From contig CALVIH010000002.1 in assembly GCA_944329445.1 (NCBI GenBank), positions 8,242 through 72,241 of the forward strand: 64,000 bases of DNA, in the 5' to 3' direction. Positions 1 to 64,000 of the stretch are shown here, one piece after another. Source of the stretch: an uncultured Bacilli bacterium. Its GTDB lineage: Bacteria > Bacillota_I > Bacilli_A > RF39 > UBA660. The notes beneath the pieces are model-generated. The model made no database searches. It had not been told where the DNA came from and worked only from the letters and a program-made list of their open reading frames with translations. The first letter of the stretch is position 1. Every line of letters starts with the position of its first letter. The translations under genes and the position numbers were made by a program.

Positions 1-916
1 TTAAGTCCGCTAACTTTCCTTCAAAAAATAGTCTTATCTTTTTTTCAAAATCATCGATTGTCTTTGCTTTATAGACCGTTTTACCATCAATTAGCCATCC
101 ATCAAAAATAGGAATATCACGTACTATTGCGCTACACTTACATGCTAAAGCTTCTATTATTGGAATTCCTTCCGTTTCTTCTAACGTTGGAAATAAAAAT
201 AAGTCTCCTCCACTCATGGCGGCTTTTATCATTTTTGGCTCAACGTATCCCGCAAAGGTAAGATTATCTAATTTCGTTTTAACGGCCTTTTTTACTGATT
301 TTGTTGCAACCGCAAGTGGGCTATAACCAAACCATATGAATTTATACTCAGGGAGCCTTTTTGCAAGGTTAACAAAGTCTACGATACCCTTTCTTTCGAT
401 GTAAAGCCCTATACCAAAAATAACCTTATCTTCTTTTGTATAACCATATTTTTTTCTAAATTCATCCCCAAGTTTTTTATCACGCTTAAAAAAATCCAAG
501 TCAACGCCGTTTGAGACATCATAGATTTTTTTATTTTCTAATCCTTTATACCCTTCCAGTAACCTTTTCGAGTACAAAGTGGGAGTTACTATAACATCAC
601 CTAAACTATAACATTTTATTAGCCATTTTTTAAATAGTTTTGAGGTTTGTTTAGCAAGAATAAAACCATTTTTATAATCTTCTTCCGTAGAATGAGCATG
701 ATAAACTATTTTTTTACCATTTTTTTTAGCTTTTTTAGCTAGCAAGTACGATTTGGGAAAATACGTATTTATATGAAGAATATCATAATCATCCTTTGGG
801 TCCTTAGTGTAATCAATTTTCTCGTCATCCAAAGCTTTCATTTGATGTTTTATTGCTTTACCAAGCCCAGACTTTCCAACCATCCGTTCGTTTTCAGTAT
901 ATAAAAGTACCTTCAT
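1..916 (-). CDS. Glycosyltransferase family 4 (GT-B), partial; the C-terminus runs off the window start
   Basis: ATG at 916..914, reverse-strand translation begins MKVLLYTENERMVGKSGLGKA. GT4-like C-terminal EX7E-type region; ORF still open at position 1. Confidence 0.55.
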   Translation of the reverse strand, partial: MKVLLYTENERMVGKSGLGKAIKHQMKALDDEKIDYTKDPKDDYDILHINTYFPKSYLLAKKAKKNGKKIVYHAHSTEEDYKNGFILAKQTSKLFKKWLIKCYSLGDVIVTPTLYSKRLLEGYKGLENKKIYDVSNGVDLDFFKRDKKLGDEFRKKYGYTKEDKVIFGIGLYIERKGIVDFVNLAKRLPEYKFIWFGYSPLAVATKSVKKAVKTKLDNLTFAGYVEPKMIKAAMSGGDLFLFPTLEETEGIPIIEALACKCSAIVRDIPIFDGWLIDGKTVYKAKTIDDFEKKIRLFFEGKLADL

Positions 917-952
917 TTTATCCTACTTCCTTATGTATTTTAAAAGAAAACT

Positions 953-1531
953 TTAGTTTTCTTTCGTCATGTAAAAGTTAATCGTTCTTTCAAGCGGATC
1001 AACTGGAGGGTCTTCTTTCTTTTCATCTTCTTCGTACTCAAAACCAGTTAAACCATCATTTCTTTTAATTAATTTATTATATTCATCTTTTAACGAAGAA
1101 ATGTCATTTTGGCTTTTAGAAACGAAATTAATTGCATCTTCAATTTTCCTTATGTTACTTTTCTTTTCCTTTTTATTAGAAGAAAAAATACCAACCTTAA
1201 TACTATTCTTTTTAATTATCAAATCACTTATAATTGCGTCTATATCCGTGATTGTTTTATCAATATCCTCTATCTTATCTGATAAATTAATGGTATCTTT
1301 TCCTTCAGATAAAACCACCAAATGTTTAGTTATGTCTTTAATGGTTCTAGATAATTTATTCATTAACGTATTTATGTCTTTCTCAATTACAATTTTTAAG
1401 GCTTTATTAAAACCTTCTGAAGTTTTAAATTCTTTTTCTTCGTTTATCTTGTTTTCGCTATCAACCTTTAAATCTTCTATTTTACTGCCATCTATACTAT
1501 AAAATCTTATTTTTGGTTCTTCGTTATTCAT
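953..1531 (-). CDS. Hypothetical coiled-coil protein, K/E/D-rich
   Basis: 192-aa ORF from the track; no recognisable motifs. Confidence 0.35.
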   Translation of the reverse strand: MNNEEPKIRFYSIDGSKIEDLKVDSENKINEEKEFKTSEGFNKALKIVIEKDINTLMNKLSRTIKDITKHLVVLSEGKDTINLSDKIEDIDKTITDIDAIISDLIIKKNSIKVGIFSSNKKEKKSNIRKIEDAINFVSKSQNDISSLKDEYNKLIKRNDGLTGFEYEEDEKKEDPPVDPLERTINFYMTKEN

Positions 1532-1604
1532 GGATTTCCCTCCTTGCTATTATATAAACTAATTATATCACAAAAAAAATTAATGTACACACTTACATTA
1601 ATTT

Positions 1605-2105
1605 TTACTTGTTTTTATAATGTTTATCATCGTAGTCAAAATACGACTTTAAAGCACCATATTCATTCCACTTTGAAAAATAATCTAAGCAGGTTTCAGA
1701 ATTAAGATCAAAACTTCTTAGTTCTTCTTTTAATGAATCTTTTATTTTTCTTAATGACCTATCACCCATCATACCAATTAATTCTCCAACTAATCTAGCT
1801 TCCATTAATTTTAGGGCGCCATTTATATCAAATTTATCATAAACTGTTGTAATTGTTTTTTGGTTGCTTTCTGGATGATCAATTTCCTTTGATGTTGGTA
1901 AATGCTTTTTTAAGAAATAATAAGCGTCCTTTATCATTAAAGTTTTATTATTACTGGACCTTTGCTTATAGCTTTCATCTAACTCAGCTTCTGTAAAATT
2001 AGTATCCGATAATCCCATAACATCCATGGCAATCTTTAAATAATTAAGACTTGACACCGTGGTCTTCATACACGTTTCATCCCCTTTTTCAAATAAAACG
2101 TGCAT
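1605..2105 (-). CDS. Hypothetical protein
   Basis: 166-aa ORF, tightly spaced within the glycosyltransferase locus. Confidence 0.35.
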   Translation of the reverse strand: MHVLFEKGDETCMKTTVSSLNYLKIAMDVMGLSDTNFTEAELDESYKQRSSNNKTLMIKDAYYFLKKHLPTSKEIDHPESNQKTITTVYDKFDINGALKLMEARLVGELIGMMGDRSLRKIKDSLKEELRSFDLNSETCLDYFSKWNEYGALKSYFDYDDKHYKNK

Positions 2106-2144
2106 ATGTTATCATAACTGTAAAAATTTGTCAAATTAAGGCAC

Positions 2145-3242
2145 TTAGTTTTTCTTTTTATCTTTTTTCTTGAGATGTGATCTTTTAACAAATTTAATGT
2201 GTTTTAAATTTAACTTCGCGTTGTCTGTTAATATGTCCGTTGTTAAAACTACCCAAGTAATTAGAAGCATTAAAATAACATATATTATCGTTCCTATCTT
2301 TCTGTCTTTTAATACGTAAAAAATAGATGCTAATGAAAATAAAATACTTACTGCGTATATTATTAAAACCGTTGTTCTTTGAGAGAATTTTTTGTTTAAA
2401 AGCTGATGATGTAAATGCTGTTTATCAGCCTCGTAGATAGGTTTATGATGAATTATTCTTCTTAGTATAGCAAATAAGGTATCCAAAATTGGAATGGCTA
2501 AAATAATCATCGGTACAACAAGTGAAGTTAAAGTTACTCCCTTAAATCCCAACAAACAAACTACGGCAATCATAAATCCCAAAAACATCGAACCTATTTC
2601 GCCCATAAATATTTTTGAAGGGTTAAAATTAAATATTAAAAATCCTAAACAAGCACCAATCATTATAAACGCAATCGTTATTTCCAAACTTCCGATATTA
2701 TGTAAAATAAATGCTAACACACCAATTGTTGCAAAAAAGATAGTTGAAATTCCAGCTGCTAGACCATCCAAACCATCTATAAAATTTATACAGTTCATTA
2801 AAGCAACTATAAAAATTATTGTTAACGGATAAGCAAGCCAGCCAAAATCAAAGTAAAAACCAAACGCAGATATATCATTTAGCAAGATTTTACCATAAAA
2901 AACTATTATACAAGCCGCGACTAGTTGTCCAACAAGTTTTTCTCTTGCTCGAAGCGGTTTTATTACGTCTAAAATACCCGTTATTATAACGATAAAGCTA
3001 GCTATTAAAATAGCAAGCATCTGAGTGTTTTGAGGAGCAAAAAGCATGTATCCAAAAAGAAAACCTAAATATATCATAAGGCCACCCATAACAGGCATTG
3101 GTTTTTTATGGACCTTTCTTTCATTAGGATAGTCTAACGCTCCCACGTGATAACAAATCCACTTTACTATCGGAAACAAAGCGGCAGTAAAAACCATTAC
3201 TAATATAACTATTTTAAGTACTTCTATTATTTTATCCTGCAT
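2145..3242 (-). CDS. Polyprenyl-phosphate N-acetylhexosamine-1-phosphate transferase (MraY/WecA/TagO family)
   Basis: Polytopic membrane protein with NCINFIDGLDGLAAG and DVIKPLRAREK motifs typical of WecA/TagO. Confidence 0.75.
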   Translation of the reverse strand: MQDKIIEVLKIVILVMVFTAALFPIVKWICYHVGALDYPNERKVHKKPMPVMGGLMIYLGFLFGYMLFAPQNTQMLAILIASFIVIITGILDVIKPLRAREKLVGQLVAACIIVFYGKILLNDISAFGFYFDFGWLAYPLTIIFIVALMNCINFIDGLDGLAAGISTIFFATIGVLAFILHNIGSLEITIAFIMIGACLGFLIFNFNPSKIFMGEIGSMFLGFMIAVVCLLGFKGVTLTSLVVPMIILAIPILDTLFAILRRIIHHKPIYEADKQHLHHQLLNKKFSQRTTVLIIYAVSILFSLASIFYVLKDRKIGTIIYVILMLLITWVVLTTDILTDNAKLNLKHIKFVKRSHLKKKDKKKN

Positions 3243-3316
3243 TTTAAATCACCACTATTTTAATTTTAACACAAAAATTAAAAACGTCCAAATATTTTGG
3301 ACGTTCATAAATTATT

Positions 3317-4216
3317 CTACTTGTTACCAAAACCAATCTTTTTCTTTATGATATAGCAAGGTCTTCCTAATATGTTACTATATATTCTAGATATATATAA
3401 CGCTATTATACCAATTGCTAAAAACATAATTGACATAAGAAATATTATTGTTCTGTCACTTAAGTTTCCCATTAATATAAAGTTTAATAAACCTACCATA
3501 AAAACAATAACACTAACTATAAATACCATTTTAACTGGTTTAGTAGAAAAAGATATAATTCCTCCTAACGAATATTTAAGAAGTTTTACAAGTGACCATT
3601 TTGAAGTACCATGCATTCTTTTTTCCGGAGAATAAGGAACGTATATCGTATTAAAACCAACCCAAGAAAAGATACCCTTTAAAAACCTTGTTTTCTCTGG
3701 TAAAGATATAATTGCATCCTTAACACTAGCTTTAAACACCCTAAAATCGCTTGCCCCTGGTAGTAACTTAACATCTGATATTAAATTATTAAAACGATAA
3801 AATAAAGATGTTAACGTTCTCTTAAGTGAACTTTCGTCTTTCCTACTTGATTTATAAGCACATACAACATCATAATCGGGTTCACTTATTAATTTATTAT
3901 ACATTTCAACTAGTGTCTCTGGTCTATGTTGTAAATCAGCATCCATTATGGCTACGTAAGAACCACTTGCACATTCAAGTCCTGCTAACATAGCTGATTC
4001 TTTCCCAAAGTTTCTAGAAAAACTAATAACCTTAGAATTCTTATCTTCTTTAGCAATTTCTTCCAATTTTTTCTCGGTTTCATCATAACTACCATCATCA
4101 ACGAAAATAAGTTCATAAGTTAATTTTTCTTTTTTTAATACCCTTGTCACCTCTTCATGAAACTCTTTTACCGAATCAAATTCGTTATAACAAGGAACAA
4201 CAACAGATAGCGTCAT
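3317..4216 (-). CDS. GT2 polyprenyl-phosphate glycosyltransferase (CsbB/GtrB/DPM1-like) with C-terminal TM helices
   Basis: VVVPCYNE ... FVDDGSYDET ... MDADLQH GT-A signature; two C-terminal hydrophobic helices. Confidence 0.7.
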   Translation of the reverse strand: MTLSVVVPCYNEFDSVKEFHEEVTRVLKKEKLTYELIFVDDGSYDETEKKLEEIAKEDKNSKVISFSRNFGKESAMLAGLECASGSYVAIMDADLQHRPETLVEMYNKLISEPDYDVVCAYKSSRKDESSLKRTLTSLFYRFNNLISDVKLLPGASDFRVFKASVKDAIISLPEKTRFLKGIFSWVGFNTIYVPYSPEKRMHGTSKWSLVKLLKYSLGGIISFSTKPVKMVFIVSVIVFMVGLLNFILMGNLSDRTIIFLMSIMFLAIGIIALYISRIYSNILGRPCYIIKKKIGFGNK

Positions 4217-4218
4217 TT

Positions 4219-5352
4219 TTAAACCTTCTTTCTTTTATTAATTAATTTACTCCATTTAAGAGAAATTACTTCTCCACTAAAATCTTTTGATCTTGCTCTT
4301 GCTTCCTTACCCATTTTTTTTCTTAGCTTTTCATCCTCTATTAATAAATCGATTTTCTTTTCCATCTCTTCGTCGTTTCTATCACTTATTAAATAACCAT
4401 TTTTACCATCTTCTATTATTTCGTTCGCTCCCTGAGCGGAAGTATACGCTAAACAAGGAATACCATGGCTCATAGCCTCAATTAATACAAGACCAAAACT
4501 TTCGGTATGAGATGTCATTACGTACACGGAACTATTTAATAGTTGTTCATTTATGTAATCCTTGTTTTGATATCCATGAAAAATAACCTTGTCACGTAAT
4601 TTTAACTCCTCGGCAAGTTCTAACAGGTTATTTCTTTCCATTCCATCACCAATGATATTTAATTTCCAATCAGGATGTTTTGAACTTACTTTCTTAAATA
4701 ATCTTAATAAATCATCAAATCCCTTTTCCTTTGACAACCTACCAACCGAAATTAAATTTTTAGAATCCAACTTAGATAACTTACTTGGCATTTTATCCAA
4801 GCAATTTGGAATATAAAACACTTTGCTACCCAAGTAATCTTTATAAAACTCTGCTAGTTCCTTTGATACGGGTACGAAATAATCCATTCCCGAGCAAGAG
4901 GAAACAAGTGATTTTATATATTTTTTATTATTGTTATGATGATTATGCTCCCAAGCTATTTTTTTTATGTTTGAAGGAGCAAATTTAGATACTAAAAAGT
5001 TATGAACCGTACGCGTTGAAATAATTACGTCCGTATCTAATTTTCTTAAATAACAAGCAGTTTTAACGTATTTAACGTAACCTGTTTTTGCACTATCTCC
5101 CAAGCCCTTAAAGAATTTGCTAAAATTCTTCTTTTTTAAGTAATATAACATTTCCTTTTTATTTGGTTTAACATTAGATATATACTTTACTTTTACTTTA
5201 TCGTTTAAATCGAATACTGGCTCGTTATACAAACGATAAACCGATAAAATTTCTACATCATATTTTTCACACAACAAATTAGCAAGCGTTGCGATTGCAT
5301 TTTCTATTCCGCCGTACCCTAAATGAAGTGCTAATATCGTTATTTTTTTCAT
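4219..5352 (-). CDS. Glycosyltransferase family 4
   Basis: C-terminal ESFGLVLIEAMSHGIPCLAYTS..GANEIIEDGKNGYL GT4 motif. Confidence 0.7.
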   Translation of the reverse strand: MKKITILALHLGYGGIENAIATLANLLCEKYDVEILSVYRLYNEPVFDLNDKVKVKYISNVKPNKKEMLYYLKKKNFSKFFKGLGDSAKTGYVKYVKTACYLRKLDTDVIISTRTVHNFLVSKFAPSNIKKIAWEHNHHNNNKKYIKSLVSSCSGMDYFVPVSKELAEFYKDYLGSKVFYIPNCLDKMPSKLSKLDSKNLISVGRLSKEKGFDDLLRLFKKVSSKHPDWKLNIIGDGMERNNLLELAEELKLRDKVIFHGYQNKDYINEQLLNSSVYVMTSHTESFGLVLIEAMSHGIPCLAYTSAQGANEIIEDGKNGYLISDRNDEEMEKKIDLLIEDEKLRKKMGKEARARSKDFSGEVISLKWSKLINKRKKV

Positions 5353-5441
5353 ATTATCACCAACTTAATTATACTAAAAGCAAAATAAATCGTCAAAATA
5401 TAGGTTATTTTATGTTAAAAAAGCGTAAAGAAAAAGACAAG

Positions 5442-5933
5442 TTAAAATCTGTCTATGTATTCTTTTACCTTGTTTTTAAAACGTTCGGTATTAGATTCGT
5501 ATCGTACTGGTTTAAATGTTTTTATATCATCTAATGTCTTAGATAAGTTTTTAACATCATAAAGAGGTAGCACATATCCTTTAAGCGCAAATTCTTTTGT
5601 TATTTCAAGTTGATGATCATTAGTATGCTCACCATACTTTTTTAACCTTGGTACAACGATTACTTTTTTATCTTTACTTAAACACTCAGTTATCGTTCCA
5701 ACTCCAGCGTGAGTTATTATTATTCTTGCTTTATCAATTAATGATTCTATTTCATCTTTAGAAGTAAAATCAAACGTCTTTATTTTATCATCAGAAAACT
5801 TTGTACAACCTACTTGTGCAATTACTTTATCTTTAATACTACCTTTTTTCTTTTCTTTTGCAACCGCTTTTAATATTCTTTCAAAAGGTTTATCTTGCGT
5901 TCCCAATAATACTAATATCATTAAAATATCCAC
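5442..5933 (-). CDS. Alg13-like / Glyco_tran_28_C glycosyltransferase catalytic subunit (EpsF/Cps14G-like)
   Basis: MILVLLGTQDKPFERIL ... ITHAGVGTITECL ... resembles MurG C-terminal/Alg13; overlaps the upstream partner gene. Confidence 0.6.
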   Translation of the reverse strand: MDILMILVLLGTQDKPFERILKAVAKEKKKGSIKDKVIAQVGCTKFSDDKIKTFDFTSKDEIESLIDKARIIITHAGVGTITECLSKDKKVIVVPRLKKYGEHTNDHQLEITKEFALKGYVLPLYDVKNLSKTLDDIKTFKPVRYESNTERFKNKVKEYIDRF

Positions 5934-6391
5934 CCTTCACACACCGCTTTTGGGTATAGTTTTAACATCGAATGCCATTGTACTATAAAAACATCTGCGA
6001 TTGGATATACCAACCTACCGGTTAAGGTTTTAGTTTCGATGTTTGCAAACGATTCTATGTATATTACTTTTCGTCTAAATAATTTTGCTATGTAACACAT
6101 TGGAACACACGTATGCGCTCCCGTTGTAACAATTACGTCAGGTTTAAATTTTAAAAATAATATCAAACTTTTAATTACGTTAATCGGAATAATAAATAGA
6201 TACCTTAACATATGATCCTTATTTCCTGTTAAAAGGTAATCAATTTTACTTTTATATCTTGCCTTTAAACCAATCGTTGATTTATGTTTTTCAGTTACTA
6301 TCTTATAATCATAATCTTTAAAAATACCTTTAAGTTGCATAAGTTCCGTTAGGTGTCCACCCATACTTGATATAAACATTACTTTCTTCAT
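5921..6391 (-). CDS. Alg14-like glycosyltransferase accessory subunit (Cps14F-like)
   Basis: MKKVMFISSMGGHLTE N-terminus; 13-nt overlap with the Alg13-like gene, the typical Alg14/Alg13 pairing. Confidence 0.55.
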   Translation of the reverse strand: MKKVMFISSMGGHLTELMQLKGIFKDYDYKIVTEKHKSTIGLKARYKSKIDYLLTGNKDHMLRYLFIIPINVIKSLILFLKFKPDVIVTTGAHTCVPMCYIAKLFRRKVIYIESFANIETKTLTGRLVYPIADVFIVQWHSMLKLYPKAVCEGWIF

Positions 6392-6852
6392 AAATATCTC
6401 CTAAAAAGATTATATCACGTATAAAACTGGTTGTACACATCATTTAAAAATATACTAGTTCATATTCTCTTTCTATTACGTTATCATTTGTTACGTACTT
6501 TAAAATATATTTATTATCATTTTTGCACAAGATAATGCATAACTTAGGTTCTGGTTTAATTTCTTCTTTCTTTATTGGCTTTTTACTTTATTTCATTGTA
6601 ATAATTAAAAATTAAACTATATATTTCGCTATTTTCTAATATTATAATCGCTTCCCATAAAGCAGAAGACTCTCTAAAATCTTTATTAAATCATTCTTGT
6701 AATACTTTTTTATCTTCAACGATGTCTAATGTGAATGAAAGAATTATACATTTGAATTATTCATTAATGAACTATAATTTTTCTATGTTACTTTTCAAAC
6801 AAAAGATTTTATAGTCTTCACTTTTACCTAATCGCTATTAATATCATTTTTA

Positions 6853-7875
6853 TTATATCTGTTTTGATTTTTTTTGCGAATTTTCACCATCATCGAAATA
6901 TGATAATTCGTCATGATTCCATGCTACTCTATCTATTCGTTTTGATATGTCCACATCTATAATACTACCATCGTTCAAAATTGCTTCATTCCAAGTATGT
7001 TGTAAATTACCAGATTTACCTTTTACCAAAAAGCAAGGAACTCTCATATAAAAATTGTTTAGCAATACTTTTAATAGCCTTGCTCTACCTTCGCACACAC
7101 CTTCTCTTCTATTAAAAGTAAATAAAGGATCTTGTGAGTCTTTTCTGTCCCACCTCAACGAGCGATCAGGTTTAAGCGCTGTTTCATCATATGCTATATT
7201 GTCACAACACCACCTGTATGTAAATTCAATTTTTTCACTATTTGTTCCATTTTTTATTTTAACAGGTAAAAATCTATAAAAATTCAATGCTATTTCGCGT
7301 AGTTTAGAAATCCTTTCAGCTGTTCTAAAAGTTAATTTTGTAATTAATAATTCAAAATCTTCATTATTACAATTCAATGCCCAACTTTCAAATGATTCAT
7401 TAGAGAATTCATCTCGTTCTTCAATTGTATTGTTTAACAAAGAAGTTATCTTTACATTATTAGGTAATTTTCCAATATTAAGTGTAATTTTTTCTGAGAA
7501 AGAAAATTTTGATATATCAATAATTACATTTTTATTAACCGGAAAAACACTTAACCTATTAAACAACATATTATAGCCAGCAACATTGTTGGGTTTTGAT
7601 TTTATTTTTAAAACAACAGTAAAACCTTTTGGCAATTGATTTATATAATTTATAATAGAAAATCCATCTTCTGGAAAATAATCATTTGCAGTTATAAACA
7701 AAATATTATCTAGTAACTTATAATAATTCCCACTCTTGTCATACCATTCATTGTCTATTATTTTTACACTATTGTTTTCCAAATTTTTATTTCTGTCTGG
7801 TAATGGAGTTTCTATTCTATGATTTGCAAACTCATAAATTGTTCCTTTACCAATTTCTTTTATTTTACTTATCAT
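6853..7875 (-). CDS. Transglutaminase-like (papain-fold Cys-His-Asp) domain protein, no signal peptide
   Basis: C-terminal REGVCEGRARLLKVLLN ... LQHTWNEAIL ... IIDVD matches the C/H/D core of transglutaminase-like cysteine proteases. The N-terminal 200 aa are novel. Confidence 0.5.
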   Translation of the reverse strand: MISKIKEIGKGTIYEFANHRIETPLPDRNKNLENNSVKIIDNEWYDKSGNYYKLLDNILFITANDYFPEDGFSIINYINQLPKGFTVVLKIKSKPNNVAGYNMLFNRLSVFPVNKNVIIDISKFSFSEKITLNIGKLPNNVKITSLLNNTIEERDEFSNESFESWALNCNNEDFELLITKLTFRTAERISKLREIALNFYRFLPVKIKNGTNSEKIEFTYRWCCDNIAYDETALKPDRSLRWDRKDSQDPLFTFNRREGVCEGRARLLKVLLNNFYMRVPCFLVKGKSGNLQHTWNEAILNDGSIIDVDISKRIDRVAWNHDELSYFDDGENSQKKSKQI

Positions 7876-8130
7876 AATTAATACCTTTCCGATTTGATTC
7901 TTAACTTTACATTTTATTATAAAACAATTTCTTTGATTTTTTCGTTTTATAAATTATTCCGATAAAATATTTCTACATAAGCAGAAAAATCAAATATTTA
8001 ATTTCTAATATATATTGTTGTTTCTTTATAAGTATAATGGAACTAATAATAAATTATGGAAATTTTAATTAAGTCTTTCATTAATTGAAAATATTATATA
8101 TAAAAAATAAGATTAGTCAATATGTTATGA

Positions 8131-9687
8131 CTAATCTTCATCCTCTTCTAAAGATACTCTTCTATACTTAGGTTTACTTTTATTTAATCTTTTTTTAGCA
8201 TCTTCTAGTTCCTTTAACTTTTCTTTTCTAGATTTCTTAGGAACCACGTATTCATCTTCCTCTACCTTTTTAATAGATGGTCTTTCATCAACGTCGTCAA
8301 TATCATAATCATCGTTTTCTTCATCTGACTCATTATTTTTAGAAGTTTTATTATTTAATTTATCTATTTTCTTTTGATATTTCTTAATTTTCTTTTCTTT
8401 GCTTGTAAAAAACTTTTTGAATAGACTTATTAATATAATTAATAGCAAGATTAGCAATGATACTGCTAACGCACAAACCGAGTAAAAGATAATCTTATTT
8501 TTTATATTGCTTAAGTTTTCATAATACCTTTGAAAAGTTCCATCCTCTTTATCATAAACGTAAAAACCTTTATCTCCTGTTTGTAAGTTTTGAGCATATA
8601 CTAAATAAAAGTTTTTATCTTTATCAAAATCAAATTTGTAAGCGGTTACTTTATCATCGCCAATTTTTAAACTAGTTTTTTTAAAGCCTAAAGGAATATC
8701 ATCCGCTTCATCTAGAATAAGTAAATACGTTCCATTACCAGTTGCTTCACTAAATTTAGAGAATTCTTTCGTTTTATTATCATAAATAAATAGTCTAACG
8801 TCTCCTTCTTCATCCTTTAACGCAACTAAGGTAAGATCAGTTGCTTCACTTTTATATGCCGCAACCTCTTGGTCTTCTATCGTTATTTTTGTTTCTGTAA
8901 AACCAACGGGTATATTTTCTACCTGCCCCGCTTTTCTAACAATTGTATAGTTTTTACCACCAACTTTAACTTCTATAGGATCTAATTCTTCAACCGTCAA
9001 GTTTATTACGTAAGTCTTTTTTTCTCCATGCTGCGCGGTAACTACTATTTCAACTTTATTAAGTCCATCCACTACGTCTATTTCTCCTGCTCCAGTGATT
9101 GACGCGGTAGAATCCGCTGCCGTTGCAATTATTTTGGCCTTAGTTGTATCAACGGGAAGGGTTGCGGAGTATTCTAAGGTTGATGCGTTAAACGAAGGTG
9201 TTAGTTCAGCTCCTTCAACTGATAATGATGCCAAGTTATTGTTTCTGCTATAACCTGCTTCTATTTCAGCCCTTGTTTTCATACTAACTGATGCAGAGCC
9301 AGTTGAGGATAAACATTCGTTAGTTGAAGAATAATCTAAAACCGATGCGTTAACTGGTTTAAAGGTTGCCGTACCAGAAGTTAGAGCGGTAAACGTATAA
9401 GAATAACTAGCTGAAGTTTTACTTCCATTACCATAATCAACAACGTGAAGTGTTCCGCTGTTTAACCTTACCTTTGACGAGTCGTAACTTAACGTATACT
9501 CCCAAGATCCTATCGATGCGGAACCAGAAACCGTTACGGTTACTCTAAAACTTTGCCCTACCACCGCAGACGATGGTGCTGATACTCCTATTCTGCAGCT
9601 TGCGGCATCAACGCTTGGTAATTTAAATAAGAATACAAAAAGGAGGATGAACGCTCCTGTTAATATTTTTTTATATAACTTTCTCAT
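8131..9687 (-). CDS. Type-I membrane surface protein with cadherin-like beta-sandwich repeats and a highly charged cytoplasmic tail
   Basis: Signal peptide; LASLSVEGAELTPSFNASTLEYSATLPVDT cadherin-like motif; single TM helix (IFYSVCALAVSLLILLLIILISLF) followed by about 100 aa of K/E/D-rich tail. Confidence 0.5.
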   Translation of the reverse strand: MRKLYKKILTGAFILLFVFLFKLPSVDAASCRIGVSAPSSAVVGQSFRVTVTVSGSASIGSWEYTLSYDSSKVRLNSGTLHVVDYGNGSKTSASYSYTFTALTSGTATFKPVNASVLDYSSTNECLSSTGSASVSMKTRAEIEAGYSRNNNLASLSVEGAELTPSFNASTLEYSATLPVDTTKAKIIATAADSTASITGAGEIDVVDGLNKVEIVVTAQHGEKKTYVINLTVEELDPIEVKVGGKNYTIVRKAGQVENIPVGFTETKITIEDQEVAAYKSEATDLTLVALKDEEGDVRLFIYDNKTKEFSKFSEATGNGTYLLILDEADDIPLGFKKTSLKIGDDKVTAYKFDFDKDKNFYLVYAQNLQTGDKGFYVYDKEDGTFQRYYENLSNIKNKIIFYSVCALAVSLLILLLIILISLFKKFFTSKEKKIKKYQKKIDKLNNKTSKNNESDEENDDYDIDDVDERPSIKKVEEDEYVVPKKSRKEKLKELEDAKKRLNKSKPKYRRVSLEEDED

Positions 9688-9697
9688 TTCATACCTC

Positions 9698-11497
9698 CTA
9701 TTGTGTGATACTACCAGTACCTAATAAATACTTTTGTACTAATAATAAATCTTTTATGGTAATATTACCATCGTGTGATACGTCAGCAGCTTCTTTGTTT
9801 GACTCGGTTAAGCTTTGTGAACCAAGTAAGTATTTTTGAATGTATAACAAATCTTTAATCGTAACATTACCATCACCTGATGCATCACCATAAACTGCTA
9901 TTTCATAAGTTTTATCATTAATGGTTATCAAGTCTTCAGTAGATACTTTGCCAGAAAACTTAAAGTTTAGATTTTTATCGGTTATGTAAACTTCAGCTCC
10001 TAGGCTTTCTAAATAACTTCTAATAGAACTTACGTCCTCACCTAAAGTTACTTTAGTAAAGTATCCATTAACTATCTTATACCCGGTCTTAGCAAGTATC
10101 TGTTCTGCCGTTAAAGATGGATTTTCATTTGAGCCTCCGGAGTTATTACCAGAATCTGATGAAGAATTATTTCCATCTTGGTTTGAATCTGGTACATCTG
10201 GAGTTGTTGAACCACCTACCGTATCAGTTCTAGATACTTTAAACGCCGAATCTGGTCTGTTATTATAAACCGGTATTACAAACGTATAGTTATTATCTAA
10301 CTTACCACTTGATTTATAAGAACTGTATATACTAGATGCTTCTGATTCTGGTGCCATTATGTTAGTTTGATATTGGTGTGTATACTCGGTTCTTGTTGCA
10401 TAACTTGAAACGTTAAACTTTTGAAAATATATCGTATCTTGACCAAGACTTATGTATGAAGAACCAATAACCTTGGCACCACCGGTAATTGCTTTTTGAA
10501 TAGAATTCCATCCGTTATCCTTTGCGTATTGTAAACCCTTTAGATAGTTATCTTCTCCACTTGTTGCACCAATGTTATAGAAGTTATAGTATCCTTCATA
10601 ACCAGATACCATACCACTTGATGCGGAAGAACCATTAGTTCCAACTTCCTGAATTGCACGTGATGCTAAATGTACCGCCGATACGTTAGCTTCCTTACCA
10701 GCCTCTATAAAAGCCTGTGCATAAGTTTTCGTAACACCATTTTCAGTAAACGAACCCTCCATAAACGTTCCGTCCAATAAACTTTGAACAGATGAATCTT
10801 CACTCGAACTATAAGCTAGTGACTGAAACATAAAAATCCCTTTTTCCGTTAAAAAGTTTCTTGGGTCCATGTAGTACTTTACCGCGTCTTTAGCGGGAGC
10901 ATACCAACTTGTACCATCTACAATTATTCCGTTTGGATTTAAGCTATCCTTAAAAATCAAAGAAGGATATAAATAACTGATGGCACTTGTTCCTTTTTCA
11001 CTTTCTGCTTCTGCCGAAGCCTCCCAGTCAAGCCCTGTATAATCTGCTTTAAAAGTCCAGTTAGGGTGCATAGCATGTAATTTTCTTAAATACGGCTTAT
11101 AACTATCCGGGAAAGAACCAATCGATGCTTCAAATGAAGAATCATCATTATATGAATAAGTTTTTGTATTATACATACAAGCTTTAGCAACATAACCAGT
11201 ATATTCTCTTGCAGCATAATCAAACTTTACCGCGTACCAAGTTGCATTGTTATTGCCCTCATTAGGACCAGTTGCACTTTTTATGTACTCAAGCTGTTGG
11301 TTAGGATATACATAAACGGTATCATTACCATTTTTTATAGAAGATGACTTATCAGAAGCTTCCGTTCTAACTGGACATTTATATCTTACCTGATACAAGT
11401 CATAAGAAGCAGCACTAACTTCTCCTATCCCCACGGTAAACGTTAGCATAATGGTAAATAAAACACCTAAATAAAATAGTTTATTTCGTATCTTCAT
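9698..11497 (-). CDS. Secreted GH73 endo-beta-N-acetylglucosaminidase (LytD-like) with a C-terminal type-I dockerin
   Basis: Signal peptide; glucosaminidase block AQAFIEAGKEANVSAVHLASRAIQEVG...YNFYNIGA; two 22-aa dockerin repeats DASGDGNVTIKDLLYIQKYLLG and DVSHDGNITIKDLLLVQKYLLG. Confidence 0.6.
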   Translation of the reverse strand: MKIRNKLFYLGVLFTIMLTFTVGIGEVSAASYDLYQVRYKCPVRTEASDKSSSIKNGNDTVYVYPNQQLEYIKSATGPNEGNNNATWYAVKFDYAAREYTGYVAKACMYNTKTYSYNDDSSFEASIGSFPDSYKPYLRKLHAMHPNWTFKADYTGLDWEASAEAESEKGTSAISYLYPSLIFKDSLNPNGIIVDGTSWYAPAKDAVKYYMDPRNFLTEKGIFMFQSLAYSSSEDSSVQSLLDGTFMEGSFTENGVTKTYAQAFIEAGKEANVSAVHLASRAIQEVGTNGSSASSGMVSGYEGYYNFYNIGATSGEDNYLKGLQYAKDNGWNSIQKAITGGAKVIGSSYISLGQDTIYFQKFNVSSYATRTEYTHQYQTNIMAPESEASSIYSSYKSSGKLDNNYTFVIPVYNNRPDSAFKVSRTDTVGGSTTPDVPDSNQDGNNSSSDSGNNSGGSNENPSLTAEQILAKTGYKIVNGYFTKVTLGEDVSSIRSYLESLGAEVYITDKNLNFKFSGKVSTEDLITINDKTYEIAVYGDASGDGNVTIKDLLYIQKYLLGSQSLTESNKEAADVSHDGNITIKDLLLVQKYLLGTGSITQ

Positions 11498-11715
11498 ATA
11501 ACCAACTCCTACTCACCATAATTATAACACACAAAATAGTCAAATAAAGTTTAAAAAATAAAAATATGTTGGAATATGTCAAATGTTGTAAATTACTAAA
11601 TCGAATATTCCTAAGTTTTAAAAGCATCCTATAAATAAGGAAAACAGTGTAATTAACTAACGTTGTTTTTTGTATAATTTTGTTGTATAATTACTTGGTA
11701 ACATGAGGTGATATT

Positions 11716-13347
11716 TTGGAAAAGAAAAAAAGGAAATTTAAAAAGGCTGTGCTGCTTCTGTTCCCTTTATTAATTGCTTATTACATAGTCAGCTGCTTTT
11801 TTGTAAATGAAATTTTTTATTATAATTCATCAAAGAGTTTTATGGCTTATGTAGTTTATGGTGCAATATTTATAAATGCATTACTAATAGTTTTATTTAC
11901 GGTTAAAGGTTTTAAGTGCATAAAGAAAAATAAAACTAAAAGCTACGTGTGGTATTTCATATTCTTAATAATATTTATAGTTGGCGAATTATTCGTTACT
12001 ATAAACATGAATAAAATAAGTTCATCATTATCCAAAATAACAAGTAATGAAGCTGGATATTCAAGTAGTATAGTAGTACTTAAAGAATCTGACTACGAAT
12101 CCATTGATGACATAAAGAATGATGATGCAAAAATAGGTATCATAAATGATACTGAAAACCAAGAGGGATACGTTCTTCCTATGCAAATTGTTGAAGATGA
12201 AAAAATCAATGAAGAAAATCTAGCCAGTTATGATGAATACACACAAATGCTTAGTGATTTATATAATGGTGAAATAGATGCAATGTTCGTAAGTTCTTCT
12301 TACGTTTCACTTTTTGCTAACGAAGAAGGATACGAAAACATCGCTAGCGAAACAAAAGCGATATATGAAAAATCCGAAAAGACTAAAAAAGAAACAAGTA
12401 CAACTGGTAAAACGTTAGATGAACCATTTACCATACTTCTTATGGGCGTAGATAGTAACACTAACTCACTTGCTAAAAGTAACTCATTTAATGGTGATAC
12501 ACTAATGCTAATAACGTTTAACCCACACACCATGAACGCAACGGTACTAAGTATTCCAAGGGATACAAGGGTTCCTATCGTATGCACAAGATCGAAAGCT
12601 AAAAACAAAATTAACTCAGCTGCTTTATATGGTGCTGATTGTGTTATGGATACGATAACTAACTTTACCGGTATTGAAATAGATTATTGGGTAAAAGTAA
12701 ACTTCCAAGGTGTCATATCTTTAGTTGATGCATTAGGAGGAATAGATGTTGATGTTCCTTATGCATTTTGTGAAAGTAATTCCCAAAGAAAATTTGGTAA
12801 AAATACAATATATGTAGAAAAAGGATACCAAACCTTAAACGGTGAACAAGCACTTGCCTTTGCAAGAAATCGTCACACGTGGCCTCAATACTGTGGAAGA
12901 AAGTATTCAAATTATACTAGTAATGACTTCGTAAGAGGACAAAATCAACAACAAATAGTAAAAGCAATCGTTAATAAATTAAAAGATATTAGAAGTTTAT
13001 CAGAAATATATGATATCTTAGATATATTAGGTGATAACGTAGATACCAACATAGATAGAGAAACAATGATAACTGGTTTTGATACTTTTAAGAACATAAT
13101 CTTTAACTCAAAAAATATAACTAGCGATGATTTTATTGGTACCCAAAGATTATATTTATCAGGTTATGATAATACAATAAGTGGAATATATTACTTTGAA
13201 TATTATAAACAAAGCTTAAAAGAGATAACAGATGCAATGGAAATAAACCTTGAATTAAAAGAACCAGAAATGGATAAAGAGTTTAGTTTTTCAATTAACA
13301 ATCCGTATGAAGATACCCAAATAGGAAAAGGAACTTATAGTTACTAA
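11716..13347 (+). CDS. LytR-CpsA-Psr (LCP) family cell-wall glycopolymer ligase with a multi-TM N-terminus
   Basis: LCP core TILLMGVDSN...GDTLMLITFNP...SIPRDTRVPI...GGIDVDVP. Confidence 0.75.
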   Translation: MEKKKRKFKKAVLLLFPLLIAYYIVSCFFVNEIFYYNSSKSFMAYVVYGAIFINALLIVLFTVKGFKCIKKNKTKSYVWYFIFLIIFIVGELFVTINMNKISSSLSKITSNEAGYSSSIVVLKESDYESIDDIKNDDAKIGIINDTENQEGYVLPMQIVEDEKINEENLASYDEYTQMLSDLYNGEIDAMFVSSSYVSLFANEEGYENIASETKAIYEKSEKTKKETSTTGKTLDEPFTILLMGVDSNTNSLAKSNSFNGDTLMLITFNPHTMNATVLSIPRDTRVPIVCTRSKAKNKINSAALYGADCVMDTITNFTGIEIDYWVKVNFQGVISLVDALGGIDVDVPYAFCESNSQRKFGKNTIYVEKGYQTLNGEQALAFARNRHTWPQYCGRKYSNYTSNDFVRGQNQQQIVKAIVNKLKDIRSLSEIYDILDILGDNVDTNIDRETMITGFDTFKNIIFNSKNITSDDFIGTQRLYLSGYDNTISGIYYFEYYKQSLKEITDAMEINLELKEPEMDKEFSFSINNPYEDTQIGKGTYSY

Positions 13348-13354
13348 GTTCCTT

Positions 13355-13666
13355 TTATTTTTCTAATTTTTTTACCGCGCTTTCTATTAGTATTTCAAGT
13401 TCGGTATCGCTTACGTTTAAATTTTTACTAGAAAGCCAACTACTCGCCTTTTCTTTAGCTTCTTCAAATTTTTCATCACTACTTAATAAATTATTCTTGT
13501 TTACTTGTTCAACGTATAAAACCGTATCCTCGACAATCTCTTTTATTGTCTTGGTATCAGTGTATTTAGTAAATGCCTTTTTTATTTGCATTCCAATATA
13601 ACTTATGACCCCGGTTATTATGGTAGCTAAAAAAGGAAGTAGATACGTGGTTATAAATTCTTTCAT
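13355..13666 (-). CDS. Small membrane protein (one N-terminal TM helix, amphipathic C-terminus; holin-like?)
   Basis: 103-aa ORF; TM helix YLLPFLATIITGVISYIGMQI. Confidence 0.3.
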   Translation of the reverse strand: MKEFITTYLLPFLATIITGVISYIGMQIKKAFTKYTDTKTIKEIVEDTVLYVEQVNKNNLLSSDEKFEEAKEKASSWLSSKNLNVSDTELEILIESAVKKLEK

Positions 13667-13779
13667 TTAATACATCACCCATAAATATTATATTAATCAT
13701 TAAAATTTAGAGTTATAATAGATATCTTTTATTTTTACTTAAACAATATGTTATAATATTATTATATTGGAGGATAAAA

Positions 13780-14313
13780 ATGAAGTACCTAACAAAATTA
13801 AAAATGTATCTAATAAGTGATGCAAAGAAAAGAACTAACGTTTTAATTAAAAAAAACTTATTTAAAAGTGTCGGTAAAAATTTCTTTTTTCAACCAAGAG
13901 TTATTCCTGACGAACCAAAGCTAATTAGTTTTGGAGATAACGTATCGGTTGCATCAGGTGTTACTTTCGTTACCCATGATGTTATCGATAAGGTTTTAAA
14001 TAACATGAATTATAATTATACTTTTTATTATAATTGTGCCCCAATAAAAGTTGGAAATAACGTTTTTATAGGATGTAACGTAACCATCTTACCAGGAGTC
14101 GAAATAAAAGACAACGTAATTATCGCGGCAGGTTCCGTCGTAACTAAAGACGTTAAAGAAAACACTGTTGTAGGAGGTAATCCCGCTAAGGAGATAAGTA
14201 CTTTTGACGAATACGTAGAAAACAGGAAAAAAGATAACGTAGATGGTTTATACCCTAATTGTGATGCAGTAATAAATCAGGTATGGGATAAATTTTATAA
14301 TGAAAAAAAATAA
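13780..14313 (+). CDS. Hexapeptide-repeat (LbH) sugar O-acetyltransferase (maltose/galactoside acetyltransferase-like)
   Basis: IGNNVFIGCNVTILPGVEIKDNVIIAAGSVVTKDV...VVGGNPAK left-handed beta-helix repeats. Confidence 0.65.
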   Translation: MKYLTKLKMYLISDAKKRTNVLIKKNLFKSVGKNFFFQPRVIPDEPKLISFGDNVSVASGVTFVTHDVIDKVLNNMNYNYTFYYNCAPIKVGNNVFIGCNVTILPGVEIKDNVIIAAGSVVTKDVKENTVVGGNPAKEISTFDEYVENRKKDNVDGLYPNCDAVINQVWDKFYNEKK

Positions 14314-14318
14314 AAGAA

Positions 14319-15707
14319 CTACTCTTGTTCTTTTATTTTTTTATTATATTTTTTGCTATCTATAAATGAATTACAATAAATAGCATAACCTATTGCAAAT
14401 AAATAAATAACTTGTTTGGTATAAAATAAACCTTCCGTTATATTACCTAGTGCCAATCCAAATAGCATTAATAAAATAACATAAAAAATATTTTTATTTT
14501 CTTTTATAGAGTATTTTAATTTAATAATAGCAAGCGATAACACAAATGAAAATAACAATACTATTCCTATTACACCAGTTTCTTCTGTTAACTGTATATA
14601 ACAATTATGTGGATACATATATGGATACTCATCACTTATTACTGAATCATCTTTTAAATAATCCTTAGCATTTTGATTTTCATAAAGATAAGTAGCATTA
14701 CCTATTCCAATCCCAAATACTGGATATTCCTTTATAAAGGCTTTACCTACACTTTCATAGTACTTTCTAAAGAAATTAGAACCTTCTATATCCCCTACAC
14801 AGTCATCATCAGCACATTCTCCTGCTTCTACCTCTTCTATTTCACTACCCAATTTATCTAGCAAACTTAATCTTAAAACCTTAGGCATATGAACTGTTTC
14901 ATAAGCATAATCTAAAGCTGATTGTATAGAATATTTAGCTCCTGGTATTAATATCATACATATTACTAACAAAACAATTAAAATACTATTTTTAAATTGT
15001 TTTTTTAATAATGTAACAATAAAAAATATAAAACACATTACTAAATATATTAATTGGCCACTTCTTGAAAAAGTAAATGTTATTCCGAACATAGAAAGTA
15101 TTAAAAGAATTTTATAATACTTATTATCTTTATCATTTAATAATTCATAAGTAATTATTGGAAACATTAAAACAATGTATTTATCAAAAGTAGTTGCTAT
15201 GTAAAAAGTTGAATTTATTCTACCAAATATACCTGGATATTTATCATTATTATATGTATTAAGGTTATATTTAGTTACATATTGGAAAATTCCAAAACAC
15301 ATGCTAAGAGCGAATGAAATAAATAAGTGTTTTTTTATTCTATTTAAAGTTTCTTTTTCAAACTTACAATTAAAAATAACTAAAATAAGAGTAAGTAAAA
15401 CTGAATAATGAATAAAACCTTTTATTGAACTTAAATTAATATCTATTCCAAATATTAATGTTAAGAATAACCAAATAATAGTTAATATATATAATATTAA
15501 AGGAATTTTATTTTTTAATAAAATCTTCAAGTTTTTTATATTATCAAATAAAATTGATAACGAAATTAATGACGGTAAAATAACAAGCAAAGCATATCTT
15601 ATTTTATCTATAAACGTTATATTAAAAAAAGTATAAACTCCTAAAAATAATGTTATTATATATAACGATATAATTATTAAAACTTCACTTCTTTTTGTTA
15701 TTTTCAT
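14319..15707 (-). CDS. O-antigen ligase/Wzy-like polytopic membrane protein (glycopolymer polymerase or ligase)
   Basis: More than 10 TM helices plus a large extracytoplasmic loop. Start refined to MKITKR (ATG 15707) because AGAGGTGGAAGT-ATG is a strong RBS and an extended -10 TGGTATAAT lies just upstream. The track start at 15749 is probably too long. Confidence 0.5.
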   Translation of the reverse strand: MKITKRSEVLIIISLYIITLFLGVYTFFNITFIDKIRYALLVILPSLISLSILFDNIKNLKILLKNKIPLILYILTIIWLFLTLIFGIDINLSSIKGFIHYSVLLTLILVIFNCKFEKETLNRIKKHLFISFALSMCFGIFQYVTKYNLNTYNNDKYPGIFGRINSTFYIATTFDKYIVLMFPIITYELLNDKDNKYYKILLILSMFGITFTFSRSGQLIYLVMCFIFFIVTLLKKQFKNSILIVLLVICMILIPGAKYSIQSALDYAYETVHMPKVLRLSLLDKLGSEIEEVEAGECADDDCVGDIEGSNFFRKYYESVGKAFIKEYPVFGIGIGNATYLYENQNAKDYLKDDSVISDEYPYMYPHNCYIQLTEETGVIGIVLLFSFVLSLAIIKLKYSIKENKNIFYVILLMLFGLALGNITEGLFYTKQVIYLFAIGYAIYCNSFIDSKKYNKKIKEQE

Positions 15708-15793
15708 ACTTCCACCTCTATGTTGCAGAATAATTATACCATAAATCAAACTTATATAAAAGAAAAAATTAAAAGACTTAAAAATTAAGTCTT

Positions 15794-16456
15794 TTAATCC
15801 ATCTCTACTATGTATAATTTATTATCTTCTCTTACTATTATCATGTTAGCTTCATTTTCATAACCAAAATCTTCTTTATATTCCCACGAAATAGTAACCT
15901 TATAAGCATCAACCGTTGTACCTGACTGAGTAGTTGTTTTTCTTCGTGATGTAGTTGTAGTGGTGGTTGTATCTTTGATAACAAAAGTCGTATCCTCAAT
16001 CTCTACTTCTGTTATTTCACTCACTTCTGGTAAATCTTGAGTCCTCGTGTCAGATTTTACCTCTAAATACCTATAAAAAGTACTTCTTGCCTCTTCTATA
16101 AAATTATCTCTCATGCTTTCTTTTATAAAATCAGTACCACCTATATCATTTTTTGAAAGCTTATTATCTAAAGTATAAAAATCAATTATAAATAGTTTTG
16201 CAATTTGCTTAGCATATGCCTCATAATCAACTTCTTTTTTAGATAATATATCGTCTAAATTTTCGAATTCATCTTTATAAAGCTGCGTTTCATTCTCTTT
16301 TAATTCGTATCCATACTCAGGGATTGATTTGATGGTCTTAACTTCTTGCCCGTCATCACCTGAAAAATAGCTGTATAAAAGAATCCCTATTATTGCTAAA
16401 ACAACTATTACTATTAAAGTAATTAATATTTTCTTTGTCTTATTTTTCTTCTTCAT
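15794..16456 (-). CDS. Membrane-anchored hypothetical protein with a Thr-rich linker
   Basis: N-terminal TM helix; TTTTTTTSRRKTTTQSGTT low-complexity stretch. Confidence 0.35.
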   Translation of the reverse strand: MKKKNKTKKILITLIVIVVLAIIGILLYSYFSGDDGQEVKTIKSIPEYGYELKENETQLYKDEFENLDDILSKKEVDYEAYAKQIAKLFIIDFYTLDNKLSKNDIGGTDFIKESMRDNFIEEARSTFYRYLEVKSDTRTQDLPEVSEITEVEIEDTTFVIKDTTTTTTTSRRKTTTQSGTTVDAYKVTISWEYKEDFGYENEANMIIVREDNKLYIVEMD

Positions 16457-18503
16457 TTTGTTCTCCTGCCTCTAAATCATAAACTATTATTGCGTCTGAC
16501 ACTTCTAAGAGCTTATTTGCATATGCCTTGTTATTCTCTATTTCCTCATCATTAACCACGCTATCTTTTAAAAGTAAATATTCCTCTTTTTGGGCATTGT
16601 AATACATCTTATCAGTTACCCAATTACCATTAGGAAATACCACTATGTTATCATCTATATTAAATATGTCATGTCCTAATGCATACTCATAATCAAAATT
16701 AAGCATGTTAGCAAGCGTAGGCATAGCATCATACATTCCCATTACTTTATCTATCTTTTGATTAAGTGTTTTATTTCCTTTACTATCCTTTGTCCATATT
16801 ATAAATGGTACTTTTCTATTTAACTCATAATTATAATAATCAACGTCAACGTACCTTGGATCATCTTTCTCATACTGTTCACCAGTTTCAAAATCATAAT
16901 TATAAAAGTAAGAATACTCTTTTTTAGCTATCTTAGCATCATGATCGCCATATATTACCAAAACCGTATTTTCAAGTAACCCCGCAGCATCCAACTCGTT
17001 TACAAAGTCTCCAATAGCAGAGTCAGCATAATGTACCGATTTAAAATATCTTCCTAAATCAGTTCCTTCCATGTAAGGCAAAGACTTTTCTACGGTGTTT
17101 CCGTTTTCATCTGTTTCAGTATATTTATAATCAACGGTATAATCACCATACTTATCCTCATCATCCCAAGGGGTATGGTTAGTTAACGTAATTAACGTTA
17201 CGTAATAATTATTGTTTTCTTCACTTATCTTCTTTATTTTTTCTACTGATTGTTTAAAGAATTCCTTATCTGACAATCCCATTCCCATAACATTATCTTC
17301 GTTTGAGTAATCATAAGAATCACGTGCATAAAAATGATCATATCCCAACGTCTCATGCATTACATTACGATTCCAAAATGAAGCAGTATTAGCATGCATA
17401 CTAGCCGTATAATAGCCCTTTTGCCTTAACAAGTTTGGCATTGCTTCATACGTCCTTTTCCAGTAGTTAACAAATACCGTACCAGTTGATGCTGGCATTA
17501 AAGACGTATTGAAGGTAAACTCCGTATCAGAAGATGTTCCCACGCTCGTCTGAGAATAATAATTTGAAAAGAATAAGCCTTCACTAGCAAGTCTGTTTAA
17601 ATTAGGCGTTAACTCTTGACCATTAAATGATAAAGTCATGTTTTGGGTCATCATACTTTCCGCATGAATTACTATAACGTTTTTACCTTCAAATATATTG
17701 GTATATTCATTTGTTTTATCATTAACAGTATCAGTTTTTTGTTTTTCTTCATAAAACTCTCTAACTGTTTTAGCGGCACTATCATAACCGAACATACTAG
17801 AAAACTTAGATTGAGTACTCTTAATTGCGTCATTCAACTGATAAACATATATACCAAATCGCTGAACCAAATATTCTCTATTCCATTGTTTCTTTAATCT
17901 AGAGTAATCAGAAGACTCCATCATTGAAATGGTAAAAAATACCATTACGGCAGCTAAAACTGCGGTATTTAAAAACCTTTTTTTAGAACGTTCGATTTTT
18001 TCTACCTTATCGTAGTACTTTTTCTTTTTTAATAAAATATGTACTAGCAATAACACGATTGGTGGAAATAATAAAATTATGTCTTTTAATTGAATTAGAT
18101 TTGCTACTACGTTTCCATCCATCTCTCCTAAAAACGATGCCGTAGAAAGAAGTGAAAAAGAAGTGAATGATACGTAGTTTTCATAATACACCGCGTTTAT
18201 TATACAAGCCGCAGTCATAACGATGGTAAGCGGCATTAACACCCTAATTTGTTTTTTTGGCTTTAAAAGGTACGCAAATGAACCAACAACTAAAATGAAG
18301 GCTAAATCCGAAACCATTCCTTTAAAACTAAACAAGTTTCCCATCGTAACTATTCTTAGTAACCATGAATTAATCAAGTTTATTAAAACGTACGTAATAA
18401 ATAATACGTTTGTTTTTATATATAAAACTAAACTTATTTCTTTAAATCTTGTTAATATCTTTGAATATGTTTTTTTTAAAAAGTCCTTAACCTTAACTTT
18501 CAT
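16440..18503 (-). CDS. LtaS-family (sulfatase-fold) phosphoglycerol/glycopolymer transferase
   Basis: Five N-terminal TM helices plus an extracellular alkaline-phosphatase-superfamily domain (VIVIHAESMMTQN...SVGTSSDTEFTFNTSLMP). Confidence 0.7.
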   Translation of the reverse strand: MKVKVKDFLKKTYSKILTRFKEISLVLYIKTNVLFITYVLINLINSWLLRIVTMGNLFSFKGMVSDLAFILVVGSFAYLLKPKKQIRVLMPLTIVMTAACIINAVYYENYVSFTSFSLLSTASFLGEMDGNVVANLIQLKDIILLFPPIVLLLVHILLKKKKYYDKVEKIERSKKRFLNTAVLAAVMVFFTISMMESSDYSRLKKQWNREYLVQRFGIYVYQLNDAIKSTQSKFSSMFGYDSAAKTVREFYEEKQKTDTVNDKTNEYTNIFEGKNVIVIHAESMMTQNMTLSFNGQELTPNLNRLASEGLFFSNYYSQTSVGTSSDTEFTFNTSLMPASTGTVFVNYWKRTYEAMPNLLRQKGYYTASMHANTASFWNRNVMHETLGYDHFYARDSYDYSNEDNVMGMGLSDKEFFKQSVEKIKKISEENNNYYVTLITLTNHTPWDDEDKYGDYTVDYKYTETDENGNTVEKSLPYMEGTDLGRYFKSVHYADSAIGDFVNELDAAGLLENTVLVIYGDHDAKIAKKEYSYFYNYDFETGEQYEKDDPRYVDVDYYNYELNRKVPFIIWTKDSKGNKTLNQKIDKVMGMYDAMPTLANMLNFDYEYALGHDIFNIDDNIVVFPNGNWVTDKMYYNAQKEEYLLLKDSVVNDEEIENNKAYANKLLEVSDAIIVYDLEAGEQNEEEK

Positions 18504-18560
18504 AATAACCTCCTAAACATATCATTAGAATACTACCATTATATCACAAAAAAAAGTCTT

Positions 18561-19403
18561 TTAATCAAGACTTTTTATATTACCCGTTTTTTCGTTACTA
18601 AATTTATATTCATTCATCGTCATACCGAATACAAAAATGTAACACATCCAGTAAATCCAAATCATCAAAATTATTAAATTTGATAAGTTACCATAAAACT
18701 TAGTATAGTTTGCTAAGTGAGTAACATAAAACGAATAAACGAACGTTGTTAACACCCAAATACACGTCGTTAATAAAGCCCCTTTATTAACGCTGTGACT
18801 AGGAATAGTTACGTTTGGTGCAATCGTATAAATTACTTTTATCGCAACAAATATCATAAAGAAAACAAACGGCCATTTTAATATGTTATAAACCAGTGTT
18901 ACATAAGGAGATATTGATCCATTAACCTCCGCTACATAAGCTATTATTCTACTTCCAATAGTTAATATACCAATAACCGATAAAACAAGGAAAATAAGAA
19001 TCATAAGCATTATAATTGCCTTAATTCTTGTTCTGAAGAAATTTCTTTGCTTACCATTATATATTTGCGTTGAGGCAATTATTATCGAATGAGTGGCTTT
19101 CGCAGCGATATAAAAAGCGGTAATAATAAATACAATGTCTAAGGTACCAACTTTTTGCTGCTCAAATATCGAAAGAATTATTCCAGCAACACCACTCGGT
19201 AAATAATGATTAAAGAAACTCGTTACCGACTCAAAACTAAGTGAAAGCTTAGAAGCAAACATCACGAGTAAACTAACTAGTGGGATTACTGATAAAATAA
19301 CAAAAAATGATATTTGACCTGGTAATATTGACATTAAAGGCGTGTTCATAAGCCTTATGTTTTCTTTGATATGTCCCTTTATTTTTTCCTTACTCTTCTT
19401 CAT
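18561..19403 (-). CDS. YihY/BrkB family membrane protein
   Basis: Six TM helices; topology and length consistent with YihY (RNase BN-like misnomer family). Confidence 0.5.
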   Translation of the reverse strand: MKKSKEKIKGHIKENIRLMNTPLMSILPGQISFFVILSVIPLVSLLVMFASKLSLSFESVTSFFNHYLPSGVAGIILSIFEQQKVGTLDIVFIITAFYIAAKATHSIIIASTQIYNGKQRNFFRTRIKAIIMLMILIFLVLSVIGILTIGSRIIAYVAEVNGSISPYVTLVYNILKWPFVFFMIFVAIKVIYTIAPNVTIPSHSVNKGALLTTCIWVLTTFVYSFYVTHLANYTKFYGNLSNLIILMIWIYWMCYIFVFGMTMNEYKFSNEKTGNIKSLD

Positions 19404-19407
19404 TATC

Positions 19408-21471
19408 CTACTTACCTTTATTAGCCATTTCCTTGCTAGCTCTTATTTCAAGAACCGCCTCGTTTATGGCATCATCAATCGTTTTAATATCGTCTTCAAT
19501 CATACTATAACCAAGCGTTGCACCATATCCATACGGTAATTCGCTTAATTCTTTATAAAGTTTCCTCATGTAAGCTACAACTTTATTTTTTTCATACCCC
19601 ACCATGTATATTAAGTATTCGTTACCATCAGTTCTTATAATGTCGCTTTGTTCAAGCTGATTTCTAATTAAAATGTTTGCGGCAAGCTTGATTAACTTGT
19701 CCCCTTCTTCATGGCCATATACATCGTTAACATGACGTAAATTATTAAGGTTAACCACTATTATTGACTGAGGATATATAGCATTTGCTCCCCAACGTTT
19801 AAAGTTTTTGTTTAAATAGTTACGATTCTTAAGAGAAGTTAAAGGATCAACGTATCTCATCGTTTCTTCTCTTTTATTTTTCTTTTTGATTTTTATCTTC
19901 TTTCTTAAGAATAGCCATGCTATAAACAATACCAAAACAGCGATTAATACATAAATAAATCCATAACTTACCTCTTTCGAATCCTTGTAATAATCCTTCC
20001 ATGCAACATTATACATTTGCTTATAGTTAATTAGTTCCATATAAGTTGTAAACAAAGATTTAAAAGTACTATTTTCGTTAGTATCTCTTATTATATATCC
20101 ATATTCTAAGTTTTCTCTATCACTATATATAACACGGTAATCCGATAACCTGCTATCGTTATACATCTCATACACACTCTGGTCTAAAATAACGATACTA
20201 TCTTCATCTATTTTATTTATTAAATTACCAATTTTATCATAAGTAGTTACCTTTGCATCACCCTCTTTTTCAAGGAACTTAGCCAAGGTTGAGTTAGTCG
20301 TTATCACGTTTTTATTCCTTAAAGACTTAACCGAGTTAACAACCGTATCCGTCTTATCCTTATGAACTAATACAACGTATCTTTCATCATATGGTGAAAT
20401 CGTAGTAGTATAATCTCCACTTAAACCAGAATAATTATAATAATTTGGTGCTATATCAACTTTTCCGCTATTTAGATCATTCTTTAAATCTTTAACCGAA
20501 CGGTATTTTTTCAACGTAAATGACGCCCCAGATATTTCACTAAAAGAGTTTATATAAGTGCTATCCAATCCAATAAGTTTATTGTTTATTATGTTGGTAT
20601 AAGGTTCGTTTTCCAAATATCCAAACACGTATTTTTTACTTAAGAAATCAGCCTTTGATTTTTCTGATATGTTATTTTGGTTCATTAATAAGTTTATTAA
20701 TGACTCATCATATTTATCTTGTAAATCATTGTTTTTATATTCCAAGAATTTTTTGTTAACGATGCTAGCTAAATTTTTATCCACGTCTTTAGACGTTCTT
20801 AAAACATAAGCTTCTCTCATCTCAGTTATGTTATAAATAACATGATATTTATTCTCTAAAATAAAGGCCTCATACCTTGTCTTTGGGACTGCAATATAAT
20901 CAACATCCCCGTTTTTCATTGCATTTTGTAACTCAGAAGCATTTTGATAAGGGGTGTAAGTTACTCCGTTTTCTGATGAAATATAATAACTTACGTCCGC
21001 TAAATCATCGGATAATAATCCTATGTTTTTGTTCCTTATTTCTCCTGGTTCAGTTACCTTTAGGCTTTCCTTACTTACCAAGACATAATAATCCTTGTAA
21101 AACACCATGTCATCATCTTTTAAGTCATCTACCTCATCATGTTTTACAACTTCAAAATATATATCATTTTCCTCTAAGTCTCCAGCAGCGTCATATGGTA
21201 TTAAATTAAGTGATAAGTCAGTAGATTCTTCAAACTTATCAATAAAATCAAAGAATACTCCTTCACCTTCCATACTGAACACTGGGATATTATTTGCAAC
21301 TGATATGTTAATAACCATCTTTTTATTATTTTCAATCCATTTTTTCTCGGTTAAGTTCAAATTAGTATTAGAATCAGGTCCCTTACTAAGATTAATTAAT
21401 ACAATTAAAATAATCAATAATACTAATATAAAACCAGTGACTAACCACTTGTTACTCTTTTTCTTTCTCAT
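19408..21471 (-). CDS. Membrane sensor: two extracytoplasmic solute-binding (SBP_bac_3-like) domains, a TM helix, and a cytoplasmic GGDEF domain with a degenerate active site (DGNEY)
   Basis: GGDEF block RYVDPLTSLKNRNYL...IVVNLNNLRHVNDVYGHEEGDKLIK...IIRTDGNEYLIYM. The GG(D/E)EF position reads DGNEY. Confidence 0.6.
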   Translation of the reverse strand: MRKKKSNKWLVTGFILVLLIILIVLINLSKGPDSNTNLNLTEKKWIENNKKMVINISVANNIPVFSMEGEGVFFDFIDKFEESTDLSLNLIPYDAAGDLEENDIYFEVVKHDEVDDLKDDDMVFYKDYYVLVSKESLKVTEPGEIRNKNIGLLSDDLADVSYYISSENGVTYTPYQNASELQNAMKNGDVDYIAVPKTRYEAFILENKYHVIYNITEMREAYVLRTSKDVDKNLASIVNKKFLEYKNNDLQDKYDESLINLLMNQNNISEKSKADFLSKKYVFGYLENEPYTNIINNKLIGLDSTYINSFSEISGASFTLKKYRSVKDLKNDLNSGKVDIAPNYYNYSGLSGDYTTTISPYDERYVVLVHKDKTDTVVNSVKSLRNKNVITTNSTLAKFLEKEGDAKVTTYDKIGNLINKIDEDSIVILDQSVYEMYNDSRLSDYRVIYSDRENLEYGYIIRDTNENSTFKSLFTTYMELINYKQMYNVAWKDYYKDSKEVSYGFIYVLIAVLVLFIAWLFLRKKIKIKKKNKREETMRYVDPLTSLKNRNYLNKNFKRWGANAIYPQSIIVVNLNNLRHVNDVYGHEEGDKLIKLAANILIRNQLEQSDIIRTDGNEYLIYMVGYEKNKVVAYMRKLYKELSELPYGYGATLGYSMIEDDIKTIDDAINEAVLEIRASKEMANKGK

Positions 21472-21484
21472 CTTTTACCACCTC

Positions 21485-21955
21485 TTAAAGTACGTCAAAA
21501 CTAATTTCGGTTTTGTTTTTATGTTTATACCCCGTTACTGGATATTTTGTTGCACCATCTTGCTCTTGCTCAGAATAGAAAGTAACATCATAATATCCCT
21601 GAATCTTCTCGCTTAAAAATGATAACATCTCATTAAACTTGTTTTTCATATCATCAGTTGAAACTCCCTCATCAAAAGTAACGAAGAACTTTATTAACCT
21701 TCCCTTAATTTCTAACTTTACTTCTTTAACCCCTTCTATCTCTGATGATTTTGTTTTTATTTCACTTTTCTCATCATCAGAAATTTCATTTTGCTCTATA
21801 TCCCTTAACCTAACTCCATAAGTTGCCTTTTCGCTATTTGAATAAAATAATGACTTATATAAAACCAACAAAATAATTAGTGCAAGTATTACAATAATAC
21901 CTATTTTAACTTGTTTTTTATGGGTTTTTATAAATCTTTTAATTTTTGGTAGCAT
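21485..21955 (-). CDS. Membrane-anchored hypothetical protein
   Basis: 156-aa ORF with one N-terminal TM helix. Confidence 0.35.
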   Translation of the reverse strand: MLPKIKRFIKTHKKQVKIGIIVILALIILLVLYKSLFYSNSEKATYGVRLRDIEQNEISDDEKSEIKTKSSEIEGVKEVKLEIKGRLIKFFVTFDEGVSTDDMKNKFNEMLSFLSEKIQGYYDVTFYSEQEQDGATKYPVTGYKHKNKTEISFDVL

Positions 21956-22058
21956 TAAATCCGCCTCCTATACGATAAATATTATACTATAAATTATGTT
22001 TAATTTCCACTTTAATTAAAAAAAATAAGATACAAACTTCGTATCTTAACTTTATTAT

Positions 22059-22628
22059 TTAATTTTTATATTCGTCTTTCGTAATAGAATATGATAATAA
22101 ATCATTTCTTATTCCATCTGGATCAACGTACCTTGATCTTAATGTTCCTTCATACTTCAATCCACTTTTTATCATTACTCTACCACTTGCTGGATTTTCT
22201 GATAAATGTTCTGCACATATAACATAAGCATCACATTCGTCAAATAAGTATTTCATTACGGCTTCCAAACACTCCGTTGCATAACCTTTATTCCAGTATT
22301 TTTCACCATAACAATAACCTATTTCACAAACTCCAAACTCCAAAAACTTTTTAGATACAACATCTATTGAACCTATTATTTCTTTGGTATCTTTTATTTC
22401 AGCCACCCATTTATAAGTATCTATCTCATCATAGTTTTTTATCCATTCTTCTAATAATTTTTTCGTATCATTAACATCTTTATGAGGACTCCATGTCACA
22501 TATTTAGAAACATTAGGATTACTAGCCCAGTTGTTATACATATCATTCGCGTCTTCTATTTTAAATCTCCTTAAAATTAACCTATTCGTTTCTAACTTCT
22601 TAGTACCCTTATGTATCAATTTAATCAC
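22059..22628 (-). CDS. GNAT family N-acetyltransferase (RimJ/RimL-like)
   Basis: ETNRLILRRFKIEDANDMYNNW...VCEIGYCYGEKYWNKGYATE acetyltransferase fold motifs. Confidence 0.6.
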   Translation of the reverse strand: MIKLIHKGTKKLETNRLILRRFKIEDANDMYNNWASNPNVSKYVTWSPHKDVNDTKKLLEEWIKNYDEIDTYKWVAEIKDTKEIIGSIDVVSKKFLEFGVCEIGYCYGEKYWNKGYATECLEAVMKYLFDECDAYVICAEHLSENPASGRVMIKSGLKYEGTLRSRYVDPDGIRNDLLSYSITKDEYKN

Positions 22629-22978
22629 CTTCTTTTTAGTTTATAAATTTTTATTACTTTCATATCTTTTAAGTCATTAAAATTGCTTTTATCATATATT
22701 ATATCGTCAATTACACACATCATATGATACCAATCATTAATGTGAGCAAAAACTATATTAATATCTTTTAAACTAATATCCTTCAATAGTTTTCCTTTAA
22801 AATTATTATCTATTATAAAGCCATTTTTAAATAAATAGCCTTCAAATACAGATTCATCATTATAATTTATACCAAGTTCTTTTTTTACGAAGTTGTAATC
22901 TTTTTTTAAGGCTTTAGAAATGCTTCTTATTACGCAGGTACCATTTTCATCTACCGGATTATAATATATAACTTTCAT
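22625..22978 (-). CDS. Hypothetical protein
   Basis: 117-aa ORF overlapping the neighbouring GNAT gene by 4 nt. Confidence 0.3.
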   Translation of the reverse strand: MKVIYYNPVDENGTCVIRSISKALKKDYNFVKKELGINYNDESVFEGYLFKNGFIIDNNFKGKLLKDISLKDINIVFAHINDWYHMMCVIDDIIYDKSNFNDLKDMKVIKIYKLKRR

Positions 22979-22982
22979 ATCA

Positions 22983-23564
22983 TCAGTCCTTTACAATTAT
23001 TTTATCTTGATATTCTTTTTTACTTTCTAATGATTCTTCTACATTAATCCAATATCTGCCAAGCAAAACATCATTATCGTTTTCCTTTATCTTGTTTTCT
23101 AAAACACCATCAAAAGCCAATATAGTTTTAACGGATCCAATATTATCATCATACGCAGTAAGTAAAACTTTTTTAATGCCTAAGTTTTTACACTTTATTA
23201 AACCCAAATATAAATTTATTTTGTTATAACCCTTCATTCTTTCTTTTGGCCTTATTCCATACCCTATATGTCCTCCATGAATTAATAAAGCATCATTTAA
23301 CTTATGTCTAATATTAATCATACCTACTATCTTGTCATCATTTTCTCTAATAAGAAAATATGTGCTAGAGGGAACGAAATTATCGATTCCTTTTTTCATT
23401 TCTTCCAGGTATGATAACCATTTTTCATATGTTTTTTCTTTTATGTAAAAATCTAACTTTCCAGATCCATTAATGTTGGAACTACAATCCATATGTTCTT
23501 CAATATATTCTATTGCATCAGTTTTCCTTTTTATACTAGGTTTTTCTAAATAAAACTTTTCCAT
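22983..23564 (-). CDS. GNAT-like acetyltransferase (predicted)
   Basis: 193-aa ORF; IVGMINIRHKLNDALLIHGGHIGYGIRPKERMKGY resembles a GNAT motif A region. Confidence 0.4.
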   Translation of the reverse strand: MEKFYLEKPSIKRKTDAIEYIEEHMDCSSNINGSGKLDFYIKEKTYEKWLSYLEEMKKGIDNFVPSSTYFLIRENDDKIVGMINIRHKLNDALLIHGGHIGYGIRPKERMKGYNKINLYLGLIKCKNLGIKKVLLTAYDDNIGSVKTILAFDGVLENKIKENDNDVLLGRYWINVEESLESKKEYQDKIIVKD

Positions 23565-23599
23565 TTAAATCACCTTCTTTTAACAAATATATTTAATAA

Positions 23600-23643
23600 C
23601 ATAAAAACGGAGTCAAACTAGTAAATAATACTAGTGACTCCGT
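23600..23643 (-). terminator. Rho-independent terminator downstream of tyrS copy 1
   Basis: Inverted repeat ACGGAGTCAAACTAGTA/TACTAGTGACTCCGT followed by a U-run on the minus strand. Confidence 0.6.
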
Positions 23644-23791
23644 AATAATTACGTGTAGGCAATAACCCTTTGAGGCTAGATATAAATCATACTCAAACTC
23701 ACTTACTTGCTAATAAAATAACAAATATGATAATTCATGTCAAGTATTTCTACTAAATATTCTTTTTTTATAACTATAATGTCATATTTAA

Positions 23792-24988
23792 TTATTTTAT
23801 AACTATTTTTACAAATTTTTTCTTTCCTTTTTGAATTACAAGTTCGTTATTAACAAAATTTTTAAAAGTAATAATGGTATTAACATCATTTTCTTTTGTT
23901 CCATTTAAACTAATTCCATTTTGTCCAATCAATCTTCTTCCTTCTGACTTTGATGGAACAATTTTAGATAAGAGTAATAAATCCGGTAATGAAATACTAT
24001 TATCTATAATAGAACTTTCTACTTCTATTTCTTCAATATTATCAGGTATACCACCTTTAGCAACTGTTTTATATCTTTTTTCTGCTTGCTCTATAAGTTT
24101 TTCCTCATGATACATCTTAATTATTTCTCTGGCATACACTCTATGAGCTTCCACCACATCTTTTTCTATAATTTTTTTCGCTTTATCTAAATTTATATCT
24201 GTAGTAAGTTTAAAATAATCCATCAATACATTATCAGGAATTCTCATTGCTTTTTCATACATAATCTCAGGGCTTTCATCAACACCAATATAATTTCCTA
24301 ATGATTTACTCATCTTTTCTTTTCCGTCTAAACCCACTAATAATGGAAAACACATAACATCTTGAGGCTCTTGTCCATAATCCCTTTGCAATTCTCTTCC
24401 CACTAGCAAATTAAACGTTTGATCTGTTCCACCTATTTCTATATCCGCATGTAATGCGACAGAATCATATCCTTGCATTAATGGATATAAAAATTCATGA
24501 ATACCTATTGGAATGTTATTTTTGAATCTATTATTAAAATCGTCTCTTTCTAAGATTCTAGCAACTGTATATTTGCCAGTCAAATTAATTACATCTTTAA
24601 ATGACATTTTTGAAAGCCATTCAGAATTATAAACTATTTTAATTTTATTTGGATCTAGAATTTTAGCAACTTGCTTAAAATACGTTTCTCCATTTTTTCT
24701 GGTTTCTTCAAAACTTAGTGATGGTCTCGTTTTTGATTTGCCAGAGGGATCACCAATCATTGCAGTGAAATCTCCTATAACAAAAACAATTTCGTGACCT
24801 AATTCTTGCAATATTTTTAACGCTCTAAGTGGTACAGTATGACCTAAATGCAAATCTGGTCTAGATGGATCAGCACCAAACTTTACAACCAACTTTCTAC
24901 CACTATTTAATTTTTCAATCAAAGTATCTTTATTATGAACTTCTACTGTTCTTCTTAATATTAAATCTATTTGTTCTTTTTTATTCAT
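23792..24988 (-). CDS. tyrS: Tyrosyl-tRNA synthetase (type-2, TyrZ-like length), copy 1
   Basis: Class-I HIGH motif (PDLHLGH), KMSKS, GDPSGKSKTR tyrosine-specific block, C-terminal S4-like domain. T-box leader upstream. Confidence 0.85.
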   Translation of the reverse strand: MNKKEQIDLILRRTVEVHNKDTLIEKLNSGRKLVVKFGADPSRPDLHLGHTVPLRALKILQELGHEIVFVIGDFTAMIGDPSGKSKTRPSLSFEETRKNGETYFKQVAKILDPNKIKIVYNSEWLSKMSFKDVINLTGKYTVARILERDDFNNRFKNNIPIGIHEFLYPLMQGYDSVALHADIEIGGTDQTFNLLVGRELQRDYGQEPQDVMCFPLLVGLDGKEKMSKSLGNYIGVDESPEIMYEKAMRIPDNVLMDYFKLTTDINLDKAKKIIEKDVVEAHRVYAREIIKMYHEEKLIEQAEKRYKTVAKGGIPDNIEEIEVESSIIDNSISLPDLLLLSKIVPSKSEGRRLIGQNGISLNGTKENDVNTIITFKNFVNNELVIQKGKKKFVKIVIK

Positions 24989-24999
24989 AAATATTCCTC

Positions 25000-25235
25000 C
25001 TTCAAAAAAATACCGTGATAATTCTTATTCCATAAGGACGAATTATCGCGGTACCACCTTAATTTATGGTTAATAACCATACACTCAAAGTTATAAAGTA
25101 ACTAACTAATAAACTCATAATGTGTAATTCAAATGTATTATATGTTTAATTCCACCAAACTTAAACTCTCTAAAATATAACTAATACACTTTACTTTATC
25201 ATTAATCAGCATCTATTTAATATAAGACAATTATA
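25000..25235 (-). promoter_or_regulatory. T-box riboswitch leader (terminator/antiterminator) controlling tyrS copy 1
   Basis: Minus strand reads AAUUAAGGUGGUACCGCG at 25064..25047, against the T-box consensus AAUUAGGGUGGNACCGCG. This overlaps the 5' arm of a terminator helix (CGCGATAATTC...GAATTATCACGG) followed by UAUUUUUUU just before the RBS. An AGAGAG stem-I motif lies upstream. Confidence 0.75.
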
Positions 25236-25273
25236 TTATATCATATAATTACTCTTTTAACATTATTTTTAAA

Positions 25274-26524
25274 TTATTTTTTTATTAATTTTTTATTTAC
25301 TTCTTGGTTTTGAGCTAATCTAAACATATTTCCTTTACCAATTTGAATAATTGTTCCGTCAATTGGTTTAAATACCAAATTTTCAAACCTTTCCCCATTT
25401 AGCTTAACAGCACCTTGTTGAATTAATCTTCTAACTTCACTTTTTGATTTATACTTTCCTGTAGAAAAAATACAATCAATTAATGAATATAAATCATTTC
25501 CATCTGCTAAGTTACTATCATAATTAATAATTGGTAATTCAATATTATTCACATTCTTTTTTTGATATATTGCTTGAAAACTAGCCTCAGCTTCTTTCAA
25601 CTCTTCTTCTGAATGATATAAAGAAACTATACTTCTTGCTAAATGCATTTTAATATCTCTTGGATTTGTTTCTCCATTTTGTAATAGTTTTTGTATTGAC
25701 TTTATTTTATCAGGATGCAAATCAGTTGTTAAATTATAATAATTAATTATCAGTTCATCTGGAACTCGCATAACTTTTTCATACATAGTTTTTGCATCTT
25801 CATCAACGCCAATATAATTACCAAGTGATTTACTCATTTTTTCTTTTCCATCAAGTCCAACTAATAATGGAACAAACAAAGCGACTTGTTGTGGCTTATT
25901 AAAATATTTTTGAATATTTCTTCCTAACAAAATATTAAATGTTTGATCTGTTCCTCCCATTTCTATATCAGAATTGACAACGACAGAATCGTAAGCTTGC
26001 ATTAAAGGATAAATAAATTCATGTAACGAAATAGGTTTATGAGAATTAAATCTATTTTTGAAGTCATCTCTTTCAAGCATTCTTGCTACAGTAATATTAC
26101 TACATAAGTTTAAAACTTCCGAAAAAGATATTTTATTATACCATTCACTATTAAAATGAATTTCTGTTTTTGATTTATCTATAATTTTAAATATTTGTTC
26201 AAAATAAGTTCTGGCATTTGCTTCAACTTGTTCTTTAGTAAGTTGATTACGAGTTTTTGATTTGCCTGTTGGATCACCAATTGCACCTGTAAAATCACCA
26301 ATTATTATAACTGCTTTATGACCTAAATCTTGCAATTGTTTTATTTTTCTTAATGAAACTGCATGACCAAGATGAATATCTGGTGAAGATGGGTCCATTC
26401 CGAATTTAATTCTTAATGTTCTACCTTCATTATAGACTTCTTCAACCTTATCTCTAATAGCCTGTTCATCTACATCTGTAATTCCCTTTAATAAATATTT
26501 AATTGTTTCTTCTTTGTTAAACAC
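25274..26524 (-). CDS. Tyrosyl-tRNA synthetase paralog, copy 2 (GTG start, strong RBS AAGGGGG)
   Basis: PDIHLGH, KMSKS and GDPTGKSKTR motifs; collinear with copy 1 over the full length (about half identical by eye); no T-box upstream. Confidence 0.8.
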   Translation of the reverse strand: MFNKEETIKYLLKGITDVDEQAIRDKVEEVYNEGRTLRIKFGMDPSSPDIHLGHAVSLRKIKQLQDLGHKAVIIIGDFTGAIGDPTGKSKTRNQLTKEQVEANARTYFEQIFKIIDKSKTEIHFNSEWYNKISFSEVLNLCSNITVARMLERDDFKNRFNSHKPISLHEFIYPLMQAYDSVVVNSDIEMGGTDQTFNILLGRNIQKYFNKPQQVALFVPLLVGLDGKEKMSKSLGNYIGVDEDAKTMYEKVMRVPDELIINYYNLTTDLHPDKIKSIQKLLQNGETNPRDIKMHLARSIVSLYHSEEELKEAEASFQAIYQKKNVNNIELPIINYDSNLADGNDLYSLIDCIFSTGKYKSKSEVRRLIQQGAVKLNGERFENLVFKPIDGTIIQIGKGNMFRLAQNQEVNKKLIKK

Positions 26525-26553
26525 AAAATCCCCCCTTAATGAAAATTTGTGCT

Positions 26554-26582
26554 ATTGTAACACTTAATCTTATTTTTGTCAA
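26554..26582 (-). promoter_or_regulatory. Near-consensus sigma-A promoter for tyrS copy 2 (TTGACA-17-TACAAT)
   Basis: On the minus strand, TTGACAaaaataagattaagtgtTACAAT lies about 30 nt upstream of the GTG start. The leader is too short for a T-box. Confidence 0.55.
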
Positions 26583-26586
26583 ATTT

Positions 26587-28113
26587 AACATTTGATAGTT
26601 GTGTAAAATAGTTTGGGGAAAGAGTATGAAAAAAGGAAGACCTCTGTTAAAATGTAGTTGTACAAAACATTAGAAAGGAGTCTTCCATATGAGCATTGTA
26701 CCACAAAATTATAATAATTTGTTAAAAAATATCATTTTAAATACTTTTTCTTCTAATTTAGAAAGTATATTACATAACATCTTTGATTCTTCAAATAACG
26801 TCTTTAATTATGTTAACCTACTTTCCAATTTAGATAATTCTCTTTGTAATATTGCAAAGCAATCCCTTATCACTTGTTTTGAATCCATTGATAAATCTTT
26901 TAAATATTCTTTAGGAAGAAAACGTAAATATGAGATTAAATCTTATCATCCTAGAACTATTCTTACTGTTTTTGGTGAAATTACTTTTTATAGAACTTTC
27001 TATAAATCTAAACTAACTGGTAAAAACTTCTGTTATGTTGATAGATTATTAGGCCTTCATAAATATGACTATTTTGATCCTTATTTAAAATCTATTGTTA
27101 TTGAGTATTCTTCTTTTATTTCTTATCCTAAGGTGGCTAAATATCTTAATGATTTAATTGGTAATAGAGTATCCATTAATGATAAACAAAAATATTTTTC
27201 AAGACAAACCATCAGAAACATTATTTTAAATTCCAATCTTTCTATCGTTAATTATGATCCTAAGCCTGTTACACCAGAAACATTATACATCATCGCTGAT
27301 GAAAAATGGATTCCTACTCAAAATAATGACAATAATAAAATAATGGAAAAATCCGTTGTTATCTTTGAAGGTATTAAAAATCATAAACTTTTAAATAAAA
27401 GAATCTTCGCTTCTTATGATAATTCTTTTATAAATGATTCTTTAGATTATCTTTTTTATACTTATGACATTGATAAAATTAAAAACATTTTCGTTATGGG
27501 TGATGGTGCCAAATGGATCTATAAGTTAAAACATGAATATAAAATTGCATCTCATATAAATGTTACTTTTTGTTTAGATAAATTCCATTTTAAACAAGCC
27601 ATTCATCATATATGTTTAAACAAAGACTTAGAAGATATTCTTTCCTTTTATGTTTTAAATGATATGAAAAATGATTTCATAGATTGTTGTTCTTCTTTAA
27701 TTGATTCTTTCCCACACAGAACCGAAACTATTAACTTAAAAATGAATTACATTTTAAATAATTGGAAAAATATCAACAACTTATATTCTCATAATTTAAG
27801 TTGTCCTATGGAATCTCAAGTTTCTCATAACATCGCTGATTTATTTACCTCTAGACCTAAAGCTTATTCTGTTAATATGATTAATAAATTAATTGAAATC
27901 AGACTTCACTATAAAAATAATGATAATTTAAAAGAGTTATACTTAAATAACTTTAATTCAAGTACAACTCTTACTCTCGATAATCATTCTCTTAACTTCA
28001 ATATTTTTGATAATTTTCAATCGTATAACTTTTTAAATAACTTAATTTTTAATCCTACATTTTAACTTTTTCTATTATTTTCCCCAAAACTCTTTACATT
28101 AACATTTGATAAT
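26587..28113 (+). mobile_element. IS-like element (about 1.5 kb) bounded by imperfect terminal inverted repeats
   Basis: Left end AACATTTGATAGTTGTGTAAAATAGTTTGGGGAAAGAG (26587-26624) and right end TTTTCCCCAAAACTCTTTACATTAACATTTGATAATG (28077-28113) share an inverted TTTCCCCAAA.../...TTTGGGGAAA core and an ACATTTGATA block. A single transposase ORF lies inside. Confidence 0.4.
26689..28065 (+). CDS. Putative DDE transposase (ISLre2/UPF0236-like)
   Basis: 458 aa. YIIADEKWIPTQ and MGDGAKWIYK blocks resemble DDE-transposase catalytic motifs of the ISLre2/UPF0236 type. An 11-bp inverted repeat GGAAGACCTCT/AGGAGTCTTCC spans its RBS. Confidence 0.45.
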   Translation: MSIVPQNYNNLLKNIILNTFSSNLESILHNIFDSSNNVFNYVNLLSNLDNSLCNIAKQSLITCFESIDKSFKYSLGRKRKYEIKSYHPRTILTVFGEITFYRTFYKSKLTGKNFCYVDRLLGLHKYDYFDPYLKSIVIEYSSFISYPKVAKYLNDLIGNRVSINDKQKYFSRQTIRNIILNSNLSIVNYDPKPVTPETLYIIADEKWIPTQNNDNNKIMEKSVVIFEGIKNHKLLNKRIFASYDNSFINDSLDYLFYTYDIDKIKNIFVMGDGAKWIYKLKHEYKIASHINVTFCLDKFHFKQAIHHICLNKDLEDILSFYVLNDMKNDFIDCCSSLIDSFPHRTETINLKMNYILNNWKNINNLYSHNLSCPMESQVSHNIADLFTSRPKAYSVNMINKLIEIRLHYKNNDNLKELYLNNFNSSTTLTLDNHSLNFNIFDNFQSYNFLNNLIFNPTF

Positions 28114-29336
28114 GCATCAAATACATATCCAGAATTACCAATATTTATTAAATATTTACTAATTTTTTCAATATTTAACTTTGTTTCTTTAAAATCTGGA
28201 TAAACAATTTTAAAGATAACTTCTAGTTTGCTTTTTAATTTTTCATAAAAACATTCTTCATCATTATTAAAACAATAATAATTTAATTCATCATTAAAAC
28301 TACTATTTAAATTTACAGAATCAATTGAATAAAGCAATACTGGTAATAAAGCAGAAACTAATTTTAAGTTTTCTCTATATGCATGAATAATAGTATTATT
28401 AAATAATATTAAAATTTTTTTGTATAATTCTTTATTTGTTTTTCTAATTGCATAAAATGTCATATCCATTATTGCATCCATATTATAACCAAATAAATCA
28501 GAAATAATCGATGCCATATCAATAGGTAATAAGCAATAATCATCATATGTAATAATTTCCTTTTTCTCTGCAAACAAAACTATTTCCATAATTTTTTTTC
28601 GTAATTCCAAATCACTTTCTGAATAGCCTAATATTTCTTTAAAGTTGGATTCATAAGTATTTAATTGTGGTTCCATTCCATTATGTGTTTGCAAATCAAT
28701 TACTATATCTCTTATTAATTTCAAGTCATATAAATAACTCCAATTAATAAACAAATTTGTTCTATAAAGTAAATTAAAATATTGTATTCTTTCAAAAAAA
28801 CTAGCATTTTCAAAATCAAATAAGTAAATTTTTTGTTTTTCTTTAGAAACAACCATATTTCTAGGACAAAATCCTGGGTATTCAATTCCTAATTCACACA
28901 ATAATTTCAACATTTTTTCAAAATCATTTATTGTAAAACATAATTCATCCTGTGAGTATAAATGCTCTTGTAAAGTATTTCCCATATAATTAGTTGCAAT
29001 ATAATTTTTACCATCAACATTATATAATTTAGGTTCTATAACTTCAAGTTGAAAATTATTAATTTTTTTTCCTGTTATTAATGTAGAAGCCAACAAAGTA
29101 TTTGACATTTCTATTTTTGATTTTTTAGGATTCATATACTTTATAAGATATTCAACATTTCTATATCTAAAGATCCTAAACCTGTTATTTACATCTAATA
29201 ATTCAGAATTGTGAAAAAAATTATATATTGGATCTTTGTATGCAATTCTTATTGCATCTTCAAAATTATCAGTTTCAACAATATTGATATCATTGCTTTT
29301 ATGTAACGCACTATATAACTTACCCATTTTCACCAT
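28062..29336 (-). CDS. Kinase-fold (choline/Kdo-kinase-like) protein with a C-terminal helical extension; last gene of the 7-gene operon
   Basis: GFCPRNMVV ... KIYLFDFENASF resembles the catalytic loop and the DFE (Brenner) motif of choline/APH-type kinases, but the catalytic Asp is not evident. The 3' end overlaps the IS right inverted repeat. Confidence 0.4.
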   Translation of the reverse strand: MVKMGKLYSALHKSNDINIVETDNFEDAIRIAYKDPIYNFFHNSELLDVNNRFRIFRYRNVEYLIKYMNPKKSKIEMSNTLLASTLITGKKINNFQLEVIEPKLYNVDGKNYIATNYMGNTLQEHLYSQDELCFTINDFEKMLKLLCELGIEYPGFCPRNMVVSKEKQKIYLFDFENASFFERIQYFNLLYRTNLFINWSYLYDLKLIRDIVIDLQTHNGMEPQLNTYESNFKEILGYSESDLELRKKIMEIVLFAEKKEIITYDDYCLLPIDMASIISDLFGYNMDAIMDMTFYAIRKTNKELYKKILILFNNTIIHAYRENLKLVSALLPVLLYSIDSVNLNSSFNDELNYYCFNNDEECFYEKLKSKLEVIFKIVYPDFKETKLNIEKISKYLINIGNSGYVFDALSNVNVKSFGENNRKS

Positions 29337-30297
29337 CTTCTAAAAATTCATTCATAAATGCCGCGCCTATCATTCCTGCACTATTACCAAGTTTTGCTTG
29401 AATAACATTAACCTTCGGAGTACATTTATAACCATAATCTCTCTTAGCAATATATTCATTGATTTTTTTAAACAAAAAATCTCCTGTTTCTGAAATTCCA
29501 CCGCCAATTATTATTGCTTCTGGTCTAAAGCAATTACATATGTTTAATATACCTTCACTTAAATATTTTACATATTTATTGATTACCTTATTAGCCGATT
29601 TATCATTTAATTTAGCACAAGTGAAAGCTAAAGTCCCATCAACATTTTCGATATTGCCATAAACATGACTCCACATCAAAGAATTTTTGTTATATAACAT
29701 TTCTTCTTTTGTATACCTAATTAATGCTTTTGCAGATGCATATGCTTCAAAACATCCATGCCTACCACAAGTACATAATTCGCCATTCATCATTAATAGA
29801 GTGTGTCCAACTTCTCCGCCTTTATCTCCATTTCCTTCAAATAATTTCCCGTTTATAACAATTCCAGCACCTATTCCAGTTCCTATTGTCATAACAATCG
29901 CACTTTTATATTGCATACCAGCCCCAAACATCATTTCACCTATACAAGCTGATCTTGAATCATTACAGATTTTCATAGGAATAGTTATTCCTTTATCTTT
30001 TAATAATCCAATTATAGGAACATTATTCCACGATAAATTCCCAGAAAATTCAGCTAACCCTTTTTTTCTATTAACAATTCCTGGTATGCCTAATCCAATA
30101 AAAGATAGAAATGTATCACTTATACTCTTATTTTTTTTTATTAAATAATTTATTAAATTATATAAATTATCAACAACACTTATTTTTTCATCATCATTGA
30201 AAGTTTGGACTTTGGTAGAAAATAAAACATTTCCTTTATCATCTATAATTCCACCTTTTATAAAAGTCCCGCCAACATCTATACCTATTCTATTCAT
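29320..30297 (-). CDS. ROK-family sugar kinase (glucokinase/N-acetylhexosamine kinase-like)
   Basis: RIGIDVGGTFIKGG N-terminus and the zinc motif CTCGRHGCFEAYAS. Confidence 0.75.
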   Translation of the reverse strand: MNRIGIDVGGTFIKGGIIDDKGNVLFSTKVQTFNDDEKISVVDNLYNLINYLIKKNKSISDTFLSFIGLGIPGIVNRKKGLAEFSGNLSWNNVPIIGLLKDKGITIPMKICNDSRSACIGEMMFGAGMQYKSAIVMTIGTGIGAGIVINGKLFEGNGDKGGEVGHTLLMMNGELCTCGRHGCFEAYASAKALIRYTKEEMLYNKNSLMWSHVYGNIENVDGTLAFTCAKLNDKSANKVINKYVKYLSEGILNICNCFRPEAIIIGGGISETGDFLFKKINEYIAKRDYGYKCTPKVNVIQAKLGNSAGMIGAAFMNEFLEDGENG

Positions 30298-31321
30298 ATC
30301 TTAACACCTTATCCTTCACATTTAGATCGATAGCAAAATCCAATGAACGTATTGGAATTTTCTTCATTGTTTCTTCTCTTTTTAGCCATATATTTTCAAA
30401 ATATTCCTCAAATGTTTCAAACTCGTAGTATTCCTTTCCAATAGTCGGTAATACACCTAAATCAATTATAATCCATTGCTGTTTTTCTTCGCACCAAATA
30501 AAATTACCAGGATGAATATCTAGAATAATTTTATTAAATAATAATGAATACGTAGAGTAAAATAATCTTAAAGATTTTATTTGTTTTTCCGTAAAAGGAA
30601 TATGATTAAAAAGATAATACTCTCCATTCTCTCCGCTTACAAAATTGTGCATCAAAAATTTATTCACAGCATCAAAAGTATAATTTTCGGGTAAAAATTT
30701 ATTTAAATCTGTTTTTGATAAATAGTTATACGAATCCATTTCCTGTTGCATCAGAAATAATTTAGATGCAACAGTTTTTGGATATTTTATAATTACATTT
30801 TTTTCTAAATAAATATTTGATATAGCACCAGTATCATTGAGCAGAAACAAATTTTCTAATTTGTTTTTTTTTAATGTTACTACCCTATATAAATACATAA
30901 GTGAAAACTCAATTATGTTTTTTATATCTTTTTCAGTTATAGGCATTGTATAAATAATATTATTGAATGCATATAAAACAAGAGGACACAAACCATTGTC
31001 TGCCAAAATATTATTCAGTAATAAACTGTTTTCAAAAAGGTTATCTTCTGGTTTCATAACATTATTAAACAAAACTACTATATCATTTACATTATTAATC
31101 TTAATGTTTCTTTTACTTTTTAAAAAAGTCCTGTTATCGTATAATAATTTTTCTAAAAAAGCATAATAATAATCGTATTTTTTAGAATCGTTCTCTTTTA
31201 AATACATTAAATGATTTTTATAAACCACAAAATTAATTTTATTTTTTTCTTCATAAGTCATTTTAGAATAAAACAACATATAATTAAATAAATCTTGATT
31301 ATTTAATTCACTAAGTTTCAT
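30290..31321 (-). CDS. APH/choline-kinase-family phosphotransferase
   Basis: ILDIHPGNFIW (D-x-H-P-G-N catalytic loop) and IIIDLGV (metal-binding Asp) in the C-terminal lobe. Confidence 0.5.
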   Translation of the reverse strand: MKLSELNNQDLFNYMLFYSKMTYEEKNKINFVVYKNHLMYLKENDSKKYDYYYAFLEKLLYDNRTFLKSKRNIKINNVNDIVVLFNNVMKPEDNLFENSLLLNNILADNGLCPLVLYAFNNIIYTMPITEKDIKNIIEFSLMYLYRVVTLKKNKLENLFLLNDTGAISNIYLEKNVIIKYPKTVASKLFLMQQEMDSYNYLSKTDLNKFLPENYTFDAVNKFLMHNFVSGENGEYYLFNHIPFTEKQIKSLRLFYSTYSLLFNKIILDIHPGNFIWCEEKQQWIIIDLGVLPTIGKEYYEFETFEEYFENIWLKREETMKKIPIRSLDFAIDLNVKDKVLRYE

Positions 31322-31322
31322 A

Positions 31323-33251
31323 TTACCTTTTTAGACCATTTGGATATTTATCTAAATATTCTTTAGTTTTTTTCTTTATATATTTTACATCTGTTTCATT
31401 TTTTAAAGACTTATCAAAGAAATAATTAGAATTATCAAAATAATATGTTACTTCTTCCAACGAAAGTCCAAAAGGATTTTCATTATTTATAAATTGTTCA
31501 ACGTCTAAATCCTTTGGAGGCTTATGATACTTTAATTCTCTCATTTTGAATCCAGAATTTATTAATTTTTCATCATGATATAATTCTATTTTATACTTAG
31601 CATCTACATAAATCGCATCTATGCCTTTTTGTAGTGCGAATTGAATAGCTTCATTAATATTATTAATAATTGGTTCTCCAGCATCGTTCAAAGAAGTATT
31701 ACATAAAACAGGAATTTTTGTCCTAGCATAGAATGATTTCAATAACTCATATAAATTTTTATTACTTTCTGAACTAACACTTTGAATTCTCGCAGTTCCG
31801 TCATAATGAGTTACAGCAATTAAGTCATCTCTGTATTTTTGTTTAATACTCAAGTTCAATAACATATATGGTGAAAATCTATAATCTTCAAATATTTCTG
31901 AACCATGTTCATCCATTATTAATGGCGCTACTGGTCTCCACCACTGTCTTTTTTTAATAACATTAAGTTTATCTTTTATTGCTTGATATCTTGGATCGCC
32001 TAAAATTGATCTATCTCCCAAAGCACGAGGACCTATTTCTGCTCTTCCATCAATCCATATCATAATGTTATTTTCTAATTCAGCAGCAATTTTATCAATT
32101 GTAATCTCTTTAATTTCTTTTATATATTTTTTGTTTTCTGCGTTTATGGAATTAATACCACCATGATATTGTCCATAATATACTGTATTCAAGTTAACTT
32201 TTGCTTTTCCAGTAGAAAGTAATGGATAAAATGCCGCTAGGCCTACTCCTAAAGCAATACCTGTATCACTTGCACATGGAGGAATTTGATAGTTCTTAAA
32301 TTTGTATTTTTTTAATATTGAACTGTTAGTTGGACAATTTAAAGCAAAACCTCCTGCTAAAGCAATTGTTGTTTCCTTAGGATCCAATTTAAATGTTGAC
32401 AATATTTTATCAATATGTTTAAATACCATTTTTTCAGAAAGAACAGAAATTATTTTCATAACCATACTAATATAATTTTCTTGTTCTGTAAAATTCTCAT
32501 TAAATTTTGAACATTTTATACCTATATCCTCTTTTTTTATAGATAAAACTTGATTGCATATATCTTCAACAATAAATTGTGCATTTCCTCTAGCTTCTTC
32601 ATTATAGAAAGTTATACCATCATATTTTGAATAATCAAAATTATAAAATTCTGTGTCCATAGCTGTAGCCAATGCCATTAATGACCCTTCTCTTAAGCCA
32701 AATTTTTTATATGAATAACTCCAAAATCTTGCAGGTGATTCAACTTCAAAAAATTCAATTTTACCATTATTTATAACAGCACCTGAATAATATTGCAAAT
32801 CATATGCATTATTTTCAAAGCAACTATCTGGTCCTGCATCCAGAGCCAAAGCAATAATTTTATCAGAAAAAGGGGTACTATTTGAATAAAGTATACTTGT
32901 TAATAAATGTGCAATATTATGAAAGCATACTCTTGAGTCAATATAATTCATATAATTATTATCTATTTCTATACCTTTAGTACCCCAGATCCCTTTAATA
33001 TCATTTAGCGTTAACTGCTCTTCTTCTAATAATTTATTTATTAATTCTAATAAATAATCTTTGCTATACGCCGCAATTTGATGTTGCTTTATACCAGTAA
33101 TTCTTTCTAACTCCCAATATTTTACTAATTTAATTTCATCGTCAAAATAACTCCATAATGCGATAGTATGATCATGCCTAACTTTTACCTTTAAAATATT
33201 TTGCAATTCTCCAAAAGATAAAAATGTTGATATATAATAACCTTCTTCCAT
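31323..33251 (-). CDS. NodU/CmcH/TobZ-family O-carbamoyltransferase
   Basis: ERITGIKQH, ALAGGFALNCPTNS, and C-terminal GPRALGDRSILGDPR...KRQWWRPVAPL (Carbam_trans_C-type block). Confidence 0.7.
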   Translation of the reverse strand: MEEGYYISTFLSFGELQNILKVKVRHDHTIALWSYFDDEIKLVKYWELERITGIKQHQIAAYSKDYLLELINKLLEEEQLTLNDIKGIWGTKGIEIDNNYMNYIDSRVCFHNIAHLLTSILYSNSTPFSDKIIALALDAGPDSCFENNAYDLQYYSGAVINNGKIEFFEVESPARFWSYSYKKFGLREGSLMALATAMDTEFYNFDYSKYDGITFYNEEARGNAQFIVEDICNQVLSIKKEDIGIKCSKFNENFTEQENYISMVMKIISVLSEKMVFKHIDKILSTFKLDPKETTIALAGGFALNCPTNSSILKKYKFKNYQIPPCASDTGIALGVGLAAFYPLLSTGKAKVNLNTVYYGQYHGGINSINAENKKYIKEIKEITIDKIAAELENNIMIWIDGRAEIGPRALGDRSILGDPRYQAIKDKLNVIKKRQWWRPVAPLIMDEHGSEIFEDYRFSPYMLLNLSIKQKYRDDLIAVTHYDGTARIQSVSSESNKNLYELLKSFYARTKIPVLCNTSLNDAGEPIINNINEAIQFALQKGIDAIYVDAKYKIELYHDEKLINSGFKMRELKYHKPPKDLDVEQFINNENPFGLSLEEVTYYFDNSNYFFDKSLKNETDVKYIKKKTKEYLDKYPNGLKR

Positions 33252-33262
33252 ATTTTCCTCCT

Positions 33263-35524
33263 TTATCTAAATACAAATGGTCTTGGTTTATGCGGAACTT
33301 CTTTTGCTTCAAAAGTATCTTTTATTTTATCAAAATCCTTAATGTGTTTCATTAATTCATCAACAAATTTATCAACATATTGTCTATTAAAATGTGCAGA
33401 CATTGGATAAGCTTTTAAAACACCTATCTTTTTTCCATTGGATAAAACGTGATATCCTGATGAATAATCAATAGTGAACGAACACTTACCTTGTTTTTCC
33501 TTTTCAAGTAAATATGTATAAAATTTGTAATTATACTCGCCAAATTTTTTGGCATATTCCAAATCTCCATTACCTAAATCAAAGAAAGATGGAACATTGT
33601 TTTTTTCTTTTGCAACAAATAATGTTACAAATCCATTACTATCTAAGTCATTTATTACTTCAAATTTTCCAGTTTGTTCAAGTTTTTCTTTCAAATATTG
33701 TGAAGAATCCAAGAGATTTGCCATTATTTTTTGATATCCTTGAATACCTAACATTTTCAAATTAACATAAGCCGAAATAGGTCCACTTAATGGTCTCGAC
33801 AATTCAAGAGTATATTGGAATGGTGAATAATTGCCAAATTCTAATTCATCATATGGAATATTAGGAGCATCACCTTGTTCATATAATTCAGTTTTATCTT
33901 TAGTAATATATAGACTTGCTAGATAAGAACAAAAACCAGTTTTATGGAAGTCTACTCCAAATGAATCAGCGTATTTTATATCTTTAATTTGCTCTGTTAA
34001 AAACTTAATCTTATTTAAAGCTTTTGTATGAATATTTAATGGATTTTCATTAAAATCATAATCTTTAAAGAATAACCATACCCAACCAATTACTGAATCA
34101 ACATGAACTCTTGGAATATAATCAAGGTTATATTTTTTTACCATTTTATTTCTTAATTCAACAATTTTTTTTATAGGATCAATAGTCATTTGAATAGTAG
34201 TACATCCATTTACAATGATTGTAGCCACCTTTTTTCCTAAAGATAGAGCTTCATCAAATTCCTTCTCCAATTCATTTAAATCCACAACACCCATAGAATC
34301 TATTTTTATTCTTTTACAATTATTTTCACCTATACCTAACCATCCACAAACTTCAACATGGCAGATATGACCTTGAGTATTTGAAAAAACAATTATTTCA
34401 TCTTTTATTCCTGTTTTTCTAAAATCCTTATTTACTCTTTGGATACCATGTTTAACTGCATGCATATTTGTTGATTTGCCTCCAAATGTAAATATACCGC
34501 CGGATTTTTTATAGTCAATATCAGCTAATTCACTTATCATTTTTATAGTTGCAAGTTCAGTAGTCATCAATAATCCGCACGATAAATCTTGTGCTGCATT
34601 TGGATTATATAATGAGAAATAACTACTTGCTGCTAAAGATTCAATTGTAGGAACAGGATTAACGTTTGTTAAAGTACCTGGATTATTCCATAAAACCATA
34701 CCTTCTGTATATTTAGTTAATTGTTCATATACTTCATCAACACTTTGTGATTCAAATTTTAAATTTTCGTATTCCAAAAATTCTGCATATTTTTTATTTG
34801 TATTTTTAGGAATTCTTGAATAAGAATGGATTATGTTTTTGTCAACTTTCTTATGTAATAACTCAATATCATTCAAAAATTCAGCTATATCCATTGTTTC
34901 TGGATTTAAAAAATGTTTATTCATATTTAATTTTTCCTTTTCATAATTAATTTTTTCTAATGCATCTTCAATATTGCTTATTTCTCTTTTGTTTTTTATA
35001 TACATTGTTTTAAAGCCTAAAAAACTTGCCGGCTTTATATCAACCATATAATTATCACCTATTACATAAATTTGTCGTGGTGACAATTTATATTTTTTTA
35101 CGATTTTTTTGTATATTTCAAATTTATTTTTATGTTTATCAGTACAATAAATTTCGTCAAATAATTTTTCAACACCTAAATTTTTAAGTATTTCTTTAAC
35201 ATGATACTCACATGAATTAGAGCAAACGATCTTTTTACCATCTAACTTACACAATTCTTTTTTTAAATTATCATTTTTATCAAAATATTCATTGTAATTT
35301 ATATCTTTATATACTTCTTTATAAAAATCCTTTTTATCAATCTTTAACTTTTCTAAAGCAATTAATAAATCAGGAATTTCTTTTTCTAAATTTTTATATT
35401 CGTTTTCTGTTAAATGTCCTTTTTGCTTTATATAGTTTTTAATTCTTTTGTCAATTATTTTCGAAATGCGATTACTTTCATCATATAATGTTCCATCTAA
35501 ATCAAAGATAAATAATTGTTTCAT
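33263..35524 (-). CDS. Fusion protein: N-terminal HAD-superfamily phosphatase plus PLP-dependent group-II decarboxylase
   Basis: HAD motifs FIFDLDGTLYDE, CSNS, YVIGDNYMVD (residues 1-200); decarboxylase motifs SGGIFTFGGKSTNMHAV, HVDSVIGW and the PLP-lysine block SFGVDFHKTGF. Confidence 0.65.
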   Translation of the reverse strand: MKQLFIFDLDGTLYDESNRISKIIDKRIKNYIKQKGHLTENEYKNLEKEIPDLLIALEKLKIDKKDFYKEVYKDINYNEYFDKNDNLKKELCKLDGKKIVCSNSCEYHVKEILKNLGVEKLFDEIYCTDKHKNKFEIYKKIVKKYKLSPRQIYVIGDNYMVDIKPASFLGFKTMYIKNKREISNIEDALEKINYEKEKLNMNKHFLNPETMDIAEFLNDIELLHKKVDKNIIHSYSRIPKNTNKKYAEFLEYENLKFESQSVDEVYEQLTKYTEGMVLWNNPGTLTNVNPVPTIESLAASSYFSLYNPNAAQDLSCGLLMTTELATIKMISELADIDYKKSGGIFTFGGKSTNMHAVKHGIQRVNKDFRKTGIKDEIIVFSNTQGHICHVEVCGWLGIGENNCKRIKIDSMGVVDLNELEKEFDEALSLGKKVATIIVNGCTTIQMTIDPIKKIVELRNKMVKKYNLDYIPRVHVDSVIGWVWLFFKDYDFNENPLNIHTKALNKIKFLTEQIKDIKYADSFGVDFHKTGFCSYLASLYITKDKTELYEQGDAPNIPYDELEFGNYSPFQYTLELSRPLSGPISAYVNLKMLGIQGYQKIMANLLDSSQYLKEKLEQTGKFEVINDLDSNGFVTLFVAKEKNNVPSFFDLGNGDLEYAKKFGEYNYKFYTYLLEKEKQGKCSFTIDYSSGYHVLSNGKKIGVLKAYPMSAHFNRQYVDKFVDELMKHIKDFDKIKDTFEAKEVPHKPRPFVFR

Positions 35525-37458
35525 CTATTTTTATTCAACCTCTTTAAAACCATTTTTTTTATCCCTTCATCATCAAATTGATAATGTTTAATCAAATCAT
35601 CAACTTTACCAGACGTACCTTCATAATACCCATGTCCATATATAAATTTAGGTCTTGGTAATGTTTCACTACTCAATATTGTGCTTGATACATGTTGTGG
35701 AAGTATTTCTGGACTACCATTATATAATGTAATAATAGGAGCATCATTAACTAATAATTCATTTGCTTTTTGTTCAAACTTATTTGGGCATACCATGTTT
35801 ATTACATTTGTTGGAATTCCATAATTTATTTCCAAATCTTTTGCAACTTTTACAGCATTTTCTCCCATAAAACCAGTAGAAATTAGCACAAGCCTAGGTT
35901 CTTTATCAGTTTGATGAATATAATAGGCAATAATATTATCTTTATCACTATCGTTTCGTTCAATATTTAAAGTCCCATGATGTATTCTAACATAATTCAA
36001 ACCAGTATTTTTCTTTAAGATTGATGAATATATATTGTATAAATCCACATTATCAGCCGGTTCATAAAAATTCACATCTGGTATGGTCATTAAAGCACCT
36101 GGCTGTGATACAGTTTGATGTGTTTTTCCGTTATGTCCTTGAAATATTCCTGAATTTTCTCCAATAACTAATATATTACTTTCGCCCGTTGCTGCTGCAT
36201 TAAGTTGATCCATAAACCTGTACGAAAAAGCATCTCCACTACATAATATAATTCTTGCATCACGATTTTCCACTGAAATGCCATGAGCCATTGCTATAGC
36301 ATGTTGTTCTCTAATTCCTGTATTAATAAAATGCGTAAAATTTTTAAAGTCTGCTAAAGTCTCTGTATCCTTTCTTATCAAATCAGGTGTAATAAAATAT
36401 ATATTTGACTTATCATGACTTTGTATTACATTTTTTCTTAATTCTTCAAAAAACTGATCTTGTGCATCTTCAACATTTATACCAGTATGATCCGTATGTA
36501 TGTCAAATACATCAGAATCAATATAGTTATTCTTAATAATTACATTAGACGGAGTAGAAATAAGTTTCTTTGCAAGTGAAGAAATGTTTTCACAACTTAA
36601 TCCTTGCTGTTCTAACGCTGTTTTCATTTCTTTATAAGTCTCTATTATAAGTTCTTTTTCTTTTTTACTAGCACCTGATAATGTATGATATCCATTAAAA
36701 TGTTCAATGGCATTTTTAATTCCATAAGCTTTTGTTGTATTTGCAATAATCATAATTGGTTTATTTTGTTTTTGTGTCTTACTATATGCATCTAAAACTT
36801 CTTGTATATTATTACCATCTTCTATAGATATAACATCCCAGCCATATCCTCTCCATATTTCTTCAATATTTGCTCCAGAATCATGATAACTTGTTGCTCC
36901 TGATAATTGTTTACCATTTTTATCCAATATACATATTAGATTATTTAAATTTAAATTAGCTGCATGACGAGCTGCTTCAGAAATATTTCCTTCTTGTTCT
37001 TCACCATCCCCTAGGAAAACAACTATTTTTGAATCAATACTTTTATCCTTATTTGCTATTGCAGAACCTACTCCATAAGAAAGAATCATTCCTAATGAAC
37101 CACTTGGTGTAATATCTACTCCAGGAACAAAAAACATATCCTCGTGTCCTTGCAATCTAGACCCTAATTGTCTGTACCCTTTTAATTCATCTGGTTTAAT
37201 GTATCCTAATAGTGAAAATATTGTATATCTCAAAGGGCCTTCATGACCTCTTATCAAAACTCTATCTCTATTTGGATTTTTCGAGTCTTCTGGATCAAAA
37301 TTAAAAACTCCTCCAAAATACAAAGCTGTTAACAACTCTACTGAAGACATATTTCCTCCAAGATGCCCATTATTTGCATTTAGAATTGTTCCTAATGCTG
37401 TTGTTCTAACATAATTAGCGATCTTCTTTAATTCATCTAATCTTTCTTTTTCCGTCAT
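35521..37458 (-). CDS. Transketolase-family thiamine-diphosphate enzyme
   Basis: GHLGGNMSSVELLTALYF, NPNRDRVLIRGHEGP, GYRQLGSRLQGHED, and the TPP motif GDGEEQEGNISEAARHAANLNLNNLICILDKN. Confidence 0.7.
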   Translation of the reverse strand: MTEKERLDELKKIANYVRTTALGTILNANNGHLGGNMSSVELLTALYFGGVFNFDPEDSKNPNRDRVLIRGHEGPLRYTIFSLLGYIKPDELKGYRQLGSRLQGHEDMFFVPGVDITPSGSLGMILSYGVGSAIANKDKSIDSKIVVFLGDGEEQEGNISEAARHAANLNLNNLICILDKNGKQLSGATSYHDSGANIEEIWRGYGWDVISIEDGNNIQEVLDAYSKTQKQNKPIMIIANTTKAYGIKNAIEHFNGYHTLSGASKKEKELIIETYKEMKTALEQQGLSCENISSLAKKLISTPSNVIIKNNYIDSDVFDIHTDHTGINVEDAQDQFFEELRKNVIQSHDKSNIYFITPDLIRKDTETLADFKNFTHFINTGIREQHAIAMAHGISVENRDARIILCSGDAFSYRFMDQLNAAATGESNILVIGENSGIFQGHNGKTHQTVSQPGALMTIPDVNFYEPADNVDLYNIYSSILKKNTGLNYVRIHHGTLNIERNDSDKDNIIAYYIHQTDKEPRLVLISTGFMGENAVKVAKDLEINYGIPTNVINMVCPNKFEQKANELLVNDAPIITLYNGSPEILPQHVSSTILSSETLPRPKFIYGHGYYEGTSGKVDDLIKHYQFDDEGIKKMVLKRLNKNR

Positions 37459-37475
37459 GTATTTTTCTCTCCAAT

Positions 37476-38921
37476 CTACTTCCTATTGAACTCTCTTATT
37501 CTTCTTTTCGCATACGTCGTAACTGCTTTGTCTTCCCAATCTTCTCTTGGTCCAAATGATAAATCGTCTGTTATTATTCTTACTCTATCTTTGTTTTTAA
37601 GTGGCTTATCAACATCCACATACTCATCATTTACAATAGCAGCCACCATGGTATTACCAATATCAGTATGTATTTTATAGGCAAAATCTATTGGTGTTGC
37701 TCCTACTGGTAACTCAACTATTTCTCCTTTAGTTGTGTATACATATATTTTGTTTGCAAATAATTCATTTTTCACTTGATATACAAATTCTTTATTGTCT
37801 CCAAAAACTTTATCCATTTCAACAAGTGATGTAAAAAACTGATATTTATCTTTTAGTTCTTGTTGCATAACTTCTCTTGCTTTCCCCTTTTCAATATCCC
37901 AATAAGTTGATAGTCCAAACGATGCTACTTTATCCATATCAAATGTTCTTATTTGTGTTTGTACTAATCTATCATCTGGTGCAAATACGGTTGTATGAAG
38001 TGATCTGTACATGTTTGTTTTTGGATTGCATATAAAGTCTTTAAACTTGCCATTTACCGGATTATACTTACTATGAACAAGTCTTAATGTTTGATAACAA
38101 TTATTAACCGTATCAACCATTACTTTAAGAGCTAACAAATCATGTATGTCAGATATTTTTCCACCTTCATTTAACTTTTTATATATTCCATATATATTTT
38201 TTGTTCTTACTTTTATTTCATTTGGAATTGATTCATCATTAAGCATACTTTGTATCGTTTGTAACATTTCTTTTAAACATGATTCACTTTCTTCTTCAAT
38301 TCTTATTTTCTTTTCACCAATCATCTTATACATATCAGGCTTTAAATACCTAAGTGATAAATCCTCTAATTCTTGTTTTATTCTATATGCTCCAATGTAA
38401 TATGCCATAGGAACAAATATCTCAAGTGTTTCTAGAGCATTTTCTTTTTGTTTAAACTCACTTTTAAATTGTAAAGTCCTCATGTTATGAAGCCTATCAG
38501 CCAGTTTTATTAAAATAATTCTTACATCATTTGTTATACTTGTTATTATTTTTCTTGTATTAGCCAAATTCTGATCTTGTTTTGATGAAAAGTTCATCTT
38601 ACTTATCTTTGTTACTCCGTCAACTAAGTTTGCAACATCACTATTAAAGTTTTCTGCAATTTCTTCTTTAGAAATATTAGTATCTTCTAAAGTGTCATGT
38701 AAAAGACCCGCACATACTGTGTCACCATCCGCTCTTAATTCAGCTAATATGTAAGCTACATTTAACGGATGAATTATATAAGGTTCGCCGCTTTGTCTTT
38801 GCTGGCCTTGATGAAGAGTATTTGCCATATTATAGGCCCTTCTTACTTCTTCAACCTCATCAGGATTATATGATTTAATAATACCTATTAAATCATTAAT
38901 ATCTAGACTTTCTTTACTCAT
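37476..38921 (-). CDS. RelA/SpoT homolog truncated after the TGS domain (HD hydrolase + synthetase + TGS; no ZFD/ACT C-terminal region)
   Basis: HD motif HPLNVAYIL...LLHDTLEDT; synthetase motifs RTKNIYGIYKKL, DLLALKVMV, YRSLHTTV, QTQIRT; TGS motif IYVYTTKGEIVELPVGATPIDFAYKIHTDIGN. First gene of the operon. Confidence 0.7.
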   Translation of the reverse strand: MSKESLDINDLIGIIKSYNPDEVEEVRRAYNMANTLHQGQQRQSGEPYIIHPLNVAYILAELRADGDTVCAGLLHDTLEDTNISKEEIAENFNSDVANLVDGVTKISKMNFSSKQDQNLANTRKIITSITNDVRIILIKLADRLHNMRTLQFKSEFKQKENALETLEIFVPMAYYIGAYRIKQELEDLSLRYLKPDMYKMIGEKKIRIEEESESCLKEMLQTIQSMLNDESIPNEIKVRTKNIYGIYKKLNEGGKISDIHDLLALKVMVDTVNNCYQTLRLVHSKYNPVNGKFKDFICNPKTNMYRSLHTTVFAPDDRLVQTQIRTFDMDKVASFGLSTYWDIEKGKAREVMQQELKDKYQFFTSLVEMDKVFGDNKEFVYQVKNELFANKIYVYTTKGEIVELPVGATPIDFAYKIHTDIGNTMVAAIVNDEYVDVDKPLKNKDRVRIITDDLSFGPREDWEDKAVTTYAKRRIREFNRK

Positions 38922-38937
38922 AAAACACCTCCTTTTA

Positions 38938-38989
38938 TAACAAAAAGGCAGTAACTCACAAGGTCATACGACCTTAAAAGTTACTGCCT
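38938..38989 (-). terminator. Strong hairpin plus U-tract in the leader of the Rel-headed operon (terminator or attenuator)
   Basis: GGCAGTAACT-caca-AGGTC-atac-GACCT-taaa-AGTTACTGCC followed by UUUUUG on the minus strand, about 20 nt upstream of the rel RBS. Confidence 0.5.
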
Positions 38990-38994
38990 TAAAG

Positions 38995-39093
38995 TTATTT
39001 GATTAAGAAGCAGAATAAGCATAAGAAAATTAAGCCAACAAATTTGCTAGCCAAAAATATTTTATCTTCTGAAAGCAGTCTATAATTTCTCAT
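38995..39093 (-). CDS. 32-codon hydrophobic leader ORF (MRNYRLLSEDKIFLASKFVGLIFLCLFCFLIK) preceding the attenuator hairpin
   Basis: Strong RBS AAGAGGTGAG 6 nt before the ATG; the ORF ends 5 nt before the hairpin. Confidence 0.3.
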   Translation of the reverse strand: MRNYRLLSEDKIFLASKFVGLIFLCLFCFLIK

Positions 39094-39189
39094 GCTACTC
39101 ACCTCTTAAAATATTTTAATTATAAACTACTCTTTATTTTAGAACTTGTCAAGCTTTTTTTGACAAATTTTTCCATTTTTTTAGATTTG

Positions 39190-39218
39190 TCAAAAAAAAC
39201 AAGATATTAAATCTTGTT
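39190..39218 (-). terminator. Rho-independent terminator after the 64-aa membrane protein gene
   Basis: AACAAGAT-ttaat-ATCTTGTT perfect 8-bp stem followed by UUUUUUUU on the minus strand. Confidence 0.55.
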
Positions 39219-39411
39219 AATTTCTATTTTTAGTAAGTATAAATCCAATCAATCCAACTATTACGATTATCATTCCAACAATTAAAATACCACCATTACT
39301 TTCTTTACCAGCTGTTGCTTCTTTAGCAATTGATGCCGTATATAAATAATCATAATACTTAACCGTTAATTTATCAAATAAATTTAAAGTTTTTGTAACA
39401 CCTTGTTCCAA
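39217..39411 (-). CDS. Small protein with a C-terminal TM helix
   Basis: 64-aa ORF; GGILIVGMIIVIVGLIGFIL hydrophobic tail. Confidence 0.3.
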   Translation of the reverse strand: MEQGVTKTLNLFDKLTVKYYDYLYTASIAKEATAGKESNGGILIVGMIIVIVGLIGFILTKNRN

Positions 39412-39440
39412 TTTAATTCCTCCTTAAAAAAGAAAAGTTC

Positions 39441-40124
39441 TTACTTCTCTTTCTTCTCTAGTTTTTGTACTGCTTCTTTATCTTCTATCGTAAAATATAT
39501 TAAAAATGTAACTAGCGCTTCAGTTGATGTTATTAATAATAATTGAGGATACATGGCTTGAATCACCATTACTAAAGCACCTCCTGCTATAAAAATAAAT
39601 AATGGGGCATACCTAGTTCCTTTAATATTTTTAGAATTCATAAACATAAAAATCAAGCATAAAACAATACATAATTCTGAATAAAAATATACTAAATTAG
39701 CCGCAGGTCCTTGAGAGTATACCATACCTTTTTCACTAACATATTCTAGAGGTAAAGTATAAGCTAAAATAGAACAAATTACGGAGCAAGCCAATAAAAA
39801 CCACTTGATTTTATTACTATTTTTACCTTTAAAAGAAATTAAATATGTATACATCGTAAATAAACTTATCCATACTATCAAATAAACTAAATACAATCTA
39901 GATATAATATAATTTGTTATAGGATTTTGTTCATAATTTTGAACTGTGAAAAAGCAAGCAACAGCAATAATTAACCCTAATAAATTAGTTATAATAAGAC
40001 CACCATAAACGCTTTGTATTTTATTTTTTGACCTTTTTTTAGAAAAATAAACAAATGTAAGCAACAATATATAGAAAAAACTACATATCGAAAAATAAGA
40101 GTTACTCATATTATAAACCTCCAT
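39441..40124 (-). CDS. Polytopic membrane protein (about 6 TM), unknown function (transporter or immunity candidate)
   Basis: 227-aa hydrophobic ORF between the adenylating enzyme and the small membrane protein. Confidence 0.4.
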   Translation of the reverse strand: MEVYNMSNSYFSICSFFYILLLTFVYFSKKRSKNKIQSVYGGLIITNLLGLIIAVACFFTVQNYEQNPITNYIISRLYLVYLIVWISLFTMYTYLISFKGKNSNKIKWFLLACSVICSILAYTLPLEYVSEKGMVYSQGPAANLVYFYSELCIVLCLIFMFMNSKNIKGTRYAPLFIFIAGGALVMVIQAMYPQLLLITSTEALVTFLIYFTIEDKEAVQKLEKKEK

Positions 40125-40172
40125 TACTAATTAAATAGTACCATTTTTTCTTCATTTTTTTTATTTTTTTTA

Positions 40173-42230
40173 TTAAATTTTACATTTTTTTACAAAAGAA
40201 GAATCTTTGTTTTTTGAATTTTCTTCATCGTCAATAAAATCAAAGCTTATAATACTTCTATTATTTTTTGGAATATCATCTTGCATAGATTGTATATATG
40301 CACTTATCTGTTGCCTTTCTAACAAATTATCATTCTTTAACTTTATCGTTAAATCAATATCGGTTTTATTATTCTCATCTTTAATTTCACATTTTTCTAC
40401 ATTTGGATTTGAATTTATTTTTTGTTCAATTGTTAAAGCATTAAAATTTTTCTTTCCCATATTTGTTAGAGGAATTTTATCTCTAACAACAACATCATAA
40501 ATTCCATATCTTTCATTTATATTTCTGTTAACGAAATCTATTAAATCATTTTTTATATCAATGTTTTTATTTTTATATTCGGGCTTTAAAACAACATGAG
40601 CCACTAAGACTTCTCCCGAATTATGAACTGGGTCTTTTATTGCCACAATCGCACATGATTCAATCATAGGATGAGACTCTATTACATTTTCTACTTCGGT
40701 AATTGGGACGTTACATCCATCAAACTTCTTAGCTATTCTACTCTGTCTAGAAATTGGTTTTAAATTTCCATTTTCATCTATAGTACATATGTCTCCAGAA
40801 CAATACCAAGTAATACCTTTTTCATCTTTTGCTAAAACCTTGTTAGTTTCCTCCGGATTATTTAAATAACCTTTCATAATAGTTGGGCCACTTACATATA
40901 ACAATCCTGGTTCATTATAAGGTAATTCTTTTTTGGTTTCTGGATCAACAACCTTTATGATATTATCTGCATAAGGAATTCCAGCTTTATTTGGATCACT
41001 ATCTCCTAATGCAGTGCAAGTTATGGCAGAAGCTCCTTCGCTAAAACCATAACCCACTTCTATTCCACTTTTCTTTCCTCTTTCTTTAAAGAAAGCATTT
41101 AATTCTTTTGAATTATCAACAGAAGGACTTTCTCCACCCACTATAGCATAAATCCAATAAGATAAATCGTATTTTTTACCAGTTTGTTTTTCTAATTCAA
41201 TTATATAATTTTTTAATTGTATTAAAAATTCTGGAGTGGTAAATGTAATATTAGGTCTATATTTTAAGAAATATTTAATAAATTGTTCTGGAGAATAAAT
41301 TATCTGCATAGGAAGTGATATACCTTTACATAAAGGCAAATGCATATTATTGCATGAACCAAAAGGAGCATACATATTAATGGTTTGCAAACAAGTCATA
41401 TCTGATGATAAATTTAATTTTTTTGCTTTATCATGTTCAATTACCATTGCATTATAATTATCATTAGTTAATTCAATTGGTTTTGGTTTGCCAGTAGTTC
41501 CACCAGATCTAACTATTACAGCAGTCTTGTTTTTTTCATATGGTTCATAAGTTTTGCCCGTATATTTTTTACCTTTTTTTATAAAAGTTTTCCAATCAAT
41601 AAATTCCGTTAAGTCTTTTGTATTTTTTATATAATTTCCTTTATTTTCTTTAGATAACTTCCTAACATTTTTATTACTTGCATTTTTTAAAATTTCACCT
41701 ATTGACATAGAGTTTGTAAGTGAAACTGATATTACTAAATCTATATCAATTTCATCTTTTTGTCTAACCGCTTTAGCCATCTCCTCACATTTTGCATCCA
41801 AAATAATAGCCTTATGAGAATCAGATTCCTTCATATATTTTATTATCTCATTTTTATTAGCCGTAGGAAGTACCATATTAACAATTGCCCCAATTTTATT
41901 TAAAGCATAGAAACTATAAATAAATTCTGGCGTATTTACAGGGCACATTGTAACAACCTCATTATTTTTTATTCCTATAGATTTAAAAGCCTTAGCAGCT
42001 TCTTCAATTTTCATAAACATTTCATCAAAGGTAATTTTTTTACCTTCATAGACTAAAGCTGCTTTAGCCTTATGCTTATAATTTCTTGAATATAAAAAAT
42101 CATATAAAGTCATTTGTGGGATTTTTTTATCAATATCTTCTTTATCATAATTTACTAACCATGGTTTATCAATAGAAGCATAACCAGTTAAATTTTCTAT
42201 AGCTTTATTCAGTTCCATAAAACCCTCCAT
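40173..42230 (-). CDS. Adenylate-forming enzyme (acyl/aryl-CoA synthetase-like, ANL superfamily) with a 130-aa C-terminal extension
   Basis: VRSGGTTGKPKPI (AMP-binding P-loop), GYGFSEGASAI, YVSGPTIMKGY. The true start may be the second ATG (MELNK), since GGAGGG precedes it. Confidence 0.65.
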   Translation of the reverse strand: MEGFMELNKAIENLTGYASIDKPWLVNYDKEDIDKKIPQMTLYDFLYSRNYKHKAKAALVYEGKKITFDEMFMKIEEAAKAFKSIGIKNNEVVTMCPVNTPEFIYSFYALNKIGAIVNMVLPTANKNEIIKYMKESDSHKAIILDAKCEEMAKAVRQKDEIDIDLVISVSLTNSMSIGEILKNASNKNVRKLSKENKGNYIKNTKDLTEFIDWKTFIKKGKKYTGKTYEPYEKNKTAVIVRSGGTTGKPKPIELTNDNYNAMVIEHDKAKKLNLSSDMTCLQTINMYAPFGSCNNMHLPLCKGISLPMQIIYSPEQFIKYFLKYRPNITFTTPEFLIQLKNYIIELEKQTGKKYDLSYWIYAIVGGESPSVDNSKELNAFFKERGKKSGIEVGYGFSEGASAITCTALGDSDPNKAGIPYADNIIKVVDPETKKELPYNEPGLLYVSGPTIMKGYLNNPEETNKVLAKDEKGITWYCSGDICTIDENGNLKPISRQSRIAKKFDGCNVPITEVENVIESHPMIESCAIVAIKDPVHNSGEVLVAHVVLKPEYKNKNIDIKNDLIDFVNRNINERYGIYDVVVRDKIPLTNMGKKNFNALTIEQKINSNPNVEKCEIKDENNKTDIDLTIKLKNDNLLERQQISAYIQSMQDDIPKNNRSIISFDFIDDEENSKNKDSSFVKKCKI

Positions 42231-42240
42231 ATTTTCTTAA

Positions 42241-42285
42241 CTCTTTTTCTTTAAAGAAAAAGAGTTTTGTTTGCAAACAAAACTC
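42241..42285 (-). promoter_or_regulatory. Two overlapping perfect palindromes in the 5' leader of the adenylating-enzyme gene (candidate terminator/antiterminator switch)
   Basis: GAGTTTTGTTTGCAAACAAAACTC (42262-42285) and CTCTTTTTCTTTAAAGAAAAAGAG (42241-42264) share the CTC/GAG arm. A TTGACA-17-TAATAT promoter sits at 42349-42377. Confidence 0.4.
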
Positions 42286-42418
42286 TAACTAGAATTGCCT
42301 GCACTAGTATGTTTCTGTACAAGCAAACATTAACAAAAATTACGAGAATATATTATCATAATTTTTTTATTTGTCAAGTTTTGCTAGCTAATGTTATTTT
42401 TTTATTATTTTAAAGTTA

Positions 42419-44407
<1,989 letters not shown>

Positions 44408-44569
44408 CTAATAATATTATAACATGTTATTTCAAATTAAACTATTAATTAACTGTAAAAGATTAACAATAAATTTTAGTATCATAAGTTTTACACTATT
44501 TTTGTGTTTATTAAAAAAATACTGATATTTTTATTAAATCTTGTTATAATCATAATAGCGGAGGTTAAT

Positions 44570-45958
44570 ATGAAACTAGATGAGTCAATATTAAGAAAAT
44601 GGGACGTAAGGGGCATTTACCCAGACCAAATAAATGAAGAAGTTGCAGACGTTATAGGAGCAGCTTTCGCTTGCTTTTTAAAAGAAAAAAAACAGGATAC
44701 TTGCATAGTAGGAAGAGATAACCGAATCGGTGGAGAAAAACTAGCGAAAAACTTAATAAAGGCGCTTATAGAAAATGGTGTTAATGTTATATATCTAGAT
44801 ATTGTAACAACTCCCATGCTTAATTTTGCGTGCCATAAATTAAATAATCCGTACGGAATCATGATAACAGCAAGCCATAATCCCAAAAACGAAAATGGGT
44901 TTAAACTTTTTGGGGAAGAATGCCTACACTTAAATAGTAATGATTTGAATTACTTTTACAACTTAGTAAAAGAACAAAAGAAATTATCTAACGAAAATAA
45001 GGGCACAATAAAAAAATATCAGATTAAAGAACCATATATAGAGTATTTAATAAATAACATAAACCTAGAGAAAAAAAGATTAAAAGTAGTAGTTGATTGT
45101 GGTAACGGCACGGCATCAACAATTATTAGAGACGTTTATAAAAACTTTAATTGTAACGTTATATACCTATACTCGGAAAGTGACCCAACGTTTCCAAACC
45201 ATCATCCAGATCCAAACGTTCGAGAAAATCTTATGGATTTATGCAAAATGGTAATAGAAACAAAATCAGACTTGGGAATTGCATACGATGGAGATTGTGA
45301 TAGGGTTGGTATTGTTGATGATAAAGGCAATATAATCGAAACGGATAAATTAATGAGCATATATGCTAAAAACATAATAAACGATAACGAGAATAAAAAC
45401 GTTATCATCGACGTAAAATGTTCGATGGCACTAGAAAATGCAATTAAAAGTTATGGCGGTAACCCAATAATGGTATGCAATGGAAGTGCTTTCATAGAAA
45501 GTTACGTACATAATTACCCGGCTATTTTTGGTGGTGAATATTCAGGACATGTATTCTTTAATGATGGACACTATGGATATGATGATGGTATTTATGCCGG
45601 ATTACGACTACAAGAAATTTTATGTAACGAGAATAAAAACTTAAGTTCTCTTACGAGCGATTACCAAACGTTATTTAATACTCCTGAAATAAAAATACCT
45701 TGTGATGACAATGTAAAATTCGAAGTAATAGAAAAAATTAAAGATTATTGTAATGAAAAAAAATATGAATACTTAGACATCGATGGTGTAAGAGTGAAAT
45801 TTAATGATGGTTGGGCACTAGTAAGAGCTAGCAACACCGGACCTAACTTAACCGCTAGGTTTGAAGCAAAAACAGAAAAAAGGTTGGAAGAAATAAAAAA
45901 GGAATTTATTAATTTAACTGATAAAATACTATATATGAAAAAAGAGCCTAGCTATTAA
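44570..45958 (+). CDS. Phosphohexomutase (phosphoglucomutase/phosphomannomutase family)
   Basis: TASHNP active-site serine loop, DGDCDR metal-binding loop. Start refined to ATG 44570 (GGAGG RBS; extended -10 TGTTATAAT upstream). The track N-terminal extension was rejected. Confidence 0.8.
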   Translation: MKLDESILRKWDVRGIYPDQINEEVADVIGAAFACFLKEKKQDTCIVGRDNRIGGEKLAKNLIKALIENGVNVIYLDIVTTPMLNFACHKLNNPYGIMITASHNPKNENGFKLFGEECLHLNSNDLNYFYNLVKEQKKLSNENKGTIKKYQIKEPYIEYLINNINLEKKRLKVVVDCGNGTASTIIRDVYKNFNCNVIYLYSESDPTFPNHHPDPNVRENLMDLCKMVIETKSDLGIAYDGDCDRVGIVDDKGNIIETDKLMSIYAKNIINDNENKNVIIDVKCSMALENAIKSYGGNPIMVCNGSAFIESYVHNYPAIFGGEYSGHVFFNDGHYGYDDGIYAGLRLQEILCNENKNLSSLTSDYQTLFNTPEIKIPCDDNVKFEVIEKIKDYCNEKKYEYLDIDGVRVKFNDGWALVRASNTGPNLTARFEAKTEKRLEEIKKEFINLTDKILYMKKEPSY

Positions 45959-46067
45959 GCTAGGCTTTACCATATGGTAATGTAGATAGACTTATAAGTT
46001 CATCAAATACATTTTCTCTATGCTATCCGCATTACAATAGTATCTTACTCAAAAATAAATATTTTAT

Positions 46068-46490
46068 TCATCGAAGTATGTTTTTTATAAACTTATTAAA
46101 TGCTGTTTTTATTTTACTTAATTCCAATGTTGATAAAACTACTTTTTGGTTTGTTTTTAAGTCCTTATATTGAGATTCAATTCTATTTTTAGAAATGGTG
46201 CGAAACTGTTCCATTAAAATTATTGAATCTGTTTCTTTTATATAGTATAGATGAGGATACTTCAAATCATTATAATTTCTAGTTTTATATCCTTCAAGAG
46301 TTTTAAAGTGTTTTTCTTTTGGACTAGTTAATGGTAAACAAAAAATCATGTTCTCTGTAGAATTAATAGGAAATAATATCCCTAAGTGTTTCGACTTTAA
46401 TTCAGGATGAAATGTTCTTCCATAATTTATATGATAAACACTTCCCTCTTCATAATTTTTATATTTTTTTCTTGTAGACTTTTTTACCAT
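46068..46490 (-). CDS. MazF/PemK-like endoribonuclease toxin homolog, apparently orphan
   Basis: GSVYHINYG...HLGILFP...IFCLPLTS...ILMEQFRTISKNRI parallels the MazF/PemK blocks. Start refined to ATG (MVKKSTRK); the track used an upstream TTG. Confidence 0.45.
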   Translation of the reverse strand: MVKKSTRKKYKNYEEGSVYHINYGRTFHPELKSKHLGILFPINSTENMIFCLPLTSPKEKHFKTLEGYKTRNYNDLKYPHLYYIKETDSIILMEQFRTISKNRIESQYKDLKTNQKVVLSTLELSKIKTAFNKFIKNILR

Positions 46491-46791
46491 AAAATTTTCC
46501 CCCAAAAAAATAATAGAAAAGGAGAAGTAAAACTTCTCCCCTGAATAGACTTATACATTCATCACTTACGTTTCATGCTGCTATTCGCTCAATGTACAAT
46601 ACCTGATTGACTAACAGATTCATCGTTACCTTCACCATGCAACCAACATTGTACCTATAATTTACCATTTTTTTACTTAAAAGTCAATTTACATAGACTT
46701 TTTAAAAAATGTGTTTATTATTATACACATATTTAAATAAATGTCAATAAAGGTGCTAAATAAAATTATCTTATCTCTTTTTAGTAACTTT

Positions 46792-47523
46792 TTATTTTTT
46801 TATTATTGATTCTAACGCCAGTTTAATCATATCGTTTAAAGCTGTTTGCCTATCCTCATTTGATACCACTTCATCAATGTAAGGTGAATCAGTAACAGAC
46901 AATAAAACAGTAGCATCAGCATTAAACTCTTTTGCAGTTAAACAAACGGCAAACCCTTCCATTTCTTCTGCTATTATATTAACATCTTTTGGCACCCGCT
47001 TATAAATATCTTTTGAATCACCATATGGACCAAATACTGAAGTAGTATTAGTGGTTCCAATGGTAATAGGTATATTTAAATCGTCTGCGGTTTTCTTTAT
47101 GGTACTATTTAACTTATCAGATGATTTAACTAATAATAAATCTTCGTTCAAAAATTGAGTATCATAATCCGTTTCACTATAAATTTGATCAGCCAAAACA
47201 ACATCCAACAACTTAAGATCTTTTGATACGGCTCCGCACGTTCCTATTCTTATTATTTTTTTCACCCCAAAATAATAAAGTAGTTCGAATACGTATATTC
47301 CCGCTGAGGCCACTCCCATACCTGATGGTACAACGCTTATTTTTTTACCTTTATAAGTCCCCGTATAAGCGTTCATGTTACGCACGGTATTAACTAACTT
47401 TACGTTACTTAAGAAATTATCAGCAATGTATTTAGCACGTAAAGGATCCCCTGGTAATAATACAAGTGGAGCTATGTCTTTCTTTTTCGCATCAATATGT
47501 ATCGGCTTTTTTTGTGGTTTCAT
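46792..47523 (-). CDS. deoD: Purine nucleoside phosphorylase, DeoD type
   Basis: LLPGDPLRAKYIADNFL...YTGTYKGKKISV...GMGVASAGIY...KKIIRIGTCGAV is closely collinear with E. coli/Bacillus DeoD. Confidence 0.8.
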   Translation of the reverse strand: MKPQKKPIHIDAKKKDIAPLVLLPGDPLRAKYIADNFLSNVKLVNTVRNMNAYTGTYKGKKISVVPSGMGVASAGIYVFELLYYFGVKKIIRIGTCGAVSKDLKLLDVVLADQIYSETDYDTQFLNEDLLLVKSSDKLNSTIKKTADDLNIPITIGTTNTTSVFGPYGDSKDIYKRVPKDVNIIAEEMEGFAVCLTAKEFNADATVLLSVTDSPYIDEVVSNEDRQTALNDMIKLALESIIKK

Positions 47524-47583
47524 TTATTTACCTCCTTGTTTTTAGTATAGCATTTATAATAGTAAATATAAACTTAAATCAGG

Positions 47584-48459
47584 TCATTTTACATTCGTTT
47601 CACTTGCCTTAATTAATCTCTTTATATTATTATTTTCATACTCATAACTTAAATTGTTATTTTTAGAAATAGCGGATCTTTTGGTTTCTTTTTCATACAA
47701 ACTTCTTGTTACTTTAGCAACCTCTCCACCTCTTTTTGCTACTTTTATATTTTCTTTAAGACCTTTTGGCTTTTCTTCTTGAGCAATATCTCTAGTTGTT
47801 ATCTCCCCAATATTTGTAAGAGCAATTTCTATATCACTCATGTTATCCCTTAGTGATTCTTTTCTTATTCCTTTAAACTTTTTGTATTCTGATGCTTTCA
47901 TACCAGACCAAGCCTTATATATTTCATTTGTTAATATACCATATTCATAATCTTTTTCTATTCCATTATCTTTCCATACTTTAGTTAACTTGTTTCTATC
48001 TAAAATAGCTTTTAGTCTTCGTTCTATCCAATCAAGAGAGTATCCATGATTAACGTAGTACTCTATTCCTCTATGAATTGCTTTTTCAGGATCAAATACC
48101 TCATCTATTCTTTCTTTTCCTAAAGATGCTAACCACATCTTAAAGGGTTCTGCTTTAGGGCTTGGTACCGACTCTATAAGTCTAAAGATTCCTTCTGTAT
48201 CTAACATATCTGTACTACGCATTTTTCCATCTTTTGCTTTCAGTTTGAAAGTGTCACAATTTGTGACGGTTTGATTCCCTTCTTTAATCATTCTTGATTT
48301 CAATGTTCTCCAATAATGTGATGGATCATTACTTTCAGTTAAAACTTTAATTACATCAACCACACTAAAATAATAATCTTCTTTGCTATTGTCCCACACA
48401 CTTCTTATTTCGTTTCCTTCAAATAAATTTGTTATTGTTTTTAGTTTATTTTCTACCAT
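47584..48459 (-). CDS. BRO-N domain protein (phage antirepressor-like N-terminus, unknown C-terminal domain)
   Basis: IRSVWDNSKEDYYFSVVDVIKVL...EGIFRLIESVPSPKAEPFKMWL matches the BRO-N consensus. Confidence 0.5.
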   Translation of the reverse strand: MVENKLKTITNLFEGNEIRSVWDNSKEDYYFSVVDVIKVLTESNDPSHYWRTLKSRMIKEGNQTVTNCDTFKLKAKDGKMRSTDMLDTEGIFRLIESVPSPKAEPFKMWLASLGKERIDEVFDPEKAIHRGIEYYVNHGYSLDWIERRLKAILDRNKLTKVWKDNGIEKDYEYGILTNEIYKAWSGMKASEYKKFKGIRKESLRDNMSDIEIALTNIGEITTRDIAQEEKPKGLKENIKVAKRGGEVAKVTRSLYEKETKRSAISKNNNLSYEYENNNIKRLIKASETNVK

Positions 48460-48501
48460 TATATCCTCCTTTGGTTAAAAAAAACTAAGTAGTTTTGCTT
48501 A

Positions 48502-49524
48502 CTACTTAGTTTCTTTTTTGTTATCTTTTTTTAATATTCCGTGGCTTTCACGAACTTTGTTTTCTATTTCTAAGGCAATCTTCGGATTATCCCTTAAGAA
48601 CTGTTTTGCATTTTCTTTACCTTGCCCTATTTTTTCTCCATTGTATGAATACCATGCACCACTCTTATCAACGATTCCAATTTCCGATGCTAAATCAAGA
48701 ATTTCGGCCTCCCTTGAAACCCCTTGACCATACATTATTTCAACCGCTGCCGTTTTAAATGGTGGCGCAACTTTGTTTTTAACAACCTTAACGTTTGTTT
48801 TGTTTCCAATAACGTTATCACCATTTTTTATTTGTTCTCCACGCCTTACGTCCAGCCTTATTGTAGAGTAGAACTTAAGTGCTCTACCACCAGTAGTGGT
48901 TTCAGGATTACCAAATAAAACACCAACCTTTTCCCTTAATTGGTTAATAAATATTGCAATTGTGTTGGTTTTATTAATCGTACCAGATAATTTTCTTAAG
49001 GCCTGGCTCATTAATCTAGCCTGAAGGCCAACGTGAGAATCACCCATCTCTCCTTCTATTTCTGCTTGCGGAACCAATGCCGCAACCGAATCAATCACCA
49101 CGATGTTAATCGCTTCACTTTTAACTAATGCATCACAAATTTCTAGTGCTTGTTCCCCAGTGTCTGGTTGTGACAATAACAAATCATTAATGTTAACTCC
49201 TAAGTTTTTTGCATAAATAGGATCAAGTGCGTGCTCCGCATCAATGAACGCTGCTTTACCTCCTGCCTTTTGTACCTCTGCAATCGCATGAAGGGCAAAG
49301 GTGGTTTTACCAGATGATTCTGGCCCATATATCTCTATTATTCTTCCTTTTGGGTATCCACCAACACCAAGCGCTATGTCCAAGGTAAGTGAACCACTTG
49401 ATACCACGTCCACCTCGTTATGGCTATCCTCTCCTAGTTTCATTATTGATCCCTTACCAAACTGCTTTTCTATGTCTGCAAGAACTTGTTCTAAAGTCTT
49501 GTCGTTTTCAGCTTTTTTTACCAT
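48502..49524 (-). CDS. recA: Recombinase A
   Basis: GPESSGKTT Walker [33 protein letters not shown]; 340 aa. Confidence 0.95.
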
Positions 49525-49662
49525 AAATATCCTCCCAATAATTAATTACAGTAACATTATAATCCATAAAAAAAGAAAAATCAAGTGTTTTTTCGAACAA
49601 TTGTTTGAACATTTACAACCTGATTTTTCTACAATATTTAAATTTTTGTTATAGCAAAAAAA

Positions 49663-50292
49663 CTATTTTTGCTTGTTTGGCTCTTCAATTTCTAATTTTT
49701 CTTCTCTTGAAAAAATTATGTCTTTATTCATTACGTAATATTGAATACCTGAGATTAAAGAGAAAACAGTTGCTAAAACAAGTAAGAAGTTAGCTATATC
49801 TAAGTTAAATAACTCAAATGGTAAATTATAGCATAACGTTAGTATTATACCTAACATTAAAAAGGTTGTTTTTACCTTTCCGCTTTTAATTGCTGCTACT
49901 ACTTTACCTTTACTTCCAGCAATCATTTTTATCGTATCAACCACGGTATCTCTGAATACTATTATAACCGTTATTACCGGTGATACCATTCCTTGCGCCG
50001 TCAAGATAATTAAAGTAGAATTTACAAGCATCTTATCAGCAATTGCGTCAGTCATTTTTCCAAAGTCAGTTACCATGTTACGGCTTCTTGCGATGTGTCC
50101 ATCAAGTGCGTCAGTAATTGATGCAATCGCAAATATTCCAGCCGCAATAAAATATTTTATATCCACGGATATCGTTCCTATTAATACCTTAGGAAACTCT
50201 ATGTTTACCATGTAAAAAGGAAATAATAAAAGTACTATTAATAATACCGTTAAAAATATTCTTACCATTGTTATTTTGTTAGCTAAATTCAT
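49663..50292 (-). CDS. pgsA: CDP-diacylglycerol--glycerol-3-phosphate 3-phosphatidyltransferase
   Basis: CDP-alcohol phosphatidyltransferase motif DALDGHIARSRNMVTDFGKMTDAIADK. Confidence 0.85.
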   Translation of the reverse strand: MNLANKITMVRIFLTVLLIVLLLFPFYMVNIEFPKVLIGTISVDIKYFIAAGIFAIASITDALDGHIARSRNMVTDFGKMTDAIADKMLVNSTLIILTAQGMVSPVITVIIVFRDTVVDTIKMIAGSKGKVVAAIKSGKVKTTFLMLGIILTLCYNLPFELFNLDIANFLLVLATVFSLISGIQYYVMNKDIIFSREEKLEIEEPNKQK

Positions 50293-50303
50293 TTTTCCAC
50301 CTC

Positions 50304-50783
50304 TTAATTCTCTAAGTAACTTATAACGTTTTCTTCTTCTGTTTGCGGATTTATATACTCCGTTACCACGATGTAACTTATTAAAAATATTAATAATATA
50401 ATGATTAACGTAACGATAATAGGAATTAACTTTGACTTTGGCTTATCAATCGCCGTATACGGAGAAACAATCTTTTTTTCTCCTGCCTTTTCCTTTTCTT
50501 TTTCCTTTGATGCTTTTTCTATTTCCGCAATTGGTATCTTTGAGGTTTCTTCAAAAAAATACTCATTAAAATCATCCATGATTCGTTCTTCATCAAGTCC
50601 AAGATACTTTGCGTATCCCCTTATGAAAGATTTTAAATAAAATACGTCTTTAAAAACCTTTAAGTTACCCTCTTCAATGTTCTGTATTTGTGAAGCCCTT
50701 AAGTTAAGATCCTCGGCTGCTTCCTCAATACTTACTCCGTGTTCTTCCCGGGCAGCCTTTAACTCTTCACCTATTTCCTTCAA
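50304..50783 (-). CDS. XRE-type HTH plus single-TM protein (RodZ/YmfM-like)
   Basis: N-terminal HTH (EELKAAREEHGVSIEEAAEDLNLRASQIQNIEEG), C-terminal TM helix; sits upstream of pgsA-recA as in Bacillus. Confidence 0.6.
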   Translation of the reverse strand: MKEIGEELKAAREEHGVSIEEAAEDLNLRASQIQNIEEGNLKVFKDVFYLKSFIRGYAKYLGLDEERIMDDFNEYFFEETSKIPIAEIEKASKEKEKEKAGEKKIVSPYTAIDKPKSKLIPIIVTLIIILLIFLISYIVVTEYINPQTEEENVISYLEN

Positions 50784-50811
50784 CTTGATTCACTCCTTTA
50801 TTAAAAATAAT

Positions 50812-51165
50812 AGTTTTAATAAGCCACGTTCTGTACCAGCATAACTGGTCGTAAACATTTATCTATGCTAAAATTAGCATCCCTTACTCCGTTCGTTTCC
50901 TTCGTAAGGGTTCCCCTACCAAATTTGGGTTTCTCACTCATGGGGTTTACCCTCGTTCCACCTTCTTGGTTTCCCAAGAAAATCGTCACTATGGCACTTT
51001 ATGCCTAACATAACCATATCACAAGGACTATAGGTTACTTCGGCGCCGTTAGGATTAATCCTACCAAAGGTTATTTATTCCCTTTGCATGAACACTACGG
51101 CCATCACAGAACCGTGTGAGCGTGGACTTTCCTCTACTTAAAACAAGCAGCGTTTACGTAAAAAC
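50812..51165 (-). ncRNA. rnpB: RNase P RNA (bacterial type B)
   Basis: Minus strand reads GUUUUUACGUAAACGCUGC...UAGAGGAAAGUCCACGCUCACACGG... AAAGUGCCAUAGUGACG ... GGAACGAGGGUAAACCCCAUGAGUGAGAAACCCAAAUUUGGUAGGGGAACC ... ACAGAACGUGGCUUAUU. This is collinear with B. subtilis rnpB including the P4 sequences, and it lies directly downstream of gpsB as in Bacillus. The ends are accurate to about 5 nt. Confidence 0.8.
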
Positions 51166-51167
51166 CA

Positions 51168-51491
51168 TTATTCATCTTTATCATATATATATTTTTCCAG
51201 CTGTGATAAACGTCTTAATATATCTACGTTCGTAATTTCTTTTTCGCTTTTCTTAACTATATCAATGTTTGCTTTTAAATTTCTAAGTTCGTGTTTTAAA
51301 TCTAAGTTTTCTCTAGCAAGTTCTTTGTTTTCAGCCCTAAGTTCTTTTATTATGTTAATAAACTCAACATAATCTTTTATTATCTGATCAAGGTATTTAT
51401 CAACTTCTTGAAGTCGGTATCCCCTTGTATCAATCTTAAAGTCTTTATCATAGATATCTTGCGGCGACAAAGCTATTCTTCCGTTAAACAT
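51168..51491 (-). CDS. gpsB: Cell-cycle protein GpsB (DivIVA-domain)
   Basis: ALSPQDIYDKDFKIDTRGYRLQEVDKYLDQIIKDYVEF DivIVA/GpsB N-terminal domain plus coiled coil. Confidence 0.75.
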   Translation of the reverse strand: MFNGRIALSPQDIYDKDFKIDTRGYRLQEVDKYLDQIIKDYVEFINIIKELRAENKELARENLDLKHELRNLKANIDIVKKSEKEITNVDILRRLSQLEKYIYDKDE

Positions 51492-51561
51492 TATTTACCA
51501 CCTCTGTAATTAACATTATCGCAAGTTTTTTTACGTTTGTCAATTTACATCTGGTTTATCA

Positions 51562-51831
51562 TTATTTACTTTTTCTTATTTTGTTAGAGCATTTTATTAA
51601 ATCATACGAAGAGACCGAAAAACTAAAGGTAACAAAGCCAACAAAAAAACTTTCAAAACTAACGCCAAAAAACACGAAATTAATGACTATGCTCGCTAAA
51701 AGAAGGATCCAAACAATATACTTACTTGGCACCTTAAAAGTCATTTTAATCGTGTTTCCTAAAATGTTCAATACCACCCAGACACATACGATATGTGGCA
51801 ATAAATTATACAACTGTTTTATTTCTTCCAA
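51562..51831 (-). CDS. Small two-TM membrane protein, unknown
   Basis: 89-aa hydrophobic ORF. Confidence 0.3.
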   Translation of the reverse strand: MEEIKQLYNLLPHIVCVWVVLNILGNTIKMTFKVPSKYIVWILLLASIVINFVFFGVSFESFFVGFVTFSFSVSSYDLIKCSNKIRKSK

Positions 51832-52059
51832 GTTATATCACCTAATTAATTGTATGTGTAATAATTAGGTTTTCTTCCACCTTTGTAACCTCATCAATTA
51901 AATCATCGATTAAAACCAGCATCAAACTTAAATCCCTCATGTTCACCCTCCAAGGCGATAATATCATATTTATAATTTTATTTTTTATTTTCGACAATTC
52001 TTCTCATTATTTTATATAAAAAAAACATTATTTGTAGTATAATTATTTATGGTGATTAA

Positions 52060-52629
52060 ATGATAAATAAAAATGTCTTATCCCGGTTTAATCAAAAAAA
52101 CAAAACCAGTTTTGCAAACCGTGGAATGGGACTTGAAAACGACATAAATTTAGCCAATGAATATTATAAAATTAATGATATAGCCTACATATATAAAAAA
52201 CCTACACCAATAAAACTTGTTAACGTTGATTATAAATTAGGAAAAATAAAAGAAGCTTATTTCCAAACACCGTCAACAACTGATTATAATGGTATTTATA
52301 ATGGGAAATACGTTGATTTTGAAGCGAAGGAAACTAATAGTAAAACGTCATTCTCGCTTTCTAACATTCATAAGCACCAAATTGATCATTTAGTCAACGT
52401 TTTAAACAAAGGGGCCATATCATTTATTATCGTCAGGTTTAACAAGCTTAATGAAACATATTTCTTAAGTACTGATGATCTCGAACGTTTTATTAAAAAT
52501 AATAAAAGAAAATCAATTCCCATCGATTTTTTTAGAAGTTATGGTACAATGATTAAAATAAAGTATAGTCCTAGAATAGACTATATAGAAGTAATAGATA
52601 AATTATACTTTGGAGGTAATAAATCATGA
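52060..52629 (+). CDS. recU: Holliday-junction resolvase RecU
   Basis: FANRGMGLENDIN...YVDFEAKETNS...HQIDHL; overlaps ponA by 4 nt as in Bacillus recU-ponA. Confidence 0.75.
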   Translation: MINKNVLSRFNQKNKTSFANRGMGLENDINLANEYYKINDIAYIYKKPTPIKLVNVDYKLGKIKEAYFQTPSTTDYNGIYNGKYVDFEAKETNSKTSFSLSNIHKHQIDHLVNVLNKGAISFIIVRFNKLNETYFLSTDDLERFIKNNKRKSIPIDFFRSYGTMIKIKYSPRIDYIEVIDKLYFGGNKS

Positions 52630-55394
52630 TGAAGAAAAGAAGCAATAGGGCAAACAGGATTGCTAATAACATAAAGAAAAAGACAAACGAAGTAAAAAGA
52701 AAGGTTACGTCTAATAAAAGTTCTAAGTCAAAGACAACATCTAGTAAGATGAGTAAAAGAAAAAGAGTAGTTCTTAACGTCTTATTAGTATGCGTTATTG
52801 CTTTTGTTGCGCTCGTATCGGTGTTCTTTACCTACGTTATAATAAAAGCACCAAAGTTCGATCCTGACAACTTAAAATTCACCCAAATGTCAGAAATCTA
52901 TGATGCTGATGGTAACCTAATTACCAAAATGGGAAATGAAAACAGAACCGAAATAACTTATGATGATTTGCCAGAGGTTTTGATTGACGCGATAATCGCA
53001 ACCGAAGATGCTCGTTTCTTCCAACATAATGGATTTGATTTGGCCAGGTTTGTAAAAGCCGGTATTGGTCAAGTTTTAGGCCAAGATTCAGGTGGGGCAT
53101 CTACCCTTACGATGCAAATCGTTAAGAACAATTATACTTCTACCGTATCTTCTGGTTTTGAAGGAATAGTAAGAAAGTTTACTGATATATACCTTTCAAT
53201 ATTTAAGGTTGAAAGAAAGTATACAAAAAAAGAAATAATAGAGTTTTATGTTAACGATTCATATTTAGGAAATGGGGCTTATGGTGTTGAGCAAGCTTCA
53301 CTAAATTATTTTGGAAAATCAGTTAGTGAACTTAATTTAGCAGAAGCATCATTCATCGCTGGTTTATTCCAATCACCTACTTATTATAACCCTTATAACT
53401 ATCCTGAAAGAGCCGAAGAAAGAAGGCAAACCGTTTTATACCTAATGGAAAGGCACGGATACATAACTAGTGAAGAAAGAAAGATAGCACAAGCAAATCC
53501 AATTACTTCATATATTAAAACAACACAAACAAATAATACGTATTCAGAATACCAAGGATACATTGATACCGTGGTTGAAGAACTTGAAGAAGAATATGAT
53601 TTAAACCCATACACTACCCCACTTAAGATATACACCGCCATGAACAGGAGCAAGCAAGACTTCGTTAATAAAGTAATGAATGGCGAGGCATGGAACTGGG
53701 AAAACGACCTGGTACAAGCTGGTATAGTTATGACTGAATCAGAAACCGGAGAAGTCATTGCGGTAGGTGCTGGAAGAAACAAAAACACGGAACGATCATA
53801 TAACTACGCAACTATGACAAATAGGCAAATAGGATCAACCGCTAAGCCAATATTCGATTATGGTCCAGCCGTTGAATACTTGGGTTGGGGAACTGTAAAT
53901 TACATAAAAGATGAACCATGGACGTATACCGGTGGGCAAAAAATGAATAACTCAGACGGAGGATATAAAGGAATTCTTCCTATGTATCAAGCGCTTGGTT
54001 TATCTAGAAACGTAACTGCTTTAAAAACTTTCCAACAAGTATCAAACGAAGCAGGAAACGAAAAAATAAAAGAATTTGCAGAAAATCTTGGAATAACACC
54101 AGAAGTTGATAAAAATGGTAAAATTCATGAAGCCCATAGTATTGGATCATTTACTGGTTCAGAAAAAGATGATGAATCAAAAAACAGTCCAATGACCATG
54201 GCCGGTGCATACCAAGCATTTTCAAACGGAGGTTACTACATAAAACCTCATACCATAAAAAAATTCGTTTATAAAGAAACCGACGAAGTAGTTGAAACAA
54301 AAGCAAATAAAACGCGGGTAATGAATGACTCAACGGCGTACATAATAAACTACGCATTAAGTTGGTCAGTAACCGATGGACTTGCTAAAAGTGCTGCTAA
54401 CATAGGAGGTGTTCAAGTAGCTGCCAAAACTGGTACTAGTAACTTTGACGAAGCAACCAGGAAAAAATATGGATTATCAAGCAGAGCGGTTAACGACCTA
54501 TGGGTATGTGGATACACTCCTAAGTATACCCTTACGATGTGGTACGGATATGACCAAATATACAAAGAACATTACAGTACAACATCAACATGGACAACAC
54601 GTGGTAGGTTCTATAAAAACTTAGCTGAAAATTTATTTGATAAAGATGGAAGTACGTTTGAAGTACCTTCTAGCATAGAAGAAGTTTACGTGGTTAAAAA
54701 CTCTGTTCCACTTAAAAGAGCGGTATCAGGCGGAGTAGCAGGCTACTTTAGAAAGGGAACTGCTCCTGAAGAAACAGGTTCAGAAACACCAGAAACATTA
54801 CCAAGTGTTACTGGAGTAACAAGTAGTGTATCAGGTAACACGGTAAGATTAAGTTGGAATGGTATAAGCGCAGAAGAACTCGTCAACCTTGAGTTTGATG
54901 AGAGTTATGGAACAATTGGTTATGATATATACATAAAAGATGGCTCCGGAGGAAACGAGACATACGTAGGAACCACAACGTCTACTTCGTATACGCACAC
55001 AACTAATTATTCAAACCCAGTGTACGTAATATATACAGCTTACTCGAATTACAAAACCAACCGAAGTAAGGGCGTCGAACACAGTGTATCCGTATCGGCT
55101 GACTTTGACGTTAGAGCAAGTAACGAAACAATAAACCAGGGCGATAATTGGAGTGATAACAAACCAATTATAGTATTATATAACTCAGTAGACGTAACGG
55201 ATCAAGCTACCATAACGTTAACCTCTGTATCAGGCCCAGTATCCGGGAAGGTGGATACTAGTGTTCCTGGAAGTTATAAATTAACGTATAAGGTAACTTA
55301 CTCGGGAAGTAGTAAAACAGTAACTAGAACAGTTACCGTAAGAGCTAATAGTACAACAACTACTACTACACCACCAACAGATCAAACACAATAA
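52626..55394 (+). CDS. ponA: Bifunctional class-A penicillin-binding protein 1A (glycosyltransferase + transpeptidase) with a long C-terminal Fn3/Ig-like extension
   Basis: GT51 motifs EDARFFQHNGFD and GASTLTMQ; transpeptidase STAKP and KTGT; a further 230 aa that are T/S/V-rich. Confidence 0.85.
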   Translation: MMKKRSNRANRIANNIKKKTNEVKRKVTSNKSSKSKTTSSKMSKRKRVVLNVLLVCVIAFVALVSVFFTYVIIKAPKFDPDNLKFTQMSEIYDADGNLITKMGNENRTEITYDDLPEVLIDAIIATEDARFFQHNGFDLARFVKAGIGQVLGQDSGGASTLTMQIVKNNYTSTVSSGFEGIVRKFTDIYLSIFKVERKYTKKEIIEFYVNDSYLGNGAYGVEQASLNYFGKSVSELNLAEASFIAGLFQSPTYYNPYNYPERAEERRQTVLYLMERHGYITSEERKIAQANPITSYIKTTQTNNTYSEYQGYIDTVVEELEEEYDLNPYTTPLKIYTAMNRSKQDFVNKVMNGEAWNWENDLVQAGIVMTESETGEVIAVGAGRNKNTERSYNYATMTNRQIGSTAKPIFDYGPAVEYLGWGTVNYIKDEPWTYTGGQKMNNSDGGYKGILPMYQALGLSRNVTALKTFQQVSNEAGNEKIKEFAENLGITPEVDKNGKIHEAHSIGSFTGSEKDDESKNSPMTMAGAYQAFSNGGYYIKPHTIKKFVYKETDEVVETKANKTRVMNDSTAYIINYALSWSVTDGLAKSAANIGGVQVAAKTGTSNFDEATRKKYGLSSRAVNDLWVCGYTPKYTLTMWYGYDQIYKEHYSTTSTWTTRGRFYKNLAENLFDKDGSTFEVPSSIEEVYVVKNSVPLKRAVSGGVAGYFRKGTAPEETGSETPETLPSVTGVTSSVSGNTVRLSWNGISAEELVNLEFDESYGTIGYDIYIKDGSGGNETYVGTTTSTSYTHTTNYSNPVYVIYTAYSNYKTNRSKGVEHSVSVSADFDVRASNETINQGDNWSDNKPIIVLYNSVDVTDQATITLTSVSGPVSGKVDTSVPGSYKLTYKVTYSGSSKTVTRTVTVRANSTTTTTTPPTDQTQ

Positions 55395-55421
55395 AAGATA
55401 ACTTTTTAAAAGTTATCTTTT

Positions 55422-56078
55422 TTATTCTTCATTTAACCAATCATACTCATAAGTTTCACTAGCTTTTTCCTCTTCCTCTTTTTTCTCTGTTTGAGTAACT
55501 TCGGAAGGTTTTTTTATTCCTTTTTTATTCCACTCATAAATAATTTTATCCACGTACCTCAAATTATTAACACCATTAAATACCGCTTCCTTTAACGCTG
55601 ATAAAATAAGTTCATTACTTATCCCCTGCTCTAACCAACTATTTATTATTTCGTATTCCATAGGAGATAAAGTCCTTCCAAATTCTTTTTCAAAATTATC
55701 ATACAAATCCTTTTCCACGTTTTCCTTGGATTCATTATTTAGTATTTTTGAAAATATAATTTCATAAAATAAACTTATATCAACCTTTTCTTCAAGTACT
55801 CCAGAATCATTCTTTTCCATTAAGATCAAAAAAATGTTTTTATCTTTTAACACCGACATTGAGTCGAGTAACTCTTTTTCGGTAAAATTAAGATCACTAA
55901 TTATTTTTTTGTAGTCAAATATCGTTTTATTAGGTTTGTTTAAAAAATAAATAAGAAGGATAAGTGCATTCATATCTAATCCCAAGTCTTTAGCATAGGT
56001 TAAAACGTACTTAGGAACGGTATAATGATTTTCATTGTTTAGTTGTTCTAAAAGCTCTTTTTTTAACATGAATATCAC
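55422..56078 (-). CDS. DnaD-domain protein (replication initiation/membrane attachment family)
   Basis: C-terminal YVDKIIYEWNKKGI matches the DnaD/DnaB-domain YxxxIxxxW motif. Confidence 0.5.
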   Translation of the reverse strand: MIFMLKKELLEQLNNENHYTVPKYVLTYAKDLGLDMNALILLIYFLNKPNKTIFDYKKIISDLNFTEKELLDSMSVLKDKNIFLILMEKNDSGVLEEKVDISLFYEIIFSKILNNESKENVEKDLYDNFEKEFGRTLSPMEYEIINSWLEQGISNELILSALKEAVFNGVNNLRYVDKIIYEWNKKGIKKPSEVTQTEKKEEEEKASETYEYDWLNEE

Positions 56079-56128
56079 TCCTTATTACGAATTATAACAC
56101 ATTGTAATAATTATTTAAACAAACTTAT

Positions 56129-57232
56129 TTACTTGTTAACATAATTTTTTAAAACATATTTTCTTAGCTTACCTATTTCGTTTTTAAGTTCACGATTTAT
56201 TATTTTCTCTTCTATGTCCTTTAAAATGGTACTCACTATGCTTTTATCATTAGGTTTAAGTAAATCTATTATGTCCCTACCACTTATCACTATGTCGGAC
56301 ATTTTTTTAATTGGTAAGTCATCATACCTATCATAAATATTATCACTATTATTTAGTATCTGTGAAGCAATATAACATACGTACGTACCTTCTTTATACA
56401 GCTCCATATCACTTATATATCCATCGTTTAAAACTCTTAAAATAGCGTTTAAATAGTCTTTCTCATTAGTTGTAAATTGATACTTATCACCTGGATTAAC
56501 CTGCGCCCACATACCGATTGGATCACTTGTTTTATTTATTTTTCCAGATAAATCAATTTCAAGGTATTCATCCAGGCCAAACTCTTTTAAAAGCGCTATT
56601 CCCTTTAAAGCGTTTTCGGATGAAAAAATCTTATTTAACTCTTCCTTTTTTCTGTAAAACGATAACATTTCTAACGAACTACGATTATTTATAATAGCAT
56701 CCTTTAATTCAACGTCTAACTCAAAGTCTAATTCGGTTGCAAACCTGATGGCTCTTAGAATTCTAAGAGCATCTTCACCTATTTTTTTGCTTGCACTACC
56801 AATGGTTTTTATAACCTTATTTTCAATATCTTTTTTTGCATCTAATAAATCAACTACGTTCCCTTCTTTATCCATACAAAGCGTGTTTATGGTAAAGTCA
56901 CGCCTTCTTAAATCAATTATTAAACTGTCCGTATAAACTATTTTAGAAGGCTTTCTTTTGTCTTTATATTCAAGATCCATACGATAAGTAGTTATTTCGA
57001 AATTAGTTTTCTTATAAGTAAGGTGAACCGATCCATAATTCTCAAATGGAAGTTTTACACCATCAAAAATTTCTTTGATTTGTCTTGGAGTTGCGTTGGT
57101 AGCTATATCAACGTCAAAACTTTTTTTATCTATTAGCATATCTCTTACGAAACCACCAACAACGTAAGCTTCATATCCGTTCTCATAAAATATATTTAAA
57201 AGTTCAATTGCTTTTTCCTTCAACGATATCAC
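56129..57232 (-). CDS. cca: CCA-adding tRNA nucleotidyltransferase (poly(A) polymerase head-domain family)
   Basis: GGFVRDMLI, DVDIATNA, RRDFTINTL motifs. Confidence 0.7.
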   Translation of the reverse strand: MISLKEKAIELLNIFYENGYEAYVVGGFVRDMLIDKKSFDVDIATNATPRQIKEIFDGVKLPFENYGSVHLTYKKTNFEITTYRMDLEYKDKRKPSKIVYTDSLIIDLRRRDFTINTLCMDKEGNVVDLLDAKKDIENKVIKTIGSASKKIGEDALRILRAIRFATELDFELDVELKDAIINNRSSLEMLSFYRKKEELNKIFSSENALKGIALLKEFGLDEYLEIDLSGKINKTSDPIGMWAQVNPGDKYQFTTNEKDYLNAILRVLNDGYISDMELYKEGTYVCYIASQILNNSDNIYDRYDDLPIKKMSDIVISGRDIIDLLKPNDKSIVSTILKDIEEKIINRELKNEIGKLRKYVLKNYVNK

Positions 57233-57286
57233 CTATATACATTATATCATTTTACAAAAGAAAAAAACCATTTTCATGGTTTTTCA

Positions 57287-57562
57287 TTATTTGTTTACAG
57301 CTTCTTTTAACTTAGAACCAGCCTTGAATGTAACTGCAGTTCTAGCAGCAATCTTAACAGTTTCTCCAGTTCTTGGGTTACGACCTTCTCTAGCTGATCT
57401 TTCTGAAGTTGCAAAAGTTCCGAAACCAACTAATGAAACTTTGTCTCCAGCCTTTAAAGCATCTGTAACAGCACTAGTAAATGCATCTAGTGCACGAGCA
57501 GCATCAGCCTTAGTTAATCCAGCCTTTTCAGCCATTTTTTCTACTAATTCTTGTTTTGACAT
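57287..57562 (-). CDS. hup: DNA-binding protein HU
   Basis: [28 protein letters not shown]...GFGTF...RNPRTGE is near-identical to the Bacillus Hbsu pattern; locally GC-rich. Confidence 0.9.
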
Positions 57563-57677
57563 AATTTTTACCTCCGTCTATTTATGTTCATCTATAAGCT
57601 ATCTTGCTTACAATATAAGTGTACTATTTTTAACGGAATAATTCAAGTATTTTAGGTATAAAAATATCATTTTTTGC

Positions 57678-58232
57678 TTATTTTTTAAGGGTTTGAACGT
57701 TATTTATGGTTAATTCAACCACCAATCGTTTATTTTTGTTTGATTTTTCACACGTAATAAGTAACATTACCCCTTTTTTATCATTATTTAAAATGCCAAG
57801 TTCAGTGTCAAATACGCTGTATATTTTACTTACCTCGTAAGAAATTTTATGTCTATCCTTATATAAATAAACATCATCTCCAGTTCCTAGTTCATCTAAT
57901 CGGTTAAAATAAGTACCATACCCAACTCCAGAGTGACCAAACACGATTAACTTTTCTTTATAATTATCATATTTATAGTAAACTAAAGAATCATCAAGGT
58001 TTTTAAAATCAGCATCGGCCTTTTTTATAACCGATTCTAAGTTTATTTTCGGTATTTCAATTATAAAATCACTTTTATAATTGAAACTTGTATCATTTTT
58101 AAAATAAGCATCTACACTTTTTTTATTGTTATATCTTGCAATTGATACCAAAACTACTTCTCTTACTAGTATTATAACCAGAACAATAAAAACAATTTTA
58201 AGTAGTCTTTTTCTCATAAAGTAAGCCAACAA
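57678..58232 (-). CDS. Sortase (dedicated to the adjacent LPNTG protein)
   Basis: N-terminal TM anchor, His in FGHSGVGY, catalytic LITCEKS (TLxTC-type); overlaps the adhesin gene by 35 nt. Confidence 0.6.
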   Translation of the reverse strand: MLAYFMRKRLLKIVFIVLVIILVREVVLVSIARYNNKKSVDAYFKNDTSFNYKSDFIIEIPKINLESVIKKADADFKNLDDSLVYYKYDNYKEKLIVFGHSGVGYGTYFNRLDELGTGDDVYLYKDRHKISYEVSKIYSVFDTELGILNNDKKGVMLLITCEKSNKNKRLVVELTINNVQTLKK

Positions 58233-59661
58233 AACATAGTGACGCTAACAAAAATATTGTTGTTATACCATTTTTACCCGTGTTTGGTAAAGTTTTTTCC
58301 TCAAAATGTAGTTCCGGTAACTTATGATTTACTAATGTAATATTTTGCGTTATCCCATCTTTTGTAACTTCTATTATTCTGTCTTTTACTTTATCCACCC
58401 CTTCAATGGTACTTTCTTGCTTTAGTACGTATTTTCCGTAAGGAAGGGTTAACGTTATAAGACCTTTTTCGTCCGTCTTTGCCGTGGTAACTAAATTACC
58501 ATTTATATCATATATACCAAATAATATGCCTTCTTCTGGTGTACATATTTTGTTTACCGGGTCATCCAAAACCTTTGTTATTATGATTATATTTTCTATT
58601 ATTTTCTCATACGACTTGATTGTTACCTTCTTAGTTCCTGTTCCGACGTAAGTTTTAGTTACTGTTTTACTTATGGTGTAACCAGGACTTGGTGATATTT
58701 CTTTTACCGTGTAATTATCCTCGGTAAGGTTATCAAAAATAACCATTCCGTTCTTATCGGTTTTCTTTGACATGATCAAGTTGCCATCTTTATCATATAA
58801 TCCATATTCAGCGCCCTCCAAAGTAGCCTCAGTTGAAGATGGTTCTTTACTTTTATTATCATCATCCATTTTATCAACGATAATTTCACCATAAAAGTGA
58901 TTTATGCTATAATCTTTTTCATAATTATACGGAAACTCAAATGTTCCGATTGTTTGATAGCCATCCTTATAATAGTACATTGTTGTTTTTCCATTTTGCT
59001 TTCTTCTTAAAGTGAAGCTGTTATCATTATCTTCTACTTTTACGTTAAGATTATTACCACTTATATTCACGTTTTTTCCTTGAGCAACTTCATAGTCCTC
59101 TAAAACGTTATTCTTATCGCTTATGGAAAACTCATCCCCAACCATGTACTCTTTCTTAAAATCAAAACTTGGTGCAACCTCATAATTATTAACAAGTCTT
59201 AATATTTCATTTTTATAATAATCTATGTTAATTATGTTACCACCGTCTTTTTTATCGGTCCACCAAACGTTTGAAACGCCCATTTCTCGCCATATTAGCT
59301 CCTGAGCAGCCATATAATATTCCCTTTGTTCATGACCCGGGTAACCATATCCATAATATCCTATCAAGCTTAATTTTTTTGTATTTGCATACCCTAGGTT
59401 AGTGTCATAAATGTTAGTTGTTGACGAATAATAAGAAGCTTTATCCGCGGTAACACCTGGTTCTATGCAATAAGCAACCTTACCGTTTACCGTAATCATC
59501 GCAAGGTTTGTTACGTGATCACTTCCGTTTCTATATTGGTGGGCAAAAATACTTCTGTCCAAATTCCAATCAACGTACGAATCAAGATTGCCAGCCTTTA
59601 CGCTCATAAAAGGTAAAAACAATATTATTGATAAAAGTACAACCAAAACCCTCTTTTTCAT
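58198..59661 (-). CDS. LPNTG-anchored adhesin with an N-terminal thioester (TED) domain and Cna-B/SpaA-type domains
   Basis: Signal peptide; thioester-type motifs AYCIEPG (Cys) and AAQELIW (TQxA[IV]W-like Gln); C-terminal LPNTG, TM helix and a basic tail. Confidence 0.55.
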   Translation of the reverse strand: MKKRVLVVLLSIILFLPFMSVKAGNLDSYVDWNLDRSIFAHQYRNGSDHVTNLAMITVNGKVAYCIEPGVTADKASYYSSTTNIYDTNLGYANTKKLSLIGYYGYGYPGHEQREYYMAAQELIWREMGVSNVWWTDKKDGGNIINIDYYKNEILRLVNNYEVAPSFDFKKEYMVGDEFSISDKNNVLEDYEVAQGKNVNISGNNLNVKVEDNDNSFTLRRKQNGKTTMYYYKDGYQTIGTFEFPYNYEKDYSINHFYGEIIVDKMDDDNKSKEPSSTEATLEGAEYGLYDKDGNLIMSKKTDKNGMVIFDNLTEDNYTVKEISPSPGYTISKTVTKTYVGTGTKKVTIKSYEKIIENIIIITKVLDDPVNKICTPEEGILFGIYDINGNLVTTAKTDEKGLITLTLPYGKYVLKQESTIEGVDKVKDRIIEVTKDGITQNITLVNHKLPELHFEEKTLPNTGKNGITTIFLLASLCFVGLLYEKKTT

Positions 59662-59915
59662 TTTCTTCTCCTTCTGTTTCTATTATGTTTATATTTATTT
59701 TGTGTTTCTTTAAATCTTTTAAATATAGTTGGTAATTCTTCTATACCACCTTGTTTTAAAGTTGTTACATTTTCTAATTCTTTCCTTTTGTAACCTCTAT
59801 AAAAGCTTTTACTTAATGCGGATAATATTTGATTTTTTAACATCTCATCCGCCTCTTTAGATTTATCTTCCCCTACAGGAATTACTTTTATATTTATTTC
59901 TATATCATCATTCAT
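59658..59915 (-). CDS. 85-aa hypothetical protein with a poly-Arg/Lys tail; first gene of the adhesin-sortase operon
   Basis: ORF with RBS AAAGGAGAAAG; stop overlaps the adhesin start (ATGA). Confidence 0.3.
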   Translation of the reverse strand: MNDDIEINIKVIPVGEDKSKEADEMLKNQILSALSKSFYRGYKRKELENVTTLKQGGIEELPTIFKRFKETQNKYKHNRNRRRRK

Positions 59916-59990
59916 TTTCTTTCTCCTTTATTTTGTTTTGTCTTTTTTCTACAAGTGAATTTACTATTGTTTTTAGCTTGTTTTCATAAA

Positions 59991-60085
59991 TTATTCCTCC
60001 TTTCAATTAAATTGTTTAGTCGCTACTATAACAAAAATCTTTATCGAAACTTAAAATATTTTGTCGTAAATCAATCTATATTTTA
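59991..60085. repeat. Upstream copy of a degenerate direct repeat carrying promoter, RBS and a vestigial start (see 60942-61035)
   Basis: TTATTCCTCCTTTCAATTAAATTGTTTAGTCGCTACTATAACAAAAATCTTTATCGAAACTTAAAATATTTTGTCGTAAATC aligns with the leader of the DinD-like gene. Confidence 0.5.
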
Positions 60086-60086
60086 A

Positions 60087-60941
60087 CTATTTATCATTAT
60101 TTGGAAGTTTATTTTCTTTTTCTAGCTGTCTTAAGTTTTTTCTAGGTGTAGGCATTTCTTCAGGCATAGTTCCACCTAGCTCTTTTATTGTATTTCTTAT
60201 TTTACTACCTACCTTATAATGAGTTTCATTTGCATCTGTTTCCGTTTTTATCTTTTCATTTTTTAACTTTTGCTCAGTTTGAGATATTCTAAAAAGATTA
60301 GCGACTAATTCGTCACTACCCATGTTATCTAAAATATCCTCTCTGTATCTAAGTTTTTTTCGTTTAGCAATATCATTTGCTGTTTCACCACCATATAATC
60401 CTTTGTAACCATAGTTATGAAACTTATCAAAATTTTTAACGCCAGATTTTCTAGCAGTCTGATTTAACAAGTAGTTTCCTTTTCTGGTTAAATTCCTTTG
60501 ATAAAGCCTTTTTTCATCTTCACTTAAATTTTCATATTCTCTTTCAAACAACTCTTGCCTTCTTGTTTGTACCGCAAAATATGTTTGCCCAAGTGCTACT
60601 ACTTCTTTTTTAGGGTCAGCATTTTGTACAATCAGATAACAAGCATATCTTGATAACTTATAATCAACAATACTTCTTGATGTTTTAGATCCAATATCAA
60701 CCATCTTACCCACTTGGGTAAAATGGTTATCAATTATAAATTTACTTTGTTCACAAGCAATTTTTGCATTTTCTATTACATTCATAAATTTTTGCCATTT
60801 TTTATAATCTAAAGCTACTTGCAATTCTCTTGCTAACCAATACTCGTTTCCATTTTCATCAATATGTTTAATTTCTTCAAACGTATTATAACTAATTTCT
60901 TTTTCTTTAACTTCTACCGCCATAGTACTTTTATCCATCAT
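60087..60941 (-). CDS. DNA-damage-inducible protein D (DinD) homolog
   Basis: Extended collinearity with E. coli DinD as I recall it (YACYLIVQN, GQTYFAVQTRRQEL, EDEKRL, HNYGYKGLYGG, GTMPEEMPTP). Start refined to ATG 60941; the track used an upstream GTG. Confidence 0.55.
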   Translation of the reverse strand: MMDKSTMAVEVKEKEISYNTFEEIKHIDENGNEYWLARELQVALDYKKWQKFMNVIENAKIACEQSKFIIDNHFTQVGKMVDIGSKTSRSIVDYKLSRYACYLIVQNADPKKEVVALGQTYFAVQTRRQELFEREYENLSEDEKRLYQRNLTRKGNYLLNQTARKSGVKNFDKFHNYGYKGLYGGETANDIAKRKKLRYREDILDNMGSDELVANLFRISQTEQKLKNEKIKTETDANETHYKVGSKIRNTIKELGGTMPEEMPTPRKNLRQLEKENKLPNNDK

Positions 60942-61035
60942 ATTTTCTCCTTTCACTTAATTTGTTAGGCGTTACTATAGCAAATCATGTAATCGAAATT
61001 TGATAAATATTGTCGTCTTTCTCATAAAATTATTT
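60942..61035. repeat. Downstream copy of the direct repeat: native promoter and leader of the DinD-like gene with an extended -10 (TGCTATAGT)
   Basis: ATTTTCTCCTTTCACTTAATTTGTTAGGCGTTACTATAGCAAATCATGTAATCGAAATTTGATAAATATTGTCGTCTTTCTC is about 75% identical to 59991-60085. Confidence 0.5.
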
Positions 61036-61092
61036 TCATTTACATATTCTTTTTATTTTGATAGAATAAAAGTGTAGAATAAAGGAGGACTT

Positions 61093-62379
61093 ATGAACGA
61101 TAAAATAATCTACTCAGAAAAGAAAAATCAGGAAAAAAAGTCAATAATAGTTGTTGTTTCAATATTGTTAATAATACTAATTATTGTTATTGGTTTTTTA
61201 ATATCAAACTCTAATAAATCAATAATAAAAAGGTCTTTATCCCAAATAGAGAAAAAAACCAACTACTATGCAAAAATAGTTAATGAAAACACATTAAATA
61301 AGGATAAATACAAATTAGAAGGAACAATTACACCAGATGTAAAAATAGATTCTCAAGATACACTTAACACCGGGTTTAACGTTGATAAACTTAACGATAC
61401 CAGCATAAATTACGTAGTAAACCAAAACAATAAGGATTTAAGTGTAAGCTATGACGTTTTAATTAATAATGAGTCAAAAGGAATAGTAGAAGCCATCTTA
61501 AAAGATGAAATAACTTATTTAAACCTTGGCAATTCTTGGTCAAAAGTAAATCAAGAAAACATGATGAATAAAGAAGACTTAGAATACTTAAAAGGTGTTA
61601 TTTTAAAGAGTTTAAGTAATAATATAGATAGTGACTTATATTCTTCTAAAAAAGAGGCAATAACAATCGATGGCGAAGAGATAAACGCAAAAAAAGTATC
61701 AGTAACTTTAAAGGATAATGATCTATGCAAAGTTGTTAACCAATTAGTAAAAGACTTAAATGAAGACAAAAAAGCAAGCAACATTCTAGAAGATAACAAC
61801 ATTGACTTAAAAGACGTAAAGTTTAACAAAGAAGACTTCGAAGGTTTTGAAGTTGTATACTCCACTTATAAAAAAAGTACGTATGGAAAATACGTAGCAT
61901 TTAATCTAAGTTTATCCGATGATAACAACGAAATTAATATAACTTATAAATCTGATAAGAACGATGAATTAGAAATTAATACAAATGATTTAAAAATGAT
62001 AGTTAACGTCCAAAAAGAAGATGATTCATTTACTGCAAAACTAAACGTAAATGATCAAGAAGTAGCCACTTTAGAATATAGTATAAAAGAACTTAAAGAA
62101 AATCTGTCATTAAGCATTTACTTCGACTTGTACAATATTGACATGTCAGTAGCCAATGAATATAAAAAACAAGGAAATAATTATAACCTAAATGGTAATG
62201 CTAATGTTCTAGTGAAATACGATAACCATAGCGTATTGGACATTAGTTTAGAAAATAAAGGCACTTTAACAAACAAGGTAGATGATATAGAAAAGCCTAA
62301 AAATGCTGACGAATCATTTGATATAACAAGCTTAACAGATTTTTTAAACCCTATTATGAACGAATATCTAGTAGATTAA
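61093..62379 (+). CDS. Membrane-anchored extracytoplasmic hypothetical protein
   Basis: 428 aa; single N-terminal TM helix (SIIVVVSILLIILIIVIGFLI), hydrophilic remainder. Confidence 0.4.
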   Translation: MNDKIIYSEKKNQEKKSIIVVVSILLIILIIVIGFLISNSNKSIIKRSLSQIEKKTNYYAKIVNENTLNKDKYKLEGTITPDVKIDSQDTLNTGFNVDKLNDTSINYVVNQNNKDLSVSYDVLINNESKGIVEAILKDEITYLNLGNSWSKVNQENMMNKEDLEYLKGVILKSLSNNIDSDLYSSKKEAITIDGEEINAKKVSVTLKDNDLCKVVNQLVKDLNEDKKASNILEDNNIDLKDVKFNKEDFEGFEVVYSTYKKSTYGKYVAFNLSLSDDNNEINITYKSDKNDELEINTNDLKMIVNVQKEDDSFTAKLNVNDQEVATLEYSIKELKENLSLSIYFDLYNIDMSVANEYKKQGNNYNLNGNANVLVKYDNHSVLDISLENKGTLTNKVDDIEKPKNADESFDITSLTDFLNPIMNEYLVD

Positions 62380-62415
62380 AAAAGCATAGTTTTAAAAAAA
62401 CTATGCTTTTTTATT
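62380..62415. terminator. Bidirectional rho-independent terminator between convergent genes
   Basis: AAGCATAGTTT-taaaaaa-AAACTATGCTT with a T-run on one side and an A-run on the other. Confidence 0.55.
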
Positions 62416-62449
62416 TATAAATAATACTCAATTTTTAAGAAAATATAGT

Positions 62450-63364
62450 TTATAAAGTACTCAAATCAAAATAATCTTTATATTTTTTAGGGCTTATTGT
62501 TTCTCCTGGTTTAGTTTGTTTCCAACCAGCAAACTCATGTGACCATAAAGATAATTCTTTTGCACTTTTACCTTTTAATTTATTTTTTACTTTTCTCATG
62601 CATTTTATTTCATCTTCCGTAAAAAAGTCTAAATCAAACTTAATATTGGATAAATAAACATCAGCTTTATCCTCATCAAATGAAGGATCTATTGTTATAT
62701 AATTATTATGTAATAAATAATTAATAATCCATTTATAATTATCAATTATAGGGCCATGTGTTCCATTAGCATAAGTTAAAGTTGTAATTTTACTTTCAAA
62801 CTCTTTATAGCTTTCAAAATCAAGTGCAAACATATTTTTCATTATTTGCGTTTTACCAAGAGGATTATCATCTAACATGTATAAAAAGCTATTTATGGTT
62901 TTTACATGATCAAATAATTCAGCTTTTTTCAAGATAACATAATAATCATCTTTTAACCTTTCTTTATTATCATTTAAAATTTTTATAAATTCCTCAAAAC
63001 CATTTTTTAATTTTTTATATGTATCTAAATACCCTTTTTGAGGAAAAGATTCCTTATTTTCATATCTTTCGATGGTTTTCTTTCCCCATCCTAAAAGACG
63101 CGCAAACAACTCCTGTGAAAGATTATACTTACCTCTTATCTTTTTAAAATCTTCAAAAGAAAGACCATAACGTTTTAAGTATTCTTTATATATGTTATTT
63201 ATAGAATCGCACTCCTTAACTTCAATTTCATTATTACAATTAGGGCATTTATAAACAGATTCCTCAACCACAAAACTTTCACCATTTATTTTATAAACAT
63301 TCTTTTCTTTATATGAAACAGGACAAACTTCCTTTTCACAATTAAAACAATATTCTTTCTTCAT
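62450..63364 (-). CDS. Antitoxin candidate: MqsA-like zinc-ribbon + HTH fused to a Panacea (DUF4065)-like domain
   Basis: N-terminal CFNCEKEV...CPNCNN zinc ribbon; HTH LSQELFARLLGWGKKTIERYE; C-terminal TLTYANGTHGPIIDNYKWI ... SAKELSLWSHEFAGWKQT resembles Panacea domain blocks. Confidence 0.5.
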   Translation of the reverse strand: MKKEYCFNCEKEVCPVSYKEKNVYKINGESFVVEESVYKCPNCNNEIEVKECDSINNIYKEYLKRYGLSFEDFKKIRGKYNLSQELFARLLGWGKKTIERYENKESFPQKGYLDTYKKLKNGFEEFIKILNDNKERLKDDYYVILKKAELFDHVKTINSFLYMLDDNPLGKTQIMKNMFALDFESYKEFESKITTLTYANGTHGPIIDNYKWIINYLLHNNYITIDPSFDEDKADVYLSNIKFDLDFFTEDEIKCMRKVKNKLKGKSAKELSLWSHEFAGWKQTKPGETISPKKYKDYFDLSTL

Positions 63365-63379
63365 TTTGAATTTCTCCTT

Positions 63380-63754
63380 TCAATTTCTATTACTTTCATG
63401 AAAAGATAAACATACTAATATATCATTATTTCTACTAGTTCTTAAGGTTAATTTTATATACACATCTTTGCCATTTATATTTTTAATAAATTCAAACATC
63501 TCAGAGTTAAAATCTCTTTTACGATCATGGTCTATAGAAACATTTATGCATTCACTTTCTTTTAAATCTAAAACATAATTCCATACATCATCTGTTTTTA
63601 CAATTCCAATATCAATAATAGCTTGCTTGTAATTAATAATCTTACCATTAATTATATAATCTCTAGGAACAATAATTCTTTTTCTTTTTTTTATTAAATC
63701 TTTACTTATTTTTAAAAAGTATTTTAATGCTGCGTTATCTAAAGTTGTTAACAC
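63380..63754 (-). CDS. MqsR-like toxin (putative mRNA interferase)
   Basis: C-terminal ESECINVSIDHDRKRDFNSEMFEF...GKDVYIKLTLRTSRNNDILVCLSFHES parallels E. coli MqsR ESDFYKSMTTYSDHTIWQDVY...GQVYLKITVIHDVLIVSFKEK. Confidence 0.45.
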   Translation of the reverse strand: MLTTLDNAALKYFLKISKDLIKKRKRIIVPRDYIINGKIINYKQAIIDIGIVKTDDVWNYVLDLKESECINVSIDHDRKRDFNSEMFEFIKNINGKDVYIKLTLRTSRNNDILVCLSFHESNRN

Positions 63755-63874
63755 ATTTTACTCCTTTCAATGGATATTTTATTACTGCAAAATTATATTA
63801 TCATATTTTTATATTAGCGTCAATTGTCTTCAAATGTTTCTTTGCAAAAAAGTACGGATTATGTATAATCTGTA

Positions 63875-64000
63875 CTACTCGTTTATCATTAAATTGTTTT
63901 CTTTTATATAATTTTTTATAACGTCTTTATATAAACTAGAATAATTTTTAGTTTCATCCTCTAAAGCATCAGCATACATCTTTGCCTCTTCATAATCCAT
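63875..64000 (-). CDS. Partial ORF (C-terminal 41 codons; upstream part lies beyond the window)
   Basis: Reverse strand reads MDYEEAKMYADALEDETKNYSSLYKDVIKNYIKENNLMINE then stop; the frame is open at the window edge. Confidence 0.2.
   Translation of the reverse strand: MDYEEAKMYADALEDETKNYSSLYKDVIKNYIKENNLMINE

Follow-up and report, generated by a model that had tools for sequence, protein, structure and literature searches.

Why does a Bacilli genome keep two full-length tyrosyl-tRNA synthetase (TyrRS) genes in tandem, the second of them next to an operon that looks biosynthetic? The pair lies on the minus strand of the window, the whole stretch of 64,000 nucleotides that was analysed, and a first-pass annotation had given coordinates that the open reading frames match exactly:

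23792-24988, minus strand: type-2 TyrRS copy 1, 398 aa, ATG start (Pfam and NCBIfam tyrS)
25274-26524, minus strand: type-2 TyrRS copy 2, of the cluster-linked clade, 416 aa, GTG start (Pfam and NCBIfam tyrS)

Pfam tRNA-synt_1b matches copy 1 with 261 bits and copy 2 with 274, and the C-terminal S4/SYY domain is matched by Pfam in both. Against the NCBIfam tyrS equivalog TIGR00234, with its cut-off of 113.8, they score 378.5 and 363.7 bits respectively. The HIGH (as HLGH), KMSKS and GDP[ST]GKSKTR motifs previously read in both proteins are there. The two are 50% identical. The structures in the PDB closest to copy 2 are 6bqy, 1h3e and 6byq, with the type-1 structures far behind; its nearest solved structures are thus of the T. 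thermophilus type, which places it in type 2. Copy 2 has the appearance of a complete, canonical tRNA-charging enzyme.

The opposite control of the two genes that the first-pass annotation had described is real and is kept in orthologues. Copy 1 had been placed under T-box control, and the Rfam match passes the gathering score:

25031-25218, minus strand: T-box leader of copy 1 (Rfam RF00230; 94.4 bits, gathering score 93)

The model was matched at full length, with UAC within the specifier region, and a T-box also precedes the copy-1 orthologues of L004 (94.2 bits) and L006 (74.5 bits). Copy 1 is present in all related loci examined apart from L024/L025, even where copy 2 is missing, and forms its own clade in a neighbour-joining tree (100% bootstrap). 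Judged by these sequence comparisons, copy 1 is the ancestral, starvation-responsive housekeeping TyrRS of the lineage.

For copy 2, the Rfam model found no T-box in 24900-26800 even at E<=1, and in relatives free of the insertion sequence (IS) described below none is possible, because the intergenic space is only 1-130 nt. The TTGACA-17-TACAAT promoter, short leader, GTG start and strong Shine-Dalgarno sequence that had been attributed to copy 2 were all found:

26554-26582, minus strand: copy-2 promoter, extended -10 (TTGACA, 17-nt spacer, TG-n-TACAAT)
26530-26537, minus strand: Shine-Dalgarno AAGGGGGG of copy 2, read from the sequence and kept in orthologues

The -35 TTGACA is at 26582-26577 and the -10 TACAAT, with TG before it, at 26559-26554. 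The leader is about 23-30 nt long, and the GTG at 26524 is an ATG at the same position in orthologues. With a score of 11/12 this is the top site within 23500-29500. Since shuffled sequence yields promoter-like sites at least as often as this AT-rich region does, the support for the promoter is its conservation in orthologous loci: the same architecture stands 55-65 nt 5' of the start in L004/5/28/29/30/37, L066, L067 and L006/34/38/40. It is native DNA, not brought by the IS, and in relatives without the IS it lies inside the ORF upstream, at its 3' end; the distance from the last cassette gene to the start of copy 2 is 1-60 nt there. With this conserved sigma-A promoter of the extended -10 type and its short leader, copy 2 would be made regardless of tRNA-Tyr charging or the state of the operon.

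Between copy 2 and the operon lies the IS:

26585-28111, plus strand: ISLre2-like insertion sequence including its target duplication (element about 26598-28098)
26602-26621 and 28079-28098: inverted repeats of the IS, 20 nt, 80% complementary
26585-26597 and 28099-28111: 13-bp perfect target duplication TTAACATTTGATA, flanking about 1.5 kb
26689-28065, plus strand: IS transposase ORF (Pfam UPF0236 / ISLre2-like)

The transposase scores 142 bits against NF033529, under the cut-off of 200. Copy 2 does adjoin the IS, as had been pointed out, but relatives without the IS deprive this of relevance: the site is empty in L004, L005, L028, L029, L037, L066 and L067, and the IS is also found in the same-species contigs L001-L003. 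Insertion replaced the last ~13 codons of h424, the upstream ORF. In IS-free L004 this ORF crosses the copy-2 promoter, and its end is 12 nt short of the ATG. The IS inserted recently and is unrelated to the TyrRS and its cluster. It would have separated copy 2 from read-through of the operon while leaving the promoter intact.

Beyond the IS, the neighbouring genes are:

28062-29336, minus strand: h424, protein-kinase-like, no Pfam match (family profile)
29320-30297, minus strand: ROK-family sugar kinase (Pfam ROK, 227 bits)
30290-31321, minus strand: h343, conserved core protein with kinase-like motif LDIHPGNF...IDLG (family alignment)
31323-33251, minus strand: TobZ/NodU-type carbamoyltransferase, core (Pfam Carbam_trans_C, 189 bits)
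33263-35524, minus strand: fusion of HAD phosphatase and group-II PLP decarboxylase, core (Pfam, NCBIfam)
35521-37458, minus strand: transketolase-like ThDP enzyme, accessory in the Bacilli version (Pfam Transketolase_N and Transket_pyr)
37476-38921, minus strand: short Rel/SpoT homologue with HD, synthetase and TGS domains (Pfam, NCBIfam), 17 nt from the next gene

Pfam bears out the Rel, transketolase-like and carbamoyltransferase genes named in the annotation. In most relatives the variable interval has Rel on its upstream side, whether copy 2 is present or not, and Rel is a conserved flank outside the cluster proper. The core is formed by the HAD phosphatase, the group-II PLP decarboxylase, the TobZ-like carbamoyltransferase and the kinase-like 343-aa protein; the version in this lineage has the transketolase-like enzyme, the ROK kinase and the second kinase-like protein as additions. 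The HAD part of the fusion is pyrimidine-5'-nucleotidase-like, and the HAD and decarboxylase parts are separate genes in relatives. PDB matches of the carbamoyltransferase include TobZ, GdmN and the novobiocin carbamoyltransferase. In L067, L068, L070, L071 and L073 it is directly followed by a homologue of h343, a family with invariant D268, H270, N273 and D287 for which a PDB profile search gave no significant match. The profile of the h424 family has a weak match to protein kinases (E about 6e-5), the ROK kinase scores under the glucokinase subfamily cut-off and the transketolase-like enzyme under all NCBIfam transketolase cut-offs. No transporter was seen among the Pfam-annotated ORFs within 28062-38921.

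Does copy 2 belong to this core? The core has an adjacent TyrRS in four of the five lineages sampled: the gut Bacilli metagenome-assembled genomes (MAGs), the Clostridia MAG L068, the L073/L074 lineage and Nocardia fluminea (L070). The TyrRS of L068 has a PheRS-type B3_4 domain as fusion partner, while L073/L074 has a tight TyrRS-NDK-HAD-PLPdc-CarbT-352 operon in two differing flanking contexts. The TyrRS of the Nocardia cluster is a type-1 enzyme only 26% identical to copy 2 and was thus recruited independently. The core-bearing locus L071, whose upstream side is disrupted by an IS, has no TyrRS in view. Such recurrent linkage of TyrRS and core is what a comparison across taxa should show for an aminoacyl-tRNA synthetase (aaRS) dedicated to a cluster.

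In the tree, which is bootstrapped neighbour-joining only and weak at its deep nodes, the cluster-linked type-2 TyrRSs fall into one clade (100% bootstrap), apart from copy 1 and sister to clostridial enzymes rather than to copy 1. The clostridial sister group includes an Oceanirhabdus TyrRS (L007) that has a T-box. Copy 2 is thus no recent duplicate, and its separate clade indicates that copy 1 was the ancestral housekeeping gene and that copy 2 arrived with the cluster. The cassette and copy 2 of the window share 91-95% identity with those of L004, while the genes at the native locus of the same MAG (L011) reach only 70-80%. The cluster, with copy 2, has probably been horizontally transferred.

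An extra copy, linkage conserved across taxa and a separate origin, three marks of a target-duplicate aaRS of the self-resistance type, are all found here. A change in the pocket is not. We compared copy 2 and copy 1 with a type-2 pocket consensus from 124 representatives, at the equivalents of D78, Y169, Q173, D176, D194, Q195, K82 and R86 in what we take to be the B. stearothermophilus TyrRS sequence. At these canonical tyrosine- and ATP-contact residues copy 2, copy 1 and the consensus are identical without exception, which counts against self-protection. The substitutions specific to the copy-2 clade are few and conservative, and comparing the two pockets gave no diagnostic resistance-type change.

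A canonical pocket also fits an accessory or stress isozyme, unlinked to the cluster, that has settled in a Rel-TyrRS recombination hot spot and acts, for example, against D-Tyr or the analogues of neighbours. Between Rel and copy 1, relatives carry at least ten gene sets, many without copy 2, and one cassette type is found both with and without it. Copy-2 orthologues (69-80% identity) also adjoin cassettes of a quite different make-up that lack the carbamoyltransferase operon and hold radical-SAM genes, a GNAT, or a truncated class-I aaRS paralogue together with a CAT-like protein and a nucleotidase. What the first-pass annotation had named as refuting its proposal, relatives with the gene but not the operon and a pocket like that of copy 1, is thus in part observed. 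Copy 2 has been lost repeatedly among relatives, with a frameshift in L054, a fragment in L016 and only a 3' remnant in L041, L043, L051 and L015. We nevertheless consider the isozyme quite improbable. It fails to explain two TyrRS subtypes beside the same core in Clostridia, L073/L074 and Nocardia, where core and TyrRS are far from any Rel gene, and it leaves the single clade of cluster-linked enzymes unexplained. In its tyrZ-like form, the main alternative of the first-pass annotation, it fits poorly, as both copies are type 2 and the T-box and MarR control of TyrZ is missing; the Pfam-annotated ORFs on either side of copy 2 include no member of the MarR family.

The reading that we prefer, and to which we give about an even chance, sees in copy 2 a TyrRS dedicated to a horizontally mobile small-molecule cluster, most likely keeping tyrosine charging going in the producer. 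The gene content, regulatory elements, synteny and phylogeny of the locus are established. Self-protection seems to us the best reading of copy 2, while a protective role and a tie between product and tyrosine are inferred. Against it speak the unchanged pocket, the other cassettes, the repeated losses and the absence of a transporter from this version of the cluster. Copy 2 would maintain tyrosine charging in a cell making a tyrosine-related product, either a TyrRS inhibitor or a tyrosine analogue mishandled by the ordinary TyrRS. It may also feed Tyr-AMP or Tyr-tRNA to the pathway, much as the albomycin SerRS AbmK feeds in serine.

The nearest relatives of copy 2 (L068, P0241 and P0243) have an N-terminal B3_4 domain, with scores of 60-65 bits for L068 and P0241; copy 2 of the window has none. 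In PheRS this domain hydrolyses Tyr-tRNA-Phe, so its fusion to TyrRS in the sister group points to a problem of amino-acid fidelity. Such quality control fits less well with a purely biosynthetic copy 2 that provides Tyr-AMP or Tyr-tRNA-Tyr as a building block and protects nothing. In favour of supply, copy 2 retains all catalytic residues and the tRNA-binding C-terminal domain, and a TobZ-type enzyme is made up of Kae1- and YrdC-like domains, which have relatives that work on tRNA and on aminoacyl-carbamoyl-adenylates. The full-length cluster enzymes AbmK and VlmL, the latter the supplier aaRS for valanimycin, can feed biosynthesis (PMC9032320). Housekeeping copy 1, however, could make the same substrate available, the core is without a known aminoacyl-tRNA-dependent transferase (CDPS, Fem-type, LanB-type or PEARL), and copy 2 persists next to unrelated cassettes. 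We give pure supply a slender chance.

A safeguard or sensor against tyrosine drain, in which the PLP decarboxylase uses up tyrosine, the linked TyrRS maintains the supply for protein synthesis or senses how much tyrosine there is, and no antibiotic is made, is in our view rather unlikely. Of the partners of the TyrRS the decarboxylase is the best conserved (48-58% identical across lineages, to the counterparts in L068, L070, L071 and L073), and cassette B, also found with copy 2, has one at 39% identity. For tyramine and histamine decarboxylase clusters, a linked aaRS gene has been called 'a general feature', and the TyrS linked to tyrosine decarboxylase (tdc) is a clade of its own (PMC3315439), in parallel with the cluster-linked clade here. 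But the decarboxylase of the window scores 30 bits against the enterococcal tyrosine decarboxylase model TIGR03811, with a cut-off of 905, and the tyrosine/tyramine antiporter is missing from the cluster. The tdc-linked tyrS has a T-box and copy 2 does not, and the carbamoyltransferase, kinases and nucleotide-type enzymes are not explained by plain decarboxylation.

Going further than a dedicated TyrRS, we tentatively suggest that the core marks a widespread, hitherto undescribed cluster family making an inhibitor of TyrRS that mimics tyrosine or Tyr-AMP, each cluster with its own immune TyrRS, though we doubt this more than we believe it. The inhibitor would possibly be a carbamoylated amino-acid-nucleoside conjugate, the hosts may be gut Bacillota and Nocardia, and some of the immune TyrRSs may have a fused B3_4 proofreading domain. 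If so, this would be the first natural pathway to a TyrRS inhibitor in which the cluster itself encodes a resistant TyrRS, and one at work in the human and animal gut. A product targeting TyrRS would be a new antibiotic scaffold from gut commensals, and the B3_4-TyrRS fusions would proofread tRNA-Tyr in a new way. For target-directed genome mining, few guides are as reliable as duplicate aaRS genes encoded in clusters, and a two-gene curiosity becomes a testable cluster family with a defined core, a candidate immunity gene, compact six-gene versions that suit heterologous expression and at least one named host, Nocardia fluminea. Even if its role is metabolic, the repeated pairing of TyrRS and decarboxylase gives an uncharacterised pathway a likely substrate class.

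The literature searched describes no cluster-encoded TyrRS with these partner genes. The closest parallel is AbmK, the SerRS of the albomycin cluster, which both withstands albomycin and provides seryl-adenylate; the same cluster encodes a carbamoyltransferase and PLP enzymes too (PMC9032320). Like AbmK and the resistant copies cited for mupirocin (IleRS), borrelidin (ThrRS) and agrocin 84 (LeuRS) (PMC9032320) and for indolmycin (TrpRS) (PMC9437257), copy 2 is a divergent second aaRS by biosynthetic genes. It differs from AbmK in that its amino acid is tyrosine, its cluster enzymes are unrelated to the abm genes, and its hosts are gut Bacillota MAGs and Nocardia.

The tyrS of enterococcal and lactobacillal tdc clusters shares with copy 2 the link to a group-II PLP decarboxylase and a clade of its own (PMC3315439). 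It differs in being a type-1 enzyme (KFGKT motif) with a T-box leader and pH control, whereas copy 2 is type 2 without a T-box. The tdc cluster includes an antiporter but neither a carbamoyltransferase nor kinases, and the two decarboxylases are only remotely similar. The B3_4 editing domain of the PheRS beta subunit recurs in the relatives of copy 2, but fused to TyrRS instead of PheRS.

In B. subtilis, TyrS and TyrZ are likewise two differently regulated TyrRS genes in one Bacillota genome, one of them thought to guard against non-cognate forms of tyrosine, with tyrZ controlled by a T-box and a MarR regulator (PMC9437257). TyrS and TyrZ are of different subtypes, whereas both copies in the window are type 2, and tyrZ is not cluster-linked, whereas copy 2 is, and has a promoter without a T-box leader.

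The two tyrosyl-tRNA synthetase (TyrRS) genes of the first-pass annotation are indeed a full-length tandem pair on the minus strand, with boundaries exactly as first annotated. Copies 1 and 2 both have a Pfam tRNA-synt_1b domain and a C-terminal S4/SYY domain, both exceed the NCBIfam tyrS cut-off threefold and both carry the HLGH, KMSKS and GDP[ST]GKSKTR motifs. They are T. thermophilus-like type 2 enzymes with 50% identity to each other. The features around them are:

23792-24988, minus strand: TyrRS copy 1, complete ORF (Pfam and NCBIfam tyrS)
25031-25218, minus strand: T-box leader of copy 1, full-length Rfam match, 94.4 bits against a gathering score of 93
25274-26524, minus strand: TyrRS copy 2, complete ORF with GTG start (Pfam and NCBIfam tyrS)
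26537-26530, minus strand: Shine-Dalgarno sequence of copy 2, AAGGGGGG, with the GTG at 26524 (from sequence)
26582-26577, minus strand: putative copy-2 promoter, -35 box TTGACA, then a 17-nt spacer and TG-n-TACAAT ending at 26554 (from sequence)
~26598-28098: ISLre2/UPF0236-like insertion sequence (IS), inverted repeats 26602-26621 and 28079-28098

The proposal that the two genes follow opposite regulatory logic, a T-box for copy 1 against a promoter for copy 2, was borne out, with both layouts kept in orthologues. The copy-1 T-box has UAC in its specifier region, and T-boxes also precede copy-1 orthologues on related contigs (94.2 bits in L004, 74.5 bits in L006). Upstream of copy 2 no T-box, even a degenerate one, was matched at E<=1. 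The copy-2 promoter is the top-scoring promoter-like site within 23500-29500. Such matches are about as frequent as expected for DNA of 26% GC (50 found, 49 expected), so the call rests on conservation: most copy-2 orthologues have TTGACA, a 17/18-nt spacer and (TG)TAnAAT 55-65 nt before the start codon, including those at loci whose upstream genes differ widely. The retention of T-box and promoter across orthologues suggests that the regulatory contrast is an evolved, stable property. Copy 1 is predicted to answer to uncharged tRNA-Tyr, and copy 2 to have a promoter without a tRNA-sensing leader.

The IS, initially drawn into the story of copy 2, lies outside the system. It is flanked on each side by a perfect 13-bp direct repeat, TTAACATTTGATA, and its site is empty in five contigs with copy 2 at 95% identity (L004, L005, L028, L029 and L037), which indicates a recent, species-level insertion. 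It inserted 3 bp upstream of the -35 box but was not the source of the promoter, which is native and kept in IS-free relatives. In L004-type contigs, which lack the IS, the last operon gene, encoding the 424-aa kinase-like protein h424, spans the copy-2 promoter and ends 12 nt before the ATG; in the related locus L067 the gap between the last upstream gene and copy 2 is 1 nt. The insertion cost h424 its final ~13 codons and is predicted to have severed copy 2 from operon read-through.

Exact or near-exact copies of the locus were confined to metagenomic contigs and MAGs from human and animal guts, the MAGs being labelled uncultured Bacilli or 'Tenericutes'. A class B bacterial RNase P RNA at 50815-51165 (minus strand, Rfam 298.7 bits) fits a Bacillota host. 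A scan of the whole 64-kb window yielded no tRNA genes.

Copy 1 and its T-box were found in every related locus examined except L024 and L025, where copy 2 is alone. Copy 2 is carried by only some loci, and in others it is decaying: it has a frameshift in L054, is a fragment in L016 and, in L035 and L036, where a serine recombinase lies next to it, is truncated N-terminally. L041, L043, L051 and L015 have only 3' remnants (residues ~360-415, 48-82% identity to copy 2) ~270-400 bp upstream of the copy-1 orthologue, showing that the tandem was formerly present there and that copy 2 has since been deleted. In a bootstrapped neighbour-joining (NJ) tree the copy-1 clade was separate at 100%. Copy 2 grouped with Clostridia TyrRSs (Lachnospiraceae and Ruminiclostridium by the names of cluster members), which answers the earlier question of vertical or foreign descent and excludes a recent duplication of copy 1. 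A T-box is present on a related Oceanirhabdus enzyme. The patchy distribution of copy 2, its decay and its separate clade together point to an acquired accessory gene. There is no local GC anomaly near copy 2 or the upstream genes (21-30% over 25-37 kb, 21-38% window-wide). Between the window and L004, these upstream genes and copy 2 are 91-95% identical, against 70-80% for the genes at the native locus of that MAG (L011), which suggests that the transfer was recent, unless the MAG bin is chimeric. Pairs of contigs from one MAG (L004 and L011, HGM10825) or one sample (L028 and L044) point to a relative apparently with three TyrRS genes, a native copy-1 type in a GGDEF-BrkB-LtaS context and a Rel-cassette-copy 2-copy 1' block elsewhere; this set of three may be genuine or the result of a binning error.

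Rel had been counted as an operon member but is a conserved flank. After it, on the minus strand, come a transketolase-like ThDP enzyme, a fusion of a HAD phosphatase with a group-II PLP decarboxylase (PLPdc), a TobZ/NodU-type carbamoyltransferase (CarbT), the 343-aa protein h343, a ROK sugar kinase and h424, which has weak protein-kinase similarity. None of these proteins reached a curated equivalog cut-off. On its HPGN...DLG motif h343 may be a kinase; a profile search of its fold against the PDB gave no significant match. The fusion is a single 753-aa ORF here (33263-35524) and two genes in L004, L066, L067, L070, L071 and L073; in L067 PLPdc is split into ORFs of 292 and 163 aa.

In relatives the stretch between Rel and copy 1 is occupied by ten or more different gene sets, or cassettes, whose contents include radical-SAM enzymes, YcaO, truncated class-I and class-II aaRS paralogues, S66 peptidases and nucleotidases. 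The truncated paralogues (around L051:5669-6670 and L049:5170-6195) are a 333-aa tRNA-synt_1b and a 341-aa catalytic-core-only tRNA-synt_2 protein; cassettes with them also encode a CAT-like protein, NT5C nucleotidases, a methyltransferase and a kinase. In several genomes the gene immediately 5' of the copy-1 orthologue encodes an S66 (LD-carboxypeptidase/MccF-family) peptidase. A 193-aa ORF (22983-23564) that follows copy 1 directly in the window is absent from the near-identical L001 and L003, a strain-level indel.

Copy 2 does not always travel with the operon, as the first-pass annotation had wondered: four or five cassette types end, on the 3' side, with a copy-2 orthologue of 69-80% identity. 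Taken alone, this variety would favour a variable hot spot, in which copy 2 is an unlinked accessory or stress isozyme. That separability is part of what the first-pass annotation had said would refute its reading; on the other side, the same core (HAD, PLPdc, CarbT and h343) recurs with a TyrRS in distant lineages, and we consider the unlinked isozyme quite improbable. The recurrence emerged from a search with the carbamoyltransferase, not TyrRS, as query, after which the contexts of its homologues were inspected:

L066 and L067, same Bacilli lineage (CarbT 83% and 77%): cassette, copy 2, then copy 1
L068, Clostridia MAG (CarbT 52%): B3_4-TyrRS fusion, 281-aa protein, NDK-like, PLPdc, CarbT, h343-like
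L071, related to L068 (CarbT 50%): core, no TyrRS in view, transposases on the upstream side
L073 and L074 (CarbT 47%): tight operon of TyrRS, NDK-like, HAD, PLPdc, CarbT, h343-like
L070, Nocardia fluminea (CarbT 42%): TyrRS, HAD, PLPdc, CarbT, h343-like
L072, Amycolatopsis (CarbT 42%): different cluster, without PLPdc and TyrRS

Across lineages identities are 48-58% for PLPdc, 41-53% for CarbT and 24-45% for h343. CarbT alone was rejected as a marker because of the Amycolatopsis homologue. The L073/L074 operon has two different flanking contexts, one with recombinases, and the Nocardia core shares its island with a group II intron and a type I restriction system. Beyond the h343-like gene of L068 are a nucleotidyltransferase, carrier proteins, an adenylating enzyme and ABC exporters. 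Just 3' of the L073 operon (12988-15129) are four small ORFs (53-89 aa), a PqqD-like protein, an Rce1/CPBP-like protease and ABC transporters; these resemble a module for peptide natural products, a possible hint that the product has a peptide carrier.

Bootstrap support of 100% (NJ) unites the type-2 cluster-linked TyrRSs in a single clade: copy 2, L066, L068, L073 and the fusions P0241 and P0243. The Nocardia enzyme is type 1, 26% identical to copy 2 and closest in the PDB to M. tuberculosis TyrRS, indicating that TyrRS was recruited to the core at least twice. In this enzyme (L070:6113-7387) HMGN replaces HIGH, where M. tuberculosis has HAGH. The closest relatives of copy 2 are the B3_4-TyrRS fusions. 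These Clostridia/Lachnospiraceae proteins (L068:4129-6063, P0241 and P0243) are 625-644 aa long with an N-terminal PheRS-type B3_4 domain, which scores 60-65 bits in L068 and P0241 and is inferred in P0243 from length and 66% identity to L068. To our knowledge no TyrRS fused in this way has been described.

Active sites were compared across 118 copy-2-clade, 41 copy-1-clade and 124 other type-2 TyrRS representatives. Copy 2 matches the consensus at all catalytic-core columns conserved at >=80%. The equivalents of B. stearothermophilus D78, Y169, Q173, D176, D194, Q195, K82, R86, HIGH and KFGKT, in what we take to be the numbering of that enzyme, are the same in both copies. Contact residues are thus identical, the outcome that the first-pass annotation had named as speaking against self-resistance, and an altered active site is ruled out at conserved contact positions. 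The copies differ only at second-shell positions, such as G80/A177 in copy 2 and A76/G173 in copy 1. The changes peculiar to the cluster-linked enzymes, namely L to I, F to I, Y358 and an HP pair at 270-271, are conservative. Copy 2 looks like a working synthetase, a picture compatible both with insensitivity and with its absence.

Copy 2 is very probably tied functionally to the cluster. With about even confidence we favour self-protection, in which copy 2 would keep tRNA-Tyr charged while a tyrosine-related product is present. This reading draws on its own promoter, inside an upstream ORF and without a tRNA-sensing leader, on its full length and separate clade, and on a sister group that fuses TyrRS to a PheRS-type B3_4 editing domain. 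A safeguard against tyrosine drain, as proposed for the tyrS linked to the enterococcal and lactobacillal tyramine cluster (PMC3315439), is a more doubtful possibility, and a purely biosynthetic supply role seems improbable.

Literature searches for a TyrRS-carbamoyltransferase cluster or self-resistance returned nothing relevant, and no description was found of a TyrRS linked to the HAD/PLPdc/CarbT/h343 core. Copy 2 belongs to an uncharacterised, taxonomically wide cluster family. Cluster-encoded duplicate aaRSs are already known, and we count copy 2 as a new example of that type. The albomycin-cluster SerRS AbmK and other cluster aaRSs (PMC9032320, PMC9437257) are precedents that also argue for self-protection. 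The tyrZ-type alternative offered at first fits poorly: B. subtilis tyrZ has T-box and MarR control and a different subtype pairing, and copy 2 differs in both.

Follow-up and report, generated by a model that had tools for sequence, protein, structure and literature searches.

A conserved operon linking a PLP decarboxylase and kinase-like enzymes to a second tyrosyl-tRNA synthetase in an uncultured Bacilli bacterium

Organization of the locus

In the DNA window analyzed here (64,000 nucleotides from a gut bacterium), seven adjoining minus-strand genes are preceded by a candidate attenuator and followed by a second tyrosyl-tRNA synthetase gene, TyrRS2 (Table 1). An earlier note on this DNA had described the seven ORFs as one tightly coupled operon. 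The ORF list confirmed their coordinates and junctions (gaps of 17, 11 and 1 nt; overlaps of 4, 8 and 17 nt), and the 17-nt overlap at gene 7 becomes 8 nt if its start is placed at 29327, as in public gene calls. The neighbourhood comparison proposed in that note found these genes in the same order in independent contigs from metagenomes and MAGs (L004-L006, L009, L010, L090-L094), with proteins 51-94% identical, which supports a single operon and a conserved arrangement instead of a chance run of ORFs. The seven genes are thus real, but the native operon has an eighth: comparison between loci shows a unit made up of the leader attenuator, Rel481, the transketolase-like enzyme, HAD, the PLP decarboxylase, the carbamoyltransferase, PKL343, ROK, unk424 and TyrRS2.

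Table 1. Positions of genes and other features in the window
Feature	Position	Strand	Size	Remarks
Operon promoter-like site	39119..39152	-		TTGACA 39152-39147; TAGTTT 17 nt or TATAAT 22 nt downstream; consensus match only
Leader ORF	38995..39093	-	32 codons	MRNYRLLSEDKIFLASKFVGLIFLCLFCFLIK; own Shine-Dalgarno sequence
Intrinsic-terminator hairpin	38939..38990	-	13+7 bp	U-run; directly upstream of Rel481 ribosome-binding site; candidate attenuator
Gene 1, Rel481	37476-38921	-	481 aa	HD_4, RelA_SpoT, TGS
Gene 2, transketolase-like	35521-37458	-	645 aa	Transketolase N, Pyr and C domains
Gene 3, fusion	33263-35524	-	753 aa	HAD, Pyridoxal_deC
HAD phosphatase domain	34922..35524	-		DLDGT motif; pyrimidine-5'-nucleotidase-like similarity; fused to decarboxylase
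Group II PLP-dependent decarboxylase	33263..34921	-		Uncharacterised subfamily; cassette core gene
Gene 4, carbamoyltransferase	31323-33251	-	642 aa	Carbam_trans_N/C
Gene 5, PKL343	30290-31321	-	343 aa	No Pfam match; protein-kinase-like
Gene 6, ROK kinase	29320-30297	-	325 aa	ROK
Gene 7, unk424	28062-29336	-	424 aa	No Pfam match; protein-kinase-like
ISLre2/UPF0236-type IS	26598..28098	+		Transposase ORF 26689-28065; inverted repeats 26602-26621, 28079-28098
TyrRS2 internal promoter	26554..26582	-		TTGACA-17-TACAAT, upstream TG; embedded in native gene 7 3' end
Gene 8 (native), TyrRS2	25274-26524	-		tyrS equivalog
T-box leader of housekeeping tyrS	25031..25218	-		RF00230, 94.4 bits, E 2e-19
TyrRS1, T-box-controlled housekeeping tyrosyl-tRNA synthetase	23792..24988	-		Cassette neighbour, not cassette part

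In the window, a 1.5-kb IS with a 13-nt target duplication splits gene 7 from TyrRS2. The two copies of the direct repeat TATCAAATGTTAA occupy 26585-26597 and 28099-28111 (0.02 expected by chance), and locus L010 has 23 nt at the IS site versus 1537 nt in the window. Because the IS inserted inside gene 7, it supplies the final codons up to the stop at 28062, and the 3' end of the gene is chimeric. In uninterrupted relatives TyrRS2 starts 1-60 nt past gene 7, and it is directly next in L004, L009 and L010. Its promoter was the best promoter-like site of the region (11/12 matches plus TG), and the element is common to L010 (TGTTATAAT) and L004.

Upstream of gene 1, TTGACA-containing promoter-like sites were found at the equivalent position in L004, L058, L056, L035 and L028. 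The leader had a folding energy of -58.2 kcal/mol (z = -7.1), with 0 of 200 shuffles as stable, and matched no Rfam family. The same design of leader ORF and terminator was present in L004, L010, L028, L035, L056 and L058. Five related loci have a short ORF at the leader position whose sequence is not conserved; its stop codon falls within or just ahead of the terminator 5' arm.

Properties of the encoded proteins

Domain and HMM searches, as the earlier note had suggested, assigned Pfam domains to five of the seven proteins; motifs, profile search and predicted fold showed the other two, PKL343 and unk424, to be protein-kinase-like. PKL343 is a minimal kinase of the RIO/Bud32/APH-like type with an N-terminal helical domain, and its catalytic motifs are intact, as are those of the decarboxylase, HAD, ROK and the carbamoyltransferase C domain. 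The unk424 protein, with a kinase-like N half and a helical C half, is a putative ATP-binding protein that lacks the catalytic Asp. Gene 2 encodes a divergent single-chain transketolase-like ThDP enzyme in which all three TK domains and a GDG...N ThDP motif are present, and its best NCBIfam TK score is 256 bits (cut-off 488). The ROK kinase (E 3e-67), which carries a CxCGxxGCxE zinc motif and occurs in the Bacilli cassette version only, scored 221.7 for the glucokinase subfamily (cut-off 260). Gene 4 is a TobZ/NodU-type carbamoyltransferase with a Kae1-like N domain and a YrdC-like C domain (Carbam_trans_C, E 6e-56). The N domain is divergent, although its HD and HxxxH motifs are visible. Residues 273-550 matched 7xb6, TobZ, GdmN and NovN in the PDB, and similarity to the small-molecule O-carbamoyltransferases TobZ, GdmN and NovN ranged from E 1e-28 to 1e-41. 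The domain assignments of the operon contained neither an exporter nor any scaffold-forming or ligating enzyme, and specific support for the previously suggested aminoglycoside- or nucleoside-type tailoring was absent.

The HAD/PLP-decarboxylase fusion noted earlier is present here but lineage-specific, being two genes in close relatives; HAD is a separate gene of 198-199 aa in L004, L009 and L010. The DFHKTGF motif of the decarboxylase (PLP lysine) is invariant. Its best relatives among solved structures (only E 4e-25) act on DABA or glutamate, and with a match of only E 1e-7 to TIGR03811 it is not near any characterised tyrosine decarboxylase.

Rel481 is a short Rel/SpoT homologue with an HD hydrolase domain, a degenerate synthetase domain and TGS, and lacks the C-terminal ZFD/ACT region. 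The hydrolase motifs HDxxED and DRLHNMRT are intact, whereas the synthetase catalytic Glu of (L/V)E(V/I)QIRT is Gln (VQTQIRT) and the helix AEYGxAAHWxYK is replaced by ASFGLSTYW. Both changes, with intact hydrolase motifs, occur in every cluster-linked orthologue. By analogy with RelSeq E323Q, alarmone ((p)ppGpp) synthesis has probably been lost, and a pyrophosphoryl-transfer role, proposed earlier for this protein, is disfavoured by the same residues. The synthetase domain is otherwise conserved, so it might have some different activity or hold a regulatory site for nucleotides. Nearly all of the ~45 short Rel homologues examined combine the Glu-to-Gln change with the hydrolase motifs; the Glu is retained in almost every full-length relative examined. 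These traits are typical of a widespread short-Rel subfamily of ~480 aa, and Rel481 could be the ordinary Rel of the organism, heading the operon by coincidence.

TyrRS2 scored 363.7 bits as a tyrS equivalog (cut-off 113.8) and, with HLGH, KMSKS and the conserved Tyr pocket motif YPLMQAYD, looks catalytically competent. It has no T-box. In the tree its clade spans Bacilli, Tenericutes, Clostridia and Alphaproteobacteria, apart from the T-box TyrRS1 clade, a pattern also reported for the tyrS of TDC clusters (PMC3315439). The link between the operon and a non-T-box TyrRS was the strongest part of the earlier note, as TyrRS2 is a native eighth gene with its own cross-phylum clade. Since its 16 clade-specific substitutions are conservative, nothing marks it as inhibitor-resistant.

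Distribution and linkage to synthetase genes

The linkage of PLP decarboxylase, RIO/APH-like kinase and TyrRS is preserved in Bacilli, Alphaproteobacteria, Nocardia and Patescibacteria, and TyrRS2 accompanies the decarboxylase-kinase core wherever that core occurs. Most loci with enough flank in the PKL343-anchored scan hold both decarboxylase and TyrRS (L099 has the decarboxylase only), and the triad persists at 27-36% PKL343 identity, there without the carbamoyltransferase. Related Bacilli carry alternative cassettes inside the same Rel481...TyrRS2-TyrRS1 frame. Variant cassettes bring in a nucleotidyltransferase, nucleotide pyrophosphatase, HD hydrolase and radical SAM protein. Four genes are split or truncated in the metagenome copy L006. 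Judged by sequence comparison, the cassette is exchanged horizontally between phyla. The alternative cassettes, the Alphaproteobacteria and Nocardia copies and the decayed L006 agree with the earlier view that these genes are accessory and not housekeeping.

By ORF clustering, an aminoacyl-tRNA synthetase gene lay within 7 kb in 38 of the 81 decarboxylase-anchored genome loci, compared with an estimated chance rate of 1-2% for any one synthetase. A class Ic synthetase of the TyrRS cluster was found in 26 of the 81 (one of them, in L041, is a TrpRS) and LeuRS, confirmed at equivalog level, in 12. The decarboxylase tree splits by the type of linked synthetase, with a sister clade that adjoins LeuRS rather than TyrRS; comparison shows that the decarboxylase subfamily switches when the linked synthetase is LeuRS. 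Several genes whose products act on tRNA or aminoacyl-tRNA recur near this family (TyrRS, LeuRS, TrpRS, AlaRS-like, YbaK-like and FemAB).

Possible functions of the cassette

We tentatively favor, with a probability of roughly 0.4, an accessory, horizontally exchanged cassette that makes a tailored amine from tyrosine and carries its own translation-protecting genes. The decarboxylase would convert L-tyrosine or a close analogue to its arylethylamine, tyrosine being proposed because, in tyrS-tdcA and hisS-hdc clusters, the substrate is the amino acid of the synthetase encoded alongside. PKL343 might then phosphorylate the amine, the carbamoyltransferase carbamoylate it via carbamoyl-AMP and the HAD enzyme take off a phosphate, while a sugar phosphate may be provided or remodelled by the ROK kinase and transketolase-like enzyme of the Bacilli version; the order and targets of these steps are guesses. 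TyrRS2, expressed from its own conserved promoter, would keep tRNA-Tyr charged during tyrosine drain and could also cover inhibition of TyrRS1 by tyramine-like intermediates or products. By clearing (p)ppGpp, Rel481 may keep the pathway from setting off the stringent response; it still has a TGS domain, the part of RelA that touches the 3' CCA of uncharged tRNA. The position of the ribosome on the leader ORF at the terminator would gate transcription of the enzyme genes. Unlike classical biogenic-amine loci, of which it is a defining feature, the operon has no amino-acid/amine antiporter. Among precedents, the enterococcal tyrS-tdcA tyramine cluster comes closest; it is a known case of a decarboxylase travelling with its cognate synthetase paralogue (PMC3315439) and simpler than an inhibitor with self-resistance.

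Such self-resistance, which we regard as rather unlikely, would mean that the pathway yields an inhibitor of TyrRS, such as a tyrosyl-adenylate mimic or a compound turned by the synthetase itself into a tight-binding adduct, and that TyrRS2 is the insensitive copy of the producer. It is consistent with an intact, phylogenetically distinct second TyrRS that travels with the cassette, with the nucleotide-handling enzymes swapped into variant cassettes, with the equivalent LeuRS architecture and with the two TyrRS genes flanking the decarboxylase in Patescibacteria MAG loci of the 1-Mb class (L025, L026 and L040). Immunity genes often have a promoter independent of the biosynthetic genes, as the strong TyrRS2 promoter is of the attenuated enzyme genes. 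On the other hand, the operon lacks a scaffold-forming or ligating enzyme and an exporter, the minimal Nocardia version contains tailoring-type enzymes only, the TyrRS2 pocket motifs are canonical, and literature searches did not bring up a cluster or compound that fits. Most hosts are gut organisms with small genomes, and such organisms are not known as producers.

It seems improbable that the operon confers inducible protection from an external compound, either a tyrosine analogue or an inhibitor of TyrRS, encountered in the gut of herbivores, humans or termites. The kinases, carbamoyltransferase, decarboxylase and phosphatase would inactivate the compound, TyrRS2 would be more selective or insensitive, and Rel481 would reset the stringent response. 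Operons for resistance or translation stress are typically controlled by a leader peptide and terminator, APH-like kinases and the ANT-like nucleotidyltransferases of variant cassettes belong to classic drug-modifying families, and the cassette spreads among unrelated gut, rumen and termite taxa. However, a route of seven enzymes, a transketolase and a sugar kinase among them, is long for detoxification, a candidate toxin is lacking, and the leader peptides are not consistently enriched in Tyr codons, nor in Leu codons in the LeuRS type.

There is little likelihood that the Kae1/YrdC-like enzyme and Bud32/RIO-like kinase, a pairing that resembles the t6A/KEOPS machinery, modify or repair tRNA-Tyr together with the Rel481 TGS domain and TyrRS2. 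Carbamoyltransferase and PKL343 are always side by side and tRNA-related genes recur near the decarboxylase, but the carbamoyltransferase groups with TobZ, GdmN and NovN, its similarity search matched none of Kae1, TsaD and Sua5, the deepest conserved triad lacks it, and a PLP decarboxylase has no obvious tRNA role. Mere clustering of ordinary rel, tkt, glucokinase and tyrS genes is barely credible: the surroundings are those of a normal chromosomal region (recA, ligA, PBP1, CCA-adding enzyme, RNase P) with even GC content across the window, and Rel481 might be the only long RSH of the cell given how common the short-Rel family is, yet this idea is largely refuted by transketolase and ROK scores far under equivalog cut-offs, cassette swapping in related Bacilli, copies in distant phyla and decay in L006, with a T-box tyrS next door and a core decarboxylase, kinase and carbamoyltransferase that have no housekeeping role.

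If the self-resistance reading were true, the LeuRS-linked relatives would produce a leucine counterpart of the inhibitor.

Extent of the cassette and its eighth gene

The earlier note described seven minus-strand ORFs running from 38921 to 28062, and these were borne out: three junctions have gaps (17, 11 and 1 nt) and three overlap (by 4, 8 and 17 nt). Related contigs, whose proteins are 51-95% identical, keep the order of the cassette, and in them a tyrosyl-tRNA synthetase gene without a T-box (TyrRS2) directly follows gene 7, which encodes the 424-aa kinase-like protein unk424. The gap is 1 nt in L004 and L005 and approximately 60 nt in L009, L010 and L090 (L numbers denote the metagenome or MAG contigs and genomes fetched for comparison). 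Judged from this gene order, the native unit is larger than the seven genes first noted and includes TyrRS2.

Homology between the window and L010 stops at 28131 and restarts at 26593, with 1537 nt in the window versus 23 nt in L010. An insertion sequence (IS) was found here with the transposase, terminal inverted repeats and target-site duplication of the ISLre2 family; its transposase scored 142, short of the 200 required by NCBIfam, yet passed the Pfam UPF0236 threshold. The IS occupies the last codons of gene 7, and thus the stop codon at 28062 is made of IS sequence. The same insertion was present in three independent metagenome contigs (L001-L003), which indicates that the IS is fixed in this lineage. 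Inside the coding 3' end of gene 7 lies a promoter element whose nucleotide sequence is also conserved in L010 and L004; the odd conserved tail of gene 7 (FDK..CYNNTNF) is its translation. Based on this conservation, TyrRS2 has a predicted promoter of its own, and the only T-box is on the adjoining housekeeping copy, TyrRS1.

The window is chromosomal DNA with recA, ligA and genes for a class A PBP, a CCA-adding enzyme and class B RNase P, and its host is a walled Bacillota organism. Its GC content is low (25-33%), its composition gave no sign of recent transfer (GC uniform at 25-31%), and the exact window proteins matched gut metagenome contigs only. The HAD phosphatase and the decarboxylase form one ORF in the window and in the related protein P0001 (75% identity), whereas they are two adjacent genes in L004, L009 and L010; the single ORF thus represents a recent gene fusion, and it keeps the internal Met of the decarboxylase (MNKHF). 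The ligase-like gene and the two membrane-protein genes upstream of the operon are probably not cassette members, since they are missing from the L004-L006 version. AMP-ligase genes recur near other decarboxylase loci (L015, L018, L021, L056 and L076). Elsewhere in the window, two proteins unlinked to the operon, with Panacea and Bro-N domains, hint at mobile or prophage-derived material.

Features of the window and of compared loci (window coordinates unless a locus is named; deC, decarboxylase)
Feature	Position	Strand	Details
Rel481	37476-38921	-	481 aa; HD, RelA_SpoT and TGS (Pfam, NCBIfam)
Transketolase-like protein (Tkt)		-	645 aa; three TK domains (Pfam, NCBIfam)
HAD phosphatase + group II PLP decarboxylase fusion	33263-35524	-	753 aa (Pfam, NCBIfam)
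Adjacent HAD and decarboxylase genes	L004:9403-11662
TobZ/NodU-type carbamoyltransferase (CT)		-	642 aa (Pfam, NCBIfam)
PKL343 and unk424		-	343 and 424 aa; family-less (Pfam, NCBIfam searched)
ROK sugar kinase		-	325 aa (Pfam, NCBIfam)
ISLre2/UPF0236-type IS	26598-28098		1501 bp; transposase ORF 26689-28065
IS inverted repeats	26602-26621 and 28079-28098		20-nt, imperfect
13-nt direct repeat (target duplication)	both flanks of IS, overall 26585-28111		TATCAAATGTTAA; 0.02 expected by chance
TyrRS2 promoter	26582-26554	-	TTGACA-17-TACAAT, upstream TG; near-consensus extended -10; untouched by IS
TyrRS2 promoter, conserved element	L010:10898-10930; L004:16843-16875
Operon leader	38939-39152	-	TTGACA promoter-like site (~39150), Shine-Dalgarno, 32-codon ORF 39093-38995, hairpin + U-run 38990-38939
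Leaders in relatives	L004:5860-6030; L058:6100-6275; L056:8250-8385; L035:6170-6340; L028:1540-1705
Inverted repeat upstream of leader	39159-39193		perfect, 9-nt; TTGACAAAT...ATTTGTCAA
AMP-binding acyl-CoA-ligase-like gene, 227-aa membrane protein, 64-aa small membrane protein	40173-42230 and 39222-40124		upstream of operon
Panacea (SocA-like) antitoxin-domain protein; Bro-N domain protein	62450-63364; 47584-48459
5-hmdU DNA kinase-like gene	L027:15238-16308		Nocardia
C5 DNA methylase, AIPR abortive-infection gene, truncated AlaRS-like gene	L011:16462-19728		Alphaproteobacteria
YbaK-type aminoacyl-tRNA editing domain	L007:4497-4952		R. sufflavum
Type A			[Rel481]-Tkt-HAD-deC-CT-PKL343-[ROK]-unk424-TyrRS2; Bacilli; Alphaproteobacteria without Rel and ROK
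Minimal type A			HAD-deC-CT-PKL343-TyrRS; Nocardia
Type B			[Rel481]-unk424-two small ORFs-deC-HD protein-radical SAM-TyrRS2-TyrRS1
Patescibacteria/Gammaproteobacteria type			FAD amine-oxidase-like gene and B12 radical SAM enzyme
Nucleotidyltransferase/phosphodiesterase type			adjoins LeuRS

Linkage of the decarboxylase to aminoacyl-tRNA synthetases

A protein search with the decarboxylase part recovered approximately 100 relatives, mostly unfused and about 553 aa long, from Bacilli, Clostridia, Alphaproteobacteria, Nocardia, Paenibacillus, Bathyarchaeia and others. In a genome scan, 410 decarboxylase relatives were obtained and the best 80 loci were analyzed (tblastn and clustering of all ORFs). 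We found that an aminoacyl-tRNA synthetase (aaRS) gene lay within 7 kb of the decarboxylase in 38 of 81 loci, the chance rate for any given synthetase being 1-2% by our own estimate. In 26 loci the linked gene fell into the TyrRS cluster of class Ic synthetases (that of L041 is a TrpRS) and in 12 it encoded LeuRS; LeuRS and both TyrRS copies reached equivalog scores. In the decarboxylase tree, sequences group according to which synthetase they are linked to, with a sister clade beside bona fide LeuRS (L047, L053, L056, L057, L059, L062, L063, L065, L069, L071, L072 and L076). A nucleotidyltransferase of 276 aa is usual, and a type I phosphodiesterase frequent, in these LeuRS-type loci, which come from Bacilli, Saccharibacteria and Bacteroidales; the alphaproteobacterial L041 has TrpRS in place of LeuRS.

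Different gene sets surround this pair of genes (see the table). Types A and B fill one Rel481...TyrRS2-TyrRS1 frame in related Bacilli, and in L006 (ERZ28616541 scaffold_103, 7471-14642) the genes for Tkt, HAD, carbamoyltransferase and PKL343, a 343-aa RIO/APH-like kinase, are each split or truncated, those for Rel481, decarboxylase, ROK, unk424 and both TyrRS being intact; this disruption reflects either pseudogene decay or an assembly error. Decarboxylase, kinase and aaRS co-occur across genomes, and the presence of types A and B in one frame, together with L006, marks the cassette as accessory. Gut metagenomes of humans and animals commonly contain it, with one decarboxylase cluster indexed in 87 assembly-collection blocks. 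In three MAGs of Patescibacteria (L025, L026 and L040), from lineages with genomes of approximately 1 Mb, the decarboxylase lies between two TyrRS genes of different clades, one grouping with a gammaproteobacterial cluster-linked copy and the other with Saccharibacteria TyrRS. Here, as in Bacilli, a predicted accessory TyrRS stands beside a presumed housekeeping one. A second scan, anchored on PKL343, yielded 16 metagenome loci, most of which, where enough flank was available, hold both decarboxylase and TyrRS (L099 holds the decarboxylase only). This link is kept even in loci that lack the carbamoyltransferase, at 27-36% PKL343 identity; decarboxylase, PKL343 and TyrRS therefore make up the core with the deepest conservation.

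TyrRS2 itself is a Thermus/TyrZ-type TyrRS (tyrS equivalog, 363.7 bits versus a cut-off of 113.8), with the HLGH (HIGH) and KMSKS motifs and the Tyr-pocket motif YPLMQAYD. In a neighbour-joining tree, the cluster-linked copies of Bacilli, Tenericutes, Clostridia and Alphaproteobacteria formed one clade, apart from that of the T-box TyrRS1. Sixteen clade-specific differences from TyrRS1 were all conservative, three of them lying in pocket motifs (I/L, G/A and A/G), and no resistance signature was seen among them.

Some loci carry further genes. In the Nocardia locus L027, a 5-hmdU DNA kinase-like gene lies approximately 540 nt downstream of PKL343, the last cassette gene; other additions occur in L011 and L007. 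Phage DNA hypermodification, considered on account of this kinase, was rejected, the decarboxylase family being nearly absent from 2.9 million viral contigs (one match, 28% identity). A defence system was likewise rejected: PADLOC models gave nothing meaningful, and Rel481 matched a candidate family (1e-7) through the synthetase fold only.

Enzymes, short Rel and leader of the operon

The decarboxylase belongs to the group II PLP family (Pyridoxal_deC), in an uncharacterised subfamily. Its PLP lysine, in DFHKTGF, is invariant in 15 diverse homologues, similarity to solved enzymes is remote (best E 4e-25, DABA and glutamate decarboxylases), and its scores are far below the equivalog cut-offs of both TIGR03811 (Enterococcus type; 30.4 versus 905 bits) and TIGR03812 (MfnA; 49.5 versus 299 bits). 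The carbamoyltransferase shares with TobZ, NodU, CmcH, GdmN and NovN a strongly conserved YrdC-like C domain of the carbamoyl-AMP-forming type (PF16861, E 6e-56) and the end of the Kae1-like domain. Matches to TobZ, GdmN, NovN and 7xb6 cover residues 273-550 only, the Pfam match of the Kae1-like N domain covers residues 263-336 only, and there was no match to Kae1, TsaD or Sua5. In the N domain, HD and HxxxH motifs of a candidate His/His/Asp metal site (RHDH, FHNIAH and SDTG) were spotted by eye. Unlike the TobZ type, the enzyme is always paired with a small RIO/APH-like kinase. Over its first ~270 residues it has diverged beyond what Pfam or PDB searches can match; thus its acceptor is probably new. 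The transketolase-like protein has N, Pyr and C domains, and its best score (256.5 bits against a cut-off of 488) points to a divergent TK-like enzyme rather than a tktA orthologue. The ROK domain scored E 3e-67, and the TIGR00744 glucokinase score was 221.7 against a cut-off of 260.35. In PKL343 the kinase fold comes with both the catalytic loop (HxDxxxxN) and the metal loop (DxG/DxE); the kinase-like unk424 lacks the catalytic Asp. Pfam offered no family for unk424 and weak ABC1 matches for three of nine PKL343 relatives, PDB profile searches of both gave marginal kinase matches only, and fold searches placed both in the kinase superfamily with no subfamily singled out.

The first gene was correctly called a truncated Rel. 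Rel481 resembles B. subtilis Rel (E 1.6e-124), with HD hydrolase, synthetase-fold and TGS domains in the order usual for long RSH proteins, but ends after the TGS/helical region at ~480 aa: the C-terminal ZFD/ACT-RRM region (~700+ aa in total) is missing, TIGR00691 is matched over only the first 450 of its 687 positions, and the ORF stops 17 nt ahead of the next gene. The hydrolase motifs (HD...ED and DRLHNMRT) are conserved in Rel481 and eight orthologues. In contrast to long RSH, the catalytic Glu of the synthetase is Gln (LEVQIRT reads VQTQIRT), AEYGVAAHWAYK reads ASFGLSTYWDIE, and the AEYGxAAHWxYK helix is replaced, reading ASFGLSTYW; the changes occur in every cluster-linked Rel481 orthologue examined. 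An exhaustive HMMER search gave a similar picture: among the 150 best representatives (P0137-P0286), almost all of the ~45 short Rel proteins (457-511 aa) have Gln (mostly) or another residue at the Glu position and no AAHWxYK, and nearly all Rel proteins of about 700 aa or more with a readable motif keep both. By this survey, the Gln-type synthetase site is a family trait of a widespread short Rel (HD, synthetase fold and TGS, with C-terminal domains absent). A pyrophosphoryl-transfer role, as proposed in the earlier note, is unlikely with the catalytic Glu replaced and AAHWxYK lost. By analogy with RelSeq E323Q, Rel481 is predicted to work as a hydrolase, its synthetase fold being a nucleotide-binding pseudo-synthetase alongside TGS.

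A further difference from long RSH is the setting of Rel481, whose gene heads a metabolic operon and follows a candidate leader-peptide attenuator. The leader folds at -58.2 kcal/mol (z = -7.1), far better than shuffled controls, and its long hairpin begins 4 nt past the stop of the leader ORF. Five other loci (L004, L028, L035, L056 and L058) have a promoter-like site, a short leader ORF of about 32-50 codons, unrelated in sequence, and a terminator, with the ORF stop in or just before the terminator 5' arm; in the truncated L010 a terminator is visible. All operons headed by Rel481 share this layout, from which we infer a candidate ribosome-position attenuator. An Rfam scan at a permissive threshold returned only chance-level matches (PyrR, E 1.6), and the leader is thus neither a T-box nor a known riboswitch. 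Leader peptides of some loci contain Tyr pairs (YDYY, YDFY and YY); we do not propose attenuation at Tyr codons, the window peptide having one Tyr and the LeuRS-type leader not being Leu-rich. Just upstream of the promoter-like site, a perfect inverted repeat may be an operator.

Proposed pathway and competing explanations

Among documented arrangements, the tyramine clusters of enterococci and lactobacilli come nearest. In these TDC clusters, tyrosine decarboxylase is accompanied by a tyrS paralogue that groups separately from the housekeeping copy, hisS occurs likewise in histamine clusters, and the tight clade of TDC-linked synthetases suggests co-evolution with the cluster (PMC3315439). 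As in the tyramine (tyrS-tdcA-tyrP-nhaC) and histamine clusters, the decarboxylase of the cassette travels with a cognate aaRS paralogue; the linked synthetases, as in the tyramine clusters, form their own clade, and the hosts are gut-associated. However, the tyrS linked here has no T-box, which sits on the other copy, the decarboxylase represents another group II subfamily, one so far uncharacterised, there are five to seven additional enzymes and a Rel homologue, and neither an amino-acid/amine antiporter nor a Na+/H+ antiporter was found: the operon has no transporter, and none was a recurrent neighbour in the 81 loci. We regard the cassette as a much elaborated form of the aaRS-linked amino-acid decarboxylase locus, with a distribution that crosses domains.

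If the linked synthetase names the substrate, a rule taken from the TDC and histamine clusters, the decarboxylase would act on tyrosine or a close analogue, and its LeuRS-linked cousins on leucine. Because an antiporter is lacking and five to seven further enzymes are present, the amine is probably processed further rather than simply exported. It would be a pathway intermediate that undergoes phosphorylation and carbamoylation, with sugar-phosphate chemistry joined to it or supporting it in Bacilli; TyrRS2 (from its own promoter) and Rel481 (from the first gene) would protect the charging of tRNA-Tyr and the stringent response. We assign this reading as a whole a probability of about 0.42. 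The psilocybin pathway, in which the decarboxylase PsiD is followed by the APH-like kinase PsiK, has a similar logic only, sequence likeness ending at the fold, and the group phosphorylated here need not be the phenol.

The same facts could be explained by self-resistance, in which the product inhibits TyrRS and TyrRS2 is the immune copy. Resistant copies of the target aaRS occur in the antibiotic clusters of agrocin 84 (LeuRS AgnB2), mupirocin (IleRS), indolmycin (TrpRS) and borrelidin (ThrRS). The cassette resembles them in having a second intact synthetase, an extra copy of the presumed target, within an accessory mobile cluster and under a promoter separate from the enzyme genes, and nucleotide-handling enzymes in variant cassettes also fit. 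On the other hand, it has no scaffold-building enzyme, exporter, known compound or resistance signature in TyrRS2, and it occurs in gut bacteria with small genomes, in Patescibacteria and in archaea rather than in classical producers. Self-resistance seems unlikely. A broader version, which we consider distinctly speculative, is a large undescribed family of mobile cassettes (gut, rumen and termite; Patescibacteria and archaea), each making an amino-acid-derived inhibitor of one aaRS (Tyr, Leu, perhaps Trp) together with an immune synthetase, to which Bacilli would add a hydrolase-only short Rel against the producer's stringent response. If true, this would be a genetically defined natural route to a TyrRS-targeting compound, none of which turned up in our searches. 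Protection against an external tyrosine analogue is less well supported and improbable, and a tRNA-directed system is very improbable. Plain housekeeping genes, as an explanation, can hardly be credited.

Literature searches on a TyrRS, carbamoyltransferase and decarboxylase cluster, on the SB-219383 gene cluster and on genome mining for TyrRS self-resistance returned nothing relevant. We found no description of the cassette, the decarboxylase clade, the two kinase-like families or the short Gln-type Rel in the searchable literature, although the short Rel may be catalogued somewhere. Our results extend the known pattern of decarboxylase and cognate synthetase in lactic acid bacteria to a wider cross-domain family with tailoring enzymes, and offer a testable rule for predicting the substrate amino acid from the linked synthetase. 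They also mark uncharacterised families (the ~550-aa group II decarboxylase clade, the two kinase-like families and the ~480-aa short Rel with its Glu-to-Gln change) and provide a concrete setting in which to study how translation and the stringent response are kept safe in bacteria while a pathway drains or mimics an amino acid. Should the product turn out to be an inhibitor of a synthetase or an amine derivative active on the host, the cassette would be relevant to gut microbial competition and host neurochemistry.

Follow-up and report, generated by a model that had tools for sequence, protein, structure and literature searches.

A real, recently formed fusion of a HAD phosphatase and a group-II PLP decarboxylase in an operon whose context points to an undescribed tyrosine-related pathway

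The locus described here raises the question of why a phosphatase and a decarboxylase are joined in one polypeptide, and to which pathway such a protein belongs. The window, by which we mean the whole analysed stretch of 64,000 nucleotides from an uncultured Bacilli bacterium, contains on its minus strand the open reading frame P0001 (33263..35524), which starts with ATG and runs as a single frame of 753 aa with zero internal stops. The first-pass annotation of this DNA had proposed an in-frame fusion of a HAD phosphatase with a group-II PLP decarboxylase and had named all four HAD motifs and the PLP-lysine block. Its coordinates are exact, the strand is minus, and the motif and Pfam evidence agrees with the proposed domains. 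Every motif it named is present in the translation: FDLDGT (D8, D10), CSNS (101-104), K134, GDNYMVD (156-162) and DFHKTG (525-530, Lys528). In our main reading, which we hold with a probability of about one half, the fusion protein is genuine and recently formed and contributes decarboxylation and dephosphorylation to a tyrosine-derived metabolite pathway tied to tyrosyl-tRNA synthetase (TyrRS).

The HAD domain (aa 1-200; 34925..35524, minus strand) carries motif I (D8/D10), motif II (S102), K134 and motif IV (D157/D162), and matches the Pfam families PF00702 over residues 4-166 (60.3 bits, cut-off 26.4) and PF13419 over residues 6-174 (57.5 bits, cut-off 23.8). An alignment of eight cluster-linked HADs shows D8, D10, T12, K134, G156, D157, N158 and D162 to be invariant, with S or T at the S102 column in 8/8. 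The concern that this half might lack its catalytic Asp is thus dispelled, D8 being present and conserved in all eight. In the full-length AlphaFold2 model, residues 1-190 reach block-mean pLDDT values of 85-95 and form alternating strands and helices, with a four-helix cap (19-71) inserted behind motif I; the N-terminal half is therefore predicted to fold as a C1-capped HAD phosphomonoesterase with a complete set of catalytic residues. The best HAD match is TIGR01993, the SDT1-type pyrimidine 5'-nucleotidase (E 2.2e-23), and the domain also matches the Arabidopsis XMP phosphatase (PDB 7ef6, E 5.3e-10, with only residues 5-130 aligning). With these nucleotidases it shares the same four motifs and the helical cap behind motif I, whereas its score of 83 bits stays under the family cut-off of 142.9. 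Nucleotide phosphatases are its predicted nearest relatives, at a score below the TIGR01993 cut-off.

The decarboxylase domain (aa 201-753; 33263..34924, minus strand) begins at Met201 (34924-34922), which is the start codon of the stand-alone gene in relatives, and has its PLP lysine, K528, in DFHKTG. It matches PF00282 (Pyridoxal_deC) at 54.3 bits (cut-off 27). Among 24 decarboxylase relatives the domain-numbered residues H186, D276, D325, H327 and K328 are invariant (K328, D276 and H186 being K528, D476 and H386 of the full protein), and HVD and the conserved His align with those of 8zpi. Following the family literature, we assume that the xHK lysine binds PLP, that the HVD aspartate pairs with the pyridine nitrogen and that the conserved His likewise has its family role. 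Modelled alone with AlphaFold2, the domain reaches a pLDDT of 92 and a pTM of 0.90, and Foldseek retrieves GAD67 (E 9e-26), with TM-scores on the target of 0.79-0.86 among the 25 chains listed. The C-terminal half is accordingly modelled as a complete group-II PLP decarboxylase fold, with the PLP lysine, the HVD aspartate and the conserved His in place. A tyrosine of the catalytic loop protonates the carbanion in these enzymes, which makes them decarboxylases rather than aldehyde synthases; here, tyrosines occur in the low-confidence catalytic loop (PYDEL, GNYSPF), and neither column is invariant across clades.

The structure-solved members of the group (GAD65/67, GADL1, CSAD, diaminobutyrate decarboxylase, DfoJ, Trp/Tyr decarboxylases) share the whole fold, the PLP lysine, the preceding His and the HVD aspartate with the window protein, which in contrast is about 60-90 residues longer, is only 14-19% identical and belongs to a family with invariant motifs of its own (FTFGGK, DFHKTGF, NYSPF). 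At this identity, none of the decarboxylases of glutamate, cysteine sulfinate, diaminobutyrate, lysine, tryptophan or tyrosine stands closer to it than the others. It also reaches no cut-off of the curated NCBIfam models, scoring 30.4 against 905.3 for the enterococcal tyrosine decarboxylase (TIGR03811), 49.5 against 299.4 for MfnA (TIGR03812) and 44.1 against 380.4 for glutamate decarboxylase (TIGR01788). The enzyme is a member of an uncharacterised family of ~553 aa, for which we count 277 representative clusters at E <= 1e-30.

Whether the fusion exists in nature can be judged at the junction (34922..34945, minus strand), which was defined by comparison with G002, a genome of the same genus, and by Logan contigs. 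G002 encodes a HAD of 199 aa, followed by TAA, one base and ATG, the sequence reading ...GAGAAAAATTAA-T-ATG, with an upstream AAGGAG. At this place the window is shorter by net one base, and the HAD and decarboxylase frames therefore fall into register. A sequencing or assembly error that dropped one base would falsely fuse the two genes in the same manner, and in its favour the sequence around the junction is rich in A, the nearest relative keeps the two genes apart and the genome is a metagenome bin of 59 contigs. However, separately assembled Logan contigs from four runs (three samples of one study, two of the runs possibly being the window's own source) cover 34700-35200 without a single differing letter or gap. 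One of them (X3 record 6, 34789-35171) spans the junction and stems from a sample not marked as possible source; a further one (X4 record 8, 34700-35079) spans it as well, X4 being sample S2, which is so marked. The same junction in contigs from four runs excludes a one-off assembly error, and fusion recurs in another lineage, P0002, for which 11 contigs gave the call; an artefact is scarcely credible. The caveat of a frameshift, raised in the first-pass annotation, was therefore right in that relatives are split and differ by a net one-base change, but not in attributing this to error, since contigs of three samples agree. The fusion is real DNA, recent and local.

It is also rare, as had been supposed from its unusual architecture: one protein among the 120 homologues listed is fused, and within the order, relatives occur in 6/401 genomes and the fused form in G000 only. 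In the decarboxylase tree the window protein is sister to the split P0003 (support 97/96*) and P0002, the other fused protein, falls with the split P0004 (84/92), where the split state of P0003-P0006 is taken from called protein lengths and G002/L006 and L007 were checked at the DNA level. This topology suggests two independent fusions among close relatives, in the window and in P0002. In addition, the distant relative P0203 has a different HAD type (HAD-IB) fused to a decarboxylase of the same family. Such recurrent fusion implies that HAD and decarboxylase serve one pathway, for which the fusion is good evidence; it is no evidence of substrate channelling. As a conserved design, the channelling proposed earlier does not hold, because relatives have separate genes, and at one Nocardia locus as well as in Alphaproteobacteria the HAD gene lies kilobases from the decarboxylase, on the opposite strand. 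The fusion is tolerated, not required, and ties the stoichiometry of two pathway enzymes. Within the literature collection searched, no paper on this HAD-decarboxylase fusion or on the cluster came up.

The fused gene is the second in an accessory operon, behind a gene for a transketolase-like ThDP enzyme of 645 aa (35521..37458); the stop of that gene and the start of the fused ORF share a 4-base overlap. The island opens with Rel-481, a short RelA/SpoT homologue (37476..38921), after which 17 bases lead to the transketolase-like gene. The fused gene is followed by a NodU/TobZ-type carbamoyltransferase of 642 aa (31323..33251), by K343 (30290..31321), which is unclassified and has a catalytic motif like that of protein kinases (D268, H270, N273 and D287 invariant), by a ROK-family sugar kinase of 325 aa (29320..30297) and by K424 (28062..29336), a second unclassified kinase-like protein whose last 23 codons lie in inserted DNA; all of these genes are on the minus strand, and an extra TyrRS co-travels with them. 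Profiles of K343 and K424 gave only non-significant protein-kinase matches against the PDB (E 0.03-0.2), and their look-alikes in the Atlas (APH, RIO1, ABC1, Kdo, Pkinase) are leads, no more. Some members of the decarboxylase family, 850-890 aa long, carry an N-terminal part unrelated to either protein. PADLOC found no defence-system match in the operon save weak ones for Rel-481 and for K343 (PD-T4-6, E 0.0013).

Relative to G002, an insertion of ~1.54 kb (26594..28130) with a UPF0236 transposase ORF (26689-28065, plus strand) is located between K424 and the TyrRS gene; it cuts into the 3' end of K424 and parts the synthetase from the operon. The island copy may therefore be eroding, in which case the fusion could be a neutral lesion. 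At the chromosomal site of the island, genus relatives carry a cassette of ATP-grasp, radical SAM and aminotransferase genes together with two extra class-I synthetases.

The synthetase in question, TyrRS-416 (25274..26524, minus strand), has intact HIGH and KMSKS motifs, keeps the S4 tRNA-binding domain and is of the Thermus/TyrZ-like type. No T-box was found at TyrRS-416. A T-box leader (25031..25218, minus strand), with a specifier read from the alignment as UAC (Tyr), precedes a second extra copy, TyrRS-398 (23792..24988, minus strand). The genome itself has three TyrRS genes, the housekeeping one being on contig C16, and one TrpRS-like gene. Orthologues of TyrRS-416 at >=70% identity occur only in G000 and G002, which both bear the cluster, and at a contig end of G023; the housekeeping type stands alone in 20/24 genus relatives. 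TyrRS-416 is co-inherited with the cluster. The cluster TyrRS is an extra copy in four of the five other cluster-bearing genomes, and in the Clostridia MAG G437 it is the sole TyrRS found.

Beyond the genus, the family is found in gut Bacilli, Clostridia, Alphaproteobacteria, CPR bacteria, Bathyarchaeia, Woesearchaeota and Nocardia, and some of its loci lie in defence-rich neighbourhoods. A TyrRS adjoins the decarboxylase in 26 and a LeuRS in 10 of 81 family loci; in the decarboxylase tree, 44/80 rows have no synthetase within 8 kb. All ten LeuRS-linked decarboxylases fall into one starred clade of 18 rows, and the synthetase labels change 10 (Tyr) and 5 (Leu) times on the tree, compared with means of 21.9 and 9.6 after shuffling (0/500 shuffles as low). 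Hence, decarboxylase clades follow the type of the neighbouring synthetase, TyrRS or LeuRS, and 21 columns set the Tyr-linked apart from the Leu-linked enzymes. Together with the extra TyrRS, this tracking indicates tyrosine-related chemistry.

HAD, decarboxylase and K343 co-occur with TyrRS at three Nocardia loci (L014, L016, L020) and in two Alphaproteobacteria MAGs (L008, L009); L010 has the three together, on a contig that stops short of any TyrRS. The carbamoyltransferase is present as well at L016, L020, L008, L009 and L010, but not at L014. The Clostridia locus L021 combines decarboxylase, carbamoyltransferase, K343 and TyrRS, and no HAD was found at the locus. Other cassette types have a different phosphohydrolase beside the decarboxylase, an HD domain at 7 loci and an AlkP-type phosphodiesterase at 16. 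At L027 a flavin amine oxidase, whose ORF cluster recurs in 4 loci, adjoins the TyrRS-decarboxylase pair, which makes an amine intermediate plausible. The ROK kinase, in contrast to these partners, does not extend beyond the genus.

Taken together, the operon context points to an undescribed tyrosine-related small-molecule pathway in a rare mobile operon. In our main reading, the decarboxylase would strip the alpha-carboxyl from tyrosine, or from a tyrosine-derived, possibly phosphorylated amino acid, to yield an amine; one of the kinase-like proteins would add a phosphate that the HAD half takes off later, as protect-and-release or as activation. The carbamoyltransferase may decorate the product, as may the transketolase-like enzyme in the gut versions. 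The end product would be a tyrosine-related small molecule acting on TyrRS, with TyrRS-416 as the immunity copy that keeps the producer's translation going. Several points weigh against this reading: tyramine from plain tyrosine decarboxylation is no obvious mimic of tyrosyl-adenylate, the extra TyrRS fits a supply or biosynthetic role equally well as immunity, G437 has no TyrRS besides that of the cluster among those found, the present island copy may be eroding, and many family members lack a nearby synthetase. In a more cautious wording, we infer a metabolite that either targets TyrRS or depends on it for its synthesis.

The latter possibility, in which the extra TyrRS supplies Tyr-tRNA or Tyr-AMP and the tyrosyl moiety is moved onto an amine or nucleoside-like scaffold, as in valanimycin or ascamycin, seems unlikely to us. 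AcmD/AcmF act in this way in ascamycin and SbzA serves both jobs (PMC12945691); TyrRS-416 retains HIGH, KMSKS and the S4 domain, and the HAD is nearest to nucleotide phosphatases. However, the operon encodes no recognisable aminoacyl-tRNA-dependent transferase of the GNAT/Fem type or cyclodipeptide synthase, the window contains no tRNA gene, and K343 and K424 look kinase-like. Quite unlikely, too, is an amine production like that of enterococci, where tyrosine is drained to tyramine for pH or energy and a T-box TyrRS sustains charging at low tyrosine. A tyrS gene that is induced by low tyrosine is known to neighbour a group-II tyrosine decarboxylase (PMC3315439), and the UAC-reading T-box before TyrRS-398 would suit such a role. 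The tyrS-tdcA-tyrP-nhaC cluster of enterococci and lactobacilli thus resembles the window in tying a group-II decarboxylase to an extra TyrRS and in having a tyrosine-responsive leader before a TyrRS copy. In contrast to it, the operon proteins include no transporter families, among them neither tyrosine/tyramine nor Na+/H+ antiporters, the decarboxylase is distant (30.4 bits against 905.3), five further enzymes would be superfluous for simple decarboxylation, and the co-travelling TyrRS-416 has no T-box.

We regard it as decidedly improbable that the island serves resistance or detoxification, i.e. that a selective TyrRS is combined with enzymes that disarm a toxic analogue of tyrosine, or a TyrRS inhibitor released by neighbours, by phosphorylation, carbamoylation or decarboxylation. 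Selective second TyrRS copies such as TyrZ do guard against D-Tyr (PMC9437257), TyrRS-416 is of the Thermus/TyrZ-like type, the kinase-like proteins resemble the APH family and some loci have defence-rich surroundings; yet a transketolase-like enzyme and a phosphatase that undoes the kinase step suit biosynthesis better, and the cassette at the same site in genus relatives, with its two extra class-I synthetases, is biosynthesis-like as well. Least convincing among the functional readings, and in our view highly improbable, is the one of the first-pass annotation, a bifunctional channelling of a phospho-amino acid (phosphoserine) or phospho-amino-sugar acid to the amine, e.g. for a surface head group. 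Its domains and their rarity stand, whereas channelling as a conserved design and a phosphoserine-type substrate do not: nothing points to such substrates, and the context is that of an extra TyrRS and of a HAD nearest to nucleotide phosphatases. The combination of kinase, PLP decarboxylase and HAD phosphatase does follow a known logic on phospho-amino acids, as in the threonine-phosphate decarboxylase CobD, PduX-CobD and Campylobacter capsule enzymes, with the three kinds of protein encoded together as here, and the operon does encode a ROK sugar kinase and a carbamoyltransferase. The decarboxylases of PduX-CobD and the Campylobacter capsule belong to the aminotransferase class I/II family, not to group II, and are not known to be linked to a tRNA synthetase. 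Against this reading, the operon has no glycosyltransferase, nucleotidyl-sugar or lipid-carrier gene; TyrRS, not surface-polymer genes, is the faithful partner across phyla; the ROK kinase is restricted to the genus; and the fusion is a strain-level feature of genes that lie far apart in other lineages.

Pathways for synthetase inhibitors offer a precedent for our main reading. The clusters of albomycin (AbmK) and agrocin 84 (AgnB2) contain a synthetase copy. SbzA (IleRS, SB-203208) and AcmD/AcmF (AlaRS-like, ascamycin) are further cases (PMC12945691); those clusters share with the window an extra full-length synthetase co-inherited with small-molecule enzymes. TyrRS-416 is just such an additional co-inherited copy, and the carbamoyltransferase and the nucleotide-type phosphatase chemistry are likewise reminiscent of nucleoside antibiotics. 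On the other hand, NRPS, sulfamate and thiosugar genes are absent, the constant core is a group-II decarboxylase, and the hosts comprise small-genome gut bacteria, CPR bacteria and archaea besides actinomycetes.

Extending this, we tentatively suggest, with more doubt than confidence, that the ~553-aa decarboxylase is the core of widespread but undescribed mobile cassettes for antimetabolites that derive from amino acids and are each directed against a single synthetase: the clade would set the amino acid (Tyr or Leu), the warhead would come from a phosphate- or nucleotide-handling partner (kinase-like, nucleotidyltransferase, HAD, HD or phosphodiesterase) and the co-located synthetase would immunise. 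If this were true, the fusion would show a phosphorylated intermediate passing between two activities. In itself the fusion is a small event of one base in one lineage, and its value is that of a pointer: it couples a phosphatase physically to a member of a large, unstudied decarboxylase family, which stands repeatedly beside extra TyrRS or LeuRS genes in very small genomes with little room for spare copies. Should the cassettes make synthetase-directed compounds, they would offer new genome-minable translation inhibitors from gut and uncultured microbes and account for many unexplained synthetase duplicates; should their role lie elsewhere, for instance in amino-acid homeostasis or in tRNA-dependent synthesis, the coupling of clade with synthetase type would still give direct access to substrate assignment. 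The fused pair of the window and the split pair of G002 form a natural experiment.

As to the distribution on mobile elements, the phage collection gave no match, and no synthetase was present in the 3 plasmid contexts examined; the plasmid collection holds 113 records with relatives under 60% identity (~28-29% among the 15 listed). Promoter-like sites number 128, compared with 120.9 in shuffles, i.e. they are not enriched. One promoter-like match, at 11/12, is located directly upstream of TyrRS-416.

The fused gene occupies window positions 33263-35524 on the minus strand as a single ORF of 753 codons counted from its ATG, with zero internal stops. Pfam models of HAD hydrolases match residues 4-174 and the group-II decarboxylase model PF00282 is also matched, in both cases above curated cut-offs, and the motifs listed in the first-pass annotation are all in place: FDLDGT (D8, D10), CSNS (101-104), K134, GDNYMVD (156-162) and DFHKTG with Lys528. 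Among eight HAD proteins of related clusters, D8, D10, T12, K134, G156, D157, N158 and D162 are invariant, as are the PLP lysine, the His preceding it, the HVD aspartate and H186 among 24 decarboxylase relatives. Modelled alone with AlphaFold2, the decarboxylase part reaches a pLDDT of 92 and a pTM of 0.90, and a Foldseek comparison with GAD65/67, GADL1, CSAD and the diaminobutyrate, lysine, tryptophan and tyrosine decarboxylases gives target TM-scores of 0.79-0.86 at just 14-19% identity. In the full-length AlphaFold2 model, block means are 85-95 for the HAD part (residues 1-190), which has a helical cap following motif I, and the join (residues 191-200) drops to 67; given this low-scoring join and the pTM of 0.74, how the two domains sit relative to each other is not predicted with confidence. 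Both are ordinary members of their superfamilies, and neither reaches the cut-offs of curated functional families.

In G002, a genome of the same genus whose contig is the same record as locus L006, HAD and decarboxylase are two genes: a 199-aa HAD frame ends at TAA, and after one base the ATG of the decarboxylase gene (553 aa) follows, with an AAGGAG ahead of it. Compared with this junction, the window shows a gap and two mismatches; the net effect, one base fewer, removed the stop and joined the frames at Met201, the first decarboxylase residue. The fusion is not a single-assembly error, since Logan contigs from 4 runs and 3 samples of one study (chicken gut by record), with two of the runs possibly the window's own source, cover 34700-35200 with 0 differences and 0 gaps. 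Record 6 of run X3, from a sample not marked as a possible source of the window, spans 34789-35171, and record 8 of run X4 (sample S2, marked as a possible source) spans the junction (34700-35079). An AAGGAA is still present upstream of Met201, and this retained motif suggests that a separate decarboxylase might still start internally there. Besides, X3 and X4 contain a second related contig whose match is limited to the initial 48 bases of the decarboxylase gene (34877-34924), with 4 differences. Upstream of these bases it runs on as unrelated, A-rich DNA with a site resembling AAGGAG, so a co-resident strain has a stand-alone decarboxylase gene in a different context.

Among the best 120 of 147 homologues, one (P0002; 752 aa, 75% identical, on 11 contigs) is fused likewise, and the remaining 119, of 496-604 aa, span only the C-terminal 62-76% of the query. 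Relatives occur in 6 of 401 sampled genomes of the order, fused only in the window's genome. When the closest decarboxylases are arranged in a tree, the window protein clusters with P0003, which is split (97/96*), and P0002, which is fused, clusters with the split P0004 (84/92); split status was taken from protein length for P0003-P0006 and from DNA for G002/L006 and locus L007. This interleaving implies that the fusion arose twice or was repeatedly undone. A distant family member, P0203 (810 aa), joins a different HAD type (PF12710, DxDGT intact) to the same decarboxylase family, so that, judged from these sequences, HAD-decarboxylase fusion events would number at least three, though the window and P0002 fusions may be one event repeatedly undone. 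Elsewhere in the family, the fusion partner is a nucleotidyltransferase, a STAS domain or a cNMP-binding domain. Neither this fusion nor this cluster was found to be described in the literature searched. Of more interest than the fusion itself is the larger pattern, in which decarboxylase clades track the neighbouring synthetase.

The fused gene is second in a tightly packed minus-strand operon, preceded by a transketolase-like ThDP enzyme (35521-37458) whose stop overlaps its start and followed by a NodU/TobZ-type carbamoyltransferase (31323-33251), the unclassified protein K343 (30290-31321), a ROK kinase (29320-30297) and the unclassified K424 (28062-29336), all on the same strand. Two TyrRS genes lie downstream. 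K343 and K424 carry invariant residues reminiscent of a catalytic loop (D268, H270, N273 and D287; R159, N160 and D174) and look like APH, RIO1, ABC1 and Kdo-kinase families; since no significant family match was found for either, we refer to them as putatively kinase-like. The window is collinear with G002 over 38786-28131 and 26593-23785 at 86-88% nucleotide identity. Between these blocks lies a 1.54-kb insertion (26594-28130), absent from G002, with a UPF0236-family transposase ORF (26689-28065, plus strand). It takes the place of about 23 bases, rewrites the final 23 codons of K424 and parts TyrRS-416, the nearer TyrRS copy (25274-26524), from the operon. Together with the frame-joining indel, this suggests that the island may be starting to erode in this lineage, and the fusion could be a tolerated lesion rather than an improvement.

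To place the operon in a wider setting, all ORFs were clustered from 80 fetched loci encoding decarboxylase relatives plus the window. TyrRS occurs in 26 of these 81 loci (one of the 26, in L031, is nearer to the window genome's TrpRS-like gene) and LeuRS in 10, along with a Pol-beta nucleotidyltransferase (24), an AlkP-type phosphodiesterase (16), K424-like proteins (16), the carbamoyltransferase (10), K343 (9), Rel (9) and the transketolase-like gene (7). In distant hosts, decarboxylase, K343, HAD and TyrRS again co-occur: in Nocardia at L014, L016 and L020 and in Alphaproteobacteria MAGs at L008 and L009; L010 has the first three, on a contig that ends ahead of any TyrRS. Of these six loci, only L014 lacks the carbamoyltransferase, and the HAD gene lies kilobases off on the opposite strand in L008-L010 and L020. 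The Clostridia locus L021 encodes decarboxylase, carbamoyltransferase, K343 and TyrRS, with no HAD found. In Nocardia sp. 2TAF39 (L016:15250-17483), the cluster adjoins 5-hmdU DNA kinase and thymidylate-synthase-like genes of DNA hypermodification.

Three TyrRS genes and one TrpRS-like gene are encoded in the 1.17-Mb genome from which the window comes. The TyrRS on contig C16 is of the type found in all genus relatives and is 27-29% identical to the other two; a single TyrRS is present in 20 of 24 genus relatives. Orthologues of TyrRS-416 at 70% identity or more are confined to the window's genome and G002, both with the cluster, plus a contig end in G023. Four of five other cluster-bearing genomes have the cluster's TyrRS as an additional copy, among them a 1.0-Mb Patescibacteria genome (L039) with three TyrRS genes. 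The fifth, a Clostridia MAG, has it as the sole TyrRS found, in a fusion protein of 644 aa (L021:5810-7744, plus strand) with a B3_4 domain at its N-terminus.

A tree of 80 decarboxylases places every one of the 10 LeuRS-linked rows in a single starred clade of 18. Label changes number 10 for Tyr (shuffled mean 21.9) and 5 for Leu (9.6), and none of 500 shuffles was as low; as kin share labels, this result reflects clustering and not strict co-evolution. In the LeuRS loci (L029, L042, L049, L056, L058, L061, L062, L065-L067), the sister decarboxylase clade is accompanied by the Pol-beta nucleotidyltransferase, the AlkP-type phosphodiesterase and LeuRS, with FemAB-family genes near some of them. 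In a further cassette type (L039, L027, L030, L033), TyrRS and decarboxylase come with a B12-binding radical SAM enzyme and with a second TyrRS gene that is encoded on the other strand.

The analysis shows that two intact enzymes share one operon and are co-inherited with an extra TyrRS. The neighbouring place is filled by three unrelated phosphohydrolase folds (HAD, HD, AlkP-type) in different cassette types, and this variety of folds together with the repeated HAD fusion favours a decarboxylase-phosphohydrolase pair. The probable substrate of the decarboxylase is tyrosine or an amino acid derived from it that may be phosphorylated; a kinase-like protein would add the phosphate and the HAD half would take it off. 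A flavin amine oxidase upstream of the TyrRS-decarboxylase pair in L027 fits an amine intermediate. The carbamoyltransferase, plus the transketolase-like enzyme in gut versions, would complete a small molecule acting on TyrRS, and TyrRS-416 would be the immune copy of the producer. The first-pass annotation had named phosphoserine or a phospho-amino-sugar acid as examples of a channelled intermediate, for which we found nothing beyond general logic.

For SbzA and AcmD/AcmF, synthetase copies inside the gene cluster are documented to serve immunity or biosynthesis (PMC12945691). Tyramine itself is no obvious mimic of tyrosyl-adenylate, which counts against a product acting on TyrRS. By analogy with tyrS of the enterococcal tyramine cluster (PMC3315439), the extra TyrRS may instead have a supply role, and this would suit the synthetase just as well, as would a tRNA-dependent role. 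The nearest known arrangements each have part of the logic in common, and each differs in a defining part.

The short RelA/SpoT homologue Rel-481 (37476-38921, minus strand) lies 17 bases upstream of the operon, and Rel homologues head decarboxylase cassettes in 9 of the 81 loci. Rel-481 is neither the sole nor the standard Rel of its genome: a long Rel (open frame of 719-738 aa, 44-46% identical) lies elsewhere in five of five genus relatives checked, and Rel-481 orthologues (86-97% identity) occur in only two of them. In L096 (G003:C6:9000-28500) and L097 (G001:C13), a different cassette sits at the same site, between Rel-481 and the orthologue of TyrRS-398, the other extra copy. It encodes a class-I glutamine amidotransferase, a class-V aminotransferase, peptidase U32, radical SAM, a RimK-like ATP-grasp protein and a further two proteins of unknown type, and behind these genes lie those of two additional class-I synthetases (830 and 802 aa). 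Synthetase-linked cassettes seem to have a hot spot here. The L096 stretch has three T-box leaders, two of which precede the 802-aa synthetase and the TyrRS-398 orthologue, respectively. In the window, a T-box leader (25031-25218, minus strand; 94.4 bits against a gathering score of 93) precedes TyrRS-398, with a specifier read as UAC (Tyr) from the printed alignment, and the same element precedes the orthologous TyrRS in L006 and L041. The window also encodes a class B bacterial RNase P RNA (50815-51165, minus strand; 298.7 bits).
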